Positions 1-64,000 of a stretch of 64,000 nt of DNA are shown here, piece by piece. The notes below the pieces were generated by a model. The model was not told the DNA's origin and did no database searches. It was given only the letters and a program-made list of their open reading frames with translations. Within the stretch, counting starts at the first letter, position 1. Every line of letters starts with the position of its first letter. The position numbers and the translations under genes were made by a program. Location of the stretch: sequence record ON529860.1. One strand, 5' to 3'.

Positions 1-85
1 CCTGGTAGGCCCAGGGGTAGGCGAAGGGCTTGTAGTAGTCGCGGGGCTCAAGGAGCGAAGGCTGAACGTGGGGGGCGGTGGTCAT
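1..85 (-). CDS. nrdB: Ribonucleotide reductase class Ia beta subunit, N-terminus (runs off the window)
   Basis: Manual translation from ATG at 85 gives MTTAPHVQPSLLEPRDYYKPFAYPWAYQ. The R-x-YKPF-x-YPWA motif is typical of RNR small subunits, and nrdA lies upstream. Not in the ORF track because it is truncated. Confidence 0.85.
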   Translation of the reverse strand, partial: MTTAPHVQPSLLEPRDYYKPFAYPWAYQ

Positions 86-92
86 GTCTATC

Positions 93-662
93 TCAGATGT
101 GGATGGGGTCGGGGGCTTGGTTGCCCCACAGAGCCCAGCCGGGTCGGGCGCGGCGGGCGAAAAGTTCGATCTTGGACGCCTCGGGGTAGAGAGCCTCGAT
201 CCGTTCGTGGACGTCGTCCGGTTTGCGGGAATGTTCGGTTCGGGGCGCGAAGACGGTCTGGACCACCTTCTCGCTCGCCAGCTTCATCGGGCGGCCCTTG
301 GCGACCGGAGAGGCCGCCAGGACGTATTCGGTCAGCGGCTTCACGATGGAGGGGCGCACCCCCTGGGCGCCGATGGGCGTGCCGTCCATCTTGGTCTTGA
401 TCCAGACGAACGCCACGCCGCGATAGTGCAGCTTCCAGGCGCGCAGGCAGTCGATCGCGAAGTCGAGACGCGGCGCCGTCACCCACATGAACAGGACGCC
501 GTTGTCGGACAGTAGCTGGCGCATGGGAAACGCCAGCAGGTCCGCGTCGGGCATCGTGGGGTAGTGGTTCGCCGCCGCGCCCATCTTGTCCTGCTGGCCG
601 TGGTATTCCCACGGCGGGTCGGCCAGCACGACATCGAAGGTCCCCTGAGGGAGGGCGATCAC
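93..662 (-). CDS. MT-A70 family adenine methyltransferase
   Basis: FDVVLADPPW catalytic motif, LFMWVT, HSRKP, and IELFAR-x4-GW-x2-WGNQ, all hallmarks of MT-A70. Confidence 0.9.
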   Translation of the reverse strand: MIALPQGTFDVVLADPPWEYHGQQDKMGAAANHYPTMPDADLLAFPMRQLLSDNGVLFMWVTAPRLDFAIDCLRAWKLHYRGVAFVWIKTKMDGTPIGAQGVRPSIVKPLTEYVLAASPVAKGRPMKLASEKVVQTVFAPRTEHSRKPDDVHERIEALYPEASKIELFARRARPGWALWGNQAPDPIHI

Positions 663-666
663 GCCC

Positions 667-3492
667 TTACCCTTCGCACGCGATGCAGGTGCTGTCGTCG
701 AGCGGGTTGGCGCTGAGGCCGTTCGACGGCGGCGCCTCGTAGGCCTCGATCACCTTGCGCTCCACCTTGGAGTTGGTGTTCTCGGCGCGACGCGGCGTCG
801 TCGAACGGTAATAGTAGAGGCTCTTCAGCGGCGCGCCCTCGCCGTCCGGGTCCCAGGCCATGTAGTGGACCTCGGTCGCATAGCCGGCGTCGGCGTCGTG
901 CGGGAAGGCCAGGTTGATCGACTGCGCCTGGTCGATTTCACCCTGACGGTCACGGGCGTGCTGGACGACCCAGCGCATATCCAGTTCCGTGAAGGTCTTG
1001 AACACGGCGCGGACGTGATCCCAGTCGTCGGCGTCCACGAAGGTGCCGAAGATGTCGTAGACCGCCGGCTCGCCCAGCTTCTCGATACGCACGCCCAGGT
1101 TCTGGATCGACCCCTCGTCCGCGACGATGGCCTTCCAGACCTCGGCCGTATCCAGGTTCCGCTTGCGCAGTTCACGGATCAGGAAGGGGTTCTTGACCGC
1201 GAAGGACCCCGACAGGGTCTTCTGGAGGTAGGCGTTGGCGCGCCAGGGTTCGACCGACGGCGAGGTGTTGCCGCACAGGATCGAGGACGAGGCGTTCGGC
1301 GCGATCGCCAGCTTGTGGGCGAAGCGTTCGCCGGTGCCGGCCATGTCCGGAGCCTCGCCGCGCTCGGCGCCCAGGACCAGCGAAGCCTGATCGGCGTCCG
1401 CCCGGATGTGGCGGAAGATCAGCTTGTTGATCTCGCGCGCCGCATTCGATTCGAACGCGATCATCTTGCGCTGGAGCAGGGCGTGGAAGCCGAGCAGGCC
1501 CAGACCCACCGACCGCTCCTGGGTCGCCGAATAGACCGCATAGGCCAGTTCCGGCGGGGCGTCGTTGATGAAGACCTCCAGGCAGTTGTCAAGCATCCGC
1601 ATCAGGTCAGGGATGAACTCCGGCACCGTGCTCCACTCGGGATACTTCTCGCCGTTCACCGACGACAGGCAGCAGACGGCGGTGCGCTTGGCGCCCGTGT
1701 CGTCGCGGCCGGTCGCCAGGGTGATTTCGGTGCAGTTGCCGGTCAGCAGGCCGTTGAAGACGCCGCGCGACCGCTGGGATTCGGTGAAGCAGAAGGTGTC
1801 CGACTTCCAGGCGAGAGGCTGGACGTCGACGACGACCGGCAGAGGGGTCAGCTTGCCGATGTGATCTTCCGGCAAACGTGACTCCTGCTTGACCAGCAGG
1901 CCCTTGTTCGCCAGGCGATGCACGTCATAGACGTTCAGCATGAAGCCGGCGCCGGTGTCGGTGATGCGCACGCGCGGGGTCAGACCGGCCTCCAGGGCCG
2001 CCAGGCGCATTTCGCGCACCAGGTCGGCGTCGGTCGTGGCGACCGACAGGTAATCCCGGAACCCGGTGGCGTCCGCCTGGTCCAGTTCGATCCACTCGCC
2101 CGCCGCATCCATGACGCCGGCGAACCAGGCCAGACGCGCCTCTTGCGACCAGCGCAGGGGCGCGCGGCCCGACGGGATCGTCTGGGGTTCGAAGCGGATG
2201 TAGAGACCTTCCGCGACCGTGTCGGCCTGGGAGTCCACCGACACCGACAACAGCCGCTTCAGGACGCCCACGTCGGTCTCCCGCGCGAACACCGACAGGC
2301 GGTTCTTGTCCTCGAAACCGGTGAAGGTCGCATAGCCCGCCGTGTAGGCGGTGTCGATCGAATGGGCGGCGTCGTTCGGGTTGACGACGGTCGGATGGTT
2401 GGCCGGCTCCAGGCGCAGGCCCGGCGTCAGTTCGCCGGCGCGTTTCAGGCCTTCGGTGGTGTAGAACTTGTGGTGGGGCGTGCAGTCCAGATGCGAACCG
2501 TCTTCAAACCAGACGCGCACCAGTTCCTGGGCCGTGCCGGTCTGCTCGACGGTGGTGACGCTCCAGTCCTCGCCGTTCCAGACCTCGACCTGCCGGCCCT
2601 TGAGGGCGCCGATCGGCGCATAACCGTCGCGGGTCAGGATTTCCGTCTGCGGCGTGACGCACAGGTTGGACTGATTGACGCGCAGGCCCTTGGCCTTCTG
2701 CGTCGCCGGCAGGGCGGCGTTGGCGTGATCGACGAAGAACAGATAGGGCTCGCCCGTCTGCTTGCGGGTCTCGATGATCAGGCGCCACAGAGCGCGGGCG
2801 TCCACCGTCTCGGTGACCGCCTTGGTCTTCGGGTCGACCAGATCGAACGTGCCTTCATCGCCGACGGCCCGCATGAACTCGTCGGTGATGCAGACGGCGT
2901 TGTGCAGGTTGGTGAACTTGCGGTTCTCGTCGCCGCCCGTCGGCTTGCGACCGGTGATGAACTCGACCACCTCGGGGTGGCTGATGTCCAGGTAGGCCGC
3001 GTAGGAGCCGCGACGGGTGCCGCCCTGGCTGACCGACAGGATCAGGCGGTCGACGGTGGCGATGAAGGGGACGACGCCGGTCGAGGCCGAGCCCTTGGAG
3101 GTCTTGGCGCCGTTCGAGCGCAGGCCGCCCCAGTAGCCGCCGACGCCGCCGCCGACCGACGACAGCCAACCCGTCTCGGCCCAGTGATCGAAGATGCCGG
3201 CGCGGCTGTCTTCGGCGGTGGTCAAGAAGCAGGAGATCGGCAGGCCGCGATCGGTGCCGCCGTTCGACAGCAGCGGCGTAGCGAACATGAACCAGCCCTG
3301 GGACACGTAGTCGTACAGGCGCTGGGCATGGGCTTCATCGTCGGCGAAGGCGGCCGAGGCGCGCGCGAAGGCCTCCTGAGGCGAGGTCTCGCCAGGGATC
3401 AGGTAGCGGTCCCGGAACGTCTGAAGGGTGAATTCATCGAACACCTCGTCGCGCGTGAGATTGAGACGAAGAGACGAGCGATCGACAGACAT
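667..3492 (-). CDS. nrdA: Ribonucleotide reductase class Ia alpha subunit, intein-containing
   Basis: ATPLLSN, PISCF, GGTRRGSYAAYL, SNLC...CTEI, AIAPNASSS, DQAQSIN and LKSLYY motifs, plus a C-terminal CxxC (CIACEG). The ATG at 3492 is preferred over the longer track start. Confidence 0.95.
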   Translation of the reverse strand: MSVDRSSLRLNLTRDEVFDEFTLQTFRDRYLIPGETSPQEAFARASAAFADDEAHAQRLYDYVSQGWFMFATPLLSNGGTDRGLPISCFLTTAEDSRAGIFDHWAETGWLSSVGGGVGGYWGGLRSNGAKTSKGSASTGVVPFIATVDRLILSVSQGGTRRGSYAAYLDISHPEVVEFITGRKPTGGDENRKFTNLHNAVCITDEFMRAVGDEGTFDLVDPKTKAVTETVDARALWRLIIETRKQTGEPYLFFVDHANAALPATQKAKGLRVNQSNLCVTPQTEILTRDGYAPIGALKGRQVEVWNGEDWSVTTVEQTGTAQELVRVWFEDGSHLDCTPHHKFYTTEGLKRAGELTPGLRLEPANHPTVVNPNDAAHSIDTAYTAGYATFTGFEDKNRLSVFARETDVGVLKRLLSVSVDSQADTVAEGLYIRFEPQTIPSGRAPLRWSQEARLAWFAGVMDAAGEWIELDQADATGFRDYLSVATTDADLVREMRLAALEAGLTPRVRITDTGAGFMLNVYDVHRLANKGLLVKQESRLPEDHIGKLTPLPVVVDVQPLAWKSDTFCFTESQRSRGVFNGLLTGNCTEITLATGRDDTGAKRTAVCCLSSVNGEKYPEWSTVPEFIPDLMRMLDNCLEVFINDAPPELAYAVYSATQERSVGLGLLGFHALLQRKMIAFESNAAREINKLIFRHIRADADQASLVLGAERGEAPDMAGTGERFAHKLAIAPNASSSILCGNTSPSVEPWRANAYLQKTLSGSFAVKNPFLIRELRKRNLDTAEVWKAIVADEGSIQNLGVRIEKLGEPAVYDIFGTFVDADDWDHVRAVFKTFTELDMRWVVQHARDRQGEIDQAQSINLAFPHDADAGYATEVHYMAWDPDGEGAPLKSLYYYRSTTPRRAENTNSKVERKVIEAYEAPPSNGLSANPLDDSTCIACEG
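1735..2661 (-). mobile_element. Intein (309 aa) in the nrdA active-site motif, with a degenerate LAGLIDADG domain
   Basis: Starts CVTPQTEILTRDG after SNL and ends GVFNGLLTGN before the catalytic Cys (CTEI). It has a Hint block B-like segment (LDCTPHHKF) and a LAGLIDADG-like segment (WFAGVMDAAG). Confidence 0.92.
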
Positions 3493-3571
3493 AGGCGTTT
3501 CCGAAGAAAAGGCTCTGCCCAGCAAAAAGTGCTGTCTAAACAGAGCCTTAGAGATTTAGTGAAAGGTGGTC

Positions 3572-3612
3572 ACTCTATCGAGAAACCGGTTGATTGTCAA
3601 TTATTACGGCAG
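3572..3612 (-). promoter_or_regulatory. Sigma70-type promoter for nrdA with an upstream TGCC-N7 element
   Basis: Minus strand reads CTGCC-N7-TTGACA-17 nt-TAGAGT. Confidence 0.75.
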
Positions 3613-3663
3613 TCAGTTGGGGAGATTGATTCCTTGACAGGCACTCATCCCGAAACGTGACTC

Positions 3664-3885
3664 TTACTCGTCCGCGTACTTCAGATTGGCCGCGCGCAGG
3701 ATGTCCCTGACATTGCACAGCTTTCCATCCAGGGTGTAGCCCAGCTTGGTCTCCTTCATACGGGGACCGAGAATCGTCTGGGCGATCTCCATCAGAGGCG
3801 GCGGGTCGTTGAAAGGCACGACGGGGTGGTTGTCCTCGCGCGGCAGGCGCTTGGACAGTTTCTCGTTGACGGGTTTGCGAGCCAT
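3664..3885 (-). CDS. Hypothetical protein (73 aa)
   Basis: Fits the tightly packed minus-strand operon and has phage-like codon usage. Confidence 0.65.
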   Translation of the reverse strand: MARKPVNEKLSKRLPREDNHPVVPFNDPPPLMEIAQTILGPRMKETKLGYTLDGKLCNVRDILRAANLKYADE

Positions 3886-3888
3886 AGG

Positions 3889-4170
3889 CTAGGCGGCCCC
3901 TTTACAGGTCTTGGGATGGGCGTTGTCCGGGACGACGCAGGTGCGCTCGGTGCGGACGCAGATTTGGCGCGGATGATCGACGTCGATCCACTGTCCCTGG
4001 ACCAGGCGACGGACCTGGCCCAGTTCGGTGCGGTAGGCGGCGCAGGTCGTCTCCCAGTACGGCCGGGGCTTGATCACCCCGACCGCTTTGGAGACCTCGT
4101 AGGCGCCCCCGGCCGCGCCGGCGAGCGCCACGAACCAGAACGCGACGCGTAGCTGAGTGACGATGCGCAT
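3889..4170 (-). CDS. Hypothetical exported or membrane-anchored protein
   Basis: N-terminal hydrophobic segment and four Cys; its start overlaps the stop of the upstream gene. Confidence 0.65.
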   Translation of the reverse strand: MRIVTQLRVAFWFVALAGAAGGAYEVSKAVGVIKPRPYWETTCAAYRTELGQVRRLVQGQWIDVDHPRQICVRTERTCVVPDNAHPKTCKGAA

Positions 4171-4601
4171 CAGGCGCCGCGCACCCGGTCGGGATAGGCG
4201 GTATGGATCGGGCTCGGGGCCGTGATCTTGACCTTGGTGATCCGATGCGGCGGATAGTGGACCAGCACATGCGGCTGGTTCGTCTGGACCGAGCGATAGC
4301 CCGTCGCGATGATGGCCGAGACGTGCTCGCGCGCCGCCGGCATCGACGGCAGGTCGTATTCGTAGACGAGGCCGTCGTCGATATAGACCGAGACGACCCA
4401 GTTCTGCGGAATCGTGCCGCCGCCGGCCGCAGCGGCGTCGCCAGGGCCTCCCCGATAAACGTCGCGGGGCACGGCGCTGCCGCCGCCGAGGGTCGAGACC
4501 GCCGCCTCGCCGCCGCCCACGACGACGGGAACGTCAGCGGCGGAGGCGTAGGGACGTCCGGACGCGTCTTCGCGCCCCATGCCGAGGAAACCGGGGCTCA
4601 C
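4170..4601 (-). CDS. Hypothetical protein
   Basis: Operon packing; globular-looking C-terminal half. Confidence 0.6.
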   Translation of the reverse strand: MSPGFLGMGREDASGRPYASAADVPVVVGGGEAAVSTLGGGSAVPRDVYRGGPGDAAAAGGGTIPQNWVVSVYIDDGLVYEYDLPSMPAAREHVSAIIATGYRSVQTNQPHVLVHYPPHRITKVKITAPSPIHTAYPDRVRGA

Positions 4602-4604
4602 GCC

Positions 4605-4979
4605 CTAGCCCTCGACGGTCGAGACGGCCCCGGCCAGGGCTTCGTCGGCGGCGTCGGCGATCGCGTCTTCCGCCTCGCCGGCTTCAAGCTGCTGCGTGAC
4701 GCTGCGCAGGGTCTCATTGACCAGGTTGACGGCGCTGCGGAAGTCTTCCGGCTGCGTCTGGATGATGTTCGACACCGCCAGGGCGATCACGTCGACGATC
4801 GACACCGGGAACGACTTGTCCGGGTAGAGTTCGTTCATCTTGGCGCCGTGCAGGCCCAGGCCGACGGTGAAACCGCCGCCGGGGGCTTCGGTCAGGGTGA
4901 TGATGGCCTTGGGGGCTTCGGTCATGGCGGACTTCTTGGCTTGACGGCGCTGGAGGCGCGACTTGGAGGAGGTGGTCAT
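4605..4979 (-). CDS. Hypothetical protein
   Basis: Operon packing and codon usage. Confidence 0.7.
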   Translation of the reverse strand: MTTSSKSRLQRRQAKKSAMTEAPKAIITLTEAPGGGFTVGLGLHGAKMNELYPDKSFPVSIVDVIALAVSNIIQTQPEDFRSAVNLVNETLRSVTQQLEAGEAEDAIADAADEALAGAVSTVEG

Positions 4980-4991
4980 GAGACTCTTGGG

Positions 4992-5294
4992 TTAGGCGCC
5001 GAGCGGTTCGTCTTCTCGGCGCAGCAGGTGTTGAATGCGGTTGGCGGCGTCGACCTCGTTGATCGAGCCCGACGCCAGCAGTTCATCCATGCGGTCGGCG
5101 ATCAGGCCCTCTTCGTCGAGGGTCAGGACCGCGAGGAGGTAGAGACCCGCCAGCGAGACGTGCTTGCGGATGTCCGGCCGTTCAGGGAAGTTGACGATCA
5201 GTTCCACGTCGGCTTCTTCGTCGTCGCCGACGTCAAAGAGGTCCAGCGTGTATTGCCGCAGCGCGAACAGATCGTCGGTGGGGGTAGAGGACAT
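4992..5294 (-). CDS. Hypothetical acidic protein
   Basis: ATG at 5294 (MSSTPTDDL); operon packing. Confidence 0.65.
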   Translation of the reverse strand: MSSTPTDDLFALRQYTLDLFDVGDDEEADVELIVNFPERPDIRKHVSLAGLYLLAVLTLDEEGLIADRMDELLASGSINEVDAANRIQHLLRREDEPLGA

Positions 5295-5376
5295 GACCGG
5301 CGGTCTCCAGAACGTCATTGCCGTGATTGTTGTCAATCATTGTCATGATGGCTGGCGCCGGTCAACGGTGTTTCCC

Positions 5377-5646
5377 CTAAGAAACCCTGTCGGTTGAGGG
5401 AGTTGACCCGAAGCGCGCAGGAGGGTGCGGCAGCGGAGTCCACCATTCGTGATAGCCCGGCCAACCGCCCAGATTGACCACGGCGGTGAAGTCGCCGATC
5501 GACAGTTCGTAGCCCCGGCCCAGGCACAGGGGCGAACCGACATAGGGCGCCTCGGTGACCGGGTTGGTCCACCACAGAACGTCGCCCATGTCCTCGTGCC
5601 ACTCGTCGATATGTCGGGCGTCAGGGGACGGCGGGCGCGCGGTCAT
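5377..5646 (-). CDS. Hypothetical Trp/Pro-rich protein
   Basis: 3' part of track ORF 5377..6249 (MTARPPSPDARHIDEWHEDMGDVLWW); its start overlaps the upstream stop. Confidence 0.65.
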   Translation of the reverse strand: MTARPPSPDARHIDEWHEDMGDVLWWTNPVTEAPYVGSPLCLGRGYELSIGDFTAVVNLGGWPGYHEWWTPLPHPPARFGSTPSTDRVS

Positions 5647-5864
5647 GCCCATTCTCCCTGATGCAGGCGGCTGTCGCCGTATTGGCGCTCCAGCGGGGCC
5701 TTGAAAACGACGTCCTGGGGGCCGGCGACCTTCTTGGCGTAGGGCGGGATGAAGAGCCCGGACATGCCGGGCTCGTCGATCCAATCCTGCCACTCCGACC
5801 GCGCCGCCTGCTCGACCAGATACCACTGATCGCGCACCTGGGAGAGGAAGTAGTAGCCTCGCAT
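5643..5864 (-). CDS. Hypothetical protein
   Basis: MRGYYFLSQVRDQW; the start overlaps the thyX stop. Confidence 0.6.
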   Translation of the reverse strand: MRGYYFLSQVRDQWYLVEQAARSEWQDWIDEPGMSGLFIPPYAKKVAGPQDVVFKAPLERQYGDSRLHQGEWA

Positions 5865-6799
5865 CACAGGCACTCGTTCGGCACGAACTTGCGGAACTGG
5901 GCGAAGCCCTTGAGATTGCCCTGCACCCAGTCAGGCTCGACGTCGAAGGCGATGCGGGCCTGGTGCTCCAGCGGCGAGGCGTGCAACGGCGTGGCGCCGG
6001 CCAGGCGCAGATAGAGGTTGAGATCAGTGTCGATCTCGGGACGGGCGCCGTCGTGCTTGGAATAGCTGACGCGGCAGCAGCGGGCGGTGGAGATCGCCAG
6101 CAGCAGAGCATCGACCGGCGACACGCGTTCGAACGGTCCGCCCAGGTTCTTGACGCCGCACAGGGTGTCGATGATCTGGTAGGCGAGCGGATGACGATTG
6201 AGTTCGAGGACCACCCGCTTGGCGTCGGCGATGTCGTCTTCGGTGACATAGGGCAGATGCCAGTCGCCTTCGCGCAGCAGGCGCGGTTCGGCGTCCTGGC
6301 GCGCCTGCTTGATCGCCTGGGCCAGATGCATGATCTCGTCCTGGGCGTCGGTGTGGTCGCGCAGGGCGTCGAAGTTCGACCAGGTGGTCGAGGTGGCGAC
6401 CACCTCGATATAGCCGAACCACTCCAGCGGCCGGTTGACCCACTGCTTGTGCACGTTCAGGCCGTCCTTGGCCGCCAGCAGACGGGTCTTCTCCAGGACG
6501 AAGTCCGCCATCTCTCGCCAGATCGCCTCGGCCTCGGCCTGCTTGTCCGGCGACAGGAAGTCCCCCGGCTGCATGCCGGGCTGATTGACGCGGAACTGCG
6601 GGACGTAGATGTCGGCGTCGCGGATCGTCAGCGAGGCGTGAGGAATGGCGCGGCTCGACGAAGCGTTGCGGCTGAAGACGCGGTGCGTCATGAAGTCGGC
6701 GTGCACCATGCGCGGGTAGCGCAGTTGCAGGGTGTCGATGCGCTCGCCGTCCTCGGTGATCGAGGAGGCGATGGATTTAGCGGTGATTTGAGGAATCAT
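5864..6799 (-). CDS. thyX: FAD-dependent thymidylate synthase
   Basis: FMTHRVFSRNASSSRAIP signature, plus STARCCRVSY and HASPLEHQA. The ATG is at 6799. Confidence 0.92.
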   Translation of the reverse strand: MIPQITAKSIASSITEDGERIDTLQLRYPRMVHADFMTHRVFSRNASSSRAIPHASLTIRDADIYVPQFRVNQPGMQPGDFLSPDKQAEAEAIWREMADFVLEKTRLLAAKDGLNVHKQWVNRPLEWFGYIEVVATSTTWSNFDALRDHTDAQDEIMHLAQAIKQARQDAEPRLLREGDWHLPYVTEDDIADAKRVVLELNRHPLAYQIIDTLCGVKNLGGPFERVSPVDALLLAISTARCCRVSYSKHDGARPEIDTDLNLYLRLAGATPLHASPLEHQARIAFDVEPDWVQGNLKGFAQFRKFVPNECL

Positions 6800-7038
6800 T
6801 CGGAAGGCTTCCAGTCCTTGGACCAGCTTTGCTTGATCGCGGCGGTGAAGAGTTGAACGGGGCGGCTGTAGAAGTCGGCGAAGGCCTCCCAGGCGTCGCC
6901 CAGGGCGCTGGGAAGGACCCAAAGGACGGTCGGGGCCATGCCGACCACCATCACCGGCACGGCGATGAAGATCACCGCCAGGCGTCGCAGGAAGGTGGAG
7001 CGGATGCCGCCGATCAGGCCGTTGGGTCCGGGAGCCAT
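6796..7038 (-). CDS. Small membrane protein
   Basis: One hydrophobic segment; overlaps both neighbours. Confidence 0.6.
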   Translation of the reverse strand: MAPGPNGLIGGIRSTFLRRLAVIFIAVPVMVVGMAPTVLWVLPSALGDAWEAFADFYSRPVQLFTAAIKQSWSKDWKPSE

Positions 7039-7658
7039 CAGACGATGGCCGGGCCGGTGGTGAAGGTCGCCAGCGGCACGGCGTGCGCCGGCGCCAGCAG
7101 CAGGGCGGTGTCACGCAGTTCGCGAACCGTGCGATCGTTGACGATCGTCAGGTCGACCCGCAGCAAGGGGATTTCGCGTTCCGAGGCGTGGGCGCCGTAG
7201 ACGTCCATGATCTTCTGATCGTCGCCGTGGTTGTTCATCTTGCGCGGGTCGGTGATCTTGACCAGAGACGCGCCCATGGAGCGCAGCATGGCCGCCTCGT
7301 TCAGGAAGCGGCAGTCGGAACAGATCACGCCTTCGGCCCCATCACGCAGCAGGTCAGAGACCGTGCGTTCGAACGCCTTGACCCAGGTATCGTCGAGGTA
7401 GCCCCGGAACATCTCGGTGCCGATCCGCTGAAGCAGTTCGCGCGGCGATTTGAACGGATAGCGATCCAGCGGCGTCTCTTTCAGCACCGGGTCGAGCATC
7501 TCGATGTAGGAGACGCCGTAGACGCGATGGCAGACGTCCCGCACCGGGTCGGCGAAGTTGACGTGGGCGTAGCCGTAGGTTTCGGTCAGGGCTTCGGCGG
7601 CGGTGGTCTTGCCATGGCCGCGCAGTCCGGTGAACGCGATGATGGGGCGGGCGCTCAT
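7038..7658 (-). CDS. Deoxynucleoside monophosphate kinase
   Basis: IAFTGLRGHGKTT P-loop, FADPVR, PRELLQRIGTE and SDCRFLNE. Confidence 0.9.
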   Translation of the reverse strand: MSARPIIAFTGLRGHGKTTAAEALTETYGYAHVNFADPVRDVCHRVYGVSYIEMLDPVLKETPLDRYPFKSPRELLQRIGTEMFRGYLDDTWVKAFERTVSDLLRDGAEGVICSDCRFLNEAAMLRSMGASLVKITDPRKMNNHGDDQKIMDVYGAHASEREIPLLRVDLTIVNDRTVRELRDTALLLAPAHAVPLATFTTGPAIV

Positions 7659-7682
7659 GGGCGCAGTCCTTTCAGGCAAGGG

Positions 7683-9029
7683 TCAAACGAGGATTTTGAG
7701 GGTTTCAGCGGCGCGGGTGATGCCGGTGTAGAGGTGCTTGTCCGCGTCCTCCCGGAAGCAGCCCGACTCGTCGATGAGCACGACATGGTCCGACTGCGAG
7801 CCCTGGAAGTTGTGCACCGTCAGCGCATAGGCCCAGTCGAGTTGGATCAGACGCTGCTTGGCCCGGTAGGCCGAACGGCTGTCGGTCGAGAAGGAGTTCT
7901 TCTTGGTCGTGTAGTGCTCTTCGAACAGGCCCTGGAAGACGGCCTTGTCCATGTATTGCGCGCCGTCCTCGTCCTCGAACGACATGCGGCAGGCGTTCTG
8001 ACCCGGCGAGAGATGGACCTGTTCCGACAGGCAGGTCGCCAGGGCGCCGTTGACCAGAGCCGGATGCTCCTTGGAGTTCTTGCGAACGATCAGCGGCTCG
8101 CCGCCGACCGGGCCGGAGGCCAGGCCTTCGCGATACATCCGCGTGATCCGCCACCGCGTGCGGTTGGTGCCGCACAGCACCTGAGGCACCTCGACGTCGA
8201 GACCCTGACGACGTTCCGCCGCCGCCTGGATGGCGCTCTCGGGGTCATAGTCGCGACGGCTCAGAACCTCGGCGCGCACGACGCCCGAGGAATCCTTGAA
8301 CTGCCCCATCGGCAGGTCCTTGCCCTGACGGGCCAGGGTGGCAAGCTGGATGATGGGGTTGTCGGCGGCCTGGCGGTGGATTTCGGTAAGGAAGAAATCG
8401 GGGTCGCCCGCCGTCAATCCAGGCTTGTCGCCGACCGGGGGAAGCTGGCCCGGATCGCCCATGGCGATGATCGGCACCTTGAACGACATCAGGTCACGCG
8501 TCATCTGGAGGCCGACCATGGAGGCCTCGTCGACGACGATCACCTTCTTGTTGGCGATCGCGCTGTCGCCGTTAAGCTGGAAGTTGATGCGGTCCTCGAC
8601 GTAGCAGTTCTCCAGGTCGGCTTCGAGGCGGCGGATCGTGGCCTGGACCTTGACGATCTCGGCATGAGCGCCGCCCGACTTCAGCAGGACGTCGCGCGCG
8701 ACCTGGGCGGCGTACAGTTCGTTTTCCAACTGGCCCACAGGCGCCGGCTTGGCGCGATAGATGGCCGAGTGGATCGTCGAGGCGAACGGCAGGGCGAACT
8801 TCTGCGCCTTCAGCTTGGCGCTCATGATCTTGGCGGCCTTGCCGGTCGGCGCGCAGAAGCCGATCTCTTCCGGCTTGAAACCCAGATCATCCAGAATGAA
8901 CGGCAGGATGGTCGACTTACCGGTGCCCGCGTAGCCGCCGATATAGGTGACGTCCTCCGGATACTCGCCTTTCAGGCGGGCCGTGACGACGCGCACGGCA
9001 TCGCCCTGGTGTTCGGTAAGGGTGGTCAT
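7683..9029 (-). CDS. Dda/RecD-like SF1B DNA helicase
   Basis: GYAGTGKST, APTGKAA, VDEASMV, GDPGQLPPV, LTEIHRQ, YALTVHNFQGSQ and YTGITRA. An alternative TTG start lies at 9047. Confidence 0.92.
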   Translation of the reverse strand: MTTLTEHQGDAVRVVTARLKGEYPEDVTYIGGYAGTGKSTILPFILDDLGFKPEEIGFCAPTGKAAKIMSAKLKAQKFALPFASTIHSAIYRAKPAPVGQLENELYAAQVARDVLLKSGGAHAEIVKVQATIRRLEADLENCYVEDRINFQLNGDSAIANKKVIVVDEASMVGLQMTRDLMSFKVPIIAMGDPGQLPPVGDKPGLTAGDPDFFLTEIHRQAADNPIIQLATLARQGKDLPMGQFKDSSGVVRAEVLSRRDYDPESAIQAAAERRQGLDVEVPQVLCGTNRTRWRITRMYREGLASGPVGGEPLIVRKNSKEHPALVNGALATCLSEQVHLSPGQNACRMSFEDEDGAQYMDKAVFQGLFEEHYTTKKNSFSTDSRSAYRAKQRLIQLDWAYALTVHNFQGSQSDHVVLIDESGCFREDADKHLYTGITRAAETLKILV

Positions 9030-9159
9030 ATCCGAAAGGTGCGCCAAGGGGTCTTGGACGGGATCACACTGAAGGAGGTCGGCAGCCGATCAGGCGCACG
9101 CACGCTCCCCCAGTCGAACCGACTGAGAGCGATGGAGAGGAAACGGGTGAGAGGGAAGC

Positions 9160-9185
9160 GCCCCGCCCGGTTCACCGGGCGGGGC
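9160..9185 (-). terminator. GC-rich hairpin downstream of the SSB-like gene
   Basis: GCCCCGCCCGG-ttca-CCGGGCGGGGC, an 11-bp stem; the U-tract is weak. Confidence 0.55.
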
Positions 9186-9200
9186 CTTCAGCCACGTCGC

Positions 9201-10037
9201 TTAGAAGCGACGGCCACGGCCGGCGGGGGCCGCCGCTGCGGGAGCGGCTTGCTCCTGGGTTTCCGCCGGAGCGGCGTTGGCCGAGCGGGGGGTGCCCGCC
9301 GAGGCCGGGGCGTCGCGACGTCCGCCGCGCTTCGGCGCTTCAGCGGCCGGTTCCGGAGTGGGTTCCGGCGCCGGCAGCGCGGCCTGCTGGTTCACTTCGC
9401 CTTCGGCGGCGTAGTCGTCGGCGTTGGAGCCTTCGCCTTCCTTGTAGCCGGCGAACTCATCCTGGGTGATCCAGCCCTTGATCGTGAACTTCGGCGCGTG
9501 CTTCTTGACCTTGCGGCCGCCGTCGCGGGGCTTGGCTTCGAACTCGTTGGCGCCGAGTTCGATGACCGGGACCATGCCGGGGTTGTTCTTGAACTGGCGC
9601 GCGAAGTCCTTCATGACCGCTTCCAGGGCGTTCATCTTCGAGCGGTTGTTCGCCTGGAACAGCAGGGCCGGGGCGTCGCCCTCGATCGGCACGAACTCGA
9701 TCGTCTTCTGCTCCGACCAGCCGTCGTCCTGGCCGTAGGGGCCGTAGTCGGGCAGCAGGTGCTTCTGCGGCGGAACGCCCTCTTCGAGGGTCATCATGAT
9801 CTCTTCCTGGACCTTGCCGTCCTTCCAGCAAATCCAGCCGCGCTTCAGCGTGCGCGGGTCCATCGCCGCCTGGGTGCCGATCTCCAGATCGGTGTCGTCG
9901 GCGCCGTAGCTGTAATAGCCGTCGTTGCCGTTGAACTTCAGGAAGGCCGATCCGCCGCCACCGCCACGGTAGCTTTGGGCTTCGGCCGCGAGGGCGGCGT
10001 AATAGTCGTCCGTGGACGTAACGAGAGCGTTGCTCAT
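9201..10037 (-). CDS. Probable single-stranded DNA-binding protein
   Basis: Aromatic-rich N-domain (FLKFNGNDGYYSYG...RGWICWKDG), low-complexity acidic/Ala-Pro tail, and a position between helicase and exonuclease. The function is inferred. Confidence 0.55.
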   Translation of the reverse strand: MSNALVTSTDDYYAALAAEAQSYRGGGGGSAFLKFNGNDGYYSYGADDTDLEIGTQAAMDPRTLKRGWICWKDGKVQEEIMMTLEEGVPPQKHLLPDYGPYGQDDGWSEQKTIEFVPIEGDAPALLFQANNRSKMNALEAVMKDFARQFKNNPGMVPVIELGANEFEAKPRDGGRKVKKHAPKFTIKGWITQDEFAGYKEGEGSNADDYAAEGEVNQQAALPAPEPTPEPAAEAPKRGGRRDAPASAGTPRSANAAPAETQEQAAPAAAAPAGRGRRF

Positions 10038-10089
10038 CTTCTTCTACTTCTAAATCTAAGACTAAGTCTAAGGGGTTGGGGGTTTCCCG

Positions 10090-10136
10090 CCCGACTACGC
10101 GCCGGGCGGGAGTTGTCCTCCCGACTACGCGCCGGG
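10090..10136. repeat. Two identical 17-nt repeats, each forming a hairpin
   Basis: CCCGACTACGCGCCGGG occurs at 10090-10106 and 10120-10136. Confidence 0.9.
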
Positions 10137-10243
10137 TGAACGGGGTCTTTCGTCAGACCATTTTGCGTTTTGTTGTTATTGTCGAGAGGTGGCTTCGACG
10201 AATATAGTCTTAGCACAAATCTCATCTTGTCGGAAGTAAAACG

Positions 10244-11341
10244 CTACTCCTCGTCAGAGATTTTTGGACCCTTTTCCTTAATGGTGAGGCGATCGTGACC
10301 TTCCGACGTCTTGGTGAAATCATCCACCGGAAGCCCTGCGGCCCGCATGGCTTCAACGTCGTAGGTCTTCCTGCCCTTCATCCAGGAGAGGGAAACCTTC
10401 GCCAGACCGGGCACCTCGGCCCGACGAACTCCAACGTCGCGGAACCAGGCCTTAAGTCTCTCTGAGGCTGACCTGTATGCCGCTTCCGAGGCCTTGCGCG
10501 CTGCGGACGCCGCCCGCTCTTCGCGCAAGATGTCCTCGAATTCCTTCATGATCGGCATCGCCATATTGCTGGCGTTGGCTTCACCCTGGGTCGGCGTGGA
10601 AAGCCGCGACGCCTTGGCGCAAGCCTGGGTGAACTTGCAGTAGGTGCAGCCGCCGTCGACCTTGCCCTCGGGATAGACCTGGCCGACATCCTTGATGGTG
10701 TAGACCGATCGGGCGCGCTCCTTGGCGATGTCGTAGGTGTGCTGATCGAACGGGATCACGAACACTTCGATGTCGTCGAAGAAGGAGGCGTCGATGTAGA
10801 CGATCACCGCATAGTTCGGCCGATAGTCGGTCGTCTCGCGGATCGTGCCCATCTGCACCTGGGTCTGGCCCCGGTGAATCCCCTTCTCCTCCTTCAGATT
10901 TACGCGGGGATCGATCGACTTGATCTCAAAGTTGAAGCATCCCGTGCCGCCCAGGCTGGGAATGCCGTAGACGGCGAGGGCGTCGTCGTCGGCGTCGATG
11001 ACCAGACCGTCCGGCGTGGCGGTGAGAGGCGCGTCGGCGGCTCGGAACGTCTGCTGGTCGTCGCCGCCCCAGATCAGGCGGGTGTCCCAGAAGTAGTTCT
11101 CCAGAAACCACTTGACCGCCGGCTCGGCGAAGTGCTGCTCGATCAGGTCGCCGCGTTGCAGGGCGCCCCAGCTTTCGACATAGTCCTTGTCGACCTCGCC
11201 GCCGTGCTTGGCGAACCACGTCTTGCGCAGACAGCCGAACGCCTCCGAGGCGCCGACCGTCTTGGAGCGGTCATGCGCCCAGACTTTCTGGTGGCCCTTG
11301 ACGTAGGTGTCGTAGGCTTCCTTGAAGTCGATTTCAGCCAT
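10244..11341 (-). CDS. Cas4-like PD-(D/E)xK exonuclease
   Basis: GASEAFGC, ATPDGL, FEIKS, Q-x-Q-x2-M and CTYCKFTQAC (a four-Cys Fe-S arrangement). Confidence 0.85.
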   Translation of the reverse strand: MAEIDFKEAYDTYVKGHQKVWAHDRSKTVGASEAFGCLRKTWFAKHGGEVDKDYVESWGALQRGDLIEQHFAEPAVKWFLENYFWDTRLIWGGDDQQTFRAADAPLTATPDGLVIDADDDALAVYGIPSLGGTGCFNFEIKSIDPRVNLKEEKGIHRGQTQVQMGTIRETTDYRPNYAVIVYIDASFFDDIEVFVIPFDQHTYDIAKERARSVYTIKDVGQVYPEGKVDGGCTYCKFTQACAKASRLSTPTQGEANASNMAMPIMKEFEDILREERAASAARKASEAAYRSASERLKAWFRDVGVRRAEVPGLAKVSLSWMKGRKTYDVEAMRAAGLPVDDFTKTSEGHDRLTIKEKGPKISDEE

Positions 11342-11484
11342 TACGGATTTCGTGACTCATTCAGACCGGCGCGGCGCCGGACATGTTGGGCGGGTCGCCG
11401 GGCATGAAGAGCGCGACGAGCAAAAGCAGGAGGGCGAGGGCTTCCATCACAACAACAGGATGAAGCGCGGCAGGAGCGTCTCGG

Positions 11485-12099
11485 TCACGTCGCCGCCTCG
11501 GCCTTGGCGGCGCGCTCGGCCGCCAGGTGGTCCTGGATGAACCAGAAGAGGTCACGGCAGTCGATCACGTCGCCGATCGCCTGGTGAGCCGAGGTCGGTT
11601 CACGCCCCAGCAGCTTGCGCACCGCGTCTTCCAGCTTGGGCCAGGCGTAGCCCTGATAGCCGTTCTTGTTGGGGAACTTGCAGATCGGAATGCCGGTCTG
11701 CATGGTGCAGAACTGCTGCTTGCCCTGGAAGACGTCGAGGGCCGGATTGCCCGACAGCAGACGCGCCGCGTTGTTGACGATGTTGACGTCGAACTCGATG
11801 TTGTGCGCCACCAGAACATCGGCGACCGCGACCATGTCGCAGAACACATCCAGAACCGGTCCTTCCGTCAGGCCGATCGCCTGAGACACCGCCGTGGTGG
11901 TGCCGTGGACGTTGGACGAGGCCAGCGGAATGGGCTGGTCGCGGTAGACGATCAGGTCCATGCGCATGAGTTCGGCGCGCGTGTCGCTGTCCTGAAGGAT
12001 CGCGGCGATCTGGACGATGCGCGGTTGAGCCTCGTGGCCGCACGGCGAACGCTTGTCCCAGAGGCCGGTGGTTTCGGTGTCGAAGAAGAGCAGGTTCAC
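11485..12099 (-). CDS. DnaQ-like DEDDh 3'-5' exonuclease
   Basis: FFDTETTG, VAHNIEFD and AHQAIGD motifs. Confidence 0.9.
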   Translation of the reverse strand: MNLLFFDTETTGLWDKRSPCGHEAQPRIVQIAAILQDSDTRAELMRMDLIVYRDQPIPLASSNVHGTTTAVSQAIGLTEGPVLDVFCDMVAVADVLVAHNIEFDVNIVNNAARLLSGNPALDVFQGKQQFCTMQTGIPICKFPNKNGYQGYAWPKLEDAVRKLLGREPTSAHQAIGDVIDCRDLFWFIQDHLAAERAAKAEAAT

Positions 12100-12100
12100 G

Positions 12101-12607
12101 TCACGCGTCTCCCGACGGAGTCGGATTCTTCAAGGCGTCAAGACGCTCCTTGAGGAAGTCGGTCATGTAGGCGACGGTCCCCTCGGGCGCGGGGCGTTCC
12201 GACGCCTCCGTCGCACGGACCATGGCGTGGATTTGATCCTGAGCCGCGCAGGCGGCGTTGGCCTGCGCCTGGGCGTAGGCCGCCATGGTCGTCAGGATGT
12301 GGGCCGCCACCAGGGTGTAGCCCTCGAACATTCCCCGCGTCCGGACGGCGGCCGCGTGATTGATCAACGCCCAGGCGGCGTTGAAGACGAACCAGCCGAT
12401 CGCCGCCAGCATGGTGACGCGAAGCAGGCCGGCGGATGGCGCGCCGATGAGGCCGGGCGCCAGGGCGTGCCCGATCGTGAAGAACAGCGTCAGGCCGCTG
12501 GTGACCAACAACAGCAGCGAGGTCAGGGCGCGAAAGCCCGCCGCGTCCGCCGCAGGCTGATGCGGCGTTGGTTTCACCGGCTTGTTGAGGGGAGTGTCGG
12601 AGGACAT
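12101..12607 (-). CDS. Hypothetical membrane protein (about 2-3 TM)
   Basis: ATG at 12607, with hydrophobic segments and a promoter upstream. Confidence 0.7.
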   Translation of the reverse strand: MSSDTPLNKPVKPTPHQPAADAAGFRALTSLLLLVTSGLTLFFTIGHALAPGLIGAPSAGLLRVTMLAAIGWFVFNAAWALINHAAAVRTRGMFEGYTLVAAHILTTMAAYAQAQANAACAAQDQIHAMVRATEASERPAPEGTVAYMTDFLKERLDALKNPTPSGDA

Positions 12608-12632
12608 CGGGGCGTCTCGTTCTTGAGGGTCT

Positions 12633-12673
12633 TTGTTAACCATATTGGCGATGAATGTCAACATTCCCGGCAA
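12633..12673 (-). promoter_or_regulatory. Promoter with an upstream TTGCC-N7 element
   Basis: TTGCC-N7-TTGACA-17 nt-TAACAA. Confidence 0.6.
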
Positions 12674-12698
12674 TGAAATGCCGGAAAATGTGACTCCA

Positions 12699-15182
12699 TC
12701 AGTGCGTTTCAGACCAGCGACGGCCGAACTTGGTGTCCACGTCGACGGGCAGGCGGAAGCCGAAGCCGGCGCCGGCGTCGTAGGCCGCGTCCCTGATGTT
12801 TTTCTCGCAGATCGCCATGATCCGGGCGTCGTCGCGAACGGCGACCTGGAGTTCGTCGTGAATCCAGGCGACGATGGCGAAATCGCCGTCCCAGCCATGT
12901 TTCAGGCCGTCTTCCAGGCAGTATTCGTGGAAGTTCACGCACCACTGCTTGGCGATGGTGGCGCCGGCGCCCTGAAGCAGGGTGTTCAAGGCGGCGTGCT
13001 GCGCCCGCACGAACAGTCGACGCCCATCCATCGCGTCCAGCATGCCGGACTTGGCCTGCTTCTGGATATTCTTGACCACCATGCCCAGGGCGGGAATGCG
13101 GGTCATCAGGCGACGGCGCATTTCGGCGCCGACCTTCTTGGCCTCGGTCGGCCGCAGCGCCAGCGCCGGGTCGATGACCGTGCCCAGCTTGAAGTCCTGG
13201 GCGCCGTAGATCAGGGCGTAGATGAAGGTCTTGGCCGTGTCGCGGTTGTTCAGTTCCAGCGCGGCGGTGTGCAGGTCGTGAGGATCGGATTCGACCACCA
13301 GGCGGCCGTAGACGCCGTCGTCGAACTCCGCCATGAAGTGACCGAGGGCGCGCAGTTCGATGCCCTTCTGGTCGGAACCCATCAGAATCCAGCCCTTGGG
13401 CACGATGAACAGGTCGCGGCAGTTCCAGCCGTGATCGCCGGGGCGGCCCTTGAGCATCTGCTTCTTGGTCAGAATCTTCTGACCCTCGTCCAGCAGATAC
13501 CAGCCGTCACGGCCGTCGATCGCCTCGACCCGGACGAACTCGCCCGCCTCGTTGAGATAGCCGTTCAGGCCGTCGCGCACGATGACGTCCAGCGCCGAGC
13601 CGTCCTTCATCTTGGCCTTGGCGGGGTTTCCTTCAAGCTGCTTGCCGGTCAACGGATCGAGCAGCGGCGTCAGATCGGCGCGGTGCTCGAAGACCTGCTT
13701 GTCGTCAGGGCCGTCGACCCAGTAGCCGTAGATGATCTTGCCCTGCTGGAAGTCGATGCCGACGCCCGCCTCCAGCCACTGCTTCAGCTTCTTGAAGACG
13801 ACGCGAGGGACCTGGGCGATGTTCGGGTTGGCGTGCGAGGCGCGGTTGGTCACCGTCCCGCCGACGTTGAACGTCGGGTGGATGCGTCCGTCGCCGCGCT
13901 CCAGGGCCTTGCCGATCCAGCCGTTCTTGCCGTCGACAAGCTGGCCGAGCCGCTTGTTGTAGTAGAAGAGTTCGGCCAGTTCGTCGCAGATCGGAATCGT
14001 CTGGGCGAGGTCGCGCAGGATTTCGTCGTTGACGGCGATGCCGCCGGCTTCCGTCTTGTCGCGGTCGTCGTGATCCCAGCCGTAGACCTTTTCCAGTCGC
14101 TCGATGATCTGCGGGCGCGAGCCGGGGTTGAACTCCTTCAGTTCCACCGGGCAGTAGGCGCAGCCTTCCATCCGGTCCGGCTTGCCCGAGCCCGGCTTGA
14201 ACTTCATCGTCTTCTTGGGAACCGTGATGTCGCCCCAGTTGGAGCGGCCCAGGTCTTCGCCGTGCTCGGTGCGCGGCTTGTAGGCGATCTTGGTCTTCTT
14301 GATCTTCCCGTCATCGTCCAGCAGGGGCTTGCCGGTCTCGGGATCAAGCATCTCGACCGTGTATTCCTTGCCGACGGTCTTCCACTTCGACGGCACCCAC
14401 CACTCGCCGAAGTGCGCGATCGCCTTGCGCTGCTTCTCGTCGACGACTTCGCGCAGTTCGGCCTCAAGGGCGCGCGCGGCCTCCATGTCGAAGGGGAAGC
14501 CGTTGTTGGTGACCTCCTCCATCAGGGCGTGGACGCGGTGCTCCAGCGTGATCGACTGTTCGGAGTGCCGGCGCGGGTCGGCCTCCATCAACCGCCACAG
14601 GGCCTCGTTGACGTTCAAGTCCTGAACGCAGTAGTCCTCCATCTCCTGGTTCCATTCGGACCAGACGAGACGGATCAGTTCTTCCTTCGGGTAGTCCGGG
14701 TAGAGGGACTTGTAGTAGGCCTGCTGGGTCTTGGCGTAGTCGCCCTTGGGGAAGCCCAGGCGCTGGCCCCAGGCCTCAAGGCCGTGACGGCCGATCTGGG
14801 CGCCCTCGATCTCGTCGCGCTTGAAGCGGCGGAAGTCGCGTTCCTTCTCGTCCGCATAGAAGATGCGGCTCAGCACCATGGTGTCGCGCACCAGGGCGTT
14901 GCACTGGAACTGCGGGTAGAGCAGTTCGATCGCGGGAATATCGAAGCCCACGATGTTGTGCCCGACCAGCAGGTCGGCCTCGGCCAGCATCGCCACGCCG
15001 CGCGCGATCTGGTCCGTCCGCTTGTTCTTGCGGAAGACGTGCGTCTGACGCGTGGTCAGATCGCGGATCGCGAGGATGTGGATACGGCTCTTGACGTCGT
15101 CGCCCTTGTGGGCGGTCAGATAGGGCAGCAGGCCCGTCGTTTCGATGTCGAAGAGGTACTGCTTACCGGGGGGCAGTTGCAT
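12699..15182 (-). CDS. polA: Family A DNA polymerase, T7 gp5-like, with a 3'-5' exonuclease domain
   Basis: FDIETTG, GHNIVGFD, YCVQD, SHANPNIAQVP, GSDQKGIELR, AKTFIYALIYGA, ALNTLLQGAGA and IHDELQ. Confidence 0.95.
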   Translation of the reverse strand: MQLPPGKQYLFDIETTGLLPYLTAHKGDDVKSRIHILAIRDLTTRQTHVFRKNKRTDQIARGVAMLAEADLLVGHNIVGFDIPAIELLYPQFQCNALVRDTMVLSRIFYADEKERDFRRFKRDEIEGAQIGRHGLEAWGQRLGFPKGDYAKTQQAYYKSLYPDYPKEELIRLVWSEWNQEMEDYCVQDLNVNEALWRLMEADPRRHSEQSITLEHRVHALMEEVTNNGFPFDMEAARALEAELREVVDEKQRKAIAHFGEWWVPSKWKTVGKEYTVEMLDPETGKPLLDDDGKIKKTKIAYKPRTEHGEDLGRSNWGDITVPKKTMKFKPGSGKPDRMEGCAYCPVELKEFNPGSRPQIIERLEKVYGWDHDDRDKTEAGGIAVNDEILRDLAQTIPICDELAELFYYNKRLGQLVDGKNGWIGKALERGDGRIHPTFNVGGTVTNRASHANPNIAQVPRVVFKKLKQWLEAGVGIDFQQGKIIYGYWVDGPDDKQVFEHRADLTPLLDPLTGKQLEGNPAKAKMKDGSALDVIVRDGLNGYLNEAGEFVRVEAIDGRDGWYLLDEGQKILTKKQMLKGRPGDHGWNCRDLFIVPKGWILMGSDQKGIELRALGHFMAEFDDGVYGRLVVESDPHDLHTAALELNNRDTAKTFIYALIYGAQDFKLGTVIDPALALRPTEAKKVGAEMRRRLMTRIPALGMVVKNIQKQAKSGMLDAMDGRRLFVRAQHAALNTLLQGAGATIAKQWCVNFHEYCLEDGLKHGWDGDFAIVAWIHDELQVAVRDDARIMAICEKNIRDAAYDAGAGFGFRLPVDVDTKFGRRWSETH

Positions 15183-15317
15183 CAGAAGTGACCAGTTGGC
15201 GCAGGTCCCCGGCCGTGATCGGGCCGGGGCTGAGCAGTTGTTGGATCAGGGCGGCGGGCACGCCAGCCGCCCTAAGCATCGTCGCGGGGTCGCGAGACAT
15301 CAGCAGCGGCGGAGGAG

Positions 15318-16325
15318 TCACGCTGCTTCGCGTTTCATGACTCTATCCAGACGTTCGCCGAGCCAGCGGACGACCGGAACAGCCAGGGAGTTGCCGATGG
15401 CGGTGCGGCGCGCCGTGACCGAGGCGCCGGGGATGTCGGTGTAGCCGTCCGGCATCCCTTGCAGGCGCTCGTATTCCACCGGGGTCAGGGCGCGCACGAC
15501 CCAGCGCCCTTCATGCTGGGTCAGGACCTGGGCGACGGACCCGCCGCCGGCGGCCGTGCGCAGGCAGTTGGAAACCTCGTCGCCCTGCTCGATCTGCTGG
15601 GCCTTGACGCCCTTCAGGAGGCGTCCACGGATGGCGATGCGATAGGCAGGGGCGATAGCGCCTCCAGCAGTTCCGGCGACAGGGTCCGTCCCGCCGCCCG
15701 CGCGTTCGCCAGCAGCGTCGCCTTGCGATCCTCGCTCAAAAAGAACGTCGCGGGGATCGATTCCGCCCCGAGGACACGCGACAACGTAGACGCGCTCGCG
15801 TTGTTGGGGCAGGCCGAAGTGTTGTGCGTCCAGGACTCGCCAAGCAATGGCCCGTTTGGGGCCAAGCACATAACCAGCGTTCGTCCACCGATCCCCTGAC
15901 GGGACGAGGTTCCCAAACTCTCCGGCCAGGGCTCCGAGGAATTGTCCAAAGGCGTTGCAGTCATCGGTGAGCAGTCCGGGCACGTTTTCGAAGAAGAAGA
16001 CATCAGGATCGATTTCGTCGATCAGCTTGATGCCGGCGAGGGTGAGGAAGCCACGGCCGCCGTCGACACCGGCCTTCTTGCCGGCCTCGGAAAAATCCTG
16101 ACAGGGGAAGGAGGCCCACAGGATGTTGACGGCCTTGCGGAAGGCTTCGCCGTCGATCGTCAGCAGGTTGCCCAGGTTGGGCGTTTCGCCGTAGCGGTGA
16201 TGCAGAAATCGGGTCGGGAAGGCGGCGTTGTCGGCAAAGAATACCGGCTTCAGCTTGAGGTCCTTCCACGCCAGAGACACGGCTTCAATGCCGGAGCAGA
16301 GGGTGGCGAAGGTGCGTTGGGTCAT
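15318..16325 (-). CDS. dcm: C5 cytosine DNA methyltransferase
   Basis: TLCSGIE, ASFPCQDFS, FENVPG, QQRERVY, RALTPVEYERLQG and IGNS. Confidence 0.92.
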   Translation of the reverse strand: MTQRTFATLCSGIEAVSLAWKDLKLKPVFFADNAAFPTRFLHHRYGETPNLGNLLTIDGEAFRKAVNILWASFPCQDFSEAGKKAGVDGGRGFLTLAGIKLIDEIDPDVFFFENVPGLLTDDCNAFGQFLGALAGEFGNLVPSGDRWTNAGYVLGPKRAIAWRVLDAQHFGLPQQRERVYVVACPRGGIDPRDVLFERGSQGDAAGERAGGGTDPVAGTAGGAIAPAYRIAIRGRLLKGVKAQQIEQGDEVSNCLRTAAGGGSVAQVLTQHEGRWVVRALTPVEYERLQGMPDGYTDIPGASVTARRTAIGNSLAVPVVRWLGERLDRVMKREAA

Positions 16326-16386
16326 GGGTCCGGTATGGTTAACGAATGCCGTAGATGGAGTCAAGGATTGACGGGAAAACTGACAA

Positions 16387-17163
16387 TCACTCCACCTGAC
16401 CCGGCCAGACACGGTCCGCCAGCCGCAGCAGGGCGCCGATGACCAGCTTCTTGTCCTTACCGTTGACGAAGGGGCTCATCGTCTCAGGCCAGCGCGGCGG
16501 CAGGCCCAGGAAGGGCAGGGTGCGCTCGGCCGCCTCGAACTCCGAGGCGGCGAAGGCGGCGACCTGCTGAAGACCGACGGCGTAGGAATGCAGGCCGTAC
16601 TGCTTCGCGTTGCCGCCGTCGTGGTAGCCCATGCCCAGGCGGATTTTCTCGATCTCGCTGTCGTAGGCCATCCAGCAGAACCGGCCGTCGGGCAGGTCGA
16701 GGTGCTGGGTGTCCCAGTCCAGCGGATGGCCGAAGGCGTCGATGCGGCAGCGATCGACGGCCTGGGAGAAGGGCTCCAGGCGGCCGATCGCCTTGATGGT
16801 GGAGACCAGAGGCATGAAGCGGCCCGCCGCCAGTTCCAGGCACGGGGTCTGGTCCAGCAGGGCGCGGTATTCCGCCACGGTTTGTCCGGCGCTCGACAGC
16901 GGATGGCGCTTGCCCTCGATCTGTTCGCGCAGCAGCAGGCCGTCGATCGGATCACGCGCCGCCAGCCATTCCACAAAGGCCGAGACGTGATACTCGTGCA
17001 CCTGAGGCCCCAGAATGTGGGCGCGCTGGAGTTCGTTGACCGATTCCATGCCAAAGCCGATGTGCAGGCTGTTGTTCTCGTCCTGGTGCAGGGCGTAGAG
17101 GAACAGCCGACTGGCGCCGGTGGCCTTCAGCGGCGTGCGTTCATAGGCGTTGAGGAGGCTCAC
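16387..17163 (-). CDS. Hypothetical protein
   Basis: The GTG start overlaps the upstream TGA; codon usage is normal. Confidence 0.7.
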   Translation of the reverse strand: MSLLNAYERTPLKATGASRLFLYALHQDENNSLHIGFGMESVNELQRAHILGPQVHEYHVSAFVEWLAARDPIDGLLLREQIEGKRHPLSSAGQTVAEYRALLDQTPCLELAAGRFMPLVSTIKAIGRLEPFSQAVDRCRIDAFGHPLDWDTQHLDLPDGRFCWMAYDSEIEKIRLGMGYHDGGNAKQYGLHSYAVGLQQVAAFAASEFEAAERTLPFLGLPPRWPETMSPFVNGKDKKLVIGALLRLADRVWPGQVE

Positions 17164-18872
17164 AGGCGCCACTTCGCTCCCTGCATGGTGATGATCTGGC
17201 GCTGGCCGTTGTGCAGGGTCACGACGTGGCTGTGCGACCACGACGAGAGGCCCTTGTTGTAGCCCATGTCCAGCTTGGAGGTGGTGCCGGAGACGAAGGC
17301 CCCGTCGATGATCTGACACGAATGGGTGTGCCCGGTGGTCGACTTGGCGCCGGCGCGGGTGAACTGCCGGGGATTGCCGCGCGCGCCATTGGCGCCCAGG
17401 TGCCCGTGCATGCCCTTTTCGATGTCCATCACCTGGAAGGACTCGTCCTCGCGCAGGAAGCGCACGCCTTCGCAGGCGATGTCGTCGAAATAGTCCGTCA
17501 GGACATATTCGAACACCGAGAAGTCGCCGTCATGTTCGCGGATCGCCTGGTAGGCGCGCCGCTGGCAGGCCAGGAAGAACTCGGCGTTGCGCGGATCGTG
17601 GCGATAGTCGGCTTCCTTGAGCCAGCGCTTCAGCGCCAGGTCATGGTTGGACTCCACCACGACCGTCTTGCAGAAATCCCGTCGCGTGGATTCGATGAAG
17701 GACGCCACCTCGCGCAGTTCCGTCTCGACGGAGTCGGCGCCGGCCACGAACAGGGCGAACATGTGGTGGGGATCGCGCAGATTGTGGTGGTTGCGCGCCT
17801 GGAAGTCGCAGACGTCGTGATAGAACTGGTACGACGGCCGCAGCGCGTCCAGGATCGGCATCGGATCGCTCTCGCCCGAGGTCGCCCAGCGCCGGCCGGA
17901 CCCGCGCCCCTTGGCGTCAAGCGGGTAGAAGCCGAAGCAGGACTTCGCCACGATCGGGTCGATCTGGGCGACATGGAGGTCGCCCCAGTTGATCGCCGCC
18001 ACGCGGTGACGGTGGGTGATCAGGGGCGTGTTGCCGCGCGCGGACTTGTCCGCGCGCGTCTGCACCCGGATGTCCAGGTCCATGAAGGAGCCGTCCGGCT
18101 CGGCGATCAGGTGGCGGCAGAAGAACTCGCCCTGGTCGTTCATCTCGACCAGCAAGGCCGCGACTTCGTGGTGGAAGGCCGCCTTGATGCCGGCCTTCTT
18201 CTTGACGTAGTTGGGCAGGGTGATCGAGCCGGTCGTCATGTTCTGCTTGGCCGGGGCGTGCTTCATCGTCGGGACCGACTGAAGCTGAACCTTGGCGTGC
18301 GGGAAGATGCCCCAACGATGCTTGGTGTAGGTTTCGAACCCGCTGAGCGGCGTGACCGCCGTCGGCAGGGTGTTCATCTCGCCGCAGTAGTCGATCTTGT
18401 CGCCCAGGCGGATGCGCTCGTTCGAGATGTAGGGCTCGATGCGGAAGTGGTAGTAGGGCTTCTGCTCGTTTCGACCCTTGTCATCGCCGTCTTTGGCGTG
18501 GCCCCGATACATCTTCTTGTTGTAGGTGTAGCCCGAGATCATGATCTGGCACGGGCCGTCCTTGGACAGATGATCGCGATAGGCTTCCAGGTTGGTCAGG
18601 AAGTCCTCATGGATCGACGTCTCGGACTGGGCCGAAGTCAGGATGAAGCGCTGCACGGTGCCGGGCGCGACCACGATCTTCTTCGGCTCGACCGGCGGGA
18701 TGTAGCTGAACGGGTCGCGGTGCACCTTGTGCAGGCGCAGTTGCAAGGTCGAGCGCGCCACGCCGTAGTGACGGCTGAACTGACGCTGGCCGCCCATCTC
18801 GGTGACGATGCGGTCGAGTTCCTCGGGCGAGACGGAGTCGAGGTCGAAGGACCCCTTGGCTTCAGCCGGCAA
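17160..18872 (-). CDS. Large phage metallophosphoesterase-like protein with an N-terminal HTH-like segment
   Basis: Calcineurin-like motifs WGDLH, HDVCD, ESNHD, MHGH and GHTHS; the N-terminus (GGQRQFSRHYGVARSTLQLRL) is HTH-like. Confidence 0.75.
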   Translation of the reverse strand: MPAEAKGSFDLDSVSPEELDRIVTEMGGQRQFSRHYGVARSTLQLRLHKVHRDPFSYIPPVEPKKIVVAPGTVQRFILTSAQSETSIHEDFLTNLEAYRDHLSKDGPCQIMISGYTYNKKMYRGHAKDGDDKGRNEQKPYYHFRIEPYISNERIRLGDKIDYCGEMNTLPTAVTPLSGFETYTKHRWGIFPHAKVQLQSVPTMKHAPAKQNMTTGSITLPNYVKKKAGIKAAFHHEVAALLVEMNDQGEFFCRHLIAEPDGSFMDLDIRVQTRADKSARGNTPLITHRHRVAAINWGDLHVAQIDPIVAKSCFGFYPLDAKGRGSGRRWATSGESDPMPILDALRPSYQFYHDVCDFQARNHHNLRDPHHMFALFVAGADSVETELREVASFIESTRRDFCKTVVVESNHDLALKRWLKEADYRHDPRNAEFFLACQRRAYQAIREHDGDFSVFEYVLTDYFDDIACEGVRFLREDESFQVMDIEKGMHGHLGANGARGNPRQFTRAGAKSTTGHTHSCQIIDGAFVSGTTSKLDMGYNKGLSSWSHSHVVTLHNGQRQIITMQGAKWRL

Positions 18873-19596
18873 AATACATCTCCGCCTTGGCGTGGGGGGC
18901 GGTCAGGGCCTTGCGCCAGTCCCAGACGTACCAGGCGTAGGAGAAGCGCGGGCTCTTGGACTCCTCGCCCTCCTTCTTCTCGACCCAGACCGGGCGGAAG
19001 CGCAGGGTGATCTTGGCGATGAAGGCGGGGTGATCGATCAGGTGGGCGCGGCCCTTGGCCGTGTCCCACTCATGGCGCATCAGCATGGCGACATAGCCCT
19101 GCTCCGCCTCCATCAACTCCAGCGCCTTCTCGACCGCCAGAACGGCTTCCTTGCCGTAGGGCGGGTTGGTGATGATGCAGTCCGGACGGAAGCCCAGGGC
19201 CGCCTCGACCTCGGTCATGGAGATCGGACGGGGCGCTTCGTTTTTCGTGACTCCGCCGTCCAGCGTCGCCTTGTCGATCGTGCGCTCCCAAGCCGCCACG
19301 GCGATCTCGTGGGCGTCGCCGTCGGCGTAGATGTTGAAGAAGTCCAGCATCGCCGTCGGGTCGAGGCCCTCGTAGCGATGGATGTCGCTGGTGGCTTCCA
19401 GCCGGCACAGCGGGCCGATCAATCGGGAAATGGCGCCGTTGCCCGCGAAGGGCTCCCAGAAGGCCATCTGCTCCAGGTCGTCCTCGACCACGGAGATGAA
19501 GGCTTCGGTCGCGCGGGCCGGGGTCGGGTAGAAGTCCAGGGCGTTGCGGGGATAGTTCGTACCCCCCAGCATGGAGGGGTCTTGACGCGTGGTCAT
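18862..19596 (-). CDS. Amino-methyltransferase (N6A/N4C), small phage type
   Basis: DFYPTP, WEPFAGNGAI and ITNPPY. Confidence 0.85.
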   Translation of the reverse strand: MTTRQDPSMLGGTNYPRNALDFYPTPARATEAFISVVEDDLEQMAFWEPFAGNGAISRLIGPLCRLEATSDIHRYEGLDPTAMLDFFNIYADGDAHEIAVAAWERTIDKATLDGGVTKNEAPRPISMTEVEAALGFRPDCIITNPPYGKEAVLAVEKALELMEAEQGYVAMLMRHEWDTAKGRAHLIDHPAFIAKITLRFRPVWVEKKEGEESKSPRFSYAWYVWDWRKALTAPHAKAEMYFAG

Positions 19597-19744
19597 TCAG
19601 CAGGCCGTTTTGATGGAGGGGATGCGCGGTCGGAGCGCTTGCGGCCTTCTTGGTCTCACGATTAACCACGAACGTCAAGATTTACGTCAATGGGAGTCAG
19701 GTGCGTTGACACACTTGCATCCGGATCGACCTTGGATTATCGGT

Positions 19745-20182
19745 GATGCTTCGAGAAGACGACGAGGATCGTCGAGCGTCTCCTGGCCGCGCACGGGTCA
19801 GGATCAACGCCGTCGTCTCAGGGAGACGCGGACCTAAGGCGATAGGGCTCCGCGTCAATGGGTGAAGTGAGGAACGGACGGCGCATCCGTGTTGGAGCCA
19901 TAGTCTAGGTGGGCGATTCACTGCCTTACCCGGACCGAGTCGCGGTAATCGAATGCTGCCGCGTGACGTGACGCCGACCGACAGTAGAGGATGGCGTGAC
20001 CTAAGGGGAGAGGCCCATGCAGGGCGGACCGCGTCGGACGCGGACGCCGACTAGCCGGAGGGGCTGCACACCCGATGGACAGGATCGCCCCGCCCGCGAA
20101 GAAGCGAATGGGGGATGACGCCGGCGCAGCCGAGACAGACGATGCGCACGAAAAAGGCCCCGATCGCAAGATCGGGGCCTTT
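19745..20182 (+). ncRNA. Candidate structured ncRNA (~430 nt)
   Basis: No credible ORF. Dense stems (GACGCGGA/TCCGCGTC, CGCGGTA/TGCCGCG, CCGCGTC/GACGCGG), with G-U pairs favouring the plus strand. It ends at a GCAA-tetraloop hairpin. The 5' end is uncertain. Confidence 0.45.
20151..20182. terminator. Bidirectional intrinsic terminator
   Basis: AAAGGCCCCGATC-GCAA-GATCGGGGCCTTT, a 13-bp stem with U5 on the minus strand and U3 on the plus strand. Confidence 0.85.
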
Positions 20183-20770
20183 GACGTCGTGGCGGGGTCC
20201 TCGGTTTTCATCGTCGCGGCCGGCGTGCCTTTCGCTAAACGATCCCGCATCTCTTCGCACCGGGCGGACCCGGACTACTTTACCGCCGGCCCCCATACGG
20301 TGAACCTCGAAGGCAGAGCCTCTAGCGCATCCTACCGGCGCCATAGCGGTGTGTGAGGAAGGGGTTCTCACCTCACGATCAGGGAAGTGGACGACCGGGG
20401 AAACGTCCCGCCGGCCCGATCGTCCGGGCATTGCGCCCTTGAAAGCGAAACGGCAGGAGGGGACTGGCCCGTCCTGCCGCTCTATGACCTGGGGAGTGGC
20501 GTACCTGTCCCGGCGGTCGGTGCGGTGGCGCATGGTCCGAAAGACCAGAGGAGCCGCGTGATCCGGGGTAACTCGAAGGTCCCGCGCCTCACCCGCTGCT
20601 GTTTATTCGCCCCGACATGCTGATCCGGGACTACTAGAACTGGTTGCCCCGTCGTTCCAGCCGGGGACTGCGTGTGGCCGTCGCCAATACCGCCTTGGTC
20701 CGTTCCAGGAGCCACCCTGCCTGAGCAGTCGCCAGCGAAGCCGATACTGAAAGCGCCTCACTGAGAAGAG
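20151..20770 (-). ncRNA. Candidate large structured ncRNA (~620 nt)
   Basis: Bounded by a near-consensus promoter (20776-20804) and the U5 terminator. It has no credible ORF and shows nested long-range helices. Confidence 0.65.
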
Positions 20771-20775
20771 GGCGC

Positions 20776-20816
20776 ACTATAAGCAGGGTTTCGACTTTTG
20801 TCAATAACTACGGCAG
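20776..20816 (-). promoter_or_regulatory. Strong sigma70-type promoter with an upstream TGCC-N7 element
   Basis: CTGCC-N7-TTGACA-17 nt-TATAGT. Confidence 0.85.
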
Positions 20817-20822
20817 AAAAAT

Positions 20823-21182
20823 CTAACGCCCGAAGCGGAAAAAGCGGCGCAGGGGGGATTCCGTCTCGCGCTTGTATTGCTCGGCGTAGTCGGCCTTGCG
20901 CTTCTTGGTCTCTCCGACCGTGTCATGGCAATCCGCCCAGGCGCCGTGAAGATCACGGTCGTAGGCGGCCTTGTCTTCGTCCAGGCGCGGCTGACCCGGC
21001 GCGGGGCGCGCGGGCACGACCGGCTCGTCCCGGCACTCGGTGATCGAGTCCGGGTAGAGGCTGTCAGGGGACAACAACACCGTCGGGCTGCTTGCGCAGG
21101 CCGTCAGCAGCAGGCTGGTCGCCAGCAGGAGCGCCGCCAGTCGGGCGGGCTTGCGCTTCCGCGCGTCGGTCGAGGGCTTCAT
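20823..21182 (-). CDS. Outer-membrane spanin (Rz1-like lipoprotein)
   Basis: Basic N-region, hydrophobic core, lipobox LTAC and a Pro-rich mature part; overlaps the i-spanin in another frame. The ATG is at 21182. Confidence 0.8.
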   Translation of the reverse strand: MKPSTDARKRKPARLAALLLATSLLLTACASSPTVLLSPDSLYPDSITECRDEPVVPARPAPGQPRLDEDKAAYDRDLHGAWADCHDTVGETKKRKADYAEQYKRETESPLRRFFRFGR

Positions 21183-21597
21183 CTTGGGCTCCGTGATAAT
21201 CGGGACGTTCGGCGGCGATGCCGTCGAGCGCGGCGTCGTGCTTGCGGCCCTGGGGGGCCTGTTCAATCCGCTCGGTGATGCGGTCGTTCTGGGAGCGGCG
21301 GACGTCGCGTTGCGCGGCGCGACGCGCTTGCGACTTCTGGGCGTCCTGATCCGCCTGGGCCTGGCGGGCGGCGCCGGCGATCTGCGCCTCAAGGGCGTCC
21401 GCGCGCTTCTCCGAGTGTGCGAAGGCCAGGACCGCCAGCACCAGACCGAGAATGAACCAGGTCCGGATGTCGGAGGCGATCTTGATGACGAAGGCGGGTC
21501 CGACCGTGAACCACAATGCGACCACGGCGGCGCAGACCGCCGCGATCGTCCACAGGGTGGCGGGGTTCAGCAGAAGGGCCAGAAGGATGGAGAACAT
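21064..21597 (-). CDS. Inner-membrane spanin (Rz-like)
   Basis: N-terminal TM segments followed by an Ala/Gln/Arg-rich coiled coil; lies in the lysis cassette. Confidence 0.75.
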   Translation of the reverse strand: MFSILLALLLNPATLWTIAAVCAAVVALWFTVGPAFVIKIASDIRTWFILGLVLAVLAFAHSEKRADALEAQIAGAARQAQADQDAQKSQARRAAQRDVRRSQNDRITERIEQAPQGRKHDAALDGIAAERPDYHGAQDEALDRRAEAQARPTGGAPAGDQPAADGLRKQPDGVVVP

Positions 21598-22058
21598 CAG
21601 CGCTTGAACGTCACAGGATGGATGCCCTGACGATACCCCGAGCCGTTATAGGTCAGGTTCTGGCGACGCATCCGGGGATTGAAGGAGATGTGGACCCACC
21701 AGGAGCCGTTGGGCTTGCGCTCGTGGATCAACTGGTCGTAGTCCAGTTCCGAGGCGGCGATCTCGCGACAGATCGCCAGCGGATCACCAAAGCCGGGGCA
21801 GGTGAAGTCGACCGCCCAGCCCAGGGCGTGGTCGGAGTTGGGCACGCCGCCGACGGCGCGGTTGACGGCCGGATTGCGGTAGGCCGAGTTGACCCGGATG
21901 GCGTTGTCACCCAGCACCCAGCGCACCTGCTCCATCCGCTGAGCGGTCTGGCGCATGTTCTCCAGGTGGGCTGGGGTCGGCATGTTGTCGTTGCGCAGAC
22001 GAGCGGCGGTGTCTGACCGCACAAACTCTGCAAGCGTGAAATGGTCAGACAGACGCAT
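21597..22058 (-). CDS. Peptidase M15A family Zn peptidoglycan peptidase
   Basis: LSDHFTLAEF, NSAYR-x3-VNRAVGG, SDH-x3-WAVD and WVHISF. Confidence 0.9.
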   Translation of the reverse strand: MRLSDHFTLAEFVRSDTAARLRNDNMPTPAHLENMRQTAQRMEQVRWVLGDNAIRVNSAYRNPAVNRAVGGVPNSDHALGWAVDFTCPGFGDPLAICREIAASELDYDQLIHERKPNGSWWVHISFNPRMRRQNLTYNGSGYRQGIHPVTFKR

Positions 22059-22579
22059 CAGTCCGTCACCCCCGTGTCCGAGGCCTTGTCGTCATCGACA
22101 GAGGGCATGGGGCGTCCGCCCCGGAAATCATTGCGGCCGCCGAACCCGCCGTAGCCGCCCCCGAAGCCGCCACCGCTGTAATCGTCGTCTTTCTTGCCGC
22201 CGCCGAAGCCGTAGTCGACGTTGCGCGAGGTGGACGGATCGACGTCAGGATCATCGGCGGTGGTGACCAGGGTCAGGCCGGCGCCGCCCGGCCCCTTCAG
22301 CGACAGGCCCTTGATCGTGCCCAGCATCGAGATGATGACCAGGGCGAACAGGCCCAGGAAGATGTAGCCGTAGTTGATCAGGCCGGTGATGATCTGGGTC
22401 TGGAGGCCGTTGTATTCGGCCGTGTAGGTCACGGCGAACCAGACCAGCACGATGATCATGCCGACGAACAGCGGGAACAGCGACATGCCCGACAGGATGA
22501 TCGACACGCGCTGGAGATGGTCCGGGCGATCGCACAGGACGTCCATGGTGTCGCGCATCCAGCGGAAGAAGCGGCTCAT
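22058..22579 (-). CDS. Probable holin (2 TM with a hydrophilic C-tail)
   Basis: Two hydrophobic helices; lies between the endolysin and the spanins. The ATG is at 22579. Confidence 0.65.
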   Translation of the reverse strand: MSRFFRWMRDTMDVLCDRPDHLQRVSIILSGMSLFPLFVGMIIVLVWFAVTYTAEYNGLQTQIITGLINYGYIFLGLFALVIISMLGTIKGLSLKGPGGAGLTLVTTADDPDVDPSTSRNVDYGFGGGKKDDDYSGGGFGGGYGGFGGRNDFRGGRPMPSVDDDKASDTGVTD

Positions 22580-22626
22580 GTTGTGTCGCAGCCGCAGCGG
22601 CGACGGGGTCGTCGGCCAGCGGGGCA

Positions 22627-23235
22627 TTAGCGGTAGGACCAGGCGGTCTGGAGCGACTGGGCGGCGGGGTGGCCGCCGTAAACCATCAGTTCGGCCAGGC
22701 GGCGGCGATAGAGCCCCAGCGCCCACTTGCCGTTGGCGTTGGACCAACGGGCGAAGGCGATCTGGATGTTGACAGGTTCAGCCTTGGCCTTGGACTGCGC
22801 CGCCAGGCCCGACATGGAGATGTTGCCGACCTTGCGCGCGCCCTGGGCGTGCAGGCGCGCCACGGCGGACGAGCGGAAGCCGGCGGTGCCGATGTTGAAG
22901 CACATGGAGACCATGGCGTCGAATTCGCCCTGGTAGGTGCGGGCGTCCGCGATGCGGTTGACCTCGGCGACGTAGCGCTTGAGGTCGTCGGTCAGCAGGG
23001 CGTCGGCCTCGGCGACGGTGATGCGCTGCTTGCCGAACATCCGCTGCATGGCTTCGCGGGTCAGTTGGTCGGCGCGGGCGCGGCCGAAGATGTCGTAGTC
23101 GATGATCTGGCCCGACGGGGTCGTCAGGGCGTGGCCCCAGCCGATCGTGGAGACGTGGGCCGAGCAGTAGTAAGGCTCGGCCTCGAACTGCTCGGTGGAC
23201 TGAATCAGCTTCAGCCCTTCCGAGGAAATTTGCAT
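22627..23235 (-). CDS. Endolysin, GH24 phage lysozyme
   Basis: ISSEGLKLIQSTE, E-x8-C-x5-T triad, TIGWGH, FDAMVSMCFNIG and GLYRRRLAE. Confidence 0.9.
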   Translation of the reverse strand: MQISSEGLKLIQSTEQFEAEPYYCSAHVSTIGWGHALTTPSGQIIDYDIFGRARADQLTREAMQRMFGKQRITVAEADALLTDDLKRYVAEVNRIADARTYQGEFDAMVSMCFNIGTAGFRSSAVARLHAQGARKVGNISMSGLAAQSKAKAEPVNIQIAFARWSNANGKWALGLYRRRLAELMVYGGHPAAQSLQTAWSYR

Positions 23236-23271
23236 TGTAGTGGAGACACGGGCTGTCAAAAAGTCTGGCAG

Positions 23272-23300
23272 ATTGTGCCAGACTTATTGACATTCGTCAA
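23272..23300 (-). promoter_or_regulatory. Probable lysis-cassette promoter
   Basis: TTGACG-17 nt-CACAAT, within an AT-richer intergenic region containing the dyad TTGAC-ATTC-GTCAA. Confidence 0.5.
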
Positions 23301-23334
23301 GAATCCGCTAGGGTTCGCGCCCTTTGCGCCTCAC

Positions 23335-24456
23335 TCAGACGTCGGGCGGCATCAAAACGATGCCCGAAGGGACCGGCGAGAGGGGATTGAACCCCGCTTG
23401 AGACCATGCCCGATGCGGGATTTTGACGCCTTCCTCCACCCGCGCGCGATCCAGCGCCTGGGTGAAGCGCGGCAGGGTCAGGCCGGTGCCGTAGGACCAG
23501 ATGTGATCCCCGTGCCGTCGCAGGCCGTATGAGCCGATCTCAATGCCCGCCAACAGCAGGTCGCGGCCCTCGTCGGTCTTCTCCTGGGACAGGGCGGCCT
23601 TGGGCGCGCCAAGCCGCAGCGCCAGTTCATAGGCGTCAGCCAGCATCGCCTTCCAGCCCGTGTCGTCGGCGTAGGTGTTGTCGTAGAGTTCCACCTTCAT
23701 GAAGGTCGGGAAATGCAGGTCGTCCTCGGCGTCGCCCAGGCGGAAACAGGGCGTGCAGGCGACCATGCGGCCGTGGCCGATGGCGCCGTCTTTGTCCAGA
23801 TGAAGGAAGGATTGCTCAGACGATCCGACCAGGTAGCCCAAGCCGTCCACGCGCGCCGCGAACGCCGGGTTGGGGCAGGTGATGTCGATGGTGTCCTTGG
23901 ACACCGCCCAAGGCGTCTCGACGTAGCGGTAGCCCTCCCTTTCGTAGAAGGCCACGGCGGCGCCCAGCAGGGCGTAGTCGATGCGCGGCATCGGGGGCAG
24001 GTCCTTGTGGACCGGCGCGACCGGGTAGCGCGCTTTCATCTGGCTGATCGCGTCGCGAATCGCGCCCACCCAACGCGACTGCTTGGGCGATCCCGTCTCG
24101 GCGTGGTCGATCGCCTCCAGCGGCTGGTCGTTCAGATGCGCCAGAGGCACGCTCAGGCCGTAGCGGGTATGAATTTGCGTGCGGACATGGTCCGCCCACT
24201 CCACGTCGCTCGCCCGATAGAAACGCCAGTCGGGCGGCGGCGGCGGGGTCGGCCGACGGGCTTGTTCGGCCGCGATCAGGACGCGCAGCCGCGCCTCCAG
24301 GGACGGCCCGGAAGACGACCCGAACCACGGCGAAGGCCGCGCCATCATGTCTCCCAGCGACACCGTGGGGTGGTACTCCGAGGTGAAGACCGCCTCCTCG
24401 AACCGCTCCAGGTCCAGATCGATCACATAGGTCGAGCGCCAGTCAGCGTCGTCCAT
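23335..24456 (-). CDS. Protein with a stand-alone class II aminoacyl-tRNA synthetase-like catalytic core (Lys/Asp/Asn type) and an unknown N-domain
   Basis: Motif 1 (FYEREGYRYVETP), YLVGSSEQSF, motif 2 (TPCFR...HFPTFMKVE), EIGSYG and motif 3 (YGTGLTLPRF). No OB anticodon-binding domain is recognisable. Confidence 0.75.
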   Translation of the reverse strand: MDDADWRSTYVIDLDLERFEEAVFTSEYHPTVSLGDMMARPSPWFGSSSGPSLEARLRVLIAAEQARRPTPPPPPDWRFYRASDVEWADHVRTQIHTRYGLSVPLAHLNDQPLEAIDHAETGSPKQSRWVGAIRDAISQMKARYPVAPVHKDLPPMPRIDYALLGAAVAFYEREGYRYVETPWAVSKDTIDITCPNPAFAARVDGLGYLVGSSEQSFLHLDKDGAIGHGRMVACTPCFRLGDAEDDLHFPTFMKVELYDNTYADDTGWKAMLADAYELALRLGAPKAALSQEKTDEGRDLLLAGIEIGSYGLRRHGDHIWSYGTGLTLPRFTQALDRARVEEGVKIPHRAWSQAGFNPLSPVPSGIVLMPPDV

Positions 24457-24919
24457 TGAGGAAGGCCCTTTCGGTGATGGCGGACATGGTCTCCAGGTCG
24501 GCCAGAGTCAGATTATGCTTATGCAGGTAGGCCTTGACCGCGCCCATGAGGTCCGCCAGTTCGACCAGGCCCATGATGACCGAGCCCTGCTGGACCGCGT
24601 CGGCGAACTCGGCCGCCTCTTCGATGATCTTGGAGGGCTCGCCGAGCACGCCCTTGGCGATCGGGGTCAGGTGGTAGCCCGGTTTAACTTCCTCAGGCGC
24701 CTCGAATGGCCTCATCACCTGGGCGAACTCGTGGGCGGTCATTCCTCCGTAGTTCAGGCCGTCAAGGGCTGCGCTGGCATAGCGATCATATTGGTCTTTG
24801 TTCGGCCCTTCACGCGACGTATCGCCGAACTCGCGCAGGCTCTCGTAGTCATGGCCGTCCCGGCGCGCGAGATGCGTCACGATGGCTGTGAACTGGCGTT
24901 GGTAGAGGTCGTCGAGCAT
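24443..24919 (-). CDS. MazG/PRA-PH-like all-alpha NTP pyrophosphohydrolase domain (C-terminal)
   Basis: KIIEEAAEFADA...VELADLMGAV fits the EExxE...ExxD pattern. Confidence 0.7.
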   Translation of the reverse strand: MLDDLYQRQFTAIVTHLARRDGHDYESLREFGDTSREGPNKDQYDRYASAALDGLNYGGMTAHEFAQVMRPFEAPEEVKPGYHLTPIAKGVLGEPSKIIEEAAEFADAVQQGSVIMGLVELADLMGAVKAYLHKHNLTLADLETMSAITERAFLNGRR

Positions 24920-24950
24920 CCGCCACGGTTACGCCAGCGGCCCGCAGGTG

Positions 24951-25580
24951 TCAAGCAACCTGACGATGATCGTCGTGAATCCTGTCATCCGCCAGCAGGT
25001 CCGCCAAGGGGCGCTCCGGGATATAGGTCAGCGACGAGGGCGTCGCCCGCACGATCTCGATTCCCCTGGTCTGGAGCGCGGCGATCAGGGGCGGATAGAG
25101 GGGACCAAAGGCCTTGGTGTAGTTGGACTCCTTGGTCGGCACGGGATGACCGGCGTGCCAGTGCGACGCCGTCCCGCCCTGGAACCCCATGTCGTAGCCC
25201 AGGAGGACGATCCGGGCGACGCCCAGGTGCAGGCACAGGTTCAGCGCCATATAGCCGCTGTCGTGTCCGGCGACATGGTCGGGATTGGTCGAAAGCGCCG
25301 GGCCGCCGGCCTCGAAGCGCATGTCGCGGTAGAGGCGTTCGACGCGCTGGTCCACGGTCGGGGACGGGGTGATAATGCGCCCGGAGAAATGCGCCGGCAC
25401 GCGATCGCGATGCCAGTCCCACCAGCGGGCGTCGGCGAAGAACAGGATGTCGGGCTCGGGGACGATCTGATAGGCGTTGTTGAGCGCGATCGTGCGCCGG
25501 TCGCGCAGGCCGCTCAGGTCCATGCCCTTCAACGAAGGGCCGCCGCCAATGATGTATGCCGTCTCGCCGCGCCAGTGCAT
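24951..25580 (-). CDS. Maf/MptE-like (sialyltransferase-fold, DUF115-type) protein
   Basis: IIGGGPSL, ALNNAY, FFAD, SGYMALNL-x3-LGV-x2-IVLLGYDM and HWH. Confidence 0.65.
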   Translation of the reverse strand: MHWRGETAYIIGGGPSLKGMDLSGLRDRRTIALNNAYQIVPEPDILFFADARWWDWHRDRVPAHFSGRIITPSPTVDQRVERLYRDMRFEAGGPALSTNPDHVAGHDSGYMALNLCLHLGVARIVLLGYDMGFQGGTASHWHAGHPVPTKESNYTKAFGPLYPPLIAALQTRGIEIVRATPSSLTYIPERPLADLLADDRIHDDHRQVA

Positions 25581-25662
25581 GGGTCCCCTCTGTCAACGAT
25601 CGCCGTCCCGACCCGTTTAGAGGTCTGGACGGCGATGTCAATGGGGACGGCAGTGAACGCCG

Positions 25663-26757
25663 TTACTGGGTGACCTTCCAGCCGAACTCGGCGGCGTCGA
25701 CGTCGGCACGGGTCCAAGCCCCGCCGCCGGGTTTGGTGGCGAACGTATCCTGACTGAAACGGTAGTTCGCCGTCAGATCAAGAAGGACGTTCTGGGCAAG
25801 GCCTTCCTCCTCCACCCCGGCAAGCCGTGACAGGGTCTTGAACTGACGCGGGGACATGCCCTGCGACTGGGCCGCCGTCGTCACCACGACACCGTGAATC
25901 GTCGTGGGGGTCGTCGTCATATTGCTGTAGGCGTAGGTGTCCTTGTTCCCGACAGTGTCGATCGCCGTATAGGTGGTTTGTCCGTCGGACGCGATGTCAT
26001 CCACCGCCTGCCACGCCGTGCCGGTATTCGGCGTCGACTGGGTGGTGGCGCCGGGGCCATTCGGCCGCTGGGTGTCGATGATGAGATCACCCAGAAAGCC
26101 GTTCATCGTCGATCCTCCGGACGACAGCACAAGGATGTCATCGCCGCGATGGGTATTGGTGAAGTGGTAGGCAATCGCCTCGATCTGTCGCGACCCCGCT
26201 GCAAAGAGGTCGCCGGTGAACGAGATTTCGGTCACGCCATTCACGCGAACCTCGGCGGTCGCGCCGGCATCGTCGATGTTGGCGACGCGAATCTCGATCC
26301 GCTTCCACTCACCCGCCACCATGGGGTTCGTGCCGGTCGCCAACAGCGTGCCGTTCAGCAACAGTTCCAGGCGACCGCTGGTGTTATAGGACACCGTGAT
26401 CCAGGTTGACGTCGACGTCGTCGACGACCAGGGCGTCTGGGTGTTCTGTGAGACCGGCGGCAGGAAGTTGACCAGGGTCAGCAGAAGGCGTCGTGCGATA
26501 GGCGCGGAGATGTAATAGATCGAGGCCGAATAGATCACAGCATCCTGCCCCAGCGCCGCCAGGGGTCGCGGCAACTGTTTGGCGCAGAGGGTGGTGACGT
26601 TACCGCCGCCGCCATTGGTGAGGGCCGTGCCGCCCGCTCGGCCCAGGGTCGTGCTGACATTGGCGTAGGTGGTGGACGTATCCACGGTGTCCCACCGTTG
26701 ATTGAGGTGAGTGATCGTGGTGATCGTGTCGAGGCCGTCGCAGAATTCAACAGACAT
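25663..26757 (-). CDS. Probable virion/tail accessory protein (beta-sandwich-rich)
   Basis: Thr-rich, beta-strand-like sequence; last gene of the fibre operon. Confidence 0.55.
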   Translation of the reverse strand: MSVEFCDGLDTITTITHLNQRWDTVDTSTTYANVSTTLGRAGGTALTNGGGGNVTTLCAKQLPRPLAALGQDAVIYSASIYYISAPIARRLLLTLVNFLPPVSQNTQTPWSSTTSTSTWITVSYNTSGRLELLLNGTLLATGTNPMVAGEWKRIEIRVANIDDAGATAEVRVNGVTEISFTGDLFAAGSRQIEAIAYHFTNTHRGDDILVLSSGGSTMNGFLGDLIIDTQRPNGPGATTQSTPNTGTAWQAVDDIASDGQTTYTAIDTVGNKDTYAYSNMTTTPTTIHGVVVTTAAQSQGMSPRQFKTLSRLAGVEEEGLAQNVLLDLTANYRFSQDTFATKPGGGAWTRADVDAAEFGWKVTQ

Positions 26758-26759
26758 GA

Positions 26760-27860
26760 TTAGGCGACCGACCGGATGATTTCGAGAGTTTGCATGGTAG
26801 TCCGCACGGGGGCTGAGGGGAGTACGAGGAGGGTTTCAAGGGTCTGCATGGTGGTCCGCACGGGGGCTGCGCCACGGTGGTTGACCACTTCCACCGTCTG
26901 CATGGTGTTTCGCACGGGTTTGCGATCCGAAGGATAGGCATGGACGATCACATAGCCTGGGCCGCCGCGCGCGCCGTTGCCGTTGCTGCCGCCGGCGCCG
27001 CCTCCGCCTACCGCGCCGGGATAGTCCGTGTCGCTGGTCCCCGACGGCGAAGCGCCTGTGCCACCGCCGGCCGTGCCGTCCGCAAGCCGAAGCGATTCCC
27101 AGCGCGGGAAATAGGCCGATCCGCCGCCGCCTAGCACGATCTGGGTATTGGTGGTGAAGTTGGCCGCGCCGCCGCCATAGTAGCCCCCACCGCCGCCGCC
27201 GCCGCCCCTTGTGAACGTCTCCGACTGCACCGTGAAGCGATTGCCCGTTTTCCAGGCGCGGCCGCCGCGCAGGTAGCCGCCTTGAGATTCCGGGTTATTA
27301 GGGACCGAGGCGAGATCGCCCCGTCCACCCGTCGTCTGAGACCCACCGAGCGCGTTGTAGACCGTCAAATACTCAGAGCCGGCCACCAGTCCACCGCCGC
27401 GACCGGTCGCGCCCAGACCGCTGTATCCGCCGCCGCCGCCACCACCCGCCACGGCCCGCAACACACCATTGATGTAGACGCGCGACGAACCGCCGCCGCC
27501 GCCGCCGGCGTAAACGTTGGTGCCGGCGGCGCCGTCGCCCCCGTCCGGCCAGCCTCCGGCTCCGCCTTCACGCGGCGTCTGCAAACCGGGTCCGCCTGAA
27601 CCGCCGACCTGGATGAGGACCACGTCACCCGGAACGACTGGAAGGCTGATGGCGGTGAAGCCGCAGCCGCCGCCAGCGTTGAAGGACCCGCCGCCGCCGC
27701 CGCCGCCCCATAGCTTCAACCCCAACAGGTCGCATCCCGCCGGAACGACGCGGGTGAGGTTGATCCCCGTGTAGGGATAGGCGTTGAGCCCCAGGGTCAG
27801 AGGCTCGCCCGCAGAGGCACCGGACCGACGTGCGGCGGCGTAAAAACCGGGGATGATCAT
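26760..27860 (-). CDS. Glycine-rich tail-associated protein with C-terminal repeats
   Basis: GGGGGG tracts typical of phage glycine-rich domains, plus three PVRxTMQTxE repeats. Confidence 0.7.
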   Translation of the reverse strand: MIIPGFYAAARRSGASAGEPLTLGLNAYPYTGINLTRVVPAGCDLLGLKLWGGGGGGGSFNAGGGCGFTAISLPVVPGDVVLIQVGGSGGPGLQTPREGGAGGWPDGGDGAAGTNVYAGGGGGGSSRVYINGVLRAVAGGGGGGGYSGLGATGRGGGLVAGSEYLTVYNALGGSQTTGGRGDLASVPNNPESQGGYLRGGRAWKTGNRFTVQSETFTRGGGGGGGGYYGGGAANFTTNTQIVLGGGGSAYFPRWESLRLADGTAGGGTGASPSGTSDTDYPGAVGGGGAGGSNGNGARGGPGYVIVHAYPSDRKPVRNTMQTVEVVNHRGAAPVRTTMQTLETLLVLPSAPVRTTMQTLEIIRSVA

Positions 27861-30800
27861 CAGACCGACCCCAGGTCGCCGAACAGGGTCCAGACATCGG
27901 TATCGGTCTTCAACAGAGACGCGACAGAATGCTTCTTGCGCAGGTCGGTCGTCACATCGTCAGGATACTCCAGCGTCACCCCGGAGCCAGCCAGGACGGT
28001 CACCGTGCCGTCGCCCGCACGTTGCAGGGACACAGAGGCTCCGATCGGGAAGGCCACGGCGCTGTTGGGCGGCACCGTCACGACGCTCGGCGAGGCCGAG
28101 TCGATCTTGCGGTGACCTTGACGATCCGCCAAGGTCAGGGTGTAGCTGGTGGTTGCGCTGACCGCGATCGTCAGCAAGTCCTGCCGCTGCGGCGCCTGGG
28201 ACTCCCACATGCCGTTCTTGAACGTCAGCAGGTGGCCGTCGGCGGGCGTCATCCCCGTCTTGACGTTCGTCAACTCGGACAGCGCCAGGCCAGGATTGTA
28301 ACGCGCCCAGTCCCCGGCGCCCGCCGCGCTCAGCATGATCGCGGCGTAGCCCGCATGAGTCGGCGAGGTGAACGTGGCGTCCGGAGAGATCGCCGTGTTC
28401 GGCGCGACCACGGCGCTGGCGGTCGCATAGCTGCGGTTGGCGCTGGCCGAGGGCAGGCTGCCTTGAGCCAACTGGGTCCAGGGGGCGTCAGCCGTCGCCG
28501 CCGTGGTGGACTCTCGGCCGACGTACAGGGACAAGGCCAGGGCCGAAGCGGCGCCGCTGGTCATGGCGGCGCCCGTCCAGGACGGCGCGCTGGTGTAGGT
28601 GGGATCGCTGGCCCACGACACCGCGACAATACCGTCGATGCCGCTCGTCAATCCCGCGATCTCATAGACGGCAAGGGCGCCGGCGGCGATCACCGAGGGG
28701 GACGAAGCCGTCACGAACGGCGACAACGAAGCCGTGTCGCCCGACACCTGTCGATAGGCGATGGCGGGGCGGATGCGATCCCCGGTAGCGGGCGCGCCCG
28801 GCAGCATGGTCCAGCCCGTGTTGGCCGTCGGGGTCGTCTGGTCGCTCATCAAGGCGATCAGCCAGTTCCCTGCTTGAGGCGTGGCCGGCAGGGTGACGGA
28901 CGGCACGAAGGCGGTCGCCGTGGAGTAGACCCCGATCAAGGCCTGCTGGACGATCTCCGGCGCGGCGAGCGGGACACCCTGTTGATAGATTTTCCCCGTG
29001 CTCTCGTCGACATAGAGAGAGGAGGCCGGCTTGGCCGCCGTCGGGACCCCGGACCCCGAGCCGATTTGCGCCTGGTCCAGGAACAGACGTGCGTCACGCG
29101 ACGGTTCGGACGTCCATTCGCCGTCCCGGTAGGTCAGCACCTCGCCTTGAGCCGGCGCGCCCAGGTTGACGTCCGTCAGTTCGCCCAGGGCCGGCACGCC
29201 GCCCGACGAGGCGGGCAGGTTATGGGCGCCCCAGACCCCATCCTTATAGGTCAGGACCTGATCGGCGAGCGGCGCCGAGGCGAAGTCGACGTCGGTCAAT
29301 TCATCCAGAACGACGGGCAGGGCGCGCCATTCATCGCCCGTTCCCGGCGTTTCAGTCGTCCCCTCCAGCAGGCAGAGGTAGAGCACGCCATCGTGATAGA
29401 CGGTGTCTCCCGACAGGTAGGGACGGGTCGAAAAGACGGTGTTGCAGCGAATATAACTGATCCGCACGTCGTCCGAACCGCCGACGAAGTTGCCGTCTTT
29501 CGAGTAGCGCAGCCGGATGGCGTGCGTGCCCGGCGACAACGTCGTCGTGAAGGTCTTGAACGGGTTCGCCGGTCCGCCGTCAGACAGCACCTGAGTGCCG
29601 TCAACGAAGACACGGAAGACGTCGGACGCCGTGCTCTCGCTTTGCACCCGATAGCGGATCACGAGATCGGGATGCGCGGCATCCGCCTCGACCGTGAAGG
29701 TGAACTCCGTCGCCCCATTGTGCGGAATGACCGGAGACTTCAGGACCTTGGTGTAGGGCGCGTCCTCCTGAGCGACGACCGCCCAGCCTGCCGAGTAGGC
29801 GTTGGCGAACAACGCCGGGGGCGTGGCCTCGAAATCGTAGGTTACATAGTCGGAGGCGACGCCGAACTCGCCGCGATGCTGCGGCACCGAAGTGCCGCCG
29901 AAGGGCAGGAACTCCAGCCCCTGACCATCTTCGCGCACGCCGACGACCTTGCCGCCGTGCCCCGTATAGGTGTCCGGGGTGTCGATCAGGCGGTTGAACG
30001 CAATACGGTCGGTCGATCCGATGTTGAAGGTGGTGACGGCCGCCCAGCCGTTCGCCGTTCCGCCTGAGTAGGCGGTGGTCCAGGTCGTCCCGTCGTCGGA
30101 ATACTGCACATCCCACGAAATCGCCCCCGTCCGCGTGCTCGACGTCGTCATGGCGACGTAGCCGATCTCGACCGGCTCGACGAAGTCATAGCGCAGCCAT
30201 GATCCCTCGCTGGCGTTGAAGGTCGACTGCCAGGCGGTCGCGGGGTCGGCGTCGAAAGCCTTGTCGGCGGACCACGTACTGCCTCGGGACGAACTGGCGG
30301 ACGCCGTTCCGCCCGTCGCCAACTGCGGGCCGCCCGCGACCTTGGTCATCACCACATCGCGCACGGTGATGTAGTCCGCCACCGCCGTGTGATAGAGGAT
30401 GCGCCAGCGCGCGTGTGCGCCGAAAGACAGCATGGGCTTGATGCCGACCGGGGCCGCCTTCCAGGCGCCGCCTTGATAGGTCAGGACGTGTTCCGGCGGG
30501 GTGCCCGTGACGGTCAAATCGACGTCGGTAAGATCGTCCAGTTGCTGCACCGGAGACACATATTCCAAGGCCGTGCCGGTGGCGTTGACCCGAACGGCCT
30601 TGCCCGGCTGAGCGCTCATAGGGCCAGGGCCGTCGCCCAGTCGAGCGAACAGTTCCGTCGACAGAGACGGCGCGAGTTCAAGAACCGCGCCGGCGGTCCA
30701 CGGCGGTTGCACCGTCGTCCAGGCGGTCGTCCAGGTCGTGCCGTTGTCGTCCGAATACTGGACGGCGATCGTCGTCGGGGTCGTTCTCGCCGTATGCGGG

Positions 30801-33800
30801 GTCAGTGTCACATGACCCACGGCCACTGGCGCGGCGAAGGCGTAGCGCAGCCAGGAGCCTTCGTTCGCGCCCGAACCGTTCTGCCAGTAGGTCGCCGGAT
30901 TGTTGTCGAAGGCGTTGGCCGCGTTGTTGCTCAGCCACGTCGTGGACGCAGTCGCCGTTCCGCCGACCGCCAACTGCGGACCCCCGATCGCGGCGCACAT
31001 CACGACTTCGCGGGCCGTGATGAACTGACCGGCGGTCGTGGCGTAATAGACCAGGCGCCAGTCCTTGTGCGCGCCGTAGGTGGGCTTGGACGATTCGGAG
31101 GTCCAGGCCCCCCCGCGATACGTCAACCGGTCGCCCGCTTGCGGGGCTCCAGCAGAGAAATCGACGTCGTCCAGTTGCGCGAGGTTCTGTGCGCCGCCTT
31201 CCCCCTCAGTGAGGAAGCGTTTCCAGGTCGGCTCCAGGTTTTCACCGTAGAGATGCTCGGCGTCGAAGTAGATCACCGCATAGGCCCACAACGGAGACCC
31301 TGCGCCCAGGGACGCCGTCAGGGTGGCGTCGCTGCTCGGCGTGAACGCGCCCGCCCCCGCGACCGCCATCGCTTGAGCGGCGTCGCTGTCCGTGACCGTC
31401 GTCAGCCCGTATTCTCCCGAAAGGGAGCCGGCGGTCGTCCCGCCCTTCTCGAACAGGGCGCCGATGGCGAAGGTATAGGGGCTCGTCGCGGGGGCCGTAT
31501 AGGCGGCGGCGGAGAAGGCGCCCGAGGCGGACCCTGCCATGAAGGCCGTCTGATAGAAGTCCCCCCAGGCGGCGCCCAGGCCGGACACCTCATGCACCGC
31601 GAAGGCGTCTTCGGGGCTGGCGGCGGCCGTGATCGGCAGCGGATGGGCCTCCGATCCGTCGATCTTCCGATAGGCGACCGTAACGTTGATGTCGGTCCCC
31701 GGCGCCGAATCAACGACCGTCCAGATCGAATCCAGCGTCACCGGACCAGCGGTGCCCGCCGCATAGAACAGGACCAGCCAGTTGTCGGTCTGGATTTGTT
31801 CGTAGTTCCAGGTCAACGGTCCCGCGTTGGGCGAGACAAAGCCCCAGGACTGTTCGAACTTGGGGGCCAGGCGCGGCGTGGCGCGCGACACGTAAAGGTC
31901 GCCGGGGTCGTGACGCATGTAGAGCGAACCGGAGGCTTCGCCCCAGTCCGGCGCCCCGGAGCCCGATTCAATCCGACGGCCATCATAGATATAGATGGGG
32001 TATTCGCCGCCGGGACCCGTGCCGCCGTCCGGCGTGCGGGCCTCCCAGTAACCGCTGCCCTCAACCCCGGTGTCGATCCAGGTCAAGACCTGGCCGTTGG
32101 AGGGATAGGGCGGCTGGCGCACGTCATCCAGCATGCTCAGGCGCATCCGGCGCGAGCGCCACACGCCACCGACGTCGGGAACGTTGACGTAGGTCAGCAC
32201 CTCGCCGAACACCGGCGAAGGCTCCGTCAGATCGACATCGTCGAGGTCGTTCAGGGTCAGCGGGACCGCCGTGGGATTCTCCGCCTGCCAGACGCCGTCC
32301 TTGAAGGTCAGCAGTTGTCCCGCCGTCGGCGGCGTGTCGAACTCGACGTCCGTCAGGTCATTGAGGACCTGCGGCACCGTCGGCGGCGTGACGAACTCCA
32401 GTCCGCTGGCGTCGGCCTTGACCTGAACCTGCTTGCCGCCCTGGCCCACATAGGTGTCGGGGGTGTCGGCATCGTCAAGGAAGCTGGTGGTCAGTCCGGG
32501 CCGCGTATAGACTCGGGTCTGCGACGCCGTCCAGCCGGTCTGATTCGTCGCACCCCAGGCCTCGAACCACGACGCACCGTCGTCGGAATACTGGACCCGG
32601 AAGACTTCAGGCGAGTAGTTGGGCGCCCAGCCGGCGACGGACGAGGCGGTGAGGGTGATTTCCTGAAGCGAGACCGGAGCCGCGAAGTGATAACCGATCC
32701 AGGCGTCCGGCAGATAGGCGGTCCAGATGTCGCCGGTCGTGCCGTCGAAGGCGCCGTTGGTGTTGCCGCCCGTGCCGATCGCCGTCCCGCCGGTCGCCAT
32801 CTGAGGCCCGCCCGGCACGCCGCGCATCACCACTTCGGCCACGACGACGGTGGTCGTGCCGGGGTAGGCGGCGGTGTCGTCCACCACCACGCGCCAGTAG
32901 GCGTGTCGACCGTAATCGCCCGGCGACGCCAGTGGCACCCATTTGCCGGCCCGACGGCCCAAGAGGTCTCCGTCTTGCTGTCCGGTGGTGTCGGCGTCCG
33001 TCAGGTCGTTCAGCGCCAGTTCGGTGTCGCCCGTCGCATCCTTGGCCGACCACTCCCCGTCGGTGTAGGTCAACACCTGGCCGTTGACCGGAGCCGGGTT
33101 CATGTTGACGTCGGAGAGTTCGCCCAGGGTCGAGGCCGGCGGCGTGAAGGGGACGTATTCCAGCTTGGTGCCGTCTTCGTTGACGCGCACGATCTTGCCG
33201 GCGTGGCTCGTCATGGCCCCCGGCGAATCCGAAAGCTGGGCGAACGAAAGCTTCGCCCGCGTCGGCACGGTCTCCATCACCTCCGCCGCCGTCCAGCCGA
33301 AGGAGCGTTCTTCGCTCCAGGCGGTGATCCAGGTCACCCCGGCGTCATCCGAGAACTGGACGTCCCAGGAGACCGGCAGTTGGCGCAGGGACGCCGGCGT
33401 CAGCGTGATCGCGTTGACTTCGACAGGATCAATGAAGGTGTATCGCAGCCAGGCCTTGTCGGCGGCGACAGCGGGCGCGCGCCAGTAGGTGGCGGGGTCG
33501 GCGTCGAAGGCCTTGTCAGCCGCCCAGTCGGGCATGGTCTCGGCGTTGGAGGTCGGAATGCCGCCTTCCGCCAGTTGCGGCAGGCCCGCGCCCGCGCGCA
33601 TGACCACTTCAGTGATTTCCATCACCTGGTCGGTCGAGGTCCGGAAGTAGAGCCGCCAGTCGCGGTGCTCGCCGAAGCGGAGGCCCTCGCCCGCGATGGG
33701 CTGGGCCGGGGCGTAAATCCAGGAGCCGTCCCAGTAGGTCAGCAGATCGCCGTTCAGCGGCGTTCCGGCCGAGAAGTCGACGTCGGTCAGATCATCCAGG

Positions 33801-35524
33801 GATTGCGGGATCGCGGCGGCCACCGAGGGCTGCGGCGTCCAGAACCCACCCTTGTAGGTCAGGACATAGTCCTCGGTCGGCGCCGGGGTCTCGTAGAGGA
33901 CGTCCGTCAACTCTTCGAGGCGAGTCGCACCGCCGCCGGTCGCCGGCACAGGCTCCGAGCCCCAGACGCCGTCCCGATAGGTCAGCACCTCGCCCGGTGC
34001 CGGATCGACGATGGTGACGTCGGTCAGTTGGTCGAGGGTGGTCGCGCCGCCGCCGCCGCCCGAGGGGGCGGGCACGAAGATCAGTCCCGTGCCCGCCGGG
34101 TTGACGGCGACGAACTTGTTCTGGGCGTTCTGGTAATTGGCGGGAGTGTCGGTCAGACCGATAAAGGCGACGTCCACCGCGTTGAGGACGTATTCGAAGC
34201 CATCCTCGTTGCCGTTGACGCGAACGAAGCGTCCTCCGGCGCCGGCCATGGAGGCGACGCCGACCATTTCGGTGATCGAGGGCCGCACATACTCCAGCGC
34301 CGTGCCGTTGGCGTTGACGCGCAGATAGCGCAGGGCGGACGCCGCCGCCATGGCGCCGGGACCGTCCGAGAGGTCCGCCAACTTCAGGCGACCGAAAACC
34401 ATGCCGCTCTGGGCCGAGTTGACCCGCAGCACCATGCCCGCCGCGTCCGTGTAGACGTTGGGGGTGTCCGAGAGTTCAGTCAGACGCAGGGAGCCGAAGA
34501 TCAGTCGGTCTTCATCCGGACCGACGCGCGCCATTCTGCCGGCCTGGCCCGTGAAGCTGTTCGGCGTATCCAACAGTTCGGTGAAATTGACGGGGCCGCC
34601 GGTCCCCGGCGCATACTCCCAGCCCGTGCCGGCGGCGTTGACGCGCAGATAGGTGAGGGCGTCGCCGAAGTCGGGGGCGCCGGGTCCGTCCGTCAGATCA
34701 GCGACCTTCGGCATGCCGAACTGGACGCCGTTGTTGGTCGCATTGACCAGGAGGTATTTGCCGGCCTGGCCGGCGTAGGAGTTCGGGAAGTCCGAGTTCT
34801 CGCGCAGGTAGGGCGTGGCGTAGGTCAGGCCCGTGCCGTTGGCGTTGACCACGACGTGCCGGTTCGCGGCGCCAGTGTAGCTGTTGGGAGTGTCGTCCAG
34901 ATCAACGAAAGAATTGACGTTGGCGGCCGAGGAGACGAACTCCAGGCGCGTGCCGGCGGCGTTGACCGCCACCAGGCTGCCCGCGTTGCCCGCGAGCGTG
35001 CTCGGCGTGTCCGTCAACTGGGCGAACGACATCGCCAGCGTCCACGGATTCCAGGTATTGGTAGCGGCGCTGTAGCGCAGCAGTTGGCCGTCGGTCGGCA
35101 GGCCCGACACGTCGGACAGATCGCGCAGCAGTCCCATGCCCGAAATCGGGTCCGGCACCACGAAACGCACATCGTTTCCGTCCGACACCACCAGGCCGAT
35201 CCGGTTGGCGGGCAGTTCCGCCGACAGACCCGTGCCAGCGACCTTGACCACGACCGAGGCCGTGCCCTGGTTTTCGATGGCGAACCAACGGGGCGTCGCC
35301 GGGACCGTCACCGTCCGCGCCGCCGTATGTCCGGCGAACTGAAGCAGGAAATACTTGGTGAACTGATCGGTGTTGAGGGTGACGTCGCCCGCCGCCAGCG
35401 ACACCGACAGCGTATCGTTCATCGCCGCTTCGAGAATGGCGATCGCGGTGTTGATCGTCGCCTCCTTCTGCTCCTGGTTGGCGGCGACCTGGGGCAGGTG
35501 GAGAATCGGGGTGTAGTCGGTCAT
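27860..35524 (-). CDS. Giant (2554 aa) tail fibre / receptor-binding protein
   Basis: DUF2793-like N-terminus (TPILHLPQVAANQEQKEATIN), many L-x2-L-x-DV spacer repeats, four discoidin/F5-8C-like modules and a CBM5/12-like motif. Confidence 0.85.
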   Translation of the reverse strand: MTDYTPILHLPQVAANQEQKEATINTAIAILEAAMNDTLSVSLAAGDVTLNTDQFTKYFLLQFAGHTAARTVTVPATPRWFAIENQGTASVVVKVAGTGLSAELPANRIGLVVSDGNDVRFVVPDPISGMGLLRDLSDVSGLPTDGQLLRYSAATNTWNPWTLAMSFAQLTDTPSTLAGNAGSLVAVNAAGTRLEFVSSAANVNSFVDLDDTPNSYTGAANRHVVVNANGTGLTYATPYLRENSDFPNSYAGQAGKYLLVNATNNGVQFGMPKVADLTDGPGAPDFGDALTYLRVNAAGTGWEYAPGTGGPVNFTELLDTPNSFTGQAGRMARVGPDEDRLIFGSLRLTELSDTPNVYTDAAGMVLRVNSAQSGMVFGRLKLADLSDGPGAMAAASALRYLRVNANGTALEYVRPSITEMVGVASMAGAGGRFVRVNGNEDGFEYVLNAVDVAFIGLTDTPANYQNAQNKFVAVNPAGTGLIFVPAPSGGGGGATTLDQLTDVTIVDPAPGEVLTYRDGVWGSEPVPATGGGATRLEELTDVLYETPAPTEDYVLTYKGGFWTPQPSVAAAIPQSLDDLTDVDFSAGTPLNGDLLTYWDGSWIYAPAQPIAGEGLRFGEHRDWRLYFRTSTDQVMEITEVVMRAGAGLPQLAEGGIPTSNAETMPDWAADKAFDADPATYWRAPAVAADKAWLRYTFIDPVEVNAITLTPASLRQLPVSWDVQFSDDAGVTWITAWSEERSFGWTAAEVMETVPTRAKLSFAQLSDSPGAMTSHAGKIVRVNEDGTKLEYVPFTPPASTLGELSDVNMNPAPVNGQVLTYTDGEWSAKDATGDTELALNDLTDADTTGQQDGDLLGRRAGKWVPLASPGDYGRHAYWRVVVDDTAAYPGTTTVVVAEVVMRGVPGGPQMATGGTAIGTGGNTNGAFDGTTGDIWTAYLPDAWIGYHFAAPVSLQEITLTASSVAGWAPNYSPEVFRVQYSDDGASWFEAWGATNQTGWTASQTRVYTRPGLTTSFLDDADTPDTYVGQGGKQVQVKADASGLEFVTPPTVPQVLNDLTDVEFDTPPTAGQLLTFKDGVWQAENPTAVPLTLNDLDDVDLTEPSPVFGEVLTYVNVPDVGGVWRSRRMRLSMLDDVRQPPYPSNGQVLTWIDTGVEGSGYWEARTPDGGTGPGGEYPIYIYDGRRIESGSGAPDWGEASGSLYMRHDPGDLYVSRATPRLAPKFEQSWGFVSPNAGPLTWNYEQIQTDNWLVLFYAAGTAGPVTLDSIWTVVDSAPGTDINVTVAYRKIDGSEAHPLPITAAASPEDAFAVHEVSGLGAAWGDFYQTAFMAGSASGAFSAAAYTAPATSPYTFAIGALFEKGGTTAGSLSGEYGLTTVTDSDAAQAMAVAGAGAFTPSSDATLTASLGAGSPLWAYAVIYFDAEHLYGENLEPTWKRFLTEGEGGAQNLAQLDDVDFSAGAPQAGDRLTYRGGAWTSESSKPTYGAHKDWRLVYYATTAGQFITAREVVMCAAIGGPQLAVGGTATASTTWLSNNAANAFDNNPATYWQNGSGANEGSWLRYAFAAPVAVGHVTLTPHTARTTPTTIAVQYSDDNGTTWTTAWTTVQPPWTAGAVLELAPSLSTELFARLGDGPGPMSAQPGKAVRVNATGTALEYVSPVQQLDDLTDVDLTVTGTPPEHVLTYQGGAWKAAPVGIKPMLSFGAHARWRILYHTAVADYITVRDVVMTKVAGGPQLATGGTASASSSRGSTWSADKAFDADPATAWQSTFNASEGSWLRYDFVEPVEIGYVAMTTSSTRTGAISWDVQYSDDGTTWTTAYSGGTANGWAAVTTFNIGSTDRIAFNRLIDTPDTYTGHGGKVVGVREDGQGLEFLPFGGTSVPQHRGEFGVASDYVTYDFEATPPALFANAYSAGWAVVAQEDAPYTKVLKSPVIPHNGATEFTFTVEADAAHPDLVIRYRVQSESTASDVFRVFVDGTQVLSDGGPANPFKTFTTTLSPGTHAIRLRYSKDGNFVGGSDDVRISYIRCNTVFSTRPYLSGDTVYHDGVLYLCLLEGTTETPGTGDEWRALPVVLDELTDVDFASAPLADQVLTYKDGVWGAHNLPASSGGVPALGELTDVNLGAPAQGEVLTYRDGEWTSEPSRDARLFLDQAQIGSGSGVPTAAKPASSLYVDESTGKIYQQGVPLAAPEIVQQALIGVYSTATAFVPSVTLPATPQAGNWLIALMSDQTTPTANTGWTMLPGAPATGDRIRPAIAYRQVSGDTASLSPFVTASSPSVIAAGALAVYEIAGLTSGIDGIVAVSWASDPTYTSAPSWTGAAMTSGAASALALSLYVGRESTTAATADAPWTQLAQGSLPSASANRSYATASAVVAPNTAISPDATFTSPTHAGYAAIMLSAAGAGDWARYNPGLALSELTNVKTGMTPADGHLLTFKNGMWESQAPQRQDLLTIAVSATTSYTLTLADRQGHRKIDSASPSVVTVPPNSAVAFPIGASVSLQRAGDGTVTVLAGSGVTLEYPDDVTTDLRKKHSVASLLKTDTDVWTLFGDLGSV

Positions 35525-35558
35525 TGAGGCGTCGCCGGTGAGCAGGCTGGAAGAGGGG

Positions 35559-35930
35559 TCAGGCGGTCAGCAGGAAGACGTCGACGCCGTCCGAGACCAC
35601 GAGACGGCGTGCGCCGGCCGGGAGAGCGACCGACGCGCCCGTCGGCGAGCATTGCAGGGTCAGCGCCCCCGTTCCCTCGTTGGAGGCGGCGAAAAAGCGG
35701 GGCGTCGCCGGAAGGGTGACGACGAGCGGGACGGCGTGACCGCTGAAGCGCAGATGGAAGGCGCGCGTGAACTCCGCCTTGGTGAGGGTCTTGGGAACCG
35801 TCGTCAGGGCGATGACGCGCTGCGCGTTGGCGGCCTGCTCCAACACCGCCACCGCCGTGTTGATCGTCGTCTCTTTTTGGTTCTGGTTGGGGCTGACCTG
35901 GATGATGTCCAGGATCGGGGAGTTCGCCAT
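35559..35930 (-). CDS. Small DUF2793-like paralog of the fibre N-terminus
   Basis: SPILDIIQVSPNQNQKETTINTA...LPATPRFFA closely parallels the first ~130 aa of the giant fibre. Confidence 0.8.
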   Translation of the reverse strand: MANSPILDIIQVSPNQNQKETTINTAVAVLEQAANAQRVIALTTVPKTLTKAEFTRAFHLRFSGHAVPLVVTLPATPRFFAASNEGTGALTLQCSPTGASVALPAGARRLVVSDGVDVFLLTA

Positions 35931-36011
35931 CTATCGTCCATGCCGAATCCGGCCGTCGTGACTGGACAGCGCGGGGCGCCGGTCAATCCCGGCGCGATTA
36001 CAGAAGGGGTC

Positions 36012-39000
36012 TTAAAAGTCCTGCCAGGGCTCGATCGAACGAACACCGGGGAATCCACGGCCAACCGCAGTAGACAGTTGATAGATCAGAACGTGGATCG
36101 AGTCAAGATTTACGTCAAAGGGCGCCGTAAATCCTGACACATCGACGGTCAGTTCGGGACTGTCCGTTTCGACCCGGTAGAGGACCTGGGCCTCGGCCGG
36201 GACTTCGTCGCTGCGCGACAGATCACCCGTGAACCCTGCCTTGAGGATGAAGACCTCATAGCGCTCACGCCCTTCATTGAGCGGCACCGATCCCGTCAGG
36301 TCTTGCATGTTTCCGCCCATGCGGGTCCGACGTTTCCACGTCAGGGTCACCGTCGTGCCAAGCACAGTCCGTCGAATGTCCTTGGGCGCATAGGGCATCA
36401 GGTCGCGCGGCTCGTAGCGCGTGATGGTGGAGGGCGACAACTCAGGCTTGACGCCGTCGCCGACGGCCCGGTGCCAGCGGGTCTTGGCCCGTTGGTCGAG
36501 CAGTTCCGCTCCCGATTCGAGCGTGCTGGGGGAGAGGACGACGAACATCTCGCCCAGGGCATGCGACGCGCAGGCGTATTCGGTGCCCCGGCGTCCGCGC
36601 AGGAGGTTCCAGATGGTCCACGAGCCGTCCGCGTTCTCGACGCAATCGCGGAACTGGATCAGTTCAGCCCCGAGCGCGCACATGTTGGCCCCGGACCACA
36701 GTTCGTCATCCGTGATCGATTCCAGTTCGAACCAGTCGATCGTCGGCCACAGGGTGATCCGCGTCTCCCAGTCAAGGCCGTGCGCGCCGTGACGCGGCGG
36801 CGGGACGACGCCGGACACCTGCGCCCACTCCGTGTCCTGATCCGTCAGGTAGACCAGGTCATAGTTGACGCCGTCTTCAGAACGCCACATGCCGGCGCCG
36901 TCGAACGGGGTTTGTCCGCCATGCGCCACACCGAGGTAGTGCAAGGAGTAGGCGCCGCCCGTGTCGTCCGCGTCGCGCATCAGCGGCGTGTTCAGCACGA
37001 TGGCCTTGGCGGCGCGCGGCGGGATGAAGGGTAGAGGATCGATGACGCCGGAGCCGCCGTCGGCCACGGCGTCGCTCTCATAGGCCATGGAGTCCTGGCT
37101 GAAGGTCTCCAGGGCGTAGGTCCAGTTGGCGCCGAACTCGGTCTGATGCAGGCGCTCACGGTAGCGGCGGCCGTCAGGGAAGCGAACGTCGACGATGTCC
37201 GCCGGATCGAGATCGATGTAGGCCCAGGGCAGGCTGGTCTCATGCTGGGTGCGCTCAGCCCATTGCGCCCAGAGCATGCGATTGACCTGATCCTTGGCCT
37301 CTTTGGCCGTCATGACGACGCCCATCTCCATCGAGACCTGCTGATAGGAGAACATCGCCGGGATCGGGTTGGAGATGCGGCGCGTCTGGGCGGTCGAGGT
37401 CTCGAAGTCCTGATCCCAGTTCATGTAGGACAGGTGGACGCGGCGCGGCAGATCGGCGTCCTGGAGACGGCTTTCCTTCCAGAAATCGACGCCCTCGCCG
37501 TCGCCGGTCGTCCCCAGAAGCTTGGACGTGATCCGACGCACGGGTTTCCCGGTCTGGGATTCGTTCGATCCGGCGCCGCGCATGACGCCGACCATGACGC
37601 CGTTCCGCTCGACCAGATCGAACAGATAGAGCATGCGCAACTGGGCCAGGACGGATCGCAGGTCCGACAGGGAAGCCCAGCCGTAGCCTCGCACGGGCTG
37701 CGATTGCAAGGCCGTCAGATCGTACTGCGCCGGGGTCAGTCCTGCGCGGTTCAACAGGGTCGCCACAAGCCCCGCCAGCGTGGTGGACTCCGGCTTCACG
37801 GTGAGGCCCTTGCGAATGACCTGGATGCCCTGAGAGCCATAGGTCACGATCTGCCCATTGCCCGGATCAGCGTACTGCGAGACGCTGGAAGGGAAGGTGA
37901 CGGTGTTCCCGGTCGGGCCATAGAGGGGCTGCCCCCGATAGAGCAGATTGGACGTCGACTCGTTCACGGCGGCCTGGGACATCCAGTCCGGGTCGAGCGC
38001 CGCGTAAGGATCGTGAATCTCGACGATGTAGTCGCCGGTCGCCGCGTTCATCTTGTAGAGGCGCGAGCCGGAGACCCACCAGAACTCGCCGGTGGTCAGC
38101 ACGGAGGATTGCACGCCGCCCACGCCGGCGTTGAGCGCCGTCTTGCGCCAGGCCCAGCGGGACTGTTCCGGGAGGTATTTGCCGATATAGTGCCGTTGGG
38201 CGTTGCGCCAAACCAGCAGAACGCCCTTATCGGCCGGGTCATAGTGGCAGCCGAGCGTCTGGAAGTTGCTGATCGCGCCTTCATTCTCGATGGCGACGAC
38301 CTCGGACTTCGCCCAGCCTCCGGCCTGGGACACGCGATACAGATGCAGGTTCGTCACCGCGCTTCCCGAGCGGTCTCCGCCTTCGAAGATGTAGAAGGTC
38401 GCGCTGGGTTCGCCCGACACGCCGACATAGAAGCTGTCGCCGTAGACGCCGCGACTTTGAGACCCGAGATCAGCCAGGCCTCCCAAACCAAACGCCGAGG
38501 TGCACAGGGCGCGCTGGTAGCCCAGCACGCTGGTATACATGCACCACTCACGGCCTTCCCGATCCACGCTGAAAGCGCCAGCCCGGTTGCCGACGGGGAA
38601 CTCGGAGGTGGAGTTGGAGGAGGTCCCGAAGCGCCCGATGGTTTCGAACGTCACCGGATCATAGAGGATGAAGGGCTCGGAATTGGAGAAGCCGCCGTCG
38701 CCCTGGGTGACCAGAGCGCCAGTGGTGGGCGATACCCCCAGCAGGGCGGCGAGGCCCGGCGTGGCGCCACGCCCCTCTTCCCGGCTGCTGGACGGACGCA
38801 AGGCCGCGATGCCGCCGTTCGTCAGGCCGACGGCGATCAGGTCCATGTCGCCGTTGTAGGCGACTTCGGTCGTCTGATAGCTGGTGATGCGCGAGAAGGT
38901 GACCGGCGTGGCGCGGCCGATGATCTCGCCCTCGCCGTCGCCCTGGGCGAACACCTCGACGCTGATCTGAGGGATCGAGTTGCCGAAGTCCTCCAGAGGC

Positions 39001-39479
39001 ATGTCCTGGAACAGGATATAGGCCAGGCCGCGATAGGCCGGCGTATTGCCCTCGCCCACGATCTTCTCGATGGTCGGGTCCGGCATCTGGTTCTCGCCGC
39101 CATCGTAGACCTTGAACTTGAAGGTCTTCTTGATGGCGAGTTTTCCGGTTCCCGTGGCGTCGTAGATCAGCTTGTGGTTGGCCCAGATTTTCCGGACGTT
39201 GGTGATCGGTCCTCGGCAGATCGCCATCGCGAACGTACCCGTGTAGAGGTAGTATTTGTAACGCTTGAGCGCGACGGTCTTCTTCTTCTTGATCTCCTTG
39301 ATCTTGTCCGTCCAAATCATGTTGCCGGCCACCCGCACGATCCCGTAAGCATTCGGGATCGCCGCGCCATAGGTGGAGGCGGAGATTTTCAGGTCCTTCA
39401 GGCGGGGGCCTTCGGCCGGGAACAGGAAACCGATCCCGATCTGGGCCACCGCCATGACGGCGAACGAAAACGGGTCCAT
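36012..39479 (-). CDS. Tail tip / host-specificity protein, copy B (GTA g15 / phage-tail_3-like)
   Basis: GPRLKDLKISASTYG, PAYRGLAYILF-x-DMPLEDFGN and C-terminal LLRGRRGTE / WKRRTR. Confidence 0.85.
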   Translation of the reverse strand: MDPFSFAVMAVAQIGIGFLFPAEGPRLKDLKISASTYGAAIPNAYGIVRVAGNMIWTDKIKEIKKKKTVALKRYKYYLYTGTFAMAICRGPITNVRKIWANHKLIYDATGTGKLAIKKTFKFKVYDGGENQMPDPTIEKIVGEGNTPAYRGLAYILFQDMPLEDFGNSIPQISVEVFAQGDGEGEIIGRATPVTFSRITSYQTTEVAYNGDMDLIAVGLTNGGIAALRPSSSREEGRGATPGLAALLGVSPTTGALVTQGDGGFSNSEPFILYDPVTFETIGRFGTSSNSTSEFPVGNRAGAFSVDREGREWCMYTSVLGYQRALCTSAFGLGGLADLGSQSRGVYGDSFYVGVSGEPSATFYIFEGGDRSGSAVTNLHLYRVSQAGGWAKSEVVAIENEGAISNFQTLGCHYDPADKGVLLVWRNAQRHYIGKYLPEQSRWAWRKTALNAGVGGVQSSVLTTGEFWWVSGSRLYKMNAATGDYIVEIHDPYAALDPDWMSQAAVNESTSNLLYRGQPLYGPTGNTVTFPSSVSQYADPGNGQIVTYGSQGIQVIRKGLTVKPESTTLAGLVATLLNRAGLTPAQYDLTALQSQPVRGYGWASLSDLRSVLAQLRMLYLFDLVERNGVMVGVMRGAGSNESQTGKPVRRITSKLLGTTGDGEGVDFWKESRLQDADLPRRVHLSYMNWDQDFETSTAQTRRISNPIPAMFSYQQVSMEMGVVMTAKEAKDQVNRMLWAQWAERTQHETSLPWAYIDLDPADIVDVRFPDGRRYRERLHQTEFGANWTYALETFSQDSMAYESDAVADGGSGVIDPLPFIPPRAAKAIVLNTPLMRDADDTGGAYSLHYLGVAHGGQTPFDGAGMWRSEDGVNYDLVYLTDQDTEWAQVSGVVPPPRHGAHGLDWETRITLWPTIDWFELESITDDELWSGANMCALGAELIQFRDCVENADGSWTIWNLLRGRRGTEYACASHALGEMFVVLSPSTLESGAELLDQRAKTRWHRAVGDGVKPELSPSTITRYEPRDLMPYAPKDIRRTVLGTTVTLTWKRRTRMGGNMQDLTGSVPLNEGRERYEVFILKAGFTGDLSRSDEVPAEAQVLYRVETDSPELTVDVSGFTAPFDVNLDSIHVLIYQLSTAVGRGFPGVRSIEPWQDF

Positions 39480-42400
39480 CAGAAGGCCTCGTCGGGTGCG
39501 ACGGAGCGCAGCGCCGGGAAGCCCCGGCCCACGGCGTCGGAAAGCTGGTAAATCACCAGATGCAGCGTGTCGGTGTTCGGGGCGAAGCCGTCTTCAGCCT
39601 GGGCGGCGGCGTCGTAGACGAACTGCGGCGTCGCGCTCTCGAAGCGCCGGCGGTACGCTTCCGGCCCGCGCCCGCGCGAGCGGTCGCCGTCAAAGGGCGC
39701 ATCCAGGATGAAGGCTTCATAGCGCTCGATGCGCTCCGCCAGCGGCACTTCTCCGGTGCCGTCCTGCATGTTGCCGCCGAAGCGGGTGCATCGGCTCCAG
39801 GACACGGTGAAGTCGCTCGACGTTTCGGCCTTGACCCGCCGCACATCCGCAGGGGCGTAGGGCATGAGGTCTCGCGGCTCATAGGCGAGGCTCAACACGC
39901 CCTGGGTCGCCAGAGAGCCGCCGGACGCGACCGCCTTGAAGAAGCGCGCCTGGCCGCGAGCGCTGGTCTGCTCCACAGCAAAGCCGACCGTATCGGACGA
40001 GAGGAAGACGAACCGCTCCCCCGCGCCATGACGGTCGCAGCCATATTCCGTGCCGCGCCGCGCGCGCAGGAGGTTCCAGATGCTCCAGGTGCCGTCTTCA
40101 TTCTCGACGCAGTCCCGGAACTGGATGATCTCGTCGCCGACCAGGGCCAGATTGGCGCCGGCCCACAGTTCATCATCGGTGACGGATTCGATCGCGAACC
40201 AGTCCACCGCCGGGCGGATCGTCAGTCGGCTGGTCCAGTCCAGAGCAAAGGCCCCGAACGGCGGAGGCGGCAACACATCGCCGATCACCGTCCCCCACTC
40301 CAGATCGGAGTCCGGCGACGGGATGATTTCGTAGTCCAGGTTGTTGACCGAGCGGAGCAGGGCTCCTCCCGTCCAGGCCTGCTCCATGCCGTTGCCGAGC
40401 CCGACATAGTAGATGCTGGCCGAACCGCCCTGATCGTCCATGTCGCGCATCAGAGGCGTGTTGAACACGAACGGCAGCGCCAGCCCCGGCGGCAGGATGC
40501 CGGACGAACCGCCCGACCCCGCGCCGCCGTCCGCCTCCAGTTCATCCCAGCCGTCATAGGCGCCGGAATCCTGGGCGTAGCATTCGGTGCCCATGATGAA
40601 GTCGGCGCCGATCTCGGTGCGGTCGATGCGGTCTTCATAAAGGCGGCCGTCGTCCATCTTGACGTTGATGGTGTCGCCCGGATCAAGCATCAGGTAGGCC
40701 CACGGCAGGTAGGTCTGATGGCGCACGCGCTCGGACCACTGCGCATAGAGCATCTTGTGGACCTGGGCCTTGGCCTCTTTCGCCGCCATGACGATGTTGA
40801 TCTCCATGCTCACCTGCTGTCGCGAGAACATGGTCGGAACAGGCGAGGCGATGCGCACGGAATGGGCGGTCGAGGTCTCGAAATCTCGGTCGACGTTCAT
40901 GTAGGAGACGGTGACACGCGACGGCAGGTCCGCTTCCTGCATGCGGGTCTCGCTCCAGAAGTCGGAGGCTTCAGGCGAGGACGACCCCAGGGCCGCCTGG
41001 GGAATGACCTCAATGGGGACGCCCATGCCGTTGGTGTCGTCGGCGCGCATGGACGCCACCAGAAGGCCTTCACGCTCCACCAGGTCGAACAGGAACAGCC
41101 GACGCAGTTCGTCGAGAACGCCCTTGATGTCGGTGGCCGAGGCCCAGCCGTAACCCCGGATCGGAATCGCATAGAGCGCCGACAGGTCGGTGCGCATCAG
41201 CGGCATGCCGCCTTCTTCGAGAAGGCGGGCGACGATGGTGCCGACGCTGACTCCGGTGGCGATGTTGGTGGCCTTGACGACGCCGTCGACGCCGTCCAGA
41301 GCGATCAGCAGGCCGCGCTGGGCGTCGATCGCCTGAAGCGCCGCCACGCCGCCCTCGTAAGGGGCTTTGAGCGGAATGCCCGACCCTTGGGTGCTCACGA
41401 TCATGTTGACCGTGCGTCCCGCCGCCTGCCCGCCCGACATGTAGTCGTGCTGGGCGTAGGATTCGGGACTGTCGGCGTAGGCCCACCCGAACTCGTAATA
41501 GTCCGCCAACACCTGCGGGTAACGCGCCAGGTAATCCGCCCAGTCGGGCGTGCCGGTGGCTTCTCCGGCGTCTTCACCGTCGATGGGCGTGCCCGTGGCG
41601 GTATCCAGCAGATAGACGCGCCCGCCGACGAGCCAGGCGATCTGGGATTCCAGCGTGCGGCTCTCAGGCGCGATTTCCGGCGGATACCCAGGGATGGCGC
41701 GGGTCCAGGCGACCGCGCCCGTATCCTCGTTCCACTTGGTCAGGTAGGCCTGGCCGGCGCGCTTCATGAAAATCAGCACGCCCGGCATGCCGGCGTCCCA
41801 CAGGATGGGTCCGATCTCGGTCCCGTCGACCTCGGCGAGGTCCTCAATCCCGTCGACGGTCACCCGCGACAGGCGCAAGGTCGCGCCGTTCGGGCGGACG
41901 ACATAGAAGATCGCCGACGCGGCGATGTCGGTGGGGTCGCGACCCACCACGCGAGCGCCCGCGCCGAGCGTGCCGGACCACAGCACGTCCAGGGTCGACG
42001 CGTCATGCAGGCAGGCGGAACCCGAGGCGTCCACCGCCAGCACCCGCATGGCCCCGTTGCTGGCCGATGCGGGCGCCGCGCGGACATACTGGAGCGACGG
42101 GGCGTGCGTGGCGACCCGTTGCAGCGAGAAGGGATCGAGCCGCCCCAGGGCGTTCGGCCCCGCCTCAGGTCCGAAAAGGGTGAACAGCGAACCGTCGACG
42201 CCGCCGCACAACAGGCGATTGAGCCGCTCTCCCTCGGGGTAGCCCAGGGTGTCCGCCGGGTAGAGGACGCGGGCCTTGCCGTCACGAAGGCTGACGGATT
42301 TGATGGCGTCGTCATAACGCAGGTAGAAGACTGCACGGGGGAAGTCGAAGACGGCTTCTCCGGGCGCGCGGTCGCGATCGAGGTCCGTCAGGCCATCCTG

Positions 42401-43036
42401 TTCGGTCAGCGGGGTCACCGTCACCGTCGTGGACTGTTCCCCAACCATCACCTCGGCGGTGATCTGGGGAATGCGGTTCCCGAAGTCCTCCAGAGGCATG
42501 TCGTCGAACAGGATGTAGGCCAGGCCCCGGAAGGCCGGCGCATTACCCTCGCCCAGATTGGTCTCGATGGCGGAATCCGGCAACTGGTCCTCATCGCCGC
42601 GATAGAAGCGCATGCGATATTTGGAGACGCCCTGACCCGTGATGCGCTGGGTGATCGCTTCCTTGACCGAGTTGGGTTGGGTCGCCTGGGTCGGGCTGAT
42701 CCCGCCCGTGGCGTCGTAGATCAGCTTGTTGTCCGCCCAGATGCGACGGATTTCCCGAACGGGACCCTGGCACAGGCCCATGGCGAAGGTGCAGTAGTAG
42801 GTATACTGGTTGTAGGCGCCGCCCTTGCCCGACTTCTTCTTCTTGTTTTCGCGGATCGGCATCGACCAGATCATGTTGCCGGGCACGCGCGTCAGGCCGA
42901 ACACCCAGGGGATGGCCGCGCCATAGGTCGAGGCGCTGATCTTGAGGTCTTTCAGGCGCGGGCCTTCCGACGGGAACAGATAGCTGATCCCGACCTGGGC
43001 CACCGCCATCATCGCCATGCTGAACGGATCAGCCAT
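39479..43036 (-). CDS. Tail tip / host-specificity protein, copy A (GTA g15 / phage-tail_3-like)
   Basis: Same N- and C-terminal motifs as copy B, with a divergent middle. Confidence 0.85.
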   Translation of the reverse strand: MADPFSMAMMAVAQVGISYLFPSEGPRLKDLKISASTYGAAIPWVFGLTRVPGNMIWSMPIRENKKKKSGKGGAYNQYTYYCTFAMGLCQGPVREIRRIWADNKLIYDATGGISPTQATQPNSVKEAITQRITGQGVSKYRMRFYRGDEDQLPDSAIETNLGEGNAPAFRGLAYILFDDMPLEDFGNRIPQITAEVMVGEQSTTVTVTPLTEQDGLTDLDRDRAPGEAVFDFPRAVFYLRYDDAIKSVSLRDGKARVLYPADTLGYPEGERLNRLLCGGVDGSLFTLFGPEAGPNALGRLDPFSLQRVATHAPSLQYVRAAPASASNGAMRVLAVDASGSACLHDASTLDVLWSGTLGAGARVVGRDPTDIAASAIFYVVRPNGATLRLSRVTVDGIEDLAEVDGTEIGPILWDAGMPGVLIFMKRAGQAYLTKWNEDTGAVAWTRAIPGYPPEIAPESRTLESQIAWLVGGRVYLLDTATGTPIDGEDAGEATGTPDWADYLARYPQVLADYYEFGWAYADSPESYAQHDYMSGGQAAGRTVNMIVSTQGSGIPLKAPYEGGVAALQAIDAQRGLLIALDGVDGVVKATNIATGVSVGTIVARLLEEGGMPLMRTDLSALYAIPIRGYGWASATDIKGVLDELRRLFLFDLVEREGLLVASMRADDTNGMGVPIEVIPQAALGSSSPEASDFWSETRMQEADLPSRVTVSYMNVDRDFETSTAHSVRIASPVPTMFSRQQVSMEINIVMAAKEAKAQVHKMLYAQWSERVRHQTYLPWAYLMLDPGDTINVKMDDGRLYEDRIDRTEIGADFIMGTECYAQDSGAYDGWDELEADGGAGSGGSSGILPPGLALPFVFNTPLMRDMDDQGGSASIYYVGLGNGMEQAWTGGALLRSVNNLDYEIIPSPDSDLEWGTVIGDVLPPPPFGAFALDWTSRLTIRPAVDWFAIESVTDDELWAGANLALVGDEIIQFRDCVENEDGTWSIWNLLRARRGTEYGCDRHGAGERFVFLSSDTVGFAVEQTSARGQARFFKAVASGGSLATQGVLSLAYEPRDLMPYAPADVRRVKAETSSDFTVSWSRCTRFGGNMQDGTGEVPLAERIERYEAFILDAPFDGDRSRGRGPEAYRRRFESATPQFVYDAAAQAEDGFAPNTDTLHLVIYQLSDAVGRGFPALRSVAPDEAF

Positions 43037-43040
43037 TTCG

Positions 43041-43457
43041 TTAGTCCTCCACGCCGGGGAAATCGAGCACGCAGCGCAGGCGGGTCGACCAGTAACCGTC
43101 CCACTCCTCTTCGATCACGCTGCGCTTGGAGAGCGAGGCGTGCAGGAGGTAGGGACGGTCGTATTTTTCAGTGATGATGCCGATGTGGCAGGGCTGGTGC
43201 TGATCCCGCAGGATCACCGCCGTTCCGGGGGCGATGACCTGGGGATCGCGATAGATCATGAAGCGTTTGACATGATCGACGAAGCGGCCGTCGGGATTGC
43301 GGGAATAGCCGTCGATGTCCTCGTAAGGCACGTCAAAGGCCGCACCCACGACGCAGACGAGCCCGATGCAGTCGACACCGGTCGAGGTGCGCCCGCGATG
43401 CCGCCAGGGCACGCCGAGCAAACGGCGGCCTTCGTTGATGATGTCTTGACGCAGCAT
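43041..43457 (-). CDS. NlpC/P60 family tail peptidase (GTA g14-like)
   Basis: LGVPWRHRGR, GVDCIGL and HIGI. Confidence 0.9.
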   Translation of the reverse strand: MLRQDIINEGRRLLGVPWRHRGRTSTGVDCIGLVCVVGAAFDVPYEDIDGYSRNPDGRFVDHVKRFMIYRDPQVIAPGTAVILRDQHQPCHIGIITEKYDRPYLLHASLSKRSVIEEEWDGYWSTRLRCVLDFPGVED

Positions 43458-43461
43458 GGAG

Positions 43462-45135
43462 TTACATCGCCGGGGCGTTGGGGGTCTGGTAGTATTTGTC
43501 CTGCCCAGGCACGTCCGGTTCGCCCCGGAAGTTCAGGATATTGGCGAACTTGTCCTTGCAGGAGGCGCGGGTCTTGTCGCAGCCCGGATGGATGACGAAA
43601 CGATCGCCGGCGCGGGGGATGTGATAGGGGCGTTGGAACAGCGTCACCGAGGCGGCGGCGGACACCTTGATTTCCTGGGCGCGGCCGGCGTTCGGCCCCG
43701 TCTCCCAGATCATGAGGCCGCCGTCGTAATAGCCGACCGCATCGCCCAGCGCCGAGGTCACAACCGTGCGGCCGCCGTCCGAGGTGCCGATGACGGTCAT
43801 CGACTTCTTGTAGGACTTGACGGCCTTCCAGGTGACGGCGCCGTCCTGGATGGTGTCGCCCAGCAGGTTCGACCAGGCCGGTTCTTCGGCGCCGGAGGTG
43901 CCGGCAGTGATGCACTGGAAGGCGACGTCGCCATACTGGGAGGAAGAGCCCAGGGTGCCGTCCGGGAAGTTGACAGCGAGCGTGACCGTATCAAAGGCGG
44001 CGCCTTCCGAATAACGGCTGCGCTTGTGGGCGAACAGGTCGACACGCAGGCGACGGGTGCCCGCCGGGATCAGGATGTCGCGCACGATCTCCTGGAACCA
44101 GCGATCTTCCGCCGTCTTCTTCAGGCCCGTGTCATAGATCGCCGAGGCGCCGATCTGCACCCCCGCGCCGTCAAGGGCGAAGACGCGGAACCGGGCGCCG
44201 GCCTCTTTCGGGTTGATGCAGGCGTACCAGACCGTGGCGAACAGGCGGCACAGGCCCGTATCGAGTTGCACGGCGTCCCCGCCCTGGGCGATCAGGTCCA
44301 CGTCCTGATACATGCCGATGTCCGCGACCGTGTGTCCGTCGCCGTCGTTGTTGGTCACGTCGGAGAGCGTCCAGCCGTCGTCCGTGCCGAAGGCGGCGTA
44401 GGAGTCCTTGCCGCCCAGGCCGAAGAACGGCGTCTGCCGCACCGTCCAGCGCCCGCGAGGGTCGCCGTAGCTGGTCCAGCCTTCGATGTCGCGCACCGTC
44501 ACCGGCAGGGTTGCGGCGTCGTTGTCGAACGAGGGGTTTTGCAGCGACAGGTTCAGGTAGCCGGTCGCCACATTGATGATGCCCCGCACGACGTCTCCCC
44601 GCCGGTAGTAGCCGCCCGGTCGCCAGTCCGCCGGGCTGATCGCCACGCGGCAGCGCCGGTCGCCGAGGTCGGCGCGGCACTCCGGCGCATAGCCCTCGCC
44701 GATGCGATAGGTATAGACCTGGGTCAGCCCGCGCAGTTCGGCGATGAAGGTCGAATCTTCGTTCATCGTCACTTCGCCGAGCCAGCCGGTGCGCAGCGTC
44801 GTGGAGCCGGAGTCGGGCTCCATCCAGTTGACGATGAAGACGCGGACTTCAGCGAAGTCGAACAGGCCGCTCGCCACGTCGGCGCGCGCAATGTGCTTGG
44901 AGTTCAAGATGCCGCGCACTTCCATCTGGTCGACTTCAAGATCGAGGCCGGTGGTGATGGAGGTGCGGGCGAACGAGGAATAGGGCACGTATTCCGACGA
45001 GCCGATCCGCAGGACCTGGTCATGATCGGTGAACCGGAACGACCGACCATCCTTGCGGATGATCTCCAGGCAGGTGCACAGCGTGGTGACGCCTTGGCGG
45101 ATGTGGCTCTTCAGGGCGGGAGTGAGGTCTTTCAT
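43462..45135 (-). CDS. Baseplate hub protein (DUF2163/BR0599, GTA g13-like) with an inserted domain
   Basis: FRFTDHD, CRADLGD-x2-C and GCDKT-x2-SC-x2-KF-x-N-x2-NFRG. Confidence 0.9.
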   Translation of the reverse strand: MKDLTPALKSHIRQGVTTLCTCLEIIRKDGRSFRFTDHDQVLRIGSSEYVPYSSFARTSITTGLDLEVDQMEVRGILNSKHIARADVASGLFDFAEVRVFIVNWMEPDSGSTTLRTGWLGEVTMNEDSTFIAELRGLTQVYTYRIGEGYAPECRADLGDRRCRVAISPADWRPGGYYRRGDVVRGIINVATGYLNLSLQNPSFDNDAATLPVTVRDIEGWTSYGDPRGRWTVRQTPFFGLGGKDSYAAFGTDDGWTLSDVTNNDGDGHTVADIGMYQDVDLIAQGGDAVQLDTGLCRLFATVWYACINPKEAGARFRVFALDGAGVQIGASAIYDTGLKKTAEDRWFQEIVRDILIPAGTRRLRVDLFAHKRSRYSEGAAFDTVTLAVNFPDGTLGSSSQYGDVAFQCITAGTSGAEEPAWSNLLGDTIQDGAVTWKAVKSYKKSMTVIGTSDGGRTVVTSALGDAVGYYDGGLMIWETGPNAGRAQEIKVSAAASVTLFQRPYHIPRAGDRFVIHPGCDKTRASCKDKFANILNFRGEPDVPGQDKYYQTPNAPAM

Positions 45136-45138
45136 GGA

Positions 45139-45789
45139 TCAGCCCTGGAACAGGTCGTTCCAGTCGCGGACTTCGACCAGAGGGATCGAGGCCCAGGACT
45201 GGGTCAGCCAGAACTCGTGCGTGGCGTCGAGGTGATCGGTGTCGAAGCGGACGGGAACATGGAACTCGGCCGCACCGATCATGATCGGCGCGGTGTTGAG
45301 CGGCGGGACGGCGAAGATGATCTTGCCGGTGTCGTGGTCGATCGTGTAGTCGACGCCCTGGACCTGCACCGCCGCGCCCATCTTGACGCCGGCCACCGTG
45401 TCCCAGGCGATTTTGTAAAGCTTGCGCTGATAGACGTAGTTCTGCGCGGTCGCCGGGTTCTGATCGTTGTAGGTCTTGATGATCTGGAACTCGGTCTGAA
45501 CGCCGTCGCCGAGCGCGATCACTTGCTGCTTCAGGCGGAAATCGTTGTAGTCCTTGAAGCGGAACCCGAAGGCGCGGCCGCGCCGGGCGTAGAAGAACGC
45601 CGTCAGTTCATCCATCTGGACCTGGCTCTTGATCCCGTGGCTGACGTCATACTCGGCGCGCGTCATCGACCAGTCGATGTTGCGCTGCTCGTAGCCGGAA
45701 TCGGCCGTGAAGATCGTGGTCTTGAATTTCGGGCCGCCCGACGAGCCGTAGGAAATCTCCGTCGGGAAAAGCACCTCGTGAAAGGCCAT
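45139..45789 (-). CDS. Distal tail protein (DUF2460, GTA g12-like)
   Basis: FHEVLFP-x2-ISYGSSGGPKF, FRFKD-x2-D and FHVPVRFDTD. Confidence 0.9.
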   Translation of the reverse strand: MAFHEVLFPTEISYGSSGGPKFKTTIFTADSGYEQRNIDWSMTRAEYDVSHGIKSQVQMDELTAFFYARRGRAFGFRFKDYNDFRLKQQVIALGDGVQTEFQIIKTYNDQNPATAQNYVYQRKLYKIAWDTVAGVKMGAAVQVQGVDYTIDHDTGKIIFAVPPLNTAPIMIGAAEFHVPVRFDTDHLDATHEFWLTQSWASIPLVEVRDWNDLFQG

Positions 45790-45791
45790 GG

Positions 45792-47579
45792 TTAGTCCAA
45801 CTCCAGTTCGGACCAATCCCGCACTTCAACGAGGGGGATGGAGTCCCAGGACCGATAGGTCCAAAAATCATGCTTCATGTTGAGGTGATCGGTGTCGAAG
45901 CGGACCCCGATGTGGAACTCAGCGCTGTCCATCGTCAGCACTTCCGGCGGGGTGAACGCCACGCCGTCGAAGTCCGTGGAATAGACGGAGGACGGGTCGA
46001 TGACGGCGATGCCGCCAAAGGCGCCGACGTATTTCCGGTCAGGGTCGTAAACCTGGTATTCGCCGCCGGATTCAGGGGTCCGCCGGGAGACCAGGACGCC
46101 GGACTCGGTATTGATGCTCCACATCCGGTCGCCGAACGGCGTGCCGGTGCCGCGCACCCAGCACAGTTCGCCGTTCAGCACCGTCTGGCCGTTGGTCAGG
46201 GCGTGGAAGGGCGTCAGGGACGGCGGCATACGCCGCGTCCAAGCCCATTTCCCTTCCTCAGGCAGAAACAGGCCGCACCAGTAGTCGTAGCTGTAGGACG
46301 AATTGTTGATCCCCTCCTCGCCATTCCAGAAGATCAGGAGCCCTTCGGTCTTCTTGTCGTAGAAGACGGCGTCGGGGCGGGCCGTGCTCGCCCCCCATTC
46401 GATCGCCGTCCACATCGTGCCGCCGAACCAGATCGACAGGGCGCATCCGTGACCCGGAGAGGAGTCGGGGAGGAAGTGCACGAAGGCGAAACCGTTCAGC
46501 TTGTAAGGGCACGCGCCACGATACCGCTGCGAGATCAGGCTGCCGCCGAACCGCCCCAGATCGGCGACCATGGTCAAGGTCTCCGTCGAGTAGATGCGCA
46601 CATAGCCGAAGCTGTCGCCGTTGAGCAGGAACTGCTCATTGGAGGACACGCATCCCGGTACGATCGGTTCCTGGATGACGGGGTTCCAAATGGTCGCCGG
46701 AGGACCCTTGGCGACGTATTGCATCGTCCGCCCGTCCACCTTCACCAGGGTGTTCGCCATTGTCAGGTAGACCATGCCGGCCGGGCTGACGCCGACGATG
46801 TGGTCGAAGGCCTCGCCGCCAGGCACCTGCATCGTCAGGTGGGTGGCCTGGGCGTCTTCCTTGGCCGTCGGCAGGTGGAACCGACGCAGAACGAAATAGC
46901 CCAGACCCGTGCCCGCCCAGCCTCGGACAAAAGCATGCCCGGACTCCGAGGCGTAGAACAGGACCGGTCGGGTCACCGAGCCGCTGGCGTAGCTGTTGCC
47001 GAGCAGGGCGCCGGGATCGAACGGAGGCAGGAAGGTCACGCGCTGATAAGGCGTCGTCGCCGCGTAACGACCGCCCCACATCGGCGTGTTCAGGGTCAGC
47101 TTGCCGGTGTTGTAGTCCAGCTTGTAGTGGCGGGACGCCGAGATCGACTTCGTCAAGGTCGATCCATCGATCTGAACGCCCTTTTCGGAGTTCCACTCTA
47201 CCTTCTCGATCCGGCGCGTCGTCAGGAACTCCTGACCGGTCGCCGACGTGTTCCGATATTCCTTGTGAAGCTGGTAGACGTGCGTGGCGTAGTCGCCCTG
47301 ACCGAGGGTGACGTTCTCCAGCCTATAGTCGTTGAAGTCCTTGAACCGAAACCCGTAGGCCCGGCCGCACCGGTTCATGAAGAAGGTCGTCAGGGCTTCG
47401 GCCTGGGCCTGCGACTTGACGCCGTGACTGACGTCGTATTCCGCACGGGTTTCGGGCCAGTGGTCGACCCGCGCCTCGAAGCCGGAGTCCGCTTCCCAGA
47501 CCGAGGTCTTGAACTTCGGTCCGCCCGACGATCCATAGGAAATGTCCGGCGGGAAGAGGATGTCGTGGAAATCGGACAT
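45792..47579 (-). CDS. Second DUF2460 distal tail protein with a ~390-aa insertion
   Basis: The same DUF2460 N- and C-terminal motifs flank a large insert. Confidence 0.85.
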   Translation of the reverse strand: MSDFHDILFPPDISYGSSGGPKFKTSVWEADSGFEARVDHWPETRAEYDVSHGVKSQAQAEALTTFFMNRCGRAYGFRFKDFNDYRLENVTLGQGDYATHVYQLHKEYRNTSATGQEFLTTRRIEKVEWNSEKGVQIDGSTLTKSISASRHYKLDYNTGKLTLNTPMWGGRYAATTPYQRVTFLPPFDPGALLGNSYASGSVTRPVLFYASESGHAFVRGWAGTGLGYFVLRRFHLPTAKEDAQATHLTMQVPGGEAFDHIVGVSPAGMVYLTMANTLVKVDGRTMQYVAKGPPATIWNPVIQEPIVPGCVSSNEQFLLNGDSFGYVRIYSTETLTMVADLGRFGGSLISQRYRGACPYKLNGFAFVHFLPDSSPGHGCALSIWFGGTMWTAIEWGASTARPDAVFYDKKTEGLLIFWNGEEGINNSSYSYDYWCGLFLPEEGKWAWTRRMPPSLTPFHALTNGQTVLNGELCWVRGTGTPFGDRMWSINTESGVLVSRRTPESGGEYQVYDPDRKYVGAFGGIAVIDPSSVYSTDFDGVAFTPPEVLTMDSAEFHIGVRFDTDHLNMKHDFWTYRSWDSIPLVEVRDWSELELD

Positions 47580-47609
47580 GGTCAGGGGGCGGCTCGGGAG
47601 AGAACAGCC

Positions 47610-47650
47610 TTGATGCCACGTCGGGACCTGTTCGTCAAGATTTCCGGCAA
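47610..47650 (-). promoter_or_regulatory. TTGCC-N7-TTGACG element upstream of the Dit genes
   Basis: Matches the motif; the -10 (CATCAA) is weak. Confidence 0.5.
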
Positions 47651-47681
47651 TGGGCGCCGTGAATCACGGCACCCATTACGC

Positions 47682-50600
47682 TTAGCTGAGGTTCCGGGTC
47701 GAGGCCCGCTTGAGGTCCCGGTTCTGCTGACGCTGGATCGAGCCCTGCGACTTGCGGAAGGCGTCCGGGTTGGGCGCGATGACCGTGATGTTCGACGTCA
47801 CGTTGGCGCCGCCCGAGGGAACATTGCCCATGTCGACCGGAACCGCCCGACCGTTCGGCAGGGGGATGATGGCTTCGTTCGGGTGAACGATCGCCGGCAT
47901 GCCGCCGTTGGAGGTGTTGGCGGTGCCCACGTCGTAGTGCGGCGCCTTGCCCCAGTCCATGCCGGCGTTCGAGACATAGCCGCCGTCGGCGAACTGTTTC
48001 ATGACGCCGGACGCCATTTCCATGTAGGTCCCCACCTTACCCCAGGTGCCGCCGGTCAAAATGTTGGCCCCGAAGTTGATCACATCCGCGATCGGGTTGG
48101 AATGAGCGGCGATGGCGGTGGCGTCCACGGTCACGCCACGATGCTCGCCGATGACGCCCTTGACGGCCTCGGGGTCCTTCTCAGGAGCCTTTTCCTTCTT
48201 GAACAGGTCCGCCAGGGTGCTGATCAGGGCCGCGCCTTGCATGAAGCCTGCGCCCCGCTCTTCCATGGTCCGCCCCTTGCCGAACATCTCACCGACGAAC
48301 GACAGCGGACTATCCGGCTTGCCGTTCTTGCCGCGTCCGAAGACGTTCGACATGGTCGGCTTGGTGAACTTCTCGCCGAAGTTGGTCTTGGCCGAGGAGA
48401 GCATGTCGGAGAACCAACCGCCGCCCGCGAAGCCGGGGAGGCCGTCGACCAGGCCGCCGTTGGCGTAGGCCTTGCCGTTGTTGATCGCTTCAAGGAGGGC
48501 GCGATTCTGCGACGTCGCCGCCGCGTTGATGACGAACTCGCCGTTGGACAGCCGGGCGTTGATGTCGTCCGAGCGCGGGCCGCCGCGCCCCGAGACATAG
48601 CCGCCGTCCGCGTAGAGACCGGTCAGGTCCGGGGCGAACGACTTGCCCTCGAAGGTGAACCCTTCGGTGGCGTCGCCCAGACTCGGCTTGGCGCTAGGCT
48701 TAGCGTCGCCCTTGCCGCCGCCTTTCGCCATTACAGCCGCTGCTTTTTCCAGCTTTTTGACGGCTTCCCCAAAGGCTTCGACCTGGGTCTTGAAACCTTC
48801 GGCCGCCGTGTTGAAGGTCGTGGGGACCTGCATCAACATCTGCGCCGCCGTATACAGCGCCGTCGCGGCTTGATCGTAACCGGCGCCGGCGTCGTCTCCG
48901 GACAGCATGACAGGGCCAGCGGAAGGAGCCGTCCCCATGGAGGACGTCGTGGACATCCGCTTCGTGGTTTCGCTCGTGGGGCTGGTCTCGCCGCCGATGA
49001 GATTGAAGGCCTTGCGCCAGAGCGGAGTCGTATCGCGCTCTGCCCCGAGACCGTGCGGCGTGGCGGGGGCGTGCCCCTGAACGGCGCGGGCCGGAGTCAT
49101 GCGGCCGAGCGACGACATGATCGGGCGCAAGCTGACCGGCGCCATCGGGTCCATGACCTCGCCGCCCAGCGCCGGCGACTTCAGGCCGAGCGACGTCATC
49201 GTGCGGTCCATCAGGCCCTGCACGTAATCCAGGGGTCCTGCGGGCGCCGCCGCAACAGCGGGGGCGGGCTTGTTGAGCAGGCCCGTCGAGATGGCGCCCG
49301 AACGCACGCCGCCGGCGTGATTCAGGGTGCTCTCAGCGGTGGTGTTCAACACGCGAGAGATGGCGCCGTCGGGATCGAAATAGGCGGCGATCGTCTTCAG
49401 CGCATTCGCTGCGTCGGTCAGGGCCTTGACCTCGGCGTTGATCGCATCCTGCTGATTCTTCTGAGCGTCGACCAACGCTTGCTGGGCCGCCAGGTCCGAC
49501 TGCGCGTCTGCCTTGGTCTTGTCGATCATCGCCACGGCGGCGTTATACTGAGCCGTCGCCGCCTCCAGCCCGGCTTGCGCCTCCGAGCCAGGCTTCTTGA
49601 CGCCCATGACGCCGAGCATGCCGCTGAGCGCGTCATCCACCGTCGCCTTCACGATCTGACGACGGATGTTCTTGAACATCGCCTGCCAATCGACGTCTTC
49701 GCCCATCAGTTCATCGGTGATGCCGTCCGAGAGGCCTTCCATGAAGGCGCCCTTGATGTTTTCCATGCGTCGGGCGAACGGCTCCAGGCCGTCGACCCAG
49801 GCTGCGAATCCGGGCGGGTTCTCGATGGTGTGGCGGGCTTCAGCCAGGGTCTTCGCCAGCTTCGCCATGACAGGCTCCGCCGCTTCAAGCTGCGCCAGGG
49901 TCGCGTTCGGCATGTTCGTCAGATCGCGCAGGATGTCGCGATACGAGGCGCGGTATCCGCGCATCGTCTTGTCCGTCGCCGAGTCGATGCCGTCGCTCAG
50001 TTCGACGATGATCGAACGCAGGGACTCAGCCTGATCCGACATGGCCTGCACGTCGGCCGTGCGGGACAGCGCCGTCAACAGAGCCGGGTTGGCCTCGACC
50101 TGGGCGCGCTTCTGATCGAAAGTGCCGCCTTGGACCGACTGGTTGATCAGGTCGTTCAGGTAGGTGTCGCGATTGGACACGACGCCGCTGGCCTTGCCGA
50201 CGCGCATCTGCGCTTCGTTCAAAGTGTCCATCAGGCGAACCTGGGCTTCCAGGGCCTTGGTGCGGTCGCGCTCCATTTCCCACTGCTGGCGCGCCGTGTT
50301 CAGGCTTTCGACCTGAATGTCCTTGCCGGTCAGTCTCAGGCCGTTGACGTGTTCCGTCCACTTGGCCTCGTCCTGCATCAACTCGATCGGGTAGCCCTGC
50401 TCCTTCATCTCATTGATGCGCTCCTGCCACTCGGCCTCCTTGCCCATGCCTTGCAGGGTCTTGAGCGTCAGGTCGTTGGTTTCGCGCGCCAGGCGGTTCG
50501 CCTTGGAGACGGGGTTCATCGCGTCTTGCAGTTCCTTCGCCTGACGGGCGATGGCGGCCGAGATTTGGTCGCGAATCGGCGAGGTCACGAGCGCGGCGTT

Positions 50601-53600
50601 CGGACCGTTCTTCTTGCGCAGTTCCTCATCCGCAGCGGCGATGTCGTTCAGCTTCTCCAACATGGCGTCGAAGGAGGCGTTCGCCTGCGAGGCCGGGTCC
50701 GGCAAGGCGAGAATCGACTGCATCGCCTTCCAGGTGTTGAGGTGCTTGTTCTGATCCTTTTCGATGTCGTCGGCTGCGGCGGCGGCCACGCCCGTGACCC
50801 CCGACGTGTCGAAGCCCTGCCCGCTCTGACCGACCTTGCGTTGTCCCCAGTTGTAAAGTTCCTGGAGGGTCGTGGAGCCGTTCTTGAACACCGGGTTCTT
50901 GTTGTATTGGTCCTGGTTGCCGACGCGGGCCTGGGCCACGGTCTGCGTGGGGTCCTGCGCATACTTCGCCAGCATGTTCTTGGCGCCGCTCGTTCCCAGG
51001 AAGTGGGCCAGATACTGCTCACCGGCGTTGGCGTCGCGCTTCAGCACGTCGCGCAGCGCCGCCTGGTTCTCCGCCATGTAGCGCGCCGTGGCTTCCATGT
51101 TCAGGTTGGCGTTGCGGCGCGGGTCGGCGGCGCCCATGGTGCGGCTGGTCACTTGCGGACCATCCTTCATGACGCGGTTCCACGTCCCCATGGTGAACTG
51201 GCCGAGGCCGACGGCGTCGCCGCCCGTCCCTGCAACGTCCTTGTTCCAGGTGCTTTCAGCCGCGATCAGGCGCGCCATGACAGCGGGATCGACGCCGTTT
51301 TTGGTCGCCGACGCCGTCATAGCGGCGCGGTATTGCGCAGGGACGGCCACGCCGCCCATGGCGGCGCGCTGATCCGCGTAGTCGTTGGTCATGGCGACAG
51401 TCCGCGCAGCGGTGTGCGCGGCGTAGTCGCGGTTCCAGGCCGCGCGCGTCTCTTGAGTCAGCGGCGTCGAGGACTGCGGCGCGATCATGTTGGTCGCCAG
51501 ACCCAGGGCCGGGTTCATCGCGCCGGCGACGCGCAGGCCGCCGCGCACCAGAGGGTTCTGCATCAGGGCGTTGACGGAGCCCGGACGCGCCGGCGCTTCC
51601 GCGCCAGGCGGGCGCGTGCGGGTGCCGAAGTTCGGCGCCAGGGCGTTCGGCCCAGCGGCCTGATAGTGATCGAAGATCGCCTTGGCGAGGTCTTCCTGCG
51701 AACCCGCCGTCAGGCGCTTGCCGCCGATGACTTGGGTGTAGGTCTGACGCGAGCCGGCGGCGGCCGCCGTCGGCGCGGCGGCCGGCGCAGCGGCCTGGGC
51801 CGCGCGCGCAGTCTCCACGTTCTGGGCGGTGCGCTGTTCAGCGGTCATGCTGGGGTTGGCGCGATCGAACGAGCCGTTCGCCAGGGCGTTGATGCGCTCC
51901 ATGACCGAGTTCACGGTCGGAACCTTGAAGTTGTCCTTCAGCTTGTTGGCGGCTTCCAGTTGCAGGTTCGCGGCGCGCAGTTGATCGTCCGCCGCTTTCT
52001 GGGCCTGAAGCTGACGCTCGGCTTCGCGCAGACGCTCGGCGGCGGCTTCGTTGCTGCGCTCGCCTTCGCGACGCTTGTTTGCAGCCGTCAAGGTCGCGGT
52101 GATGCCGTCCGTCATCCGCTTCTGGATCGAGTCCATGCCGTTGTCGGACCAGTCCTGGGCCATCGCGCCCATTTCCGCCTTGGCCCCGGCGACGTCGCCC
52201 GTGGCGGTCTTGTAGGCCGCCACCCCGAGGTGAACCAGGACGCCGATGGTGTCGCCCAGGACTTCGCCCAGGTAGGAGAGCAGCACCGTCGTGGATTGGA
52301 AGGCCATCCCCATGGCGTCCAGCGATTCTTGTACGCTGCCCGTGCCCAGCATCCGGCCGAACAGGTCCTGGAACCAGGTGCCCATCTTATCGCCGATGCC
52401 CGACAGCCATCCCTTCATGATGTCGCCGTACTTGACGGTGTTGTTGCCCAGCTTGGTCGTCTCGTCCGACAGGATCGCCAGGGCCGCGCCCACGCCGACG
52501 GCGGCGACGCCCAGGGCGCCGAAGGTCACGCCAAGCGCCATCGCGCCCGTCTTGAGCGCGCCCAACGCGGCCGTCGGCGCGGCGCGCGCAGCGGTCATCG
52601 CGCCCGCGCCCAGGGTGGACATGAGCGGCGTGCGTGCGGTCTGGGTCGCCAGTCCGGCGCTGCGCATGGCGAGCACGTCGGCGGTCGCGCCCGTCGGACG
52701 GGCGATGTTGGAGAATCGCGCGCGGCGGCCGAACCCGGACATCGGCGGGACGGCGGGCGCGGCGTTCATCTGCGCCAGGCGGCCGCCGCCAGGGGCGTGG
52801 CCGCGCGCGTTGCGCCAGTTCTGGATGTCGACCATGGTGGCGCCGCTCAGGGCCGCATCAGCGGCGAGCGCGGGTCCGTTGGTCTTGACCCGGCCGCGCG
52901 CCGCCGGAATCAGATCGCCGGCGATGTCGGAACCCTCGACGGCCTTCTTGGCGATCGCAAGCCCGGTGATGGCCTTGGTCAATTGCGTGATGGAGCCCAT
53001 CGCCGTCATGGCGGACTGGCCCCAGGACAGGAAGGTCTTAGCGACGAACAGGGTCGCGATCGCCTTACCGGCGAACATGACCTTGTCGAAGTTCTCCGCC
53101 AGCCAGGCGGCCGCGTCCGCCGCCTTGCGCGTCATCGACGCTAGGTTCTGCCCCAGTTGCTTGGCGAGGTCCTGGAACTTCGGCTTCAGCTTGAAGACGC
53201 CGTTTTCGGTGGTGCCGAACATCTCGGCCAGGCGGCTGAACTGGACGCCGAGTTCAGCGATGAAGCCGGACTTGCCGATTTCCTGTTGGAAGACGGTGAA
53301 GGCCGTCTTGAGTCGGTTCAACGCAACGTCAGGACGGTCCTTGACCAGGCCCATCAGTCCGCCGAACATAGTATTCAGTTCTTCAGCCCAAAGCTTAGTG
53401 AACTCGGGAGACATGATCTTACCAAGACTCATCTCCTTGAAGAACTGGGCCGTGGAGACAGCTTCCCCCTTCATGCGCTCCAACGCGCGACGGCCTGCTT
53501 CAGCGTTACCGGGGATTTGCTCGCCGATCTGACGCGAAAACTCTTCGGACGACACTTTTCCTTTCTGAATCATCTGGGTAAGCCCGTACATGGCGTAACC

Positions 53601-55007
53601 AGTTTGCTCAGCGGAGGCGCCGACAACTTGCAGAGTTTGAGTAACGGAGCGGAAGATCGCCGACGAATCTTGCGCGCTCATGCCCGCCGCGCCCGCCGAG
53701 ATGGTGAAGCGGCCGAAGGGCTCGGCGACCTGATCCAGGGCCAGACCCATGTCGAAGACCGTGCCGATGAACTCCTGCGTCGCGCGCTTGGAGCCTTCAG
53801 CCGATTTCGTGGAGAAGAGCATCGCCTTCTCCAGCTTCTGGAGTTCGATGTTGGCGTCGTAGACGCCCTTGATCAGTCCGCCGATGGTGAAGGCGCCGAA
53901 GGCGTGCGTGAACAGGGTCGAGGCCTGATAGGCCAGGTCGAACCGGTGGTTCAGGCCGCGCAGGCGCTCGCCCAGGGTGTAGGAGGACTTGCCGGCCTTG
54001 TCGGCCTGGGCCGAGTAATCGCCCAGCGATCCGCCGGCCTTGCCGGCGCCCGAGGCGGTGCTGTTCAAGGTCGGGCCGTGGTCGCCGCCTCCACCGCCCG
54101 CCGCCGCTGCACCGCGCCGGCGCCCGCCGCCGCCCAGGTTGAACCGGCCGCCCGGCATGGCGGAGAGGGCCGCCGCCGCGCGGGTGGCGGAGGCGGCGAT
54201 CATGTCGAGGTCATGCGCGACCGCGCGCGCGTTGGGGATGGGCTTGGCCGAAGCCAGCACCTTGAACATCTTGTCGAGGCGGTCGATCGAGCCCTTGCCC
54301 GGCGCCTTGAAGCCCTCCATGGCGCGACCGAACTCCAGCAGGGAGCGGGCGGTGGCGGGGTCGAACTTCAGGCGCTGCGAGCGGGCGGCGACCTCAATGA
54401 AGTCGACCCAGGACTTCAGCTTGGACTGGCTGATGGCGCGGGTCTTGGCCGCGTTGTCCATCGCCTGGGCGAACATGTTGAAGCCCACCATAGCGGCAGC
54501 GCCGCCGCCGCGCAGTTGCGCGGCGCGGGCGCCGACTTCGATGAACTTGACCCAGGAGGCCAGTTTGGAGGAGGAAATATCGCGGGTCTTGGCGGCGCGA
54601 TCCATCACGCCGATGAAGGAACCCATGGCGGCGACCGCGCCGCCGTCCATTTTCAGACGCGACGTCTGCGCGCCGATCTGGATGAACTTGGCCCAGGAAT
54701 CGATCTTGCCCTTTTCGATTTCCTTGGTGCGCGCAACGGCGTTCATCACCTGCGCGAACTCGGCGACGGCCTTGGTGCCGTCCGAGTTGATCTTGATCTT
54801 GTTGATCGCCGCAGCGACCTGGGCGAACCGCTCCATGTTCGCCATGGAGCCCTTGATCGCCCGATCGGCGCCGGACATGCCTTGCGACATGCCGGCCGCC
54901 ATCCGGTTCGCAGCCGCTCCCGTTTCGTCGAGCGCACGCGCCAGGGCGTGCAGGTCAGCTTGCGCCGAACCCGAGTCGATTTTTACGTTAAGCGGTTGAG
55001 TATCCAT
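47682..55007 (-). CDS. Tape measure protein (2441 aa) with a lytic transglycosylase domain
   Basis: Tape-measure domain (GLTQMIQKGKVSSEE), SLT motifs (LIAAESTWN, AVGLGQF, YLAHFLG) and C-terminal ADGGYVSGRGGPRSD...LSNGEFV. Confidence 0.93.
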   Translation of the reverse strand: MDTQPLNVKIDSGSAQADLHALARALDETGAAANRMAAGMSQGMSGADRAIKGSMANMERFAQVAAAINKIKINSDGTKAVAEFAQVMNAVARTKEIEKGKIDSWAKFIQIGAQTSRLKMDGGAVAAMGSFIGVMDRAAKTRDISSSKLASWVKFIEVGARAAQLRGGGAAAMVGFNMFAQAMDNAAKTRAISQSKLKSWVDFIEVAARSQRLKFDPATARSLLEFGRAMEGFKAPGKGSIDRLDKMFKVLASAKPIPNARAVAHDLDMIAASATRAAAALSAMPGGRFNLGGGGRRRGAAAAGGGGGDHGPTLNSTASGAGKAGGSLGDYSAQADKAGKSSYTLGERLRGLNHRFDLAYQASTLFTHAFGAFTIGGLIKGVYDANIELQKLEKAMLFSTKSAEGSKRATQEFIGTVFDMGLALDQVAEPFGRFTISAGAAGMSAQDSSAIFRSVTQTLQVVGASAEQTGYAMYGLTQMIQKGKVSSEEFSRQIGEQIPGNAEAGRRALERMKGEAVSTAQFFKEMSLGKIMSPEFTKLWAEELNTMFGGLMGLVKDRPDVALNRLKTAFTVFQQEIGKSGFIAELGVQFSRLAEMFGTTENGVFKLKPKFQDLAKQLGQNLASMTRKAADAAAWLAENFDKVMFAGKAIATLFVAKTFLSWGQSAMTAMGSITQLTKAITGLAIAKKAVEGSDIAGDLIPAARGRVKTNGPALAADAALSGATMVDIQNWRNARGHAPGGGRLAQMNAAPAVPPMSGFGRRARFSNIARPTGATADVLAMRSAGLATQTARTPLMSTLGAGAMTAARAAPTAALGALKTGAMALGVTFGALGVAAVGVGAALAILSDETTKLGNNTVKYGDIMKGWLSGIGDKMGTWFQDLFGRMLGTGSVQESLDAMGMAFQSTTVLLSYLGEVLGDTIGVLVHLGVAAYKTATGDVAGAKAEMGAMAQDWSDNGMDSIQKRMTDGITATLTAANKRREGERSNEAAAERLREAERQLQAQKAADDQLRAANLQLEAANKLKDNFKVPTVNSVMERINALANGSFDRANPSMTAEQRTAQNVETARAAQAAAPAAAPTAAAAGSRQTYTQVIGGKRLTAGSQEDLAKAIFDHYQAAGPNALAPNFGTRTRPPGAEAPARPGSVNALMQNPLVRGGLRVAGAMNPALGLATNMIAPQSSTPLTQETRAAWNRDYAAHTAARTVAMTNDYADQRAAMGGVAVPAQYRAAMTASATKNGVDPAVMARLIAAESTWNKDVAGTGGDAVGLGQFTMGTWNRVMKDGPQVTSRTMGAADPRRNANLNMEATARYMAENQAALRDVLKRDANAGEQYLAHFLGTSGAKNMLAKYAQDPTQTVAQARVGNQDQYNKNPVFKNGSTTLQELYNWGQRKVGQSGQGFDTSGVTGVAAAAADDIEKDQNKHLNTWKAMQSILALPDPASQANASFDAMLEKLNDIAAADEELRKKNGPNAALVTSPIRDQISAAIARQAKELQDAMNPVSKANRLARETNDLTLKTLQGMGKEAEWQERINEMKEQGYPIELMQDEAKWTEHVNGLRLTGKDIQVESLNTARQQWEMERDRTKALEAQVRLMDTLNEAQMRVGKASGVVSNRDTYLNDLINQSVQGGTFDQKRAQVEANPALLTALSRTADVQAMSDQAESLRSIIVELSDGIDSATDKTMRGYRASYRDILRDLTNMPNATLAQLEAAEPVMAKLAKTLAEARHTIENPPGFAAWVDGLEPFARRMENIKGAFMEGLSDGITDELMGEDVDWQAMFKNIRRQIVKATVDDALSGMLGVMGVKKPGSEAQAGLEAATAQYNAAVAMIDKTKADAQSDLAAQQALVDAQKNQQDAINAEVKALTDAANALKTIAAYFDPDGAISRVLNTTAESTLNHAGGVRSGAISTGLLNKPAPAVAAAPAGPLDYVQGLMDRTMTSLGLKSPALGGEVMDPMAPVSLRPIMSSLGRMTPARAVQGHAPATPHGLGAERDTTPLWRKAFNLIGGETSPTSETTKRMSTTSSMGTAPSAGPVMLSGDDAGAGYDQAATALYTAAQMLMQVPTTFNTAAEGFKTQVEAFGEAVKKLEKAAAVMAKGGGKGDAKPSAKPSLGDATEGFTFEGKSFAPDLTGLYADGGYVSGRGGPRSDDINARLSNGEFVINAAATSQNRALLEAINNGKAYANGGLVDGLPGFAGGGWFSDMLSSAKTNFGEKFTKPTMSNVFGRGKNGKPDSPLSFVGEMFGKGRTMEERGAGFMQGAALISTLADLFKKEKAPEKDPEAVKGVIGEHRGVTVDATAIAAHSNPIADVINFGANILTGGTWGKVGTYMEMASGVMKQFADGGYVSNAGMDWGKAPHYDVGTANTSNGGMPAIVHPNEAIIPLPNGRAVPVDMGNVPSGGANVTSNITVIAPNPDAFRKSQGSIQRQQNRDLKRASTRNLS

Positions 55008-55028
55008 TGGCCCTAAAGGGGATCACCC

Positions 55029-55855
55029 CTAGTGAGGGTTACCCAAAGCGTTGGTGCGCTGTTTAGAAGGTGGGGGCTTGTTGCCGTGTTTCTGCGCTTC
55101 CTTTTCTTGGGACTCCTTGACGAAGCCCATATACTTCTCGTCAAGACGCTCGACGTAGAAGAGGAAATCTTGAGACTGCTCGTAGCTGAACCGGCGGAGA
55201 CGGCAGTAAGCTTCGACTTCAGTGATCGGGATGCGCTGCGGGCCGGAAAAGCCAATGGGCCGCACGTTCGAGAGCCGCCAGAAGCCGTCCATTGCCCAGC
55301 GAAGGTCGTCGTAGACCGGAACCGGGGGAGGACCCTCGGGCTCAAGGGGTGGGAGCCCCTTGAGCGCGCGAGCCTCGTTTTTGAACGCCAGGGCCTTGAG
55401 GTCCTGGGGGGTGGACTTCAGCGTGCTTTCGAGCGCGCTTAGGAGTTTCCCACCCCGCCCTCGCGGGCCTCGTCCTTGAAGTTCTGCGCTTCGAGCGAGA
55501 ACTGGATGACGAAGTTCGCCATCTTGGGCAGGGCCTTCAGAATGGCGTAGGCTTCATCGGCGGTGTAGGGGACGATGACGCCGTCGGCGTTCTTCACGTT
55601 CTTCCAGTCGGCGATGACGGCGCCGGCCAGGACCCGCAGGCCGATTTCTTCGTTCTTGTCTTCGGGAATCTTGGAGCCGACGCGCACCAGTTGCGCGTAG
55701 GGCTTCATCAGGTCGTCGCGCAGATCGGACACGACCTTGGCGCCGAAGGCCCGAATCTTGAAGGCGGTGCCGGAGCCGAGTTCGACCCAGCGGCCGTGCT
55801 CTTCGCTCTCCTTGTTGGAGGCGAAGATGTCGAAGAGGTTCAGAGCGTCGCTCAT
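55029..55855 (-). CDS. Tail assembly chaperone gpGT (-1 frameshift product)
   Basis: After GGGAAAC, the -1 frame is open (KLLSALESTLK...WAMDGFWRL) and continues into track ORF 55029..55292. Confidence 0.8.
55439..55855 (-). CDS. Tail assembly chaperone gpG
   Basis: Lies between the tail tube and TMP; ends G-GGA-AAC-TCC-TAA. Confidence 0.85.
   Translation of the reverse strand: MSDALNLFDIFASNKESEEHGRWVELGSGTAFKIRAFGAKVVSDLRDDLMKPYAQLVRVGSKIPEDKNEEIGLRVLAGAVIADWKNVKNADGVIVPYTADEAYAILKALPKMANFVIQFSLEAQNFKDEAREGGVGNS
55445..55451 (-). other. -1 programmed frameshift slippery heptamer G GGA AAC
   Basis: X XXY YYZ pattern in frame, followed by an imperfect hairpin (AGCGCGCUCGAAAGCACGCU). Confidence 0.85.
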
Positions 55856-56061
55856 GAGGTTTTCCTTAAAGTCAGGGAGAGGAAAAGAGGGGCGCGTCCC
55901 TGGGGTACAGCGGGCAGCCGGGACGCGAAGCTGGCCGTGATCTTGTTCGAGCACCCTCGGGGAAGGGTGGGCGGTGCTGGCCCCGACTCCTGCACCGCCC
56001 TGCTCACGCGTGAGACTTTCGATGCCCGAAGGCGATCTCTGGTCTGTCGGGGAAAGAGGGG

Positions 56062-56092
56062 AGAGTCACGTTAGCCTGGCTAACGTGACTCT
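56062..56092. promoter_or_regulatory. Perfect 13-bp inverted repeat (terminator and/or GAGTCACG-N13-CGTGACTC dyad)
   Basis: AGAGTCACGTTAG-cctgg-CTAACGTGACTCT lies just after the tail tube stop. Confidence 0.7.
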
Positions 56093-56096
56093 AAGA

Positions 56097-57932
56097 TTAC
56101 GCCGTGGTCGCCAGGATCGACGAGTAGCGGTCGATCTGGATTTCGCAGCCGGTGACCGCGTCACGCTTGGCGCCGAACTCCATGTTCTCCATGACGTCCT
56201 GGTTGCCGCCGGGCGGGTTCACGGTGTCGGTGGTGAAGTTCGCGGCCGGCACGGTGTATTCGTAGTGGTTGCCCAGAACGTCTTCGATCGAGAACTCGAT
56301 CGACACGGTGCGGTGCTCGATGAACTTGTCCCACAGCGAGCCGTCGGCGAAGTAGGCCACCAGGTTGCCCGTGATTTCCATGCGGCCCGCGCCGATGCCG
56401 GCGGGGAACTTGTAGGAAACCGCGTTCTGGTCACGCAGGTTGTTGTTGCCGTTCATCGTGATCGACTGGATCGCGGTGGACAGTTCTTCACCGTTGATGA
56501 TGATGGCGCCGACGTTGACGGTCGCGTTGGCGACCGGGGTCGAGGTCGTCTCCAGGACGGTGTAGGGGGCGGCGCCCAGCTTGGTGGTGCCCTGACGCTT
56601 GGTCTGGCGGCCGTTGAAGCCGAACGAGCCGGTCAGGATCGAGTTCGACGCGATGTTGTAGCTGAAGGTGCCGACGCGCAGGCCGTCGGTGATCCAGTAT
56701 TGGTCGACGTCTTCGAAGCCGGTCTCGATGGTGAACGACTGCGGCGTGATCTCGTCGGCGTCCGACGGGTTGCGCAGCATCGAGCCCTTGATCGTGACCT
56801 TCAGTTCGGCGGCGTTGTCGAACGTCGCCGGCGACGGCGTGACCGTGATCTTGTCGTCGGTCATGGTGTCGATCTTGAAGACGCCGTGCAGGGTGGCGTC
56901 GCCGCCCGCGAAGTCGACGACCGCGATGGCGTTGCCCGAATCCAGGGTCTCCAGCATCTGACCGCCGGTGCGCAGCAGGTTCTTGATGGTCACGACGCCC
57001 AGGGCGACCGTGGCCGAGACTTGCAGTTCGCCGCGCACGCGCTTGGCGTTCAGTTCCGCAGCGAACAGAGCCGCTTGCGTGGCGGCGTCCGTGCCCAGGC
57101 CGACGGCTTCAGCCGAGGGCGGGACCGATCCGCCGAACTGGAAGACCAGGGTCTTGTCGCCGTCCGAGACCGTAACGCGCGAACCCACGGCGGGGACCGC
57201 CGAGAAGGTGATCGTGCCGGTTTCGATGCCCAGGCCGTCGATGAACAGCTTCTGGCCGACGTGCAGTTGACCCGCAGCGATGGCGCCGGCGAAGGCGTTG
57301 GTGCCGTTGGAGTCGAAGGCCGATTCGCCGGCCGTGCCTGCACGAATGTCGGTGTTGTTCAGCACGATGACGTCGTTGGCGTCGATCATGGCGGTGTAGG
57401 CGGAGCCGTTCTCGGCCTCACCGGTCGTTTCGGCGACCGTGATCTCGGTGCGGTTGGCGCCGGCGTTCCAGGTGATCGCGTCGATCTGCCAGTAGGCGTT
57501 GTTCGCCGACTTCAGGAAGCCCGAGGTCTTGATGCGGCGGCCCGTGAAGAAGTAGTTGGTGACGTCCACGCCCTTGACGTGCAGCATCGACGCCGAGGCC
57601 CAGGCCAGGGCGGTGCCCTTGACCGAGTCGAAGGTCATCGGGCGCGTCCAGGCGCCGTAGACGAAGGCTTCCATCAGGTCGTCGTGCGAGCCGGCCGAAT
57701 ATTCGATGTTGATTTCACCGGCCGAGCGCGCGCCCGTTTCGATGTAGTCAGCCACCATGCGGTCAGCCCGGATTTCTTCCGAGGTCGCGGTCTCTTTGTT
57801 GGCGTTGATGGTCGAGCCGGTGTAGCGCACTTCACGAGTGCGGCCGGCAGCGGGAGTGGTGCCCCAGGCGTTGTCGTCTTCCTTCAGCATGCGAAGACGG
57901 GCGCGGTTGGAGTCAGCGAAGATTTGGACCAT
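56097..57932 (-). CDS. Major tail tube protein (611 aa, with insertions)
   Basis: Phage tube-type motifs (SEEIRADR, GEINIEYS, GRMEITGNLVAYF); lies upstream of the chaperone and TMP. Confidence 0.88.
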   Translation of the reverse strand: MVQIFADSNRARLRMLKEDDNAWGTTPAAGRTREVRYTGSTINANKETATSEEIRADRMVADYIETGARSAGEINIEYSAGSHDDLMEAFVYGAWTRPMTFDSVKGTALAWASASMLHVKGVDVTNYFFTGRRIKTSGFLKSANNAYWQIDAITWNAGANRTEITVAETTGEAENGSAYTAMIDANDVIVLNNTDIRAGTAGESAFDSNGTNAFAGAIAAGQLHVGQKLFIDGLGIETGTITFSAVPAVGSRVTVSDGDKTLVFQFGGSVPPSAEAVGLGTDAATQAALFAAELNAKRVRGELQVSATVALGVVTIKNLLRTGGQMLETLDSGNAIAVVDFAGGDATLHGVFKIDTMTDDKITVTPSPATFDNAAELKVTIKGSMLRNPSDADEITPQSFTIETGFEDVDQYWITDGLRVGTFSYNIASNSILTGSFGFNGRQTKRQGTTKLGAAPYTVLETTSTPVANATVNVGAIIINGEELSTAIQSITMNGNNNLRDQNAVSYKFPAGIGAGRMEITGNLVAYFADGSLWDKFIEHRTVSIEFSIEDVLGNHYEYTVPAANFTTDTVNPPGGNQDVMENMEFGAKRDAVTGCEIQIDRYSSILATTA

Positions 57933-58003
57933 AGGTCGAAAGGTTCCACGAGGTTGGAGACAGGCGGGCAGCGACCGCCCCGGTCTACGCCTCGAATGCG
58001 TGG

Positions 58004-58044
58004 ACCCTACTCGAAAAGACCTTCAATGTCAAGATTTCAGGCAT
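58004..58044 (-). promoter_or_regulatory. Tail tube promoter with an upstream TGCC-N7 element
   Basis: ATGCC-N7-TTGACA-17 nt-TAGGGT. Confidence 0.75.
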
Positions 58045-58071
58045 TGACTGCCGCGTTTCGCGGCAGTAGCC

Positions 58072-58551
58072 TTAGGCGCGGAAGTCGCTTGCCTGCGGAT
58101 CGCGATGGTAGAAGTGGAACGTGCCGTCGCAGATGATCTGGAAGTAGCCGTTCTTGGCCCCCGTGAACGGGGTCTTCACATTCGACACCAGCAGCTTCAA
58201 GTGGCCGTCGGGAGCCACCTCTTTCTCGCGCCGGTTCATCTCACGGCGGATGGCGTCGGCGATGGTGATGCCAGGGCCGGACCCGATCGCCTCGGGCACC
58301 ATGATGTCGAACTGGTAGATGCCGACGGTCATTTCGAAGCCGCGCCGGCCGCCGAGTTCGGCCTGGCGGGACCCGCCGGTGCGGAACCAGAAGGAGGCGT
58401 AGATCGCCGCCTTCTCGCTGCCCTTCTTCACCGGAGGCTTGGTGAAGGGCTCGTTCATCAACTCCACGCGCGTGCCGTCGAGGCCGCCTTTGAGGGCGGC
58501 CTGAAGAGCGGCTTTATCGAGCACGCGGCGCAGGCTGTTGAAGACGTCCAT
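58072..58551 (-). CDS. Tail terminator-like protein
   Basis: Position and the GIYQFDIMVPEAIGSG motif. The ATG is at 58551. Confidence 0.65.
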   Translation of the reverse strand: MDVFNSLRRVLDKAALQAALKGGLDGTRVELMNEPFTKPPVKKGSEKAAIYASFWFRTGGSRQAELGGRRGFEMTVGIYQFDIMVPEAIGSGPGITIADAIRREMNRREKEVAPDGHLKLLVSNVKTPFTGAKNGYFQIICDGTFHFYHRDPQASDFRA

Positions 58552-58579
58552 GAGAGTTCCTTGACTGCAAGTTCCGGGC

Positions 58580-59071
58580 CTAGAAGACCCCGGCCTGCAC
58601 CTCTGCGATCGCCAGCCGCACAATGCCCTTTTTCGAGCGGGACAGTTCCGGGGTCGGCAGTTGGCCGTACTCCAGCCCGACGGCGCTGTCGGAGGTGTTG
58701 GTGAGATAGATGTCGACCGGCGTCTTGGCCTTCAGCGCCGCCGCCAACGAGCGCCGGGGGCGCTGTTCGTTGACCTTGCGGCGCGGTTCGTCGCCCAGGG
58801 CCATGGAGTTGGTCGGTCCAGGATCGATGCCGCCGCCGCGCGGCGCTTCGTGGGCGGTGTCCGGACGCAGGGTCGACCAGCGCCAGTTCAGGATCGTGTC
58901 GCCCTCCCAGACCGGGGTGTTCGCCAGGATGCGCTCGTTCAGCGCCACCAGGATGGCGTCCGCCTTGCGATCATAGGTGGTCTCGACGTGGTCGAAGAAC
59001 TTCTCGAACGTGTGGGCGAAGGGATTGTTGATCTGGACCCCGACCTTGGTCCCGCTCCGGGAAAAGGACAC
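58580..59071 (-). CDS. Neck / tail completion protein (HK97 gp10-like)
   Basis: NTPVWEG...NW...IYLTN...LEYG pattern; position in the neck cluster. Confidence 0.65.
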   Translation of the reverse strand: MSFSRSGTKVGVQINNPFAHTFEKFFDHVETTYDRKADAILVALNERILANTPVWEGDTILNWRWSTLRPDTAHEAPRGGGIDPGPTNSMALGDEPRRKVNEQRPRRSLAAALKAKTPVDIYLTNTSDSAVGLEYGQLPTPELSRSKKGIVRLAIAEVQAGVF

Positions 59072-59446
59072 CTAGCTGGCCCGGCACTGAAGTTTCGCCA
59101 GAAGCGAGGCCGGATCGGTGAGGACCCGGATGATCTGCCACTTCAAGCCATTGTCGTCGGTGAGGATGTCGGTGTCCTTGGGGAAGACGCCCAGTTCGTC
59201 CATGGGGAACAGGACCTTGGTGTCGGTCACGACGATCAAGGGGTCGGCCTCCTTCTCTTTCGAGGAGAAGGAGGTGAAGACGACCATGTTCAGGGTCTTG
59301 TCGGTATAGCCCTGGGTCACCTCTCCGGCGTCCAGGTCCCGCACCGGCGAGGCGCCGGCGATATGATAGGTCGCCTTACGCGGGACGTCGTCCAACGCAA
59401 GGAAGGCTTGCCGCACGGCGCGGCGAAGGGTCGCCTTCAACGCCAT
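59072..59446 (-). CDS. Head closure / head-tail joining protein
   Basis: Size, position and beta-rich pattern. Confidence 0.6.
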   Translation of the reverse strand: MALKATLRRAVRQAFLALDDVPRKATYHIAGASPVRDLDAGEVTQGYTDKTLNMVVFTSFSSKEKEADPLIVVTDTKVLFPMDELGVFPKDTDILTDDNGLKWQIIRVLTDPASLLAKLQCRAS

Positions 59447-59451
59447 GGCGG

Positions 59452-59982
59452 TTAGGTCCGGACAATGCGCTTGAAGCCGGGACGACGGCCGGTCTTGGCG
59501 CCGCCCAGGTCCTCCAGCATCGCCAGCAGGAACTCCGGCATGACGCCTTCACGCTCGCCGCTGTCCTTGAACTTGACCTGGATGACGTCGACCTTGATTT
59601 CGCTGAACTCACCCGAGCCGCCGTCGGCGTTGGCGCGGGTCCAGTCCGAGGTCATCAGATAGGCGGCGAACTCCGCCGTCGCTTCCTTGAGCAGACGAGG
59701 GATCACATTGTCCGGGATCATCACCCCGTCCAGGGTGACGCCGGCGCGCGGCCAGGCCAGACCGGAGTCTGGCTCGACGCGCGTGCCGTGCCATTTGAAA
59801 CGGATGTCCAGCACCTTGGAGGCGCGGACGAGGAGGCGCTGCTTGTCCTCCTCTTCCTGATCGAGCCACTCGGCCGAGATGTGGCCGTTCGCCTCGATGT
59901 AGTCGTCGGCGAATTCAACCGTGCAGTAGGAGTTGGCCTGGGGGTCGCCTTGACCCTCCTCGACCACAAAGTTGAATGCCAT
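59452..59982 (-). CDS. Head-tail adaptor (DnaT-like family)
   Basis: FVVEEGQG-x3-ANSY...LAWPR...IP-x2-LKEAT-x-E. Confidence 0.7.
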   Translation of the reverse strand: MAFNFVVEEGQGDPQANSYCTVEFADDYIEANGHISAEWLDQEEEDKQRLLVRASKVLDIRFKWHGTRVEPDSGLAWPRAGVTLDGVMIPDNVIPRLLKEATAEFAAYLMTSDWTRANADGGSGEFSEIKVDVIQVKFKDSGEREGVMPEFLLAMLEDLGGAKTGRRPGFKRIVRT

Positions 59983-60003
59983 TCTGGGAAAGTGCTCCGA
60001 TTA

Positions 60004-60032
60004 GAGTCACGCTTCGTAGGGAAACGTGACTC
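60004..60032. promoter_or_regulatory. GAGTCACG-N13-CGTGACTC dyad
   Basis: Same arms and spacing as the dyad at 56063-56091; intergenic. Confidence 0.6.
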
Positions 60033-60033
60033 C

Positions 60034-60861
60034 TTAACGCGCCGCAGAGTGCACGAAACCGGGCAAACTGTCAAGGTTTCCGTGGCCCGCCGCCTGGGCT
60101 TCCTGAGCCGCCTTGCGCACGCGGTTGCGGTGCGAGATGGCCTTGACCCACTTCTTCGCCATTTCCGAACGGACCACGTCGTCCTCGGTGAACTCGACGA
60201 TGTCCATGATCTCCCAGTCGTCGGAGATGTTGACGATCTCTTCCAGGCCGGAGTTGTGGATGTCGATCTGCGAGTGGTCGCCGGCGACGACGACCTGGGT
60301 GCCGTTGCCCGTGCGGGTCAGCAGCAGGTAGAGGTCGTCGAACTCGGCGTTCTGGGCTTCGTCCAGGATGACGCAGGCGTTGTCGAAGGTGCGGCCGCGC
60401 ATGTATTCGAACGGCACGATCTCGAACTTGCCCTCCGACTTCCACATTTCCAGTTGGGTCTTGGAGACCTCGGCGCGGATGCCCTCGATGACCGGCGTCA
60501 GCCAGGGCGCCATCTTGGCTTCGATGTTGCCCGGCAGGAAGCCGATCTGGTGTCCCTTCTTGGAGGCGGTCACCCGGCTGATGATGATCTTTTCGATGTC
60601 GCCCTTGAGCATGCGCTGGGCGGCGATCCGGGCGGCGAGGTAGGTCTTGCCCGTGCCCGCCGGGCCGATGGCGAAGACCGAATCGCCTTCCTTCAGCACT
60701 TCCAGGTAGTCCGCCTGGTTCTCGGTCTTGGGGACCAACGGCTTGGCCGTGTGCTTGGTCTGCTTGGCGGAGCGTTCTGCGCGGCGAGCCGCGCGTGCCT
60801 GAGCCTTGGTGAGGGGCCGTTCGTGCATCGGTTCGAACGGGGTGTAGGCGGGTTCAGTCAA
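60034..60861 (-). CDS. phoH: PhoH family ATPase
   Basis: GPAGTGKT, GFLPG, PFEYMRGRTF, ILDEAQN, GDHSQID and DVVRS. Confidence 0.93.
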   Translation of the reverse strand: MTEPAYTPFEPMHERPLTKAQARAARRAERSAKQTKHTAKPLVPKTENQADYLEVLKEGDSVFAIGPAGTGKTYLAARIAAQRMLKGDIEKIIISRVTASKKGHQIGFLPGNIEAKMAPWLTPVIEGIRAEVSKTQLEMWKSEGKFEIVPFEYMRGRTFDNACVILDEAQNAEFDDLYLLLTRTGNGTQVVVAGDHSQIDIHNSGLEEIVNISDDWEIMDIVEFTEDDVVRSEMAKKWVKAISHRNRVRKAAQEAQAAGHGNLDSLPGFVHSAAR

Positions 60862-60888
60862 GCAACTGTCCTGGGCTATGGCTGGGTC

Positions 60889-61140
60889 TCAGCCGGATGT
60901 GGCCTCCAGACGGATCGCGCTGGCGGCCTGACAGTGGAGAAGGTTGGAGCGGAAATGCTCCACCAGTTCTCCGAGGATCGCCATGCTTTCGGGAGTGAGG
61001 TCCTCCAGGAGCATGTCGTTCATCGCGGCGGCGCCGCGAATCATGTCCATGTGCCGGGCTTCGATGTCCGCGCTGGGCGACTCCACCGCCTGGACGAATG
61101 CCGCCACGGGCGGGAACGTAGGAGCGAGTGCGGCGTTCAT
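60889..61140 (-). CDS. Hypothetical protein
   Basis: Has an SD-like sequence upstream and fits the operon. Confidence 0.6.
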   Translation of the reverse strand: MNAALAPTFPPVAAFVQAVESPSADIEARHMDMIRGAAAMNDMLLEDLTPESMAILGELVEHFRSNLLHCQAASAIRLEATSG

Positions 61141-61242
61141 CGGGGTTCCCTCAGAGGAAATGCTTAACTGAGGGGAACCTAACCCGACCTTAGGGTGTTG
61201 CGCAAGGACGGTCTGGGAACAATCCCCTACCGCGTGAGTGGT

Positions 61243-61689
61243 TTAGCCCGCTCCCGTAACCATGGTTACAATGGCGCCGACGACCGCCGCCAGCAGGGCC
61301 GAGCCCCCGGCGGTCAACGGACCGATGATGATCTCCATCCGCGTCAGGCGCTTTTCCAGCGCCAGCTTGTCGGCGGTGAACTCACGCTCCAGGCGGTCCA
61401 GTTCGTCCGCCGCCTCTTTTTCGACGCGGGCCGTTTCCTGGGCGGCGGCCTTGAGGTCGCGTTCCAGGTTGGCGATTTTCTGCGGCTGATCCTGAGCCTC
61501 GATGCGCGTCAGGCGATCGCGCACGTCCTTCATGTCTTCGCGGAATCCGTCGAAACGGGTGTCGACCTTGTCGACAAGCCGATCCATCTTGTCGTTGAGC
61601 GTCGTGAAGAGACGGTCCACGGCGTCGCGGAACCGGTCTTCGGGCGTCATGCCCACGGCCGGAATGGGAATGTTACCGGCCATCGACAT
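61243..61689 (-). CDS. Coiled-coil protein with a C-terminal TM helix
   Basis: Heptad-rich charged body and hydrophobic C-terminus; overlaps the PAS gene by 17 nt. Confidence 0.75.
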   Translation of the reverse strand: MSMAGNIPIPAVGMTPEDRFRDAVDRLFTTLNDKMDRLVDKVDTRFDGFREDMKDVRDRLTRIEAQDQPQKIANLERDLKAAAQETARVEKEAADELDRLEREFTADKLALEKRLTRMEIIIGPLTAGGSALLAAVVGAIVTMVTGAG

Positions 61690-62173
61690 AGACCTCCTCG
61701 ATCTGAGCGATGCCGCACACCGCGACCACGTCCCCGTTCACCATGATGGGCCACTTCCACCCCGCGAAGCGCAGCAGAGCGCCGCTGGAGGCATGCGGAA
61801 TGACGCCGTCGACCTGGATCGTGCGGCGCTCGATGACGCATTGGAGGTCTTCGTCCTCAAAGGCGCTGGCGTCGCCGTTGTCCCAGATGGCGTGATCCGG
61901 CTGCGCCAGGTAGTCGAGCGCGGTCACGCCCGTCATGGCGGTATAGGGTCGGTTGACGTGAACCATCACGAACGATCCGTCCGCTTGCAAGGCCTTGATC
62001 CAGGCCGGCAGGGGCATGTGTTCGAAGAAGCCCGTCATCAGGAGGCAAGGGTCCTCCGAACGGCACTCTTCGGCGGCGTCACGCAAAATGTTGAGCAGGG
62101 CTTCCACGTCTTGACGCGGTTTCTGCGGGATACCCGTCGGTTGGGCCGAAGGGCTGCTGTCGTTGTTCGACAC
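61673..62173 (-). CDS. Stand-alone PAS (PAS_4-like) domain protein
   Basis: FEHMPLPAWIK...VNRPY-x3-TG...D-x2-AF-x3-D-x2-C...KWPI-x2-NGDVVAVCGI follows the PAS/PAC consensus. Confidence 0.75.
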   Translation of the reverse strand: MSNNDSSPSAQPTGIPQKPRQDVEALLNILRDAAEECRSEDPCLLMTGFFEHMPLPAWIKALQADGSFVMVHVNRPYTAMTGVTALDYLAQPDHAIWDNGDASAFEDEDLQCVIERRTIQVDGVIPHASSGALLRFAGWKWPIMVNGDVVAVCGIAQIEEVYVDGR

Positions 62174-62214
62174 GGCCTTCGTCCCCGACGGTTAGCGCGT
62201 TGATATTGACGCGG

Positions 62215-62255
62215 AGGCTACGCGCAAACCCCTTGAAAGTCAAGATTTTTGGCAA
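62215..62255 (-). promoter_or_regulatory. PAS gene promoter with an upstream TTGCC-N7 element
   Basis: TTGCC-N7-TTGACT-17 nt-TAGCCT. Confidence 0.7.
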
Positions 62256-62297
62256 CGATTGCCAGCCAATAAATTCCTTGACGAAGCGCAGCGCCGG

Positions 62298-62397
62298 AAT
62301 CACAACGCCCCGCACCGGACGGGGGCCAGTGCGGGGCGCTGCTTGACGACGGAGGACCGCGTCAGCCGGACAAAGCCCCGTGGCTGACTGCGACGCT
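62298..62397 (-). ncRNA. Candidate ~100-nt two-hairpin small RNA
   Basis: Has its own promoter (TTGACA-17-TACATC at 62404-62432), stems GTCAGCC/GGCTGAC and CGCCCCGCAC/GTGCGGGGCG, and a linker containing CCUCC. Confidence 0.45.
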
Positions 62398-62449
62398 GTG
62401 CGGGATGTAGAGGACTGCGCGGTGCGTGTCAACCCTCTCGGTCAGATAA

Positions 62450-62530
62450 TGGCGGGGACGGAGGGAATCGAACCCCCTGGATGACGCCTTCGGAGGGCGT
62501 TGCCTACATTCCGGTCGGCACTTCGCCCCC
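62450..62530 (-). tRNA. tRNA-Arg(CCG), atypical long D-loop
   Basis: Acceptor GGGGGCG/CGUCCCC, anticodon arm ACGCC-CUCCGAA-GGCGU, UUCGA T-loop and encoded CCA. Confidence 0.8.
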
Positions 62531-62563
62531 GAGGCGGTGGGCCGGACAGGCCGGCAGAAAGAG

Positions 62564-62645
62564 TGGCGCCCAAGGCAGGATTTGAACCTGCGTTTGCAAC
62601 TCCGCTACGGATAAGGCCTTCGTAGGACCCCTCGGTTACTTGGGC
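62564..62645 (-). tRNA. tRNA-like element with an 11-nt anticodon loop (identity undetermined)
   Basis: Perfect acceptor GCCCAAG/CUUGGGC plus G-CCA and a perfect T-arm; the anticodon stem CUACG/CGUAG closes AAGGCCUUAUC. Confidence 0.7.
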
Positions 62646-62648
62646 ATT

Positions 62649-62732
62649 TGGCTCCTATGAGAGGACTCGAACCTCTAAGTCTTGCGACGGTCGATTAACA
62701 GTCGACTGCGTTTACCATTCCGCCACATAGGA
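62649..62732 (-). tRNA. tRNA-Asn(GUU) with a long variable arm
   Basis: UCCUAUG/CAUAGGA-G-CCA, anticodon arm GUCGA-CUGUUAA-UCGAC, and variable stem GUC-GCAA-GAC. Confidence 0.9.
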
Positions 62733-62757
62733 ACAAACTGAATACTGATATTTTACC

Positions 62758-62831
62758 TGGTTCTGGCTCTAGGAATCGAACCTAAATCTCGGAGACCAAA
62801 ACTCCGCGTGATACCGTTACACTAAGCCAGA
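62758..62831 (-). tRNA. tRNA-Gln(UUG)
   Basis: UCUGGCU/AGCCAGA, anticodon arm CGGAG-UUUUGGU-CUCCG, CCA. Confidence 0.88.
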
Positions 62832-62842
62832 TCAGGAAAACT

Positions 62843-62920
62843 TGGTAGGAGGTACTGGATTCGAACCAGTGAAATGTCGGTATGTGAAACCGATGCCTTG
62901 GGCCGCTTGGCGAACCTCCC
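62843..62920 (-). tRNA. tRNA-Val(CAC)
   Basis: GGGAGGU/ACCUCCU-A-CCA and anticodon arm UCGGU-UUCACAU-ACCGA; the body is Gln-like. Confidence 0.8.
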
Positions 62921-62964
62921 ATGCAAGAGCAGCGTATCTCCACCGCTCAGGGACAAAGTAAAGT

Positions 62965-63041
62965 TGGTCCTAGCACCAGGATTTGAACCTGGGACCGAGC
63001 GGTTATCGACCGCGCGCTCTACCAAACTGAGCTATGCTAGG
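62965..63041 (-). tRNA. tRNA-Ile(GAU)
   Basis: CCUAGCA/UGCUAGG-A-CCA; anticodon loop UCGAUAA has C33 in place of U33. Confidence 0.85.
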
Positions 63042-63045
63042 GCTG

Positions 63046-63120
63046 TGGTAGCGGATACAGGAATCGCACCTGTGCATGTCGGCGTGTCATACCGATGCCT
63101 TTCTACTTGGCTAATCCGCC
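63046..63120 (-). tRNA. tRNA-Val(GAC)
   Basis: GGCGGAU/AUCCGCU-A-CCA, anticodon loop AUGACAC, T-loop UGCGAUU. Confidence 0.8.
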
Positions 63121-63133
63121 ACACAGAAAAGTG

Positions 63134-63208
63134 TGGCCCACCCAGGAGCGCTCGCATCTCCGTCTCGGGGATTTCACTCCCGCGCTAATCTGTCTCAGCT
63201 ATGAGTGG
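63134..63208 (-). tRNA. tRNA-Phe(GAA), degenerate T-arm
   Basis: CCACUCA/UGGGUGG-G-CCA, anticodon loop GUGAAAU, T-loop UGCGAGC with a stem mismatch. Confidence 0.65.
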
Positions 63209-63209
63209 A

Positions 63210-63293
63210 TGGTGGGAAGGGAGAGAATTCGCACTCTCACAGCTTGCGCGGGGGATTTACAGTCCCTTGGGCTCACTCGTGCCCAGCCTGCCC
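63210..63293 (-). tRNA. tRNA-Tyr(GUA)
   Basis: Anticodon loop CUGUAAA, long variable arm, T-stem GAGAG/CUCUC with an 8-nt loop UGCGAAUU, and A-CCA. Confidence 0.8.
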
Positions 63294-63360
63294 AAAATGT
63301 TACGGCTCAGTCGCCGCCGGTCATGGTGATCTCCTGGATCAGATGAAGGTGTTGAAACGG

Positions 63361-63394
63361 AAAAGGCCCGCCTGGCGGAAACCAGGCGGGCCTT
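63361..63394 (-). terminator. Intrinsic terminator upstream of the tRNA array
   Basis: AAGGCCCGCCTGG-cggaaa-CCAGGCGGGCCTT, with UUUU on the minus strand. Confidence 0.85.
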
Positions 63395-63559
63395 CGAAAC
63401 TTGGGAGTTCTAAGTGGGTATCAGATCAAATCTGCGTCCCACCATCGCCCATGCACGAATGGCCCGCCCGGTTAAACCGGACGACCTGAATTTGCTGCAC
63501 GTTGTTGCGATAGGTGAACATGAGAAGACGTTTACTACAGGCGGCGACCAGTGTCAACA

Positions 63560-63775
63560 TTATTGTCGCCGATGGACCCAAGTTTTTTCGAGGGCGCTGT
63601 CCCAGGTCCCCCAGTTGCAGGGGTCAGGGTAGTCCCGATAGCGCCAGCCGCCGCAATAGCGGCACATGGCTTCAGTCTGATGGGCCTCGGCGGGGTGCGG
63701 TTCACAGTCCCCCGAGACGTCGCACAGCGGCCAGCCGTCGGGTCCCAGGGTAGGATCGTCGTCCGGGTCCGTCAC
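63560..63775 (-). CDS. Small Cys-rich hypothetical protein
   Basis: The GTG start overlaps the upstream TGA; contains C-x5-C and CRYC. Confidence 0.55.
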   Translation of the reverse strand: MTDPDDDPTLGPDGWPLCDVSGDCEPHPAEAHQTEAMCRYCGGWRYRDYPDPCNWGTWDSALEKTWVHRRQ

Positions 63776-64000
63776 AGAGTGTAGTCGACCGCCGGGTCGG
63801 GCATCCAGACCTCTTCCAGCATGTGCATCTGCGGGCGTGGCTGCCACTGGGCTTCGTGGTTCCAGGACAGGATCACGCCGGACCGCGTTTCGCTGCCGTC
63901 GGTCAGCGTCGCGCAGCCGTAGACATCAAAGGGCGGCGCGCCATCATAGGAATGGTGGCGCAAGGTATAGAGATGGGGACCGTTGCCGCCGCACCAGCGC
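63772..64000 (-). CDS. Hypothetical protein, C-terminal part (start outside the window)
   Basis: The frame stays open from the window edge to the stop at 63772. Confidence 0.55.
   Translation of the reverse strand, partial: RWCGGNGPHLYTLRHHSYDGAPPFDVYGCATLTDGSETRSGVILSWNHEAQWQPRPQMHMLEEVWMPDPAVDYTL

Follow-up and report, generated by a model that had tools for sequence, protein, structure and literature searches.

The 64,000-nucleotide window (sequence record ON529860.1) originated from Brevundimonas phage vB_BpoS-Papperlapapp. Two overlapping genes on its minus strand encode a 158-aa protein with similarity to MazG and HisE and a 373-aa class II aminoacyl-tRNA synthetase (aaRS)-like ligase (Table 1). 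They are flanked by tail/MptE-like genes on one side and by the lysis cassette on the other, away from genes of nucleotide metabolism, and both are labelled in GenBank as hypothetical proteins (PAPPERLAPAPP_05530/05520). Homologues of both proteins with 31-100% identity were present in hundreds of phages and the AF2 models were confident (pLDDT 90 for the 158-aa protein and 84 for the ligase), thus both open reading frames are real genes. Their limits were the same as in the initial annotation. The genes have 14 nt in common, and the start ATG of the ligase gene falls within ...ATGGACGACGCTGA in this overlap. The stop/start arrangement suggests a translational coupling of the two genes; an overlap is annotated too in the phages Marchewka, Gurke, CcrColossus, VEcB and AM101. 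For the candidate promoter in front of the pair, the proposed elements were present, a TTGACA (24954-24949) and a TAACCG (24931-24926) separated by a 17-nt spacer. They belong to a class that recurs on this strand: TTGACA-N16-18-TA was observed for 8 of 13 TTGACA sites versus a background of 4.2% (p ~1e-8). However, a generic sigma-70 consensus scan made no call at this site, and the site was conserved in phage Marchewka only and was not found in Gurke and CcrColossus. Between the end of the -10-like element and the ATG of the MazG-like gene lie 6 nt, so an mRNA starting from this candidate promoter would be leaderless or nearly so. Public sequencing runs that contain the locus consist of metagenomic contigs and carry no strand information.

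Table 1. Features of the two-gene locus, with positions in the window
Feature	Position	Strand	Basis
Candidate promoter TTGACA-17-TAACCG	24926..24954	(-)	sequence; recurrent TTGACA-N17-TA class on this strand
MazG/HisE-like protein gene, 158 aa, upstream partner	24443..24919	(-)	ORF; phrog_6408 at 1e-29; Pfam PRA-PH E 9e-4, MazG E 0.18; 16 homologues
N-terminal 78-residue helical extension of the 158-aa protein	24686..24919	(-)	in P0022-P0029 only; AF2 helices 2-20, 41-57, 62-72
Conserved 80-residue all-alpha NTP pyrophosphohydrolase core, residues 79-158	24446..24685	(-)	PGYH, E101xxE104...E120xxD123, C-terminal ITERAFxNGRR
14-nt overlap, MazG-like gene stop / aaRS-like gene start	24443..24456	(-)	sequence
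Class II aaRS-like (SerRS-like) ligase gene, 373 aa	23335..24456	(-)	ORF; phrog_4806 at 2e-40; AF2 pLDDT 84
Ligase N-terminal region, residues 1-150, two tandem degenerate RNA-polymerase alpha-CTD-like (helix-hairpin-helix) modules	24007..24456	(-)	alignment to relatives
Class II aaRS catalytic core, residues 155-342, motifs 1, 2, 3 and ATP/Mg site	23431..23994	(-)	motifs, alignment
C-terminal 31-residue tail of the ligase	23338..23430	(-)	only in closest relatives; alignment columns 470-512 in P0001-P0005 only

The assignment of the 158-aa protein as MazG-like with an all-alpha NTP pyrophosphohydrolase motif was supported by a structure search with HisE, HisIE and MazG as best matches and by the metal motif ExxE-15-ExxD (E101, E104, E120, D123), which was invariant in 17 sequences, as were E100 and D107. 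The four acidic residues are also kept in a fused protein of a Microcystis phage. The fold of the small protein is the MazG/HisE helical fold. The scores remained below the Pfam cutoffs (PRA-PH 20.0 versus 21.3, MazG 12.6 versus 22) and below that of the hisE equivalog domain TIGR03188 (17.3 bits versus 42.7); judged by these scores, the protein is a divergent member of the MazG/HisE superfamily and not HisE proper. Further common features were an invariant lysine (K97), an invariant serine (S96) and the GRR conserved at the C-terminus. The 78-residue extension is limited to the Brevundimonas-phage group, the remaining relatives start at the core in the alignment. Other N-terminal fusions acquired by the MazG-like protein are a CDO-like cupin and a radical-SAM-like domain. 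The sole support for the cupin N-domain was a match to the PHROG 'cysteine dioxygenase' (E 7e-5); its profile had no match among PDB sequences. An identity as acyl or peptidyl carrier protein was rejected on the basis of the fold and the acidic motif, both of the MazG/HisE type, and of a structure search without a carrier-protein match.

All three class II motifs reported within about 190 aa of the ligase were located: motif 1 as GYRYVETPWAV (P182), motif 2 as TPCFR (R239) and motif 3 as YGTGLxLPRF (R330), together with the ATP/Mg element GIEIGS (E306, S309). In class II enzymes, motif 1 forms the dimer interface. Motifs and ATP/Mg element did not vary among 20 close relatives, and among 169 cluster representatives their conservation was 96-100% (P182 98%; R239, R330, F252, E306 and S309 each 100%). 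The structure search returned the class II (antiparallel beta-sheet) fold with SerRS on top, and an anticodon-binding domain was, as initially stated, not present. SerRS was also the best sequence-profile match of the ligase family (E 1.8e-5) and the only class IIa family matched. The family profile aligned with residues 186-326 of the E. coli SerRS at 27.6 bits, with EISS and GSGLAVGR of the E. coli enzyme corresponding to EIGS and GTGLTLPR of the ligase, and other PDB SerRS sequences could be aligned too. Signatures in common with real SerRS are (S/T)AE, TPCFR, F-x-KVE, EI-x-S and G(S/T)GL-x-x-x-R. This narrows the class II label to a SerRS-like ligase. Pfam had no match on the ligase of the window, a single-sequence phmmer search of the 373-aa protein against PDB sequences yielded chance matches only (encapsulated ferritin, E ~0.5), and the serS equivalog TIGR00414 scored 12 bits with a cutoff of 301.65. 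Two relatives exceeded Pfam cutoffs, P0184 with 29.4 on tRNA-synt_2d (19.8) and P0156 with 27.4 on tRNA-synt_2 (25). Only one cysteine (C237) is conserved throughout the family. Most members have a size of 180-200 aa and no N-domain; the stand-alone ligases of about 190 aa are acidic, with a median pI of 5.2 and a net charge of -7.5. The N-domain of the window ligase, regarded as unknown before, is alpha-CTD-like: residues 76-150 aligned with the N-domain of the relative P0016 (E 6e-7), residues 1-49 represent a second copy of the module and aligned with the N-domain of P0007 (E 2e-14), and Pfam RNA_pol_A_CTD was matched by 4 of 20 ligase relatives (best E 1.7e-9), with which residues 76-150 align. 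In Dolichocephalovirinae, ligases carry this nucleic-acid-binding helix-hairpin-helix (HhH) domain as a fusion.

The two genes belong together. In all 50 two-gene loci examined (48/48 and 2 further contexts), the MazG-like gene was directly upstream on the same strand, and in two more lineages the two domains are fused (P0159 and Microcystis phage MaMV-DH01). This constant layout and the natural fusions exclude a chance adjacency. A MazG-like protein lacking the aaRS-like partner was never observed among the loci examined. Among cultured phages, the aaRS-like core was detected in 276 records and the MazG-like core in 271, with agreeing genus profiles. The two proteins diverged in parallel (Mantel r 0.61, a value reached by 0 of 2000 permutations). 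Co-occurrence in other phages, on which the initial annotation had made its proposal depend, was essentially without exceptions. The aaRS-like family comprises about 1,650 clusters at 50% identity, nearly all viral, and this ligase is present in about 0.5% of the sequenced cultured phages. Carriers include tractable E. coli phages such as phi92, Justusliebigvirus and Phapecoctavirus as well as Acinetobacter T4-like phages. A scan of genome contigs revealed 2 MAG contigs only; the scan was pattern-limited and is weak evidence for an absence from cells. Given the constant joint presence in hundreds of large phages, in some cases as a fusion, the pair is a widespread two-enzyme module and not peculiar to Papperlapapp. 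We are highly confident that aaRS-like ligase and NTP pyrophosphohydrolase form a coupled unit. Clustering of the open reading frames over 42 loci gave no universal third gene: only the two genes were universal, all other neighbours were lineage-specific.

Nucleotide-metabolism genes are among these neighbours. The large and small subunits of RNR, a dNMP kinase and a second MazG were located beside the pair, as were thymidylate synthase and IMPDH/GMP reductase. RNRs are near the pair in VEcB, and in AM101 the pair is near the nrdC/glutaredoxin region. The same layout has been described for phage RXM (PMC8953757). In 14 of 32 loci, tRNA genes were located at a distance of no more than 6 kb from the pair, and in CcrBL9 and CcrSC the pair is situated inside tRNA arrays; a single recurring isoacceptor was not found near the pair. 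The gene following the pair in VEcB codes for a YqeY-like protein, which was rejected as general partner after a jackhmmer search had found it in VEcB only. An RNA ligase gene precedes the pair in one lineage. A role in the local glycosylation/tail cluster was likewise rejected: the MptE-like neighbour is not conserved outside Dolichocephalovirinae, and the pair is placed elsewhere even within this subfamily. The phage tRNAs near the end of the window, previously considered aberrant and a possible substrate, were read by ARAGORN at 62.6-63.1 kb as ordinary Asn, Gln, Val, Ile and Val tRNAs, and a link of the pair to them was not found. PADLOC models searched against both proteins, the fusion, the cupin fusion and the VEcB homologues matched no defence-system family, thus nothing ties the pair to known defence systems.

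The pair is an obligate two-enzyme unit that is almost phage-only. The folds, catalytic motifs, strict co-occurrence, gene overlap and natural fusions were observed, whereas the two activities and the identities of amino acid, nucleotide and acceptor are our inference. The MazG/HisE-fold enzyme would hydrolyse a nucleoside triphosphate to NMP and PPi. The trimmed SerRS-type class II ligase would activate a small, probably serine-like amino acid with ATP to the aminoacyl-AMP and then hand the aminoacyl group over to an acceptor. The pyrophosphohydrolase may supply or remove the nucleotide on which the ligase acts, in analogy to MazZ feeding dGMP to PurZ, and the product may be an aminoacylated or amino-acid-modified nucleotide or nucleotide 3' end. 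Since the ligase is acidic, lacks the canonical tRNA-recognition domains and is tied to a nucleotide hydrolase, a nucleotide-directed, non-canonical-tRNA aminoacyl transfer appears to be the most likely mechanism, and we favour it tentatively. Such a mechanism agrees with the identities of ligase and partner, with their coupling, with the nucleotide-metabolism genes repeatedly found beside the pair and with the N-terminal fusions of the MazG-like protein, which MazZ-1 has as well. Against it, the pair in the window is not placed among nucleotide-metabolism genes, and an RNA or tRNA acceptor explains equally well or better the tRNA genes near the pair, the YqeY-like neighbour, the RNA ligase neighbour and the alpha-CTD-like domain. 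An aaRS acylates a nucleophile, whereas PurZ adds an amine to a base; the analogy to MazZ/PurZ is therefore architectural only. The bolder version, a novel phage nucleotide chemistry in which a tRNA-independent SerRS-derived enzyme aminoacylates a mononucleotide or a nucleotide 3' end made by its fused or co-translated MazG-like partner, we regard as unlikely. If true, an aminoacyl-nucleotide would result that could, for instance, imitate the acceptor end of a tRNA, act as an effector similar to an aminoacyl-adenylate or precede a base decorated with an amino acid, and by means of this product phages would reprogramme host translation, nucleotide pools or immunity.

The main rival to a nucleotide-directed module is a minimal tRNA-charging enzyme. 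A genuine SerRS-like aminoacyl-tRNA synthetase, which we consider rather unlikely, would charge phage or host tRNAs or protect 3' ends by acylation, with the MazG-like protein as accessory subunit or nucleotide-pool helper. The SerRS-like active site is fully conserved, and all carriers are large phages that encode tRNAs as well. The tRNA genes within 6 kb, the location within tRNA arrays (loci L012 and L014), two tRNA-Gln genes immediately upstream of the pair in the loci L034 and L042, the YqeY-like neighbour of VEcB, the RNA ligase neighbour in another lineage and the alpha-CTD-like HhH domain fused to the ligase in Dolichocephalovirinae point in the same direction. However, such an enzyme would operate without a coiled-coil arm and an anticodon-binding domain, in most members as an acidic protein of about 190 aa, and the score to the serS equivalog is far below the cutoff. 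The absence of a recurring tRNA isoacceptor near the pair also argues against tRNA charging, which leaves unexplained why an NTP pyrophosphohydrolase whose metal site is intact is obligate and in some cases fused. Another reading is a modification of DNA or of the dNTP pool: in a scheme of the T4 gp56/gp42 or MazZ/PurZ type, it would turn a canonical dNTP into the dNMP, the ligase would add an amino acid, and re-phosphorylation and incorporation would follow. A MazG-like enzyme feeding a ligase has a precedent (PMC8342488). RNR, dNMP kinase, thymidylate synthase and replication genes are neighbours of the pair, and the cupin or radical-SAM-like domains present in some of the MazG-like proteins might serve to tailor a base. 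Nevertheless, this scheme is distinctly unlikely, as no dedicated kinase or polymerase is co-conserved with the two universal genes and the module is present in very different phage groups. To our knowledge, amino-acid-modified DNA common to these carrier groups has not been reported, and we know of no precedent in DNA for an ester or amide of the aaRS type on a dNMP, which counts against a DNA modification.

The lack of tRNA-binding domains in the ligase family would also suit a manipulation of dinucleoside polyphosphates or alarmones, in which the tRNA-less aaRS core would convert aminoacyl-AMP and NTP to Ap4N, with the MazG-like enzyme shaping or restricting the nucleotide pool, for stress signalling or Np4N 5' RNA caps. 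Class II aaRSs such as LysU form Ap4A without a tRNA acceptor (cited in PMC9437257). The alpha-CTD-like fusion hints at a link to the transcription machinery. But a fused protein that both makes and hydrolyses nucleotides would seem to gain nothing if the two specificities were the same. The Ap4A hydrolases known so far are Nudix or ApaH proteins and do not have the MazG fold, and overall the alarmone reading is very unlikely. An aminoacylation of proteins, with the acceptor being the small partner or a protein of host or phage origin, is highly improbable. It finds its models in EpmA acting on EF-P and in the aa:CP ligases acting on carrier proteins, where an aaRS core without tRNA domain is likewise found beside a small helical protein (PMC9437257), and the invariant K97 and S96 and the C-terminal GRR of the small protein would fit to it. 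The partner, however, is of the MazG/HisE fold, its metal site of four acidic residues is intact and it had no match to carrier proteins, a fused substrate would be unusual, and a single invariant cysteine in the ligase precludes a zinc site of the aa:CP type. The reading that has practically no probability left takes the database names literally, as a pair of HisZ/HisRS and HisE (phosphoribosyl-ATP pyrophosphatase) or as a plain housekeeping MazG beside an unrelated synthetase fragment. PHROG and RefSeq use the labels 'histidyl tRNA synthetase' and 'phosphoribosyl-ATP pyrophosphatase', and among Pfam families the small protein scores best with PRA-PH. Yet SerRS and not HisRS was the structural top match and the sole class IIa sequence-profile match, the catalytic arginines are kept, unlike in the non-catalytic HisZ (PMC9437257), the hisE equivalog was missed, no HisG was among the neighbours scanned, and the constant layout in 50/50 loci and the fusions exclude a chance adjacency. 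This literal reading is largely refuted.

A functional study of the pair, or of a phage aaRS-like protein with MazG, was not found in the literature. The names of the pair in the databases, "HisRS/SerRS" and "PRA-PH/MazG", are misleading; papers repeat the annotation as histidyl- or seryl-tRNA synthetase at face value (e.g., PMC8953757). Each of the aaRS paralogues that abandoned tRNA, AsnA, EpmA, HisZ and the aa:CP ligases, revealed an unexpected chemistry. The phage ligase deserves attention in this context: it has one of the smallest class II cores, is almost purely viral and is locked to an NTP pyrophosphohydrolase. Solving the chemistry of the pair would correct hundreds of annotations and could uncover a new modification of nucleotides or tRNA ends or a new route of host takeover or counter-defence.

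In comparison to known systems, the small protein shares with the all-alpha NTP pyrophosphohydrolases HisE and MazG the fold, the ExxE...ExxD metal motif and a core size of about 80-90 aa, but has its own N-terminal PGYH and C-terminal ITERAFxNGRR and stays below the Pfam and NCBIfam cutoffs. The ligase has the profile match, the sequence signatures and the motif 1 proline in common with the catalytic domain of SerRS (class IIa). It differs in a core of about 190 aa versus about 250 aa with trimmed loops, in the missing N-terminal coiled-coil arm for the variable arm of tRNA(Ser) and in the constant company of a MazG-like partner. AsnA/AS-A, EpmA/PoxA and HisZ derive from other lineages: the phage family is SerRS-like, not AspRS-, LysRS- or HisRS-like, and is much smaller, its ligase has an obligate NTP pyrophosphohydrolase partner, and it has retained the catalytic arginines in contrast to HisZ. 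The active site of the aa:CP ligases is zinc-dependent, with Cys/Glu/Cys ligands. The phage ligase lacks a conserved zinc-ligand set, its family is viral whereas aa:CP ligases are cellular, and its partner has the fold of an NTP pyrophosphohydrolase and not of a phosphopantetheinyl carrier protein. Common to both are a class II SerRS-related core without tRNA-binding domain and a gene beside that of a small helical partner (PMC9437257). The pair can be likened to T4 dCTPase-dCMP hydroxymethylase and to MazZ-PurZ. With the latter it shares a phage NTP pyrophosphohydrolase of the MazG-HisE fold that has four conserved acidic residues (the metal ligands E35, E38, E50 and E53 in MazZ), is prone to N-terminal fusions and is strictly co-conserved with and adjoining an ATP-using ligase (PMC8342488). 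The phage pair differs from MazZ-PurZ in the class II aaRS fold of its ligase instead of a PurA homologue, in having no DatZ-like third gene and in its chemistry, which would be an acylation and not an amination of the base.

The genetic coupling of the two genes was the strongest result of the analysis. In Brevundimonas phage vB_BpoS-Papperlapapp (ON529860.1, 356.9 kb, Dolichocephalovirinae), with which the 1.6-kb region shares 100% identity, both ORFs are annotated as hypothetical proteins. An ORF check reproduced exactly the coordinates and lengths of the initial annotation. The ORFs have 14 nt in common, thus the ATG of the downstream ligase gene lies inside the end of the upstream MazG-like gene, and the pair is probably co-translated. 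Scanning IMG/VR with the ligase alignment yielded 42 loci (GC 26 to 66%, contigs up to 578 kb), all 42 with a MazG-like gene directly upstream of the ligase gene on the same strand, frequently overlapping it. The same two-gene layout was present in Escherichia phage VEcB and phage AM101, in the Brevundimonas relatives, on two MAG contigs and on a 1.6-Mb metagenome contig. Among cultured phages, tblastn matched 276 records with the ligase core and 271 with the MazG-like core, a difference mostly caused by fused Microcystis proteins; counts by genus (ligase/MazG-like) were Escherichia 112/113, Acinetobacter 61/59, Caulobacter 13/13, Brevundimonas 7/7 and Pectobacterium 10/10. In every record shown in both lists the two matches were less than 1 kb apart. 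Two further lineages encode both domains in a single protein: P0159 (1001-1789 of locus L051), situated within a T4-like replication cluster next to clamp loader and DnaB genes, and a 266-aa 'seryl-tRNA synthetase' of Microcystis phage MaMV-DH01 (4001-4801 of locus L055, Cyanophage MaMV-DH01). In these fusions, which would suit structural work as constructs, the aaRS-like core is N-terminal and the MazG-like domain C-terminal, the reverse of the two-gene order. The proposed co-occurrence in other phages was thus borne out by the IMG/VR and further loci, the cultured-phage counts and the fusions. Pairwise divergences of the two proteins correlate, with a Mantel r of 0.61 reached by 0 of 2000 permutations, to which shared genome history contributes. 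A deep search placed the ligase family in 1,659 clusters at 50% identity, 86-100% viral where taxa were known. Only the pair itself is universal, all other neighbours being lineage-specific. On the 1.6-Mb contig (L053, JGI 3300063431, 1,615,841 bp), positions 5100-6906 hold a cupin-MazG-like gene and an aaRS-like gene whose product has a 120-aa C-terminal extension. This contig far exceeds any known phage genome in length and may therefore stem from a cellular genome or a prophage, or be a mis-assembly.

The 373-aa ligase had no match in Pfam; its residues 158-337 were assigned to phrog_4806, 'histidyl tRNA synthetase' (PHROGs, 2e-40). The C-terminal two thirds of an AF2 model based on 20 homologues were predicted with confidence, pLDDT exceeding 90 across most of residues 160-342. 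The class II aaRS fold expected from the motifs was returned by both structure comparisons: the top Foldseek matches in the PDB were solely class II aaRSs (PylRS, SerRS, PheRS; E 1e-8 to 3e-10), and those in AFDB Swiss-Prot were PheRS alpha and beta, SerRS and PylRS. Compared with PDB sequences, the family profile gave SerRS as the only significant match (E 1.8e-5), and a broader profile aligned with residues 186-326 of E. coli SerRS, whose C-terminal elements EISS and GSGLAVGR correspond to EIGS and GTGLTLPR. Among 169 representatives of clusters at <=50% identity, P182 (motif 1), R239 (motif 2), R330 (motif 3), the adenine-stacking F252, K254, E256, D299, E306, S309, R313 and T324 were 96-100% conserved, and with such an active site the ligase is read as a strongly constrained enzyme that forms adenylates, not as a decayed remnant. 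By comparison with SerRS structures, E256 and T324 presumably correspond to the residues holding the serine hydroxyl, which is a lead to serine as substrate.

Neither an anticodon-binding domain nor the SerRS coiled coil is present in the ligase, and the serS equivalog model scored 12 bits vs a cutoff of 301.65. Most of the family consists of cores alone, 180-200 aa long, and these are acidic, with a median pI of 5.2 and a net charge of about -7.5. The N-terminal domain, initially regarded as unknown, can be named: Pfam RNA_pol_A_CTD matched at the equivalent position in four of 20 relatives (best E 1.7e-9), one of which aligns with residues 76-150 of the query, and residues 1-49 form a second, truncated copy resembling the N-domain of a Kikimora-type protein. 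From these matches and the two aligned copies, a tandem, degenerate alpha-CTD-like helix-hairpin-helix (HhH) module is predicted; it is restricted to Papperlapapp's phage subfamily.

Beyond its closest relatives, conservation of the small protein is limited to the last 80 residues, a core represented by phrog_6408. PGYH, the acidic motifs E100-E101-x-x-E104-x-x-D107 and E120-x-x-D123, and the C-terminal ITERAFxNGRR are invariant in 17 sequences. The acidic residues are spaced like the four metal ligands of phage MazZ (PMC8342488). Curated-model scores fell just short of the cutoffs, at 20.0 bits vs 21.3 for Pfam PRA-PH, lower for Pfam MazG, and 17.3 vs 42.7 for the hisE equivalog domain. An AF2 model (pLDDT 90) had as best Foldseek matches HisE (1yvw, 2a7w; probability 0.98-1.0), HisIE enzymes and MazG, and Atlas neighbours were viral clusters with PRA-PH, MazG or dATP/dGTP-PPHyd. 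Structure and language-model comparisons thus all agreed with the earlier MazG-like assignment in giving the MazG/HisE superfamily. A carrier-protein role, as in aa:CP ligase systems, was considered specifically for this small helical protein; nothing supports it.

The ON529860.1 annotation puts the tail module, the lysis cassette and all genes between them on the minus strand. The pair has an MptE-like gene (phrog_4603, 'sialyltransferase') on one side and the lysis cassette on the other; in CcrColossus several glycosyltransferase genes lie in between. This position is read as chance, reflecting the landing site of a mobile two-gene cassette. The MptE-like gene just upstream matches Pfam PF01973 (E 7e-5) and carries the phrog_4603 name 'alpha-2,3-sialyltransferase'; its CcrColossus homologue adjoins a tail gene and is followed by several glycosyltransferase and methyltransferase genes, a neighbourhood that may serve glycosylation of the virion or the host surface. 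The lysis cassette directly downstream (lysozyme, putative holin, M15 peptidase, spanins) has its own promoter-like site with an extended TG.

Features of the module and its surroundings in the window
Feature	Position	Strand	Remark
MazG-like gene	24443..24919	-	ORF, 158 aa
aaRS-like ligase gene	23335..24456	-	ORF, 373 aa
MptE-like gene	24951-25580	-	
Lysis cassette	21064-23300	-	
Lysozyme	22627-23259	-	lysis cassette
M15 peptidase	21597-22058	-	lysis cassette
TTGACG-17-CACAAT	23300-23272		lysis cassette
Candidate promoter of the pair	TTGACA 24954-24949, TAACCG 24931-24926	-	17-nt spacer
TTGACA-N16/17-TA(n4) sites	3600, 12661, 20804, 24954, 25641, 58032, 62432, 63557 (first TTGACA base)	-	motif
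Five tRNA genes (Asn-GTT, Gln-TTG, Val-CAC, Ile-GAT, Val-GAC)	62649-63120	-	ARAGORN

Both hexamers of the candidate promoter noticed in the initial annotation are present, TAACCG ending 6 nt before the ATG of the MazG-like gene. TAACCG resembles TATAAT poorly, which is why a generic promoter scan missed the site. On the minus strand of the window, TTGACA was twice as frequent as expected (13 vs 6.2), and in eight of the 13 sites TA followed after 16-18 nt, mostly exactly 17, vs a background of 4.2% (p ~1e-8). With -10 elements such as TAAACG, TAACCG, TATAGT and TAGAGT, these sites probably represent a Papperlapapp promoter class with a GC-tolerant -10, to which the site before the pair seems to belong. 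It is kept in Marchewka despite three spacer changes; Gurke and CcrColossus, in which the gene upstream adjoins or overlaps the pair, lack it. For Papperlapapp a promoter dedicated to the pair and a leaderless transcript are therefore plausible, though the module as a whole does not conserve them. Nothing was found that links the five tRNA genes of the window, among them an unusually long tRNA-Asn (84 nt, ARAGORN), to the pair.

Across lineages the neighbours vary, with two recurring themes, nucleotide/DNA metabolism and RNA/tRNA. In a lineage of 12 loci an SF1 helicase, a dNMP kinase and a second MazG precede the pair and the large and small RNR subunits follow, a layout described for Citromicrobium phage RXM. 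Further neighbours were thymidylate synthase, IMPDH/GMP reductase, a PolB-type exonuclease and UvdE, a helicase and several RNR genes in VEcB, and the nrdC/glutaredoxin region in Acinetobacter phage AM101. tRNA genes were located within 6 kb of the pair in 14 of 32 loci, with no recurrent single isoacceptor in this survey. In the Caulobacter phages CcrBL9 (L012 4823-9376) and CcrSC (L014 5039-9601) the pair lies within an array of 16 tRNA genes, and in two loci (L034, L042) the MazG-like gene starts about 25-30 nt after two tRNA-Gln genes. A 243-kb phage contig (L035) has, about 5.5 kb from the module, a tRNA with CTA anticodon (12097-12172), an amber suppressor labelled tRNA-Pyl by ARAGORN. 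Directly after the VEcB pair lies the YqeY-like gp164 (L047 5586-6020; Pfam PF09424 above cutoff), which has the PHROG name 'tRNA amidotransferase' and precedes an RNR gene block with some genes apparently split; in another lineage an RNA ligase precedes the pair. A cupin of about 180 aa (HDH...H pattern, phrog_4784, weak match to phrog_4786 'cysteine dioxygenase') is fused to the MazG-like N-terminus in four loci, some from jumbo phages (L011 5163-5990, L016 5058-6005, L036 ~5061-5963, L053 5100-5930), and is a separate gene between the partners in L005 (5403-5981). A tRNA-Cys gene lies a few kb downstream in three of the four fusion loci. On a 26%-GC phage contig (L044 5016-5960) the MazG-like protein bears a radical-SAM-like N-terminal domain (Pfam E 1.8e-5, below cutoff). 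Two unrelated jumbo-phage contigs have an HODM_asu-like (DUF3445) gene immediately downstream of the aaRS-like gene (L023 6644-7720, L038 6561-7535).

The module combines two intact-looking active sites with obligate genetic linkage and natural fusions. We tentatively favour nucleotide-directed aminoacyl transfer: the MazG/HisE-type enzyme would hydrolyse one specific NTP to NMP and PPi, the SerRS-like enzyme would form an aminoacyl-adenylate, and the amino acid would pass to a non-canonical acceptor, in the simplest case the same nucleotide or the 3' end of a nucleotide. The main rival, a minimal genuine tRNA-charging or tRNA-end-protecting enzyme, draws on the tRNA, YqeY, RNA ligase and HhH associations, but leaves the hydrolase partner unexplained and is considered rather unlikely. 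Less likely are a pathway of DNA modification at the dNTP level, manipulation of Ap4N or alarmones, and protein aminoacylation. Assignment as true HisZ/HisE or HisRS is essentially excluded.

Both proteins are members of known superfamilies, and databases already list the genes with borrowed names; in the searchable literature neither the pairing nor an activity is described. The pair is classed as a putative aaRS paralogue that acts independently of tRNA, joined to an NTP-PPase as a new and obligate partner. The precedent for the favoured mechanism is the phage Z-genome pair MazZ-PurZ, strictly co-conserved, in which the MazG-like enzyme makes the substrate of the ligase (PMC8342488). The chemistry must differ, however, with acylation proposed here vs amination in MazZ-PurZ.

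What the first reader, a model, noticed from the sequence alone, without database searches (positions are those of the whole stretch)
36012..47579. Duplicated tail-tip and Dit genes carrying one shared beta-propeller-like insert
Seen: two tandem tip proteins with near-identical ends and two tandem DUF2460 Dit genes. The variable middles of both tip copies and the insert of the second Dit are homologous to each other. Compare FYDKKTEGLLIFW...EGKWAWTR...GELCWVRG...INTESG (about 46100-46365), HYDPADKGVLLVW...QSRWAWRK...GEFWWVSG...MNAATG (about 38035-38250) and LWDAGMPGVLIFM...TGAVAWTR...SQIAWLVG...LDTATG (about 41590-41805). Each ends in a D-x2-(R/N)-G...G-x3-(I/V) blade. Inference: one receptor-binding domain has spread into two unrelated structural scaffolds. 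This implies either a heteromeric tip or alternative baseplates giving mixed host range.
Basis: partly seen in the sequence, partly recalled or inferred. Interest (0 to 1): 0.65.

Follow-up and report, generated by a model that had tools for sequence, protein, structure and literature searches.

The report
Shared beta-propeller on phage tail-tip proteins
A giant Brevundimonas phage carries the same seven-bladed propeller domain on three tail-tip proteins: two tandem copies of the central tip protein and an extra copy of the ring protein that caps the tail tube. This looks like a Gram-negative counterpart of the "decorated baseplates" known from dairy phages, and the decorated ring protein always comes paired with, or fused to, a plain one.

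Summary
The window is Brevundimonas phage vB_BpoS-Papperlapapp, a 357-kb siphovirus. Its minus strand encodes a GTA/lambda-type tail tip: TMP, DitL (DUF2460 plus insert), DitS (plain DUF2460), hub, NlpC/P60, megatron A, megatron B.

Profile comparison gives 99.95% probability, and HMMs built from one scaffold find the other.

AlphaFold2 models of DitL and megatron B show seven-bladed beta-propellers (Z 21-23.5 to WD40-type propellers).

Among 1.84 billion representative proteins, every full-length hit of the domain is either a megatron middle or a DUF2460 insert.

In megatrons the propeller fills the outward-facing "peripheral domain" slot, which is mannanase-like in roseophage R4C.

The copies are old paralogs (about 24% identity). 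Dit-borne propellers form one clade.

DitL always lies beside a plain DitS. In Bajun and a metagenomic relative the two are fused in one protein. This argues for co-assembly, not alternative baseplates.

The megatron duplication is shared with Caulobacter jumbo phages and was noted in 2012.

A host-adhesion role is inferred, not shown. I class this as a new variant of the "evolved Dit/Tal" theme.

The parts
47682..55007 (-). Tape measure protein, 2441 aa, with an SLT lytic transglycosylase domain; first gene of the tip module
   Evidence: Pfam TMP_3 2e-22 and SLT 1.3e-6; annotated as TMP in ON529860.1
45792..47579 (-). DitL: DUF2460 distal tail protein paralog (595 aa) carrying the propeller; an 'evolved Dit'
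   Evidence: Pfam DUF2460 3.1e-41 in two stretches. Core is 46-49% identical to DitS. phmmer matches the RcGTA Dit 6tba_6B at 1.2e-19.
45966..47072 (-). DitL propeller domain (residues ~170-538), seven-bladed beta-propeller
   Evidence: AF2 model: pLDDT mostly 80-94 here. VIA Z 23.5 to Sec12 and ~22 to WDR5/Rrp9 over model residues 170-538. Foldseek best E 1.7e-9. No Pfam or PHROG hit.
45139..45789 (-). DitS: plain DUF2460 distal tail protein (216 aa). Its ATG lies 2 nt after the DitL stop, with GGAG upstream.
   Evidence: Pfam DUF2460 4.6e-58, full length; junction sequence; GenBank CDS
43462..45135 (-). Baseplate hub protein (557 aa), lambda gpL / RcGTA g13 type, with an extra ~300-aa middle region
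   Evidence: Pfam Phage_phiJL001_Gp84_N 6.8e-53 and Phage_BR0599 2e-24. The middle is unrelated to the propeller.
43041..43457 (-). NlpC/P60 tail peptidase (138 aa), RcGTA g14 / lambda gpK position
   Evidence: Pfam NLPC_P60 6.8e-5; annotated as endopeptidase
39479..43036 (-). Megatron A (1185 aa), gpJ / RcGTA g15-type central tip protein
   Evidence: Pfam Phage-tail_3 and Rcc01698_C. Its orthologs form a clade with megatron A of CcrColossus, CcrPW, CcrBL9 and CcrSC.
41246..42454 (-). Megatron A propeller domain (residues ~195-597 by HMM envelope)
   Evidence: Domain HMM 5e-114; hhalign to the DitL insert 97.2% and to the megB middle 98.1%. This copy was not modelled itself.
36012..39479 (-). 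Megatron B (1155 aa), faster-evolving tandem paralog. Its ATG overlaps the megatron A stop (TGATG).
   Evidence: Pfam; BLASTP A vs B 39% identity, full length; junction; tree
37800..38933 (-). Megatron B propeller domain (residues 183-560), seven-bladed beta-propeller in the 'peripheral domain' slot
   Evidence: AF2 model. VIA Z 22.5 to Rrp9 and 22.1 to YncE over model residues 183-560. Flanks align to RcGTA megatron 54-207 and 764-1251.
35559..35930 (-). Small tail protein (123 aa), equivalent to the N-terminal ~120 residues of the long phiCbK-type tail protein
   Evidence: phrog_11660 1.3e-32, profile positions 5-124 of 1412
27860..35524 (-). Giant tail protein (2554 aa) with four F5/8 type C (discoidin) domains; the likely fibre or adhesin downstream of the megatrons
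   Evidence: Pfam F5_F8_type_C 4.1e-35, 4 stretches

Best explanation
This is the tail-tip (baseplate) module of a phiCbK-like jumbo siphophage, built on the RcGTA/lambda plan: TMP, Dit, hub, peptidase, megatron.

A family-specific seven-bladed beta-propeller of about 370 residues occupies an accessory position in three of its proteins. In both tandem megatron paralogs it fills the slot between the adhesin-like and central domains. RcGTA and roseophage R4C have their 'peripheral domain' there, which the R4C authors predict to be mannanase-like. In DitL, an extra paralog of the DUF2460 distal tail protein, the propeller is spliced in at the point matching residue ~165 of the RcGTA Dit. By strand order this is the end of the Dit insertion domain, which points outward in the solved relatives.

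Shown here: the homology, the fold, the slot, the restriction to these two scaffolds, and the age of the copies.

Inferred history: the propeller is ancestral in the family's megatron and moved once into a duplicated Dit. All Dit propellers form one clade, and every full-length megatron in the hit list has one.

Inferred assembly: DitL and plain DitS are both subunits of the same tail in a fixed 1:1 ratio. Either they alternate in one ring or they form two stacked rings. The reasons are that DitL is never found without DitS beside it, the genes are translationally coupled, and some lineages fuse them into one chain.

Inferred function: the tip then displays a crown of propellers (3 or 6 from DitL, plus 3 from each megatron trimer present). 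These act as multivalent, fast-evolving host-surface adhesion modules that hold and orient the tip before the megatron N-terminal helices and the peptidase act.
For: Identity and synteny:
- 100% match to ON529860.1.
- Pfam assignments.
- Solved relatives 6tba/6teh and 8gtc.

Homology of the three domains: BLASTP, hhalign, and cross-scaffold HMMs with no decoy hits.

Fold:
- AF2 models.
- VIA Z 21-23.5 with 285-300 aligned residues to seven-bladed propellers, over DitL 170-538 and megB 183-560.
- The best viral structural match of DitL is the CcrColossus megatron.

Slot: megB 23-182 aligns to RcGTA megatron 54-207, and megB 566-1081 to 764-1251. RcGTA domain boundaries and the mannanase-like prediction for the R4C peripheral domain come from PMC7296036 and PMC10276861. 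The outward-protruding Dit insertion domain is described.

Restriction: 40 representative clusters in 1.84 billion proteins. All full-length hits are megatron or DUF2460. Copy number per genome is 3, 2 and 1 in Papperlapapp, Bajun and phiCbK.

Age and single origin: 24-25% identity between copies. Dit propellers form one clade at SH-aLRT 98. The Bajun C-unit core groups with the DitL cores. Asn37 of the E-Q-R-N motif is invariant in 16 DitS and absent from 13 DitL.

Co-assembly:
- DitL is adjacent to DitS in all informative contexts.
- Fused DitS-DitL chains: Bajun P0027 and P0024.
- Coupled junctions.
- In RcGTA, odd and even Dit subunits already play different roles, contacting hub and megatron respectively.

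Exposure or adaptation: the propeller diverges faster than its scaffold in all three proteins. For Papperlapapp vs Gurke it is 52 vs 77-81%, 65 vs 79-89% and 52 vs 74-88%.
Against: - No binding, expression or virion-composition data exist for this phage.
- Faster divergence could simply reflect weaker constraint.
- The conserved residues of the domain are structural (Gly, Trp, turn Asp). No ligand site can be pointed to.
- All compared Brevundimonas phages were isolated on the same host strains, so divergence is not tied to a known host-range difference.
- The exact placement of the propeller relative to the Dit insertion domain is read from the strand order of the model and the RcGTA alignment. 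It was not checked on 3D coordinates.
- Megatron A's propeller was not modelled.
- Rooting of the domain tree is unknown, so the direction megatron-to-Dit rests on parsimony only.
- The complex prediction could not be run.
Confidence: 0.62

Rival explanations
1. Alternative baseplates. Each virion uses either DitL or DitS, and either megatron A or B. The population then carries mixed tips and a broader or bet-hedged host range.
For: - Both megatron paralogs keep every scaffold domain: the N-terminal iris helix, the adhesin-like domain, Phage-tail_3 and Rcc01698_C. Each could therefore form a complete trimer alone.
- The RcGTA and R4C baseplates hold only one megatron trimer.
Against: - For the Dit pair, the fused DitS-DitL chains in Bajun and P0024 force both units into the same particle.
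- DitL never replaces DitS.
- Stop/start-coupled genes argue for co-production.
- The A/B pair has been retained in at least three phage genera. That fits either model.
Confidence: 0.15
2. The propeller is a structural platform, not an adhesin. It serves as a docking or spacing module for fibres or neighbouring baseplate proteins, and real receptor recognition lies in the downstream discoidin-domain giant protein.
For: - WD40-type propellers are classic protein-protein scaffolds.
- In RcGTA the peripheral domain contacts the fibre-binding domain.
- The 2554-aa protein with four F5/8 type C domains is an obvious adhesin candidate.
- Conserved residues look purely structural.
Against: - The domain evolves faster than every scaffold region. 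That is unusual for an internal docking platform.
- The homologous slots in RcGTA and R4C are described as outward-facing and carbohydrate-related.
Confidence: 0.18
3. The propeller is an enzyme: a glycan lyase or hydrolase that clears capsule or other surface polysaccharide. It would functionally replace the mannanase-like domain of GTA-type megatrons.
For: - Foldseek hits include the propeller enzymes oligogalacturonate lyase 3pe7, glycoside hydrolases BT3686 (5muk) and 5mum, and a putative neuraminidase 4irt. These have somewhat better rmsd than the WD40 hits.
- The slot holds a mannanase-like fold in R4C.
Against: - No conserved acidic or histidine constellation exists across the 51 aligned domains.
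- There are no Pfam hits to any enzyme family.
- The WD40, Sec12 and YncE matches score as high or higher.
Confidence: 0.07

Closest known systems
RcGTA baseplate (g12 Dit, g13 hub, g14 peptidase, g15 megatron; PDB 6TBA/6TEH) and roseophage R4C (PDB 8GTC)
   Same: - Same gene order and the same protein families.
- Dit with an outward insertion domain.
- Megatron with an N-terminal iris helix, an adhesin-like domain, and central and fibre-binding domains that align in sequence.
   Different: - The peripheral slot holds a seven-bladed propeller instead of the mannanase-like domain predicted for R4C.
- There are two megatron genes and two Dit genes instead of one each.
- The hub is about 260 aa longer.
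'Evolved Dit' and CBM-decorated Tal proteins of siphophages infecting lactic acid bacteria (Lactobacillus J-1, lactococcal 936 phages, S. thermophilus cos/pac phages; PMC7533335, PMC6669499)
   Same: An accessory module is spliced into the Dit, and modules of the same fold decorate the Tal of the same phage. This gives multivalent host-surface binding in addition to the main receptor-binding protein.
   Different: - The host is a Gram-negative alphaproteobacterium.
- The scaffolds are DUF2460 and megatron, not the galectin-type Dit and gp27-like Tal.
- The module is a ~370-aa beta-propeller, not a BppA-like CBM.
- The evolved Dit coexists with, or is fused to, a classical Dit rather than replacing it.
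- Binding is untested here.
phiCbK gp99 and its duplication in CcrColossus (gp122, gp123), Gill et al. 2012, PMC3556154
   Same: It is the same megatron family. The tandem duplication was already recorded, and gp99 is a proven virion protein of phiCbK. Papperlapapp megatron A is orthologous to the first Colossus copy.
   Different: That paper reported an Ig-like domain and PF13550. It did not recognise the propeller, and no second Dit exists in those phages.
Seven-bladed WD40-type propellers (Sec12 4H5I, Rrp9 4J0X, WDR5, E. coli YncE 3VGZ)
   Same: Same fold: Z 21-23.5, rmsd 3.3-3.8 A, 285-300 aligned residues.
   Different: Sequence identity is 5-12%. There is no Pfam WD40, PQQ or other propeller family hit. 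The match shows fold only and says nothing about function.

Membership tests
DUF2460 / RcGTA g12-type distal tail protein | Pfam PF09343 match above the gathering score | tested here: met
   DitS 196.5 bits and DitL 141.5 bits against a cut-off of 30.4
DUF2460 / RcGTA g12-type distal tail protein | Sequence similarity to a solved Dit that forms the ring between tube and baseplate | tested here: met
   DitL residues 4-167 match 6tba_6B residues 3-165 at E 1.2e-19. It also matches 8gtc_G. Ring formation by DitL itself could not be tested.
Megatron (RcGTA g15 / lambda gpJ-like central tip protein) | Phage-tail_3 plus Rcc01698_C domains, and an N-terminal adhesin-like region | tested here: met
   Both paralogs hit both Pfam families. 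phmmer to 6tba_8A gives 3.7e-40 in two stretches.
Megatron (RcGTA g15 / lambda gpJ-like central tip protein) | Mannanase-like peripheral domain between the adhesin-like and central domains, as predicted for R4C | tested here: not met
   The slot (megB 183-560) is a beta-propeller. No glycosidase or TIM-barrel Pfam family hits either megatron or its excised middle. The protein is a member with a swapped accessory domain.
Seven-bladed beta-propeller fold | Structural superposition over all blades on solved propellers | tested here: met
   Z 21-23.5 with 285-300 residues aligned for two independent models. The models are predictions with pLDDT about 80-90 in the domain.
WD40 / PQQ / other named propeller sequence families | Pfam family match | tested here: not met
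   The only hit is Beta-prop_EML_2 at E 0.094 (12.5 bits against a cut-off of 90), and there are no PHROG hits for the isolated domains
Evolved Dit (evoDit) | Classical Dit core interrupted by an accessory domain | tested here: met
   DUF2460 is split by a 370-aa insert at residues ~167/539
Evolved Dit (evoDit) | The inserted module binds host cell-surface carbohydrate | not testable with these tools
   This needs binding assays with purified domain. Only position and evolutionary rate support it.

The most novel reading that the evidence does not exclude
The Dit layer of these phages is an obligate hetero-assembly of two paralogs. It could be an alternating DitS3-DitL3 ring, or, in Bajun-type phages, a trimer of fused tandem Dits forming a pseudo-hexamer. 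Such an assembly would hard-wire in the genes the six-fold to three-fold symmetry adaptation that RcGTA achieves by conformational alternation of one protein. It would place exactly three Dit propellers in register with the three-fold baseplate. The two megatron paralogs would likewise sit in one tip.
Probability: 0.35. Interest if true: 0.65.

Novelty: new variant of a known kind. Interest (0 to 1): 0.5.

Why it matters
It extends the idea of a baseplate decorated with repeated adhesion modules from dairy phages of Gram-positive bacteria to the GTA/lambda-type tip of alphaproteobacterial jumbo phages.

It defines an unannotated, family-restricted propeller domain that current Pfam and PHROG models miss.

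The pairing of a plain and a decorated Dit, with natural fusions of the two, is a ready-made case for studying how a tail adapts six-fold to three-fold symmetry. It also gives a concrete target for finding the still-unknown tail receptor-binding parts of phiCbK-like phages.

Tried and rejected
- Word-index protein search with the DitL insert found only two close relatives.
- An IMG/VR pattern scan found none. The exhaustive HMMER search was therefore used.
- Pfam at E<=10 and PHROGs gave nothing for the isolated domains.
- I tested whether the 611-aa tail tube protein is an internal tandem duplication, as in T5 pb6. That would have argued for a three-fold tail. hhalign of its two halves gave no signal (probability about 2%), so the argument was dropped.
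No verdict was obtained.
- The search for sequencing runs found only metagenome or virome runs holding small shares of the stretch.
- No whole-genome handle exists for the window. The GenBank record was scanned through a locus handle instead.
- The hub's own ~300-aa middle region was checked as a fourth possible copy and is unrelated.
- No conserved catalytic-looking residues were found in the propeller.


Full report
**What the region is**

The 11.6-kb stretch is identical to Brevundimonas phage vB_BpoS-Papperlapapp (ON529860.1). This is a 356,874-bp siphovirus of the Dolichocephalovirinae isolated on B. pondensis LVF1 (PMC10070969).

All genes run on the minus strand, in this order:
- Tape measure protein: 47682-55007, 2441 aa, TMP_3 + SLT.
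- DitL: 45792-47579, 595 aa.
- DitS: 45139-45789, 216 aa.
- Hub: 43462-45135, 557 aa, Gp84_N + BR0599.
- NlpC/P60 peptidase: 43041-43457.
- Megatron A: 39479-43036, 1185 aa.
- Megatron B: 36012-39479, 1155 aa.
- A 123-aa tail protein.
- A 2554-aa protein with four discoidin domains.

This is the g12-g15 plan of the Rhodobacter gene transfer agent, equivalent to lambda M-L-K-J. Both Dits match the solved RcGTA and R4C Dits, and both tip proteins match the solved megatrons.

**Checking the observation**

The two tip proteins align end to end at 39% identity. By region this is 63% at the N end, 50% at the C end and 24.5% in the middle. They are homologous, not near-identical.

DitL is DitS-like (46-49% identity) on both sides of a ~370-residue insert.

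The three middles are significantly alike even as single sequences: BLASTP E 3e-7, 3e-5 and 0.11. The hub middle serves as a negative control.

Ortholog profiles from related phage records give hhalign probabilities of 97-99.9% over 233-354 columns.

After the exhaustive search I built one HMM from megatron middles only and one from Dit inserts only. Each finds all members of the other scaffold (73-114 and 21-100 bits). None of 3000 shuffled decoys reaches E 10. The two profiles align at 99.95%, E 1.8e-38, over 311 columns.

The homology is therefore certain and covers the whole domain.

**Fold**

AlphaFold2 with family alignments gave confident all-beta models for the inserts. In the DitL model the insert's 10-residue blocks are mostly at pLDDT 80-94. 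The megB model has mean pLDDT 78.

Both domains superpose on seven-bladed propellers, DitL over residues 170-538 and megB over residues 183-560:
- DitL to Sec12: Z 23.5, rmsd 3.3 A, 297 residues.
- megB to Rrp9: Z 22.5.
- megB to YncE: Z 22.1.
- Both to WDR5: Z ~21-22.

The best viral structural match of DitL is the CcrColossus megatron. No Pfam or PHROG family recognises the isolated domains. Megatron A's copy was not modelled; its assignment rests on sequence homology.

**Where the domain sits**

By phmmer, megB 23-182 aligns to RcGTA megatron 54-207 (the adhesin-like domain). MegB 566-1081 aligns to RcGTA 764-1251 (central and fibre-binding domains).

The propeller therefore occupies the slot of the RcGTA 'peripheral domain' (residues 230-744; PMC7296036). 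The R4C authors predict their peripheral domain to be mannanase-like and count it among carbohydrate-binding accessories (PMC10276861).

In DitL the propeller is spliced in at the point matching residue ~165 of the RcGTA Dit. This follows the strands that, by order, belong to the insertion domain. In R4C that domain 'protrudes outward from the tube surface'. I read this placement from the strand order of the model, not from coordinates.

**Distribution**

A profile of the domain searched against 1.84 billion representative proteins found only 40 clusters. Every full-length hit is either a megatron with the domain in the same slot or a DUF2460 with the domain inserted. A few fragments lack flanks.

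Six-frame scans of whole phage records give three copies in Papperlapapp, two in Bajun and one in phiCbK.

**History**

Megatron duplication:
- It is shared with CcrColossus, CcrPW, CcrBL9 and CcrSC. phiCbK and Bajun have one copy.
- On a scaffold-only tree the A copies of Brevundimonas and Caulobacter phages form a clade (SH-aLRT 96). The B copies sit on long branches.
- The duplication therefore predates these genera. Gill et al. 2012 already noted it for Colossus (PMC3556154).

Propeller transfer:
- On the propeller tree all Dit-borne copies form one clade (98), separate from all megatron copies.
- DitL cores, including the C-terminal unit of the Bajun protein, group together.
- Asn37 of the E-Q-R-N motif is invariant in 16 plain Dits. 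It is Val or Thr in all 13 DitL cores.

Together these point to one old transfer between scaffolds. Every full-length megatron in the hit list has the domain, and only some lineages have DitL. Megatron-to-Dit is thus the parsimonious direction, but the tree cannot be rooted.

**Do the paralogs work together?**

There are two arrangements. Both have a plain DitS next to DitL:
- Class I: TMP-DitL-DitS-hub-peptidase-megA-megB. This is found in the seven B. pondensis phages and in metagenomic contigs L010, L011/12, L020 and L022/23.
- Class II: TMP-DitS-DitL-hub-peptidase with a single megatron (L015, L021).

In Bajun (910 aa) and P0024 (794 aa) the two are one polypeptide. A complete DitS unit is joined by a short linker to a DitL unit. 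P0047 is a further tandem-Dit fusion with a different, weakly matching middle.

Fusion of separate genes is strong evidence that the products sit in one complex at 1:1. It is hard to reconcile with either/or baseplates.

In Papperlapapp the DitS ATG follows the DitL stop by two bases. The megB ATG overlaps the megA stop.

In RcGTA the odd and even subunits of the Dit hexamer already differ in conformation, contacting hub and megatron respectively. An alternating S3L3 ring is therefore attractive. Two stacked rings are equally allowed by what I have. For the two megatrons I have no evidence that separates one shared tip from alternative tips.

**Function**

In all three proteins the propeller diverges faster than its scaffold. 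Between Papperlapapp and Gurke it is 52-65% identical, against 74-89% for the scaffolds. That pattern, the accessory positions, and the precedent below make multivalent host-surface adhesion the most likely role. The precedent is the evolved Dit and Tal proteins that carry CBMs of one fold in S. thermophilus and lactococcal phages (PMC7533335).

This is inference. The conserved residues are structural, with no ligand or catalytic site visible. A structural docking role or an enzymatic role remain rivals. No proteomic or transcript data exist for these phages.

**Verdict**

It is a new variant of a known kind: an unannotated propeller module shared by Dit and megatron in a GTA-type tip, with a paired or fused plain-plus-decorated Dit. 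That pairing appears not to have been described. The megatron duplication itself is already in the literature.

Noticed in passing
window 43726-44655 (hub residues ~161-470): The hub protein is 557 aa against 296 aa in RcGTA. It carries a ~300-aa middle region with no Pfam family. The only traces are a faint CBM_5_12 hit (E 0.88) and a PHROG 'head decoration' hit at residues 406-443. It is unrelated to the propeller and may be a third kind of accessory module on the same baseplate.
   Followed up: partly
window 35559-35930 and 27860-35524: A 123-aa ORF matches only the first ~120 positions of a 1412-position tail-protein PHROG (phrog_11660). A separate 2554-aa protein with four F5/8 type C domains follows it. 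The anchor part of the long tail protein may be split off as its own gene here.
   Followed up: no
L019:10001-12556 (P0047, 851 aa): This is another tandem-Dit fusion with a different layout. Two complete, uninterrupted DUF2460 units are separated by ~415 residues that match the propeller profile only weakly (E 7.7e-4, three short stretches).
   Followed up: no
window 47682-55007; L015, L017, L019, L020, L021: The lytic domain inside the tape measure protein differs between relatives. It is SLT in Papperlapapp, CHAP in L017 and L019, and a weak Phage_lysozyme hit in L015, L020 and L021.
   Followed up: no
DitS residue 37 / DitL residue 38 (window ~45679-45681 and ~47466-47468): Asn of the conserved S-G-Y-E-Q-R-N motif is invariant in 16 plain Dits and is Val or Thr in all 13 decorated Dits. 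This is the only fully discriminating core position. AlphaFold leaves this N-terminal region unmodelled, as expected for a loop that orders only in the assembly.
   Followed up: partly
L003, L015, L021 compared with the window: Gene order of the Dit pair is inverted between the two phage groups: DitL-DitS here, DitS-DitL in Bajun-type phages. The Bajun-type plain Dits also lack the usual C-terminal D-W-N-D-L tail that the decorated partner keeps.
   Followed up: no

What the first reader, a model, noticed from the sequence alone, without database searches (positions are those of the whole stretch)
61243..62255. Phage-encoded stand-alone PAS sensor coupled to a membrane-anchored coiled-coil protein
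Seen: a promoter bearing the TGCC-N7-TTGAC motif drives a 166-aa protein that is essentially one PAS/PAC domain, with no kinase or output domain. It overlaps a coiled-coil protein with a C-terminal TM helix, and phoH follows two genes later. Known: host cell-cycle kinases in Caulobacterales (CckA, DivL, PleC, DivJ) are regulated largely through PAS domains or partner binding. Inference: either a decoy that rewires host signalling, or a split sensor in which PAS senses a ligand and acts through the membrane partner, for example on lysis timing.
Basis: partly seen in the sequence, partly recalled or inferred. Interest (0 to 1): 0.65.

Follow-up and report, generated by a model that had tools for sequence, protein, structure and literature searches.

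The report
Phage PAS sensor with membrane-anchored partner
A giant Brevundimonas phage carries a small PAS-type sensor protein whose gene overlaps that of a membrane-anchored coiled-coil protein. In smaller phages that partner sits at the head of the cell-bursting (lysis) genes, so the pair may let the phage time host lysis to the cell's internal state.

Summary
The window is a Brevundimonas pondensis jumbo phage, 100% identical to Kabachok/Papperlapapp (Dolichocephalovirinae).

**The PAS protein.** Gene 61673-62173 (-) encodes a 166-aa protein with a real PAS fold and no output domain (AF2 pLDDT 80.6; 294 PDB matches, best NifL and LOV PAS). Residues 1-41 form a separate helical module.

**The partner.** Its gene overlaps that of a 148-aa protein predicted as one long helix ending in a C-terminal membrane anchor.

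**Linkage.** The pair recurs in every sampled relative down to about 30% identity, including one phage with a different neighbourhood. About 45 of the 150 nearest relatives carry an N-terminal membrane anchor ahead of the PAS domain; the ten read through also have a coiled coil. One such fusion sits next to a holin.

**What the partner does elsewhere.** Without PAS, it is the first gene of holin-endolysin-spanin cassettes in temperate Brevundimonas phages. Caulobacter jumbo phages keep only a 54-56-aa remnant of the PAS protein's N-terminal module upstream of it.

**Best reading (~0.4).** A membrane-tethered cytoplasmic sensor that modulates holin triggering. The host-kinase decoy idea has no support: no related PAS in 61 Brevundimonas genomes. 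No earlier scan note covers this locus.

The parts
62239..62264 (-). Promoter-like element.
   Evidence: The motif is enriched 18 against 0.45 expected. The same palindrome-plus-TTGAC layout occurs at the other intergenic copies. The E. coli-type consensus scan finds no -10.
62307..62337 (-). Terminator-like GC-rich hairpin followed by a T-rich tail. It lies between the tRNA cluster and the PAS operon.
62051..62173 (-). N-terminal module of the PAS protein (residues 1-41): a disordered leader plus an amphipathic helix at 19-39.
   Evidence: The AF2 model places a helix at 19-39. The module is homologous to 54-56-aa ORFs that replace the PAS gene in Caulobacter-type jumbo phages (hhalign probability 87.8%, E 3.3e-6; BLASTP E 6e-4).
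61673..62050 (-). PAS core (residues 42-166) plus the stop codon. The family signature is PxPAW[IL]K ... N ... G ... D ... D ... WKWP ... G.
61243..61689 (-). Tail-anchored coiled-coil membrane protein, 148 aa (alternative start at 61683). Its start overlaps the end of the PAS gene.
61255..61332 (-). C-terminal transmembrane helix of the partner (about residues 120-145). Only about three residues follow it.
   Evidence: A hydropathy scan of the homologues finds the same C-terminal segment. The segment is conserved in the family alignments.
60889..61140 (-). Conserved 83-aa soluble helical protein of unknown function. It travels with the partner and PhoH in jumbo phages.
60034..60861 (-). PhoH-like ATPase
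20823..23235 (-). The phage's own lysis cassette, about 38 kb away: lysozyme 22627-23235, holin 22058-22627, M15 peptidase 21597-22058, i-spanin 21064-21597, o-spanin 20823-21080. The holin and peptidase are homologous to those that directly follow the partner gene in temperate phages.

Best explanation
The two overlapping genes encode a two-part, membrane-tethered cytoplasmic sensor.

The 166-aa protein is a stand-alone PAS domain preceded by a 41-residue helical module. The 148-aa protein is one long coiled-coil helix held in the inner membrane by a C-terminal anchor, so its coiled coil faces the cytoplasm.

Inferred model:
- The N-terminal helix of the PAS protein packs against the partner's coiled coil. 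This reproduces, in two chains, the 'membrane anchor - coiled coil - PAS' layout that relatives encode as one chain.
- The partner family works with the phage's two-TM holin, as XhlA works with XhlB in PBSX and gp24.1 with gp26 in SPP1.
- The PAS domain therefore makes holin triggering, and so the time of lysis, depend on an intracellular cue. That cue could be a small ligand, or redox or energy state.

Shown here: the PAS fold, the helix-plus-anchor architecture, the conserved gene overlap, the fusions, and the lysis-cassette position of the partner family.

Inferred: binding, the link to the holin in this jumbo phage, and the nature of the signal.
For: **Fold.** AF2 pLDDT 80.6 with PAS topology. 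294 PDB hits at E<=1e-3, the best being NifL-PAS and LOV. 12 of 14 members hit PAS_4. ESM Atlas neighbours are all PAS_4 clusters.

**Partner architecture.** A single helix over residues 16-145 with a C-terminal TM.

**Linkage.** The genes overlap by 4-17 nt in Kabachok, Kikimora, L003, L004 and the P0008 contig. The same holds for distant PAS relatives at 30-36% identity in L031 and L034/L035. It also holds in L032/L033, where the neighbours are a UvrD helicase and a Ro60/TROVE gene instead of PhoH. Those partners belong to the same family, sharing the signature D-x3-R-x2-RIE and the P-L-T anchor.

**Fusions.** Among the 150 best of 548 profile hits, about 45 carry an N-terminal TM ahead of the PAS domain; the ten read through also have a coiled coil. 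They lie on phage contigs.

**Lysis link.**
- The partner family, at 83-89% identity, directly abuts a two-TM holin (phrog_12666) in L007, L010/11, L015, L017 and L023. In L007, L010/11 and L023 an M15 endolysin and spanins follow within the locus.
- It lies 1-5 kb upstream of the holin in L014, L016 and L022.
- The jumbo phage's own holin and M15 peptidase are homologues of these (40% identity, E 5e-28; 47%, E 5e-41).
- In L038 a fused TM-coiled-coil-PAS gene sits 58 nt upstream of a holin (phrog_3427 E 4e-25; Pfam GTA_holin_3TM).

**N-terminal module.** It is retained without PAS, still overlapping the partner gene, in CcrColossus-like contigs. In CcrBL9 it ends 3 nt before the partner gene.

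**Precedent.** XhlA and gp24.1 have one C-terminal TM and co-operate with a two-TM holin (PMC6316719).
Against:
- In this jumbo phage the partner gene is not next to the holin. It lies 38 kb away, at the head of the PhoH/head-tail connector/tail operon.
- The partner is not a sequence member of XhlA (PF10779) or DUF7201.
- In L008/L009 and L022 the partner is followed by tail-fibre-like genes. No holin lies within the 5 kb held downstream in L008. A tail-related role therefore cannot be dismissed.
- Two of the three fused PAS genes examined (L036, L037) are not near a recognisable holin.
- The coiled coil of the fused proteins is not homologous to the partner family (hhalign E 0.56). The fusions are therefore an architectural analogy, not a strict Rosetta stone.
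- No cofactor signature was identified. The invariant Cys and His residues of the close family are not conserved in the wider family.
Confidence: 0.4

Rival explanations
1. The partner is a morphogenesis or tail-associated factor, for example a membrane-anchored assembly platform or a fibre-related protein. The PAS protein would be its regulator or chaperone, and lysis is not the output.
For: In all jumbo phages the pair heads the PhoH, head-tail connector and tail-tube operon. In temperate phages the partner always follows tail or fibre genes (Phage-tail_3, Gly_rich_2, DUF4376, DUF1353). In L008 and L022 it is itself followed by collagen-like and fibre-like genes.
Against: In L007 and L010 the stop and start codons share a base with the holin gene; in L015, L017 and L023 the tblastn matches to partner and holin abut within a few bases. 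A tail-anchored inner-membrane topology is unusual for a virion part. The pair also occurs away from any structural genes (L032), and a fused PAS gene abuts a holin (L038).
Confidence: 0.22
2. A membrane-tethered sensor serving another membrane process, not the canonical holin. Candidates are superinfection exclusion, control of membrane potential, or sensing or countering a host defence signal.
For: The module is mobile between very different neighbourhoods: PhoH/tail, helicase/Ro60, HNH/AAA, and epimerase/Big_9. Jumbo phages keep it apart from their lysis cassette.
Against: No match to PADLOC was sought, and no family hit points to exclusion or defence. The only recurrent functional neighbours found are holins.
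Confidence: 0.2
3. One reading: the PAS protein mimics a PAS domain of a host cell-cycle kinase (CckA, DivL, PleC, DivJ) and rewires host signalling.
For: PAS domains mediate partner binding in Caulobacterales kinases (general knowledge). The protein has no output domain of its own.
Against: The family profile finds no significant match in 61 Brevundimonas genomes (best E 0.07), nor in the two MAGs carrying partner prophages. The nearest relatives are small or membrane-tethered proteins; all those whose contigs were examined lie on phage contigs. Coupling to the membrane partner is conserved. Caulobacter jumbo phages dispense with the PAS core while keeping the N-terminal module.
Confidence: 0.07

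Closest known systems
XhlA/XhlB of Bacillus subtilis PBSX and gp24.1/gp26 of phage SPP1 (two-component holins)
   Same: One small protein has a single C-terminal TM and a cytoplasmic helical part. It is encoded next to a two-TM holin and an endolysin, and co-production of the two is needed for killing (PMC6316719; PMC5589764). In temperate Brevundimonas phages the partner family abuts a two-TM holin in the same way.
   Different: There is no sequence membership: PF10779 finds nothing in the Kabachok genome. The host is Gram-negative and spanins are present. In the jumbo phage the gene is unlinked from the holin and is paired with a PAS protein instead.
T4 antiholins RI and RIII (lysis inhibition)
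   Same: Accessory proteins that make holin triggering respond to a signal. RIII acts from the cytoplasmic side (PMC8385771 and PMC11413866).
   Different: These are unrelated proteins with no PAS domain. The T4 signal is superinfection sensed in the periplasm. Homology was not tested here.
Short stand-alone PAS/LOV proteins (PpSB1-LOV, RsLOV, DsLOV) and the NifL PAS domain
   Same: They are the best structural matches. Each is a PAS core with flanking helices that signals through protein-protein contacts, not through a fused enzyme.
   Different: The LOV flavin-cysteine motif NCRFL is absent from the sequence. Identity is only 13-22%. The family has its own signature (PAW[IL]K, WKWP), and no cofactor is known.
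VqmA of vibriophage VP882
   Same: A phage-encoded PAS-domain receptor that couples a small-molecule cue to the decision to lyse (PMC8284805).
   Different: VqmA carries a DNA-binding output and acts on transcription in a temperate plasmid-like phage. Here there is no DNA-binding domain, and the output is a membrane protein.
Phage proteins labelled 'PAS domain' in BFVD (uncultured Caudovirales, about 169-205 aa; Cellulophaga phages phi19:1 and phi18:3)
   Same: Small phage-encoded PAS-fold proteins, and the best viral structural matches.
   Different: None is characterised. Sequence relation to this family was not tested.

Membership tests
PAS fold (Pfam clan PAS_Fold; PAS_4 PF08448) | Five-stranded antiparallel sheet with the intervening helices in PAS order. 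| tested here: met
   AF2 elements are E57-62, E68-73, H75-81, H93-96, H102-115, E119-126, E133-145 and E148-161. Foldseek gives 294 PDB hits at E<=1e-3, and all listed ones are PAS/LOV.
PAS fold (Pfam clan PAS_Fold; PAS_4 PF08448) | HMM score above the curated gathering threshold. | tested here: inconclusive
   The window protein scores 18.5 bits against a cut-off of 23.1. 12 of 14 close members hit at E<=0.1, best 5.7e-5. A fused relative passes: L038 scores 29.4 bits. PF08448 is also on record for the L032/L033 protein.
LOV photosensors | Flavin-binding motif with the adduct-forming cysteine (GxNCRFLQ) on helix E-alpha. | tested here: not met
   No such motif occurs in the protein or its 13 homologues. 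The E-alpha region reads D-Y-L-A-Q-P-D.
Sensor histidine kinase or other PAS-output fusion | A kinase, GGDEF, HTH or other output domain in the same chain. | tested here: not met
   Pfam, NCBIfam and PHROGs find no further domain in the 166 aa.
XhlA (PF10779) | Match to the family HMM. | tested here: not met
   No match at E<=10 anywhere in the Kabachok genome, and none in the Pfam scan of the protein.
XhlA-like holin partner (functional class) | A single C-terminal TM, a cytoplasmic helical N-part, and a gene adjacent to a two-TM holin and an endolysin. | tested here: inconclusive
   The architecture is met. Adjacency to the holin is met for temperate-phage homologues. It is not met for the window's own gene, which lies 38 kb from the holin.
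XhlA-like holin partner (functional class) | Co-production with the holin is needed for, or changes, membrane lesion formation. | not testable with these tools
   Requires expression experiments.
DUF7201 (PF23831) | Match to the family HMM. | tested here: not met
   Suggested by ESM Atlas neighbours, but there is no match at E<=10 in Kabachok, CcrColossus or the L017 provirus.
Spanin (i-spanin) | An N-terminal TM with a periplasmic coiled coil, paired with an o-spanin lipoprotein. | tested here: not met
   The TM is C-terminal and there is no signal sequence. Separate i- and o-spanins are present both in the temperate cassettes and in the window.

The most novel reading that the evidence does not exclude
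A widespread, undescribed class of phage lysis-timing sensor. A cytoplasmic PAS domain is tethered to the inner membrane by a coiled coil, either split into two overlapping genes or fused into one. It reads an intracellular cue such as redox, energy, oxygen or a metabolite, and gates holin triggering through an XhlA-like partner. This would be the first cytoplasmic-signal-gated holin regulator. It is directly testable in seven cultured Brevundimonas phages.
Probability: 0.3. Interest if true: 0.8.

Novelty: new variant of a known kind. Interest (0 to 1): 0.62.

Why it matters
How phages decide when to lyse, beyond simple holin accumulation, is known in detail only for T4-type lysis inhibition. 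Environmental sensing by phages is a current topic, as the VqmA and arbitrium systems show.

This locus offers a concrete and widespread candidate. The profile search returns 548 cluster representatives, mostly small or membrane-tethered proteins, and all contigs examined for them are phage-like. It points to a protein-level sensor acting at the membrane, and the partner family provides a link to holins.

The system is experimentally accessible: seven isolated phages on B. pondensis LVF1, and natural PAS-less comparators among the Caulobacter phages. Full-length PAS, N-terminal remnant only, and partner alone together form a natural deletion series.

Tried and rejected
**Complex prediction.** There is no verdict either way.

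**Sequence searches that gave nothing.**
- Searches against PDB sequences gave only chance hits to superoxide dismutases, E>0.2.
- PHROGs and NCBIfam give nothing for the PAS protein.
- XhlA (PF10779) and DUF7201 (PF23831) HMMs find no match.
- Weak Pfam, PHROG and NCBIfam hits of the partner (Sec3_CC, tape measure, SMC and others) were rejected as generic coiled-coil noise.

**Origin from the host.** There is no significant match in two MAGs or in 61 Brevundimonas genomes.

**Surveys.**
- IMG/VR holds no close PAS relative. Single-protein scans with P0113 and P0108 found nothing.
- The wide alignment A6 was too diverse for pattern search.
- Among 50,697 phage records, only the seven Brevundimonas jumbo phages carry the PAS family.

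**Homology tests that failed.**
- The coiled coil of the fused proteins against the partner family: none.
- The 72-aa ORF upstream of the partner in L008 against the N-terminal module: none.

**Promoter.**
- The E. coli-type sigma-70 scan finds nothing at the locus.
- I considered a sigma-54 reading of the TGGCA-N5-TGCC palindrome and rejected it, because the GG-to-GC spacing is two bases too short.
- I considered the motif as a 'late' promoter and rejected that. It also precedes ribonucleotide reductase, an exonuclease operon and an RNA gene.

**Cofactor.** I considered heme or metal ligation by the invariant residues C43, H52, H72, C112 and C153 of the close family. They are not conserved in the wider family.

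**Own genome.** No whole genome is held for the window, so the Kabachok record was searched instead.
Full report
**Identity of the window.** Window 60000-63000 is 100% identical to Brevundimonas phages vB_BpoS-Kabachok and vB_BpoS-Papperlapapp. These are jumbo siphoviruses of 356-357 kb in the Dolichocephalovirinae, with host B. pondensis LVF1. Identity is 99.5% to Domovoi and 94% to Marchewka and Bambus. The paper describing the isolates does not mention PAS, holins or promoters (PMC10070969). All four proteins of the locus are annotated 'hypothetical' except PhoH.

**Check of the observation.** On the minus strand the order is as follows:
- five tRNA genes (62649-63120);
- a GC-rich hairpin with a T-rich tail (62307-62337);
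- the motif TGCC-N7-TTGAC (62239-62254);
- a 166-aa ORF (62173-61673, GTG start);
- a 148-aa ORF (61689-61243), overlapping the previous one by 17 nt, or 11 nt from the annotated ATG;
- an 83-aa ORF (61140-60889);
- PhoH (60861-60034);
- head-tail connector genes and the tail tube gene.

The motif occurs 18 times in the window against 0.45 expected. Nine copies lie on the plus strand inside the large minus-strand tail gene (30.5-35.2 kb). They are the reverse complement of a coding repeat. The other nine are promoter-like and share a larger layout: an imperfect palindrome YGGCA-N5-TGCCR abutting the TTGAC. These copies precede the tail tube gene, a tail gene block, the lysis cassette, an RNA gene, an exonuclease operon and ribonucleotide reductase. 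The motif is therefore the phage's general promoter type and not a class-specific one.

**The 166-aa protein is a PAS fold plus an N-terminal module.**
- Pfam PAS_4 is below threshold (E 0.0025, 18.5 against 23.1 bits), but 12 of 14 family members hit it.
- With a 14-sequence alignment, AlphaFold2 gives pLDDT 80.6. The model has two N-terminal helices (19-39, 42-51) followed by the canonical PAS succession of strands and helices.
- Foldseek finds 294 PDB chains at E<=1e-3. The best are the FAD-PAS of NifL and many LOV and short-LOV proteins. The best viral models are small 'PAS domain' proteins of uncultured phages. ESM Atlas neighbours are all PAS_4 clusters.
- The LOV cysteine motif is absent, and there is no output domain.

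**The partner.** The 148-aa protein is predicted as one continuous helix over residues 16-145 (pLDDT 84.6). Its last 25 or so residues are hydrophobic, and only about three residues follow them. With no signal peptide, this makes it a tail-anchored protein with a cytoplasmic coiled coil. Its family signature is D-V-R-x-R-L-x-R-I-E-A-x-D, then K-R-L-T-R-M-E just before a P-L-T-containing anchor.

**The pair is conserved far beyond this phage.**
- The word-based search found 13 close PAS homologues at 52-95% identity. Every context examined shows peptide deformylase, tRNAs, PAS, overlapping partner, a small ORF, PhoH, connectors and tail tube.
- The exhaustive profile search found 548 cluster representatives at E<=1e-3, of which 55 are at E<=1e-10.
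- Three distant small members were traced. L031 lies on a 279-kb contig, and L034/L035 are jumbo-phage-like with PhoH downstream. L032/L033 have a different neighbourhood: ribonucleotide reductase, RNase T and UvrD helicase upstream, and Ro60/TROVE downstream.
- In all three, the PAS gene is again overlapped by a gene of the same partner family, 97-135 aa long.
- In total, eight of eight PAS contexts keep the overlapping pair. This includes one where nothing else is shared, which argues for a functional unit and not inherited synteny.

**Fusions.** Among the 150 best representatives, 85 are small soluble proteins (median 159 aa) and 14 are large multidomain proteins. About 45 carry an N-terminal TM helix ahead of the PAS core (median 210 aa).
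- The ten sequences read through also show a coiled coil of about 50-70 residues between the anchor and the PAS core.
- In the sequences read, acidic residues precede the anchor and basic residues follow it. This places the PAS domain in the cytoplasm.
- For several of these proteins the profile alignment runs back into query positions 14-40. Helix 19-39 of the phage protein therefore corresponds to the last part of the fused coiled coil.
- The fused coiled coil is not homologous to the partner family. The fusions support the architecture 'membrane tether - coiled coil - PAS' but not a strict gene-fusion event.
- The three contigs examined for fused genes carry phage-type genes. One fused gene matches phrog_31932, of unknown function.

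**What the partner does elsewhere.** The partner family is much larger than the close PAS family: 75 clusters.
- In temperate Brevundimonas and Phenylobacterium phages and prophages, homologues of 83-89% identity are the first gene of a textbook lysis cassette. IMG/VR classes one of these contigs (L017) as a provirus.
- That cassette reads: partner, two-TM holin (phrog_12666), Peptidase_M15_3 endolysin (phrog_894), i-spanin, embedded o-spanin lipoprotein (phrog_12081). Partner stop and holin start share a base in L007 and L010.
- The partner directly abuts the holin in L007, L010/L011, L015, L017 and L023. It is 1-2 kb upstream in L014 and L016, and about 5 kb upstream with fibre-like genes between in L022. 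No holin is in range in L008/L009.
- The jumbo phage has its own cassette at window 20823-23235: lysozyme, holin, M15 peptidase, i-spanin, o-spanin. Its holin and peptidase are homologues of the temperate ones, but no partner gene lies beside them.
- Independently, the fused TM-coiled-coil-PAS gene of L038 lies 58 nt upstream of a holin of another family (phrog_3427 E 4e-25; GTA_holin_3TM).
- The arrangement 'single C-terminal-TM protein next to a two-TM holin' is that of XhlA/XhlB and SPP1 gp24.1/gp26. In those systems both proteins are needed for killing (PMC6316719; PMC5589764).
- By sequence the partner is neither XhlA nor DUF7201.

**PAS-less relatives keep the N-terminal module.** Caulobacter jumbo phages (CcrColossus, CcrPW, CcrBL9, CcrSC and others) have the partner, the small ORF and PhoH in the same place, but no PAS gene.
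- Immediately upstream of the partner they have a 54-56-aa ORF instead. It overlaps the partner's conserved long reading frame in CcrColossus-like contigs. In CcrBL9 it ends 3 nt before the partner gene.
- A profile of these ORFs aligns from residue 1 to residues 1-41 of the PAS family (hhalign probability 87.8%, E 3.3e-6).
- The metagenomic phage L034 has a partner 53% identical to CcrBL9 gp156 and carries a full PAS protein. The N-terminus of that protein aligns with CcrBL9 gp155 (E 6e-4).
- Since full PAS-partner pairs occur in several branches, loss of the PAS core in Caulobacter-phage lineages is the simpler history. This direction is inferred, not shown.
- The retention of residues 1-41 next to the partner is the best available hint that this helix is the contact with the partner.

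**Host decoy hypothesis.** The family profile finds no significant match in 61 Brevundimonas genomes (best E 0.07), nor in the two MAGs that carry partner prophages. The protein is thus not a recent copy of a host kinase PAS domain. Mimicry without sequence similarity cannot be excluded.

**Ligand.** The close family has the invariant residues C43, H52, H72, C112 and C153. Across 40 diverse members only P54, K60, N74, G82, D109 and K140 are invariant, and P56, W58, D93, P142 and G154 nearly so. No known cofactor signature was recognised. W58/K60 lie on strand A and K140/W141/P142 on strand H, and they could form a surface or pocket. I could not inspect model coordinates, so this remains speculation.

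**Mechanism proposed.**
- Shown: the PAS fold; the tail-anchored helix; the conserved overlapping pair across lineages and neighbourhoods; the analogous fused proteins; the partner family heading holin cassettes; a fused PAS gene next to a holin; and the N-terminal module conserved without PAS.
- Inferred: the PAS protein docks by its N-terminal helix on the cytoplasmic coiled coil of the partner. The partner co-operates with or restrains the two-TM holin. A cue sensed by the PAS core shifts holin triggering.
- I give about 0.4 to the whole chain. I give about 0.8 to 'the two proteins act together at the membrane' and more than 0.9 to the PAS fold.

**Rivals.**
- A morphogenetic or tail-related role for the partner (0.22).
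- Another membrane process such as exclusion or defence sensing (0.2).
- The host-kinase decoy (0.07).

**Comparison with what is known.** Phage-encoded PAS sensing is known for VqmA of VP882, which has a transcriptional output (PMC8284805). Signal-dependent lysis timing is known for T4 RI and RIII (PMC8385771 and PMC11413866). A full-text search pairing 'PAS domain' with antiholin or lysis timing listed no paper among the ten shown that links them. A large jumbo-phage comparative study does not mention PAS (PMC7824862). I therefore rate this a new variant of known kinds, with moderate to high interest because the system is cultured and testable.

**Limits.**
- No interaction prediction could be run.
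- Only a sample of contexts was examined: eight for the split pair, three for the fusions, and nine for the partner alone.
- No expression data were consulted.
- Nearby earlier notes of the scan do not cover this locus. One of them describes an RNA gene at 20151-20816, whose promoter is one of the motif copies seen here.

Noticed in passing
window 3596-3611, 12657-12672, 20800-20815, 23255-23291, 25637-25652, 47634-47649, 58028-58043, 62239-62264: The promoter-like copies of the motif share an imperfect palindrome YGGCA-N5-TGCCR directly upstream of the TTGAC. This is a candidate binding site for a dimeric regulator. At 23255-23291 a single palindrome is flanked by TTGAC on both strands, giving a divergent pair just upstream of the lysis cassette.
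   Followed up: partly
window 30574-35248 (+ strand hits inside the minus-strand tail gene): Nine of the 18 motif hits are antisense copies of a repeated coding unit (GTCAAC-N7-GGCA on the coding strand) in the 7.7-kb putative tail protein gene. They inflate the motif count and are not promoters.
   Followed up: partly
L005 3929-4423 (CcrColossus gp107) and L020, L018, L021: The annotated start of CcrColossus gp107 looks too far downstream. An upstream in-frame extension is conserved in L018 and L021, with the motif R-V-R-E-I-E-M-R-L-W-E-E. It makes the gene overlap the preceding 54-aa ORF.
   Followed up: partly
L032 5001-7560 and L033: In an unrelated phage contig, the PAS-partner pair sits between a UvrD-type helicase and a Ro60/TROVE-vWA gene. 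A phage-borne Ro60 homologue is unusual.
   Followed up: no
window 60889-61140: The 83-aa soluble helical protein between the partner and PhoH is conserved, at 34-50% identity, in jumbo phages with and without PAS. It has no family match, and its role in the module is unknown.
   Followed up: partly
window 22058-22627 (-): The similarity of the annotated 189-aa holin to the temperate-phage holins begins at its Met17. The true start may therefore be the internal ATG. Its C-terminal 50 residues are a Gly/Asp-rich tail absent from the temperate versions.
   Followed up: no
window about 23.3-60 kb against ON529852.1: The window-to-record offset differs by 9 bases between the lysis cassette (202463) and the PAS locus (202472). 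The window therefore carries a small indel relative to Kabachok somewhere in between.
   Followed up: no
L003 3726-3995 and the P0008 context: GapR-like DNA-binding genes (PF10073) lie a few genes upstream of the peptide deformylase in relatives of this phage.
   Followed up: no
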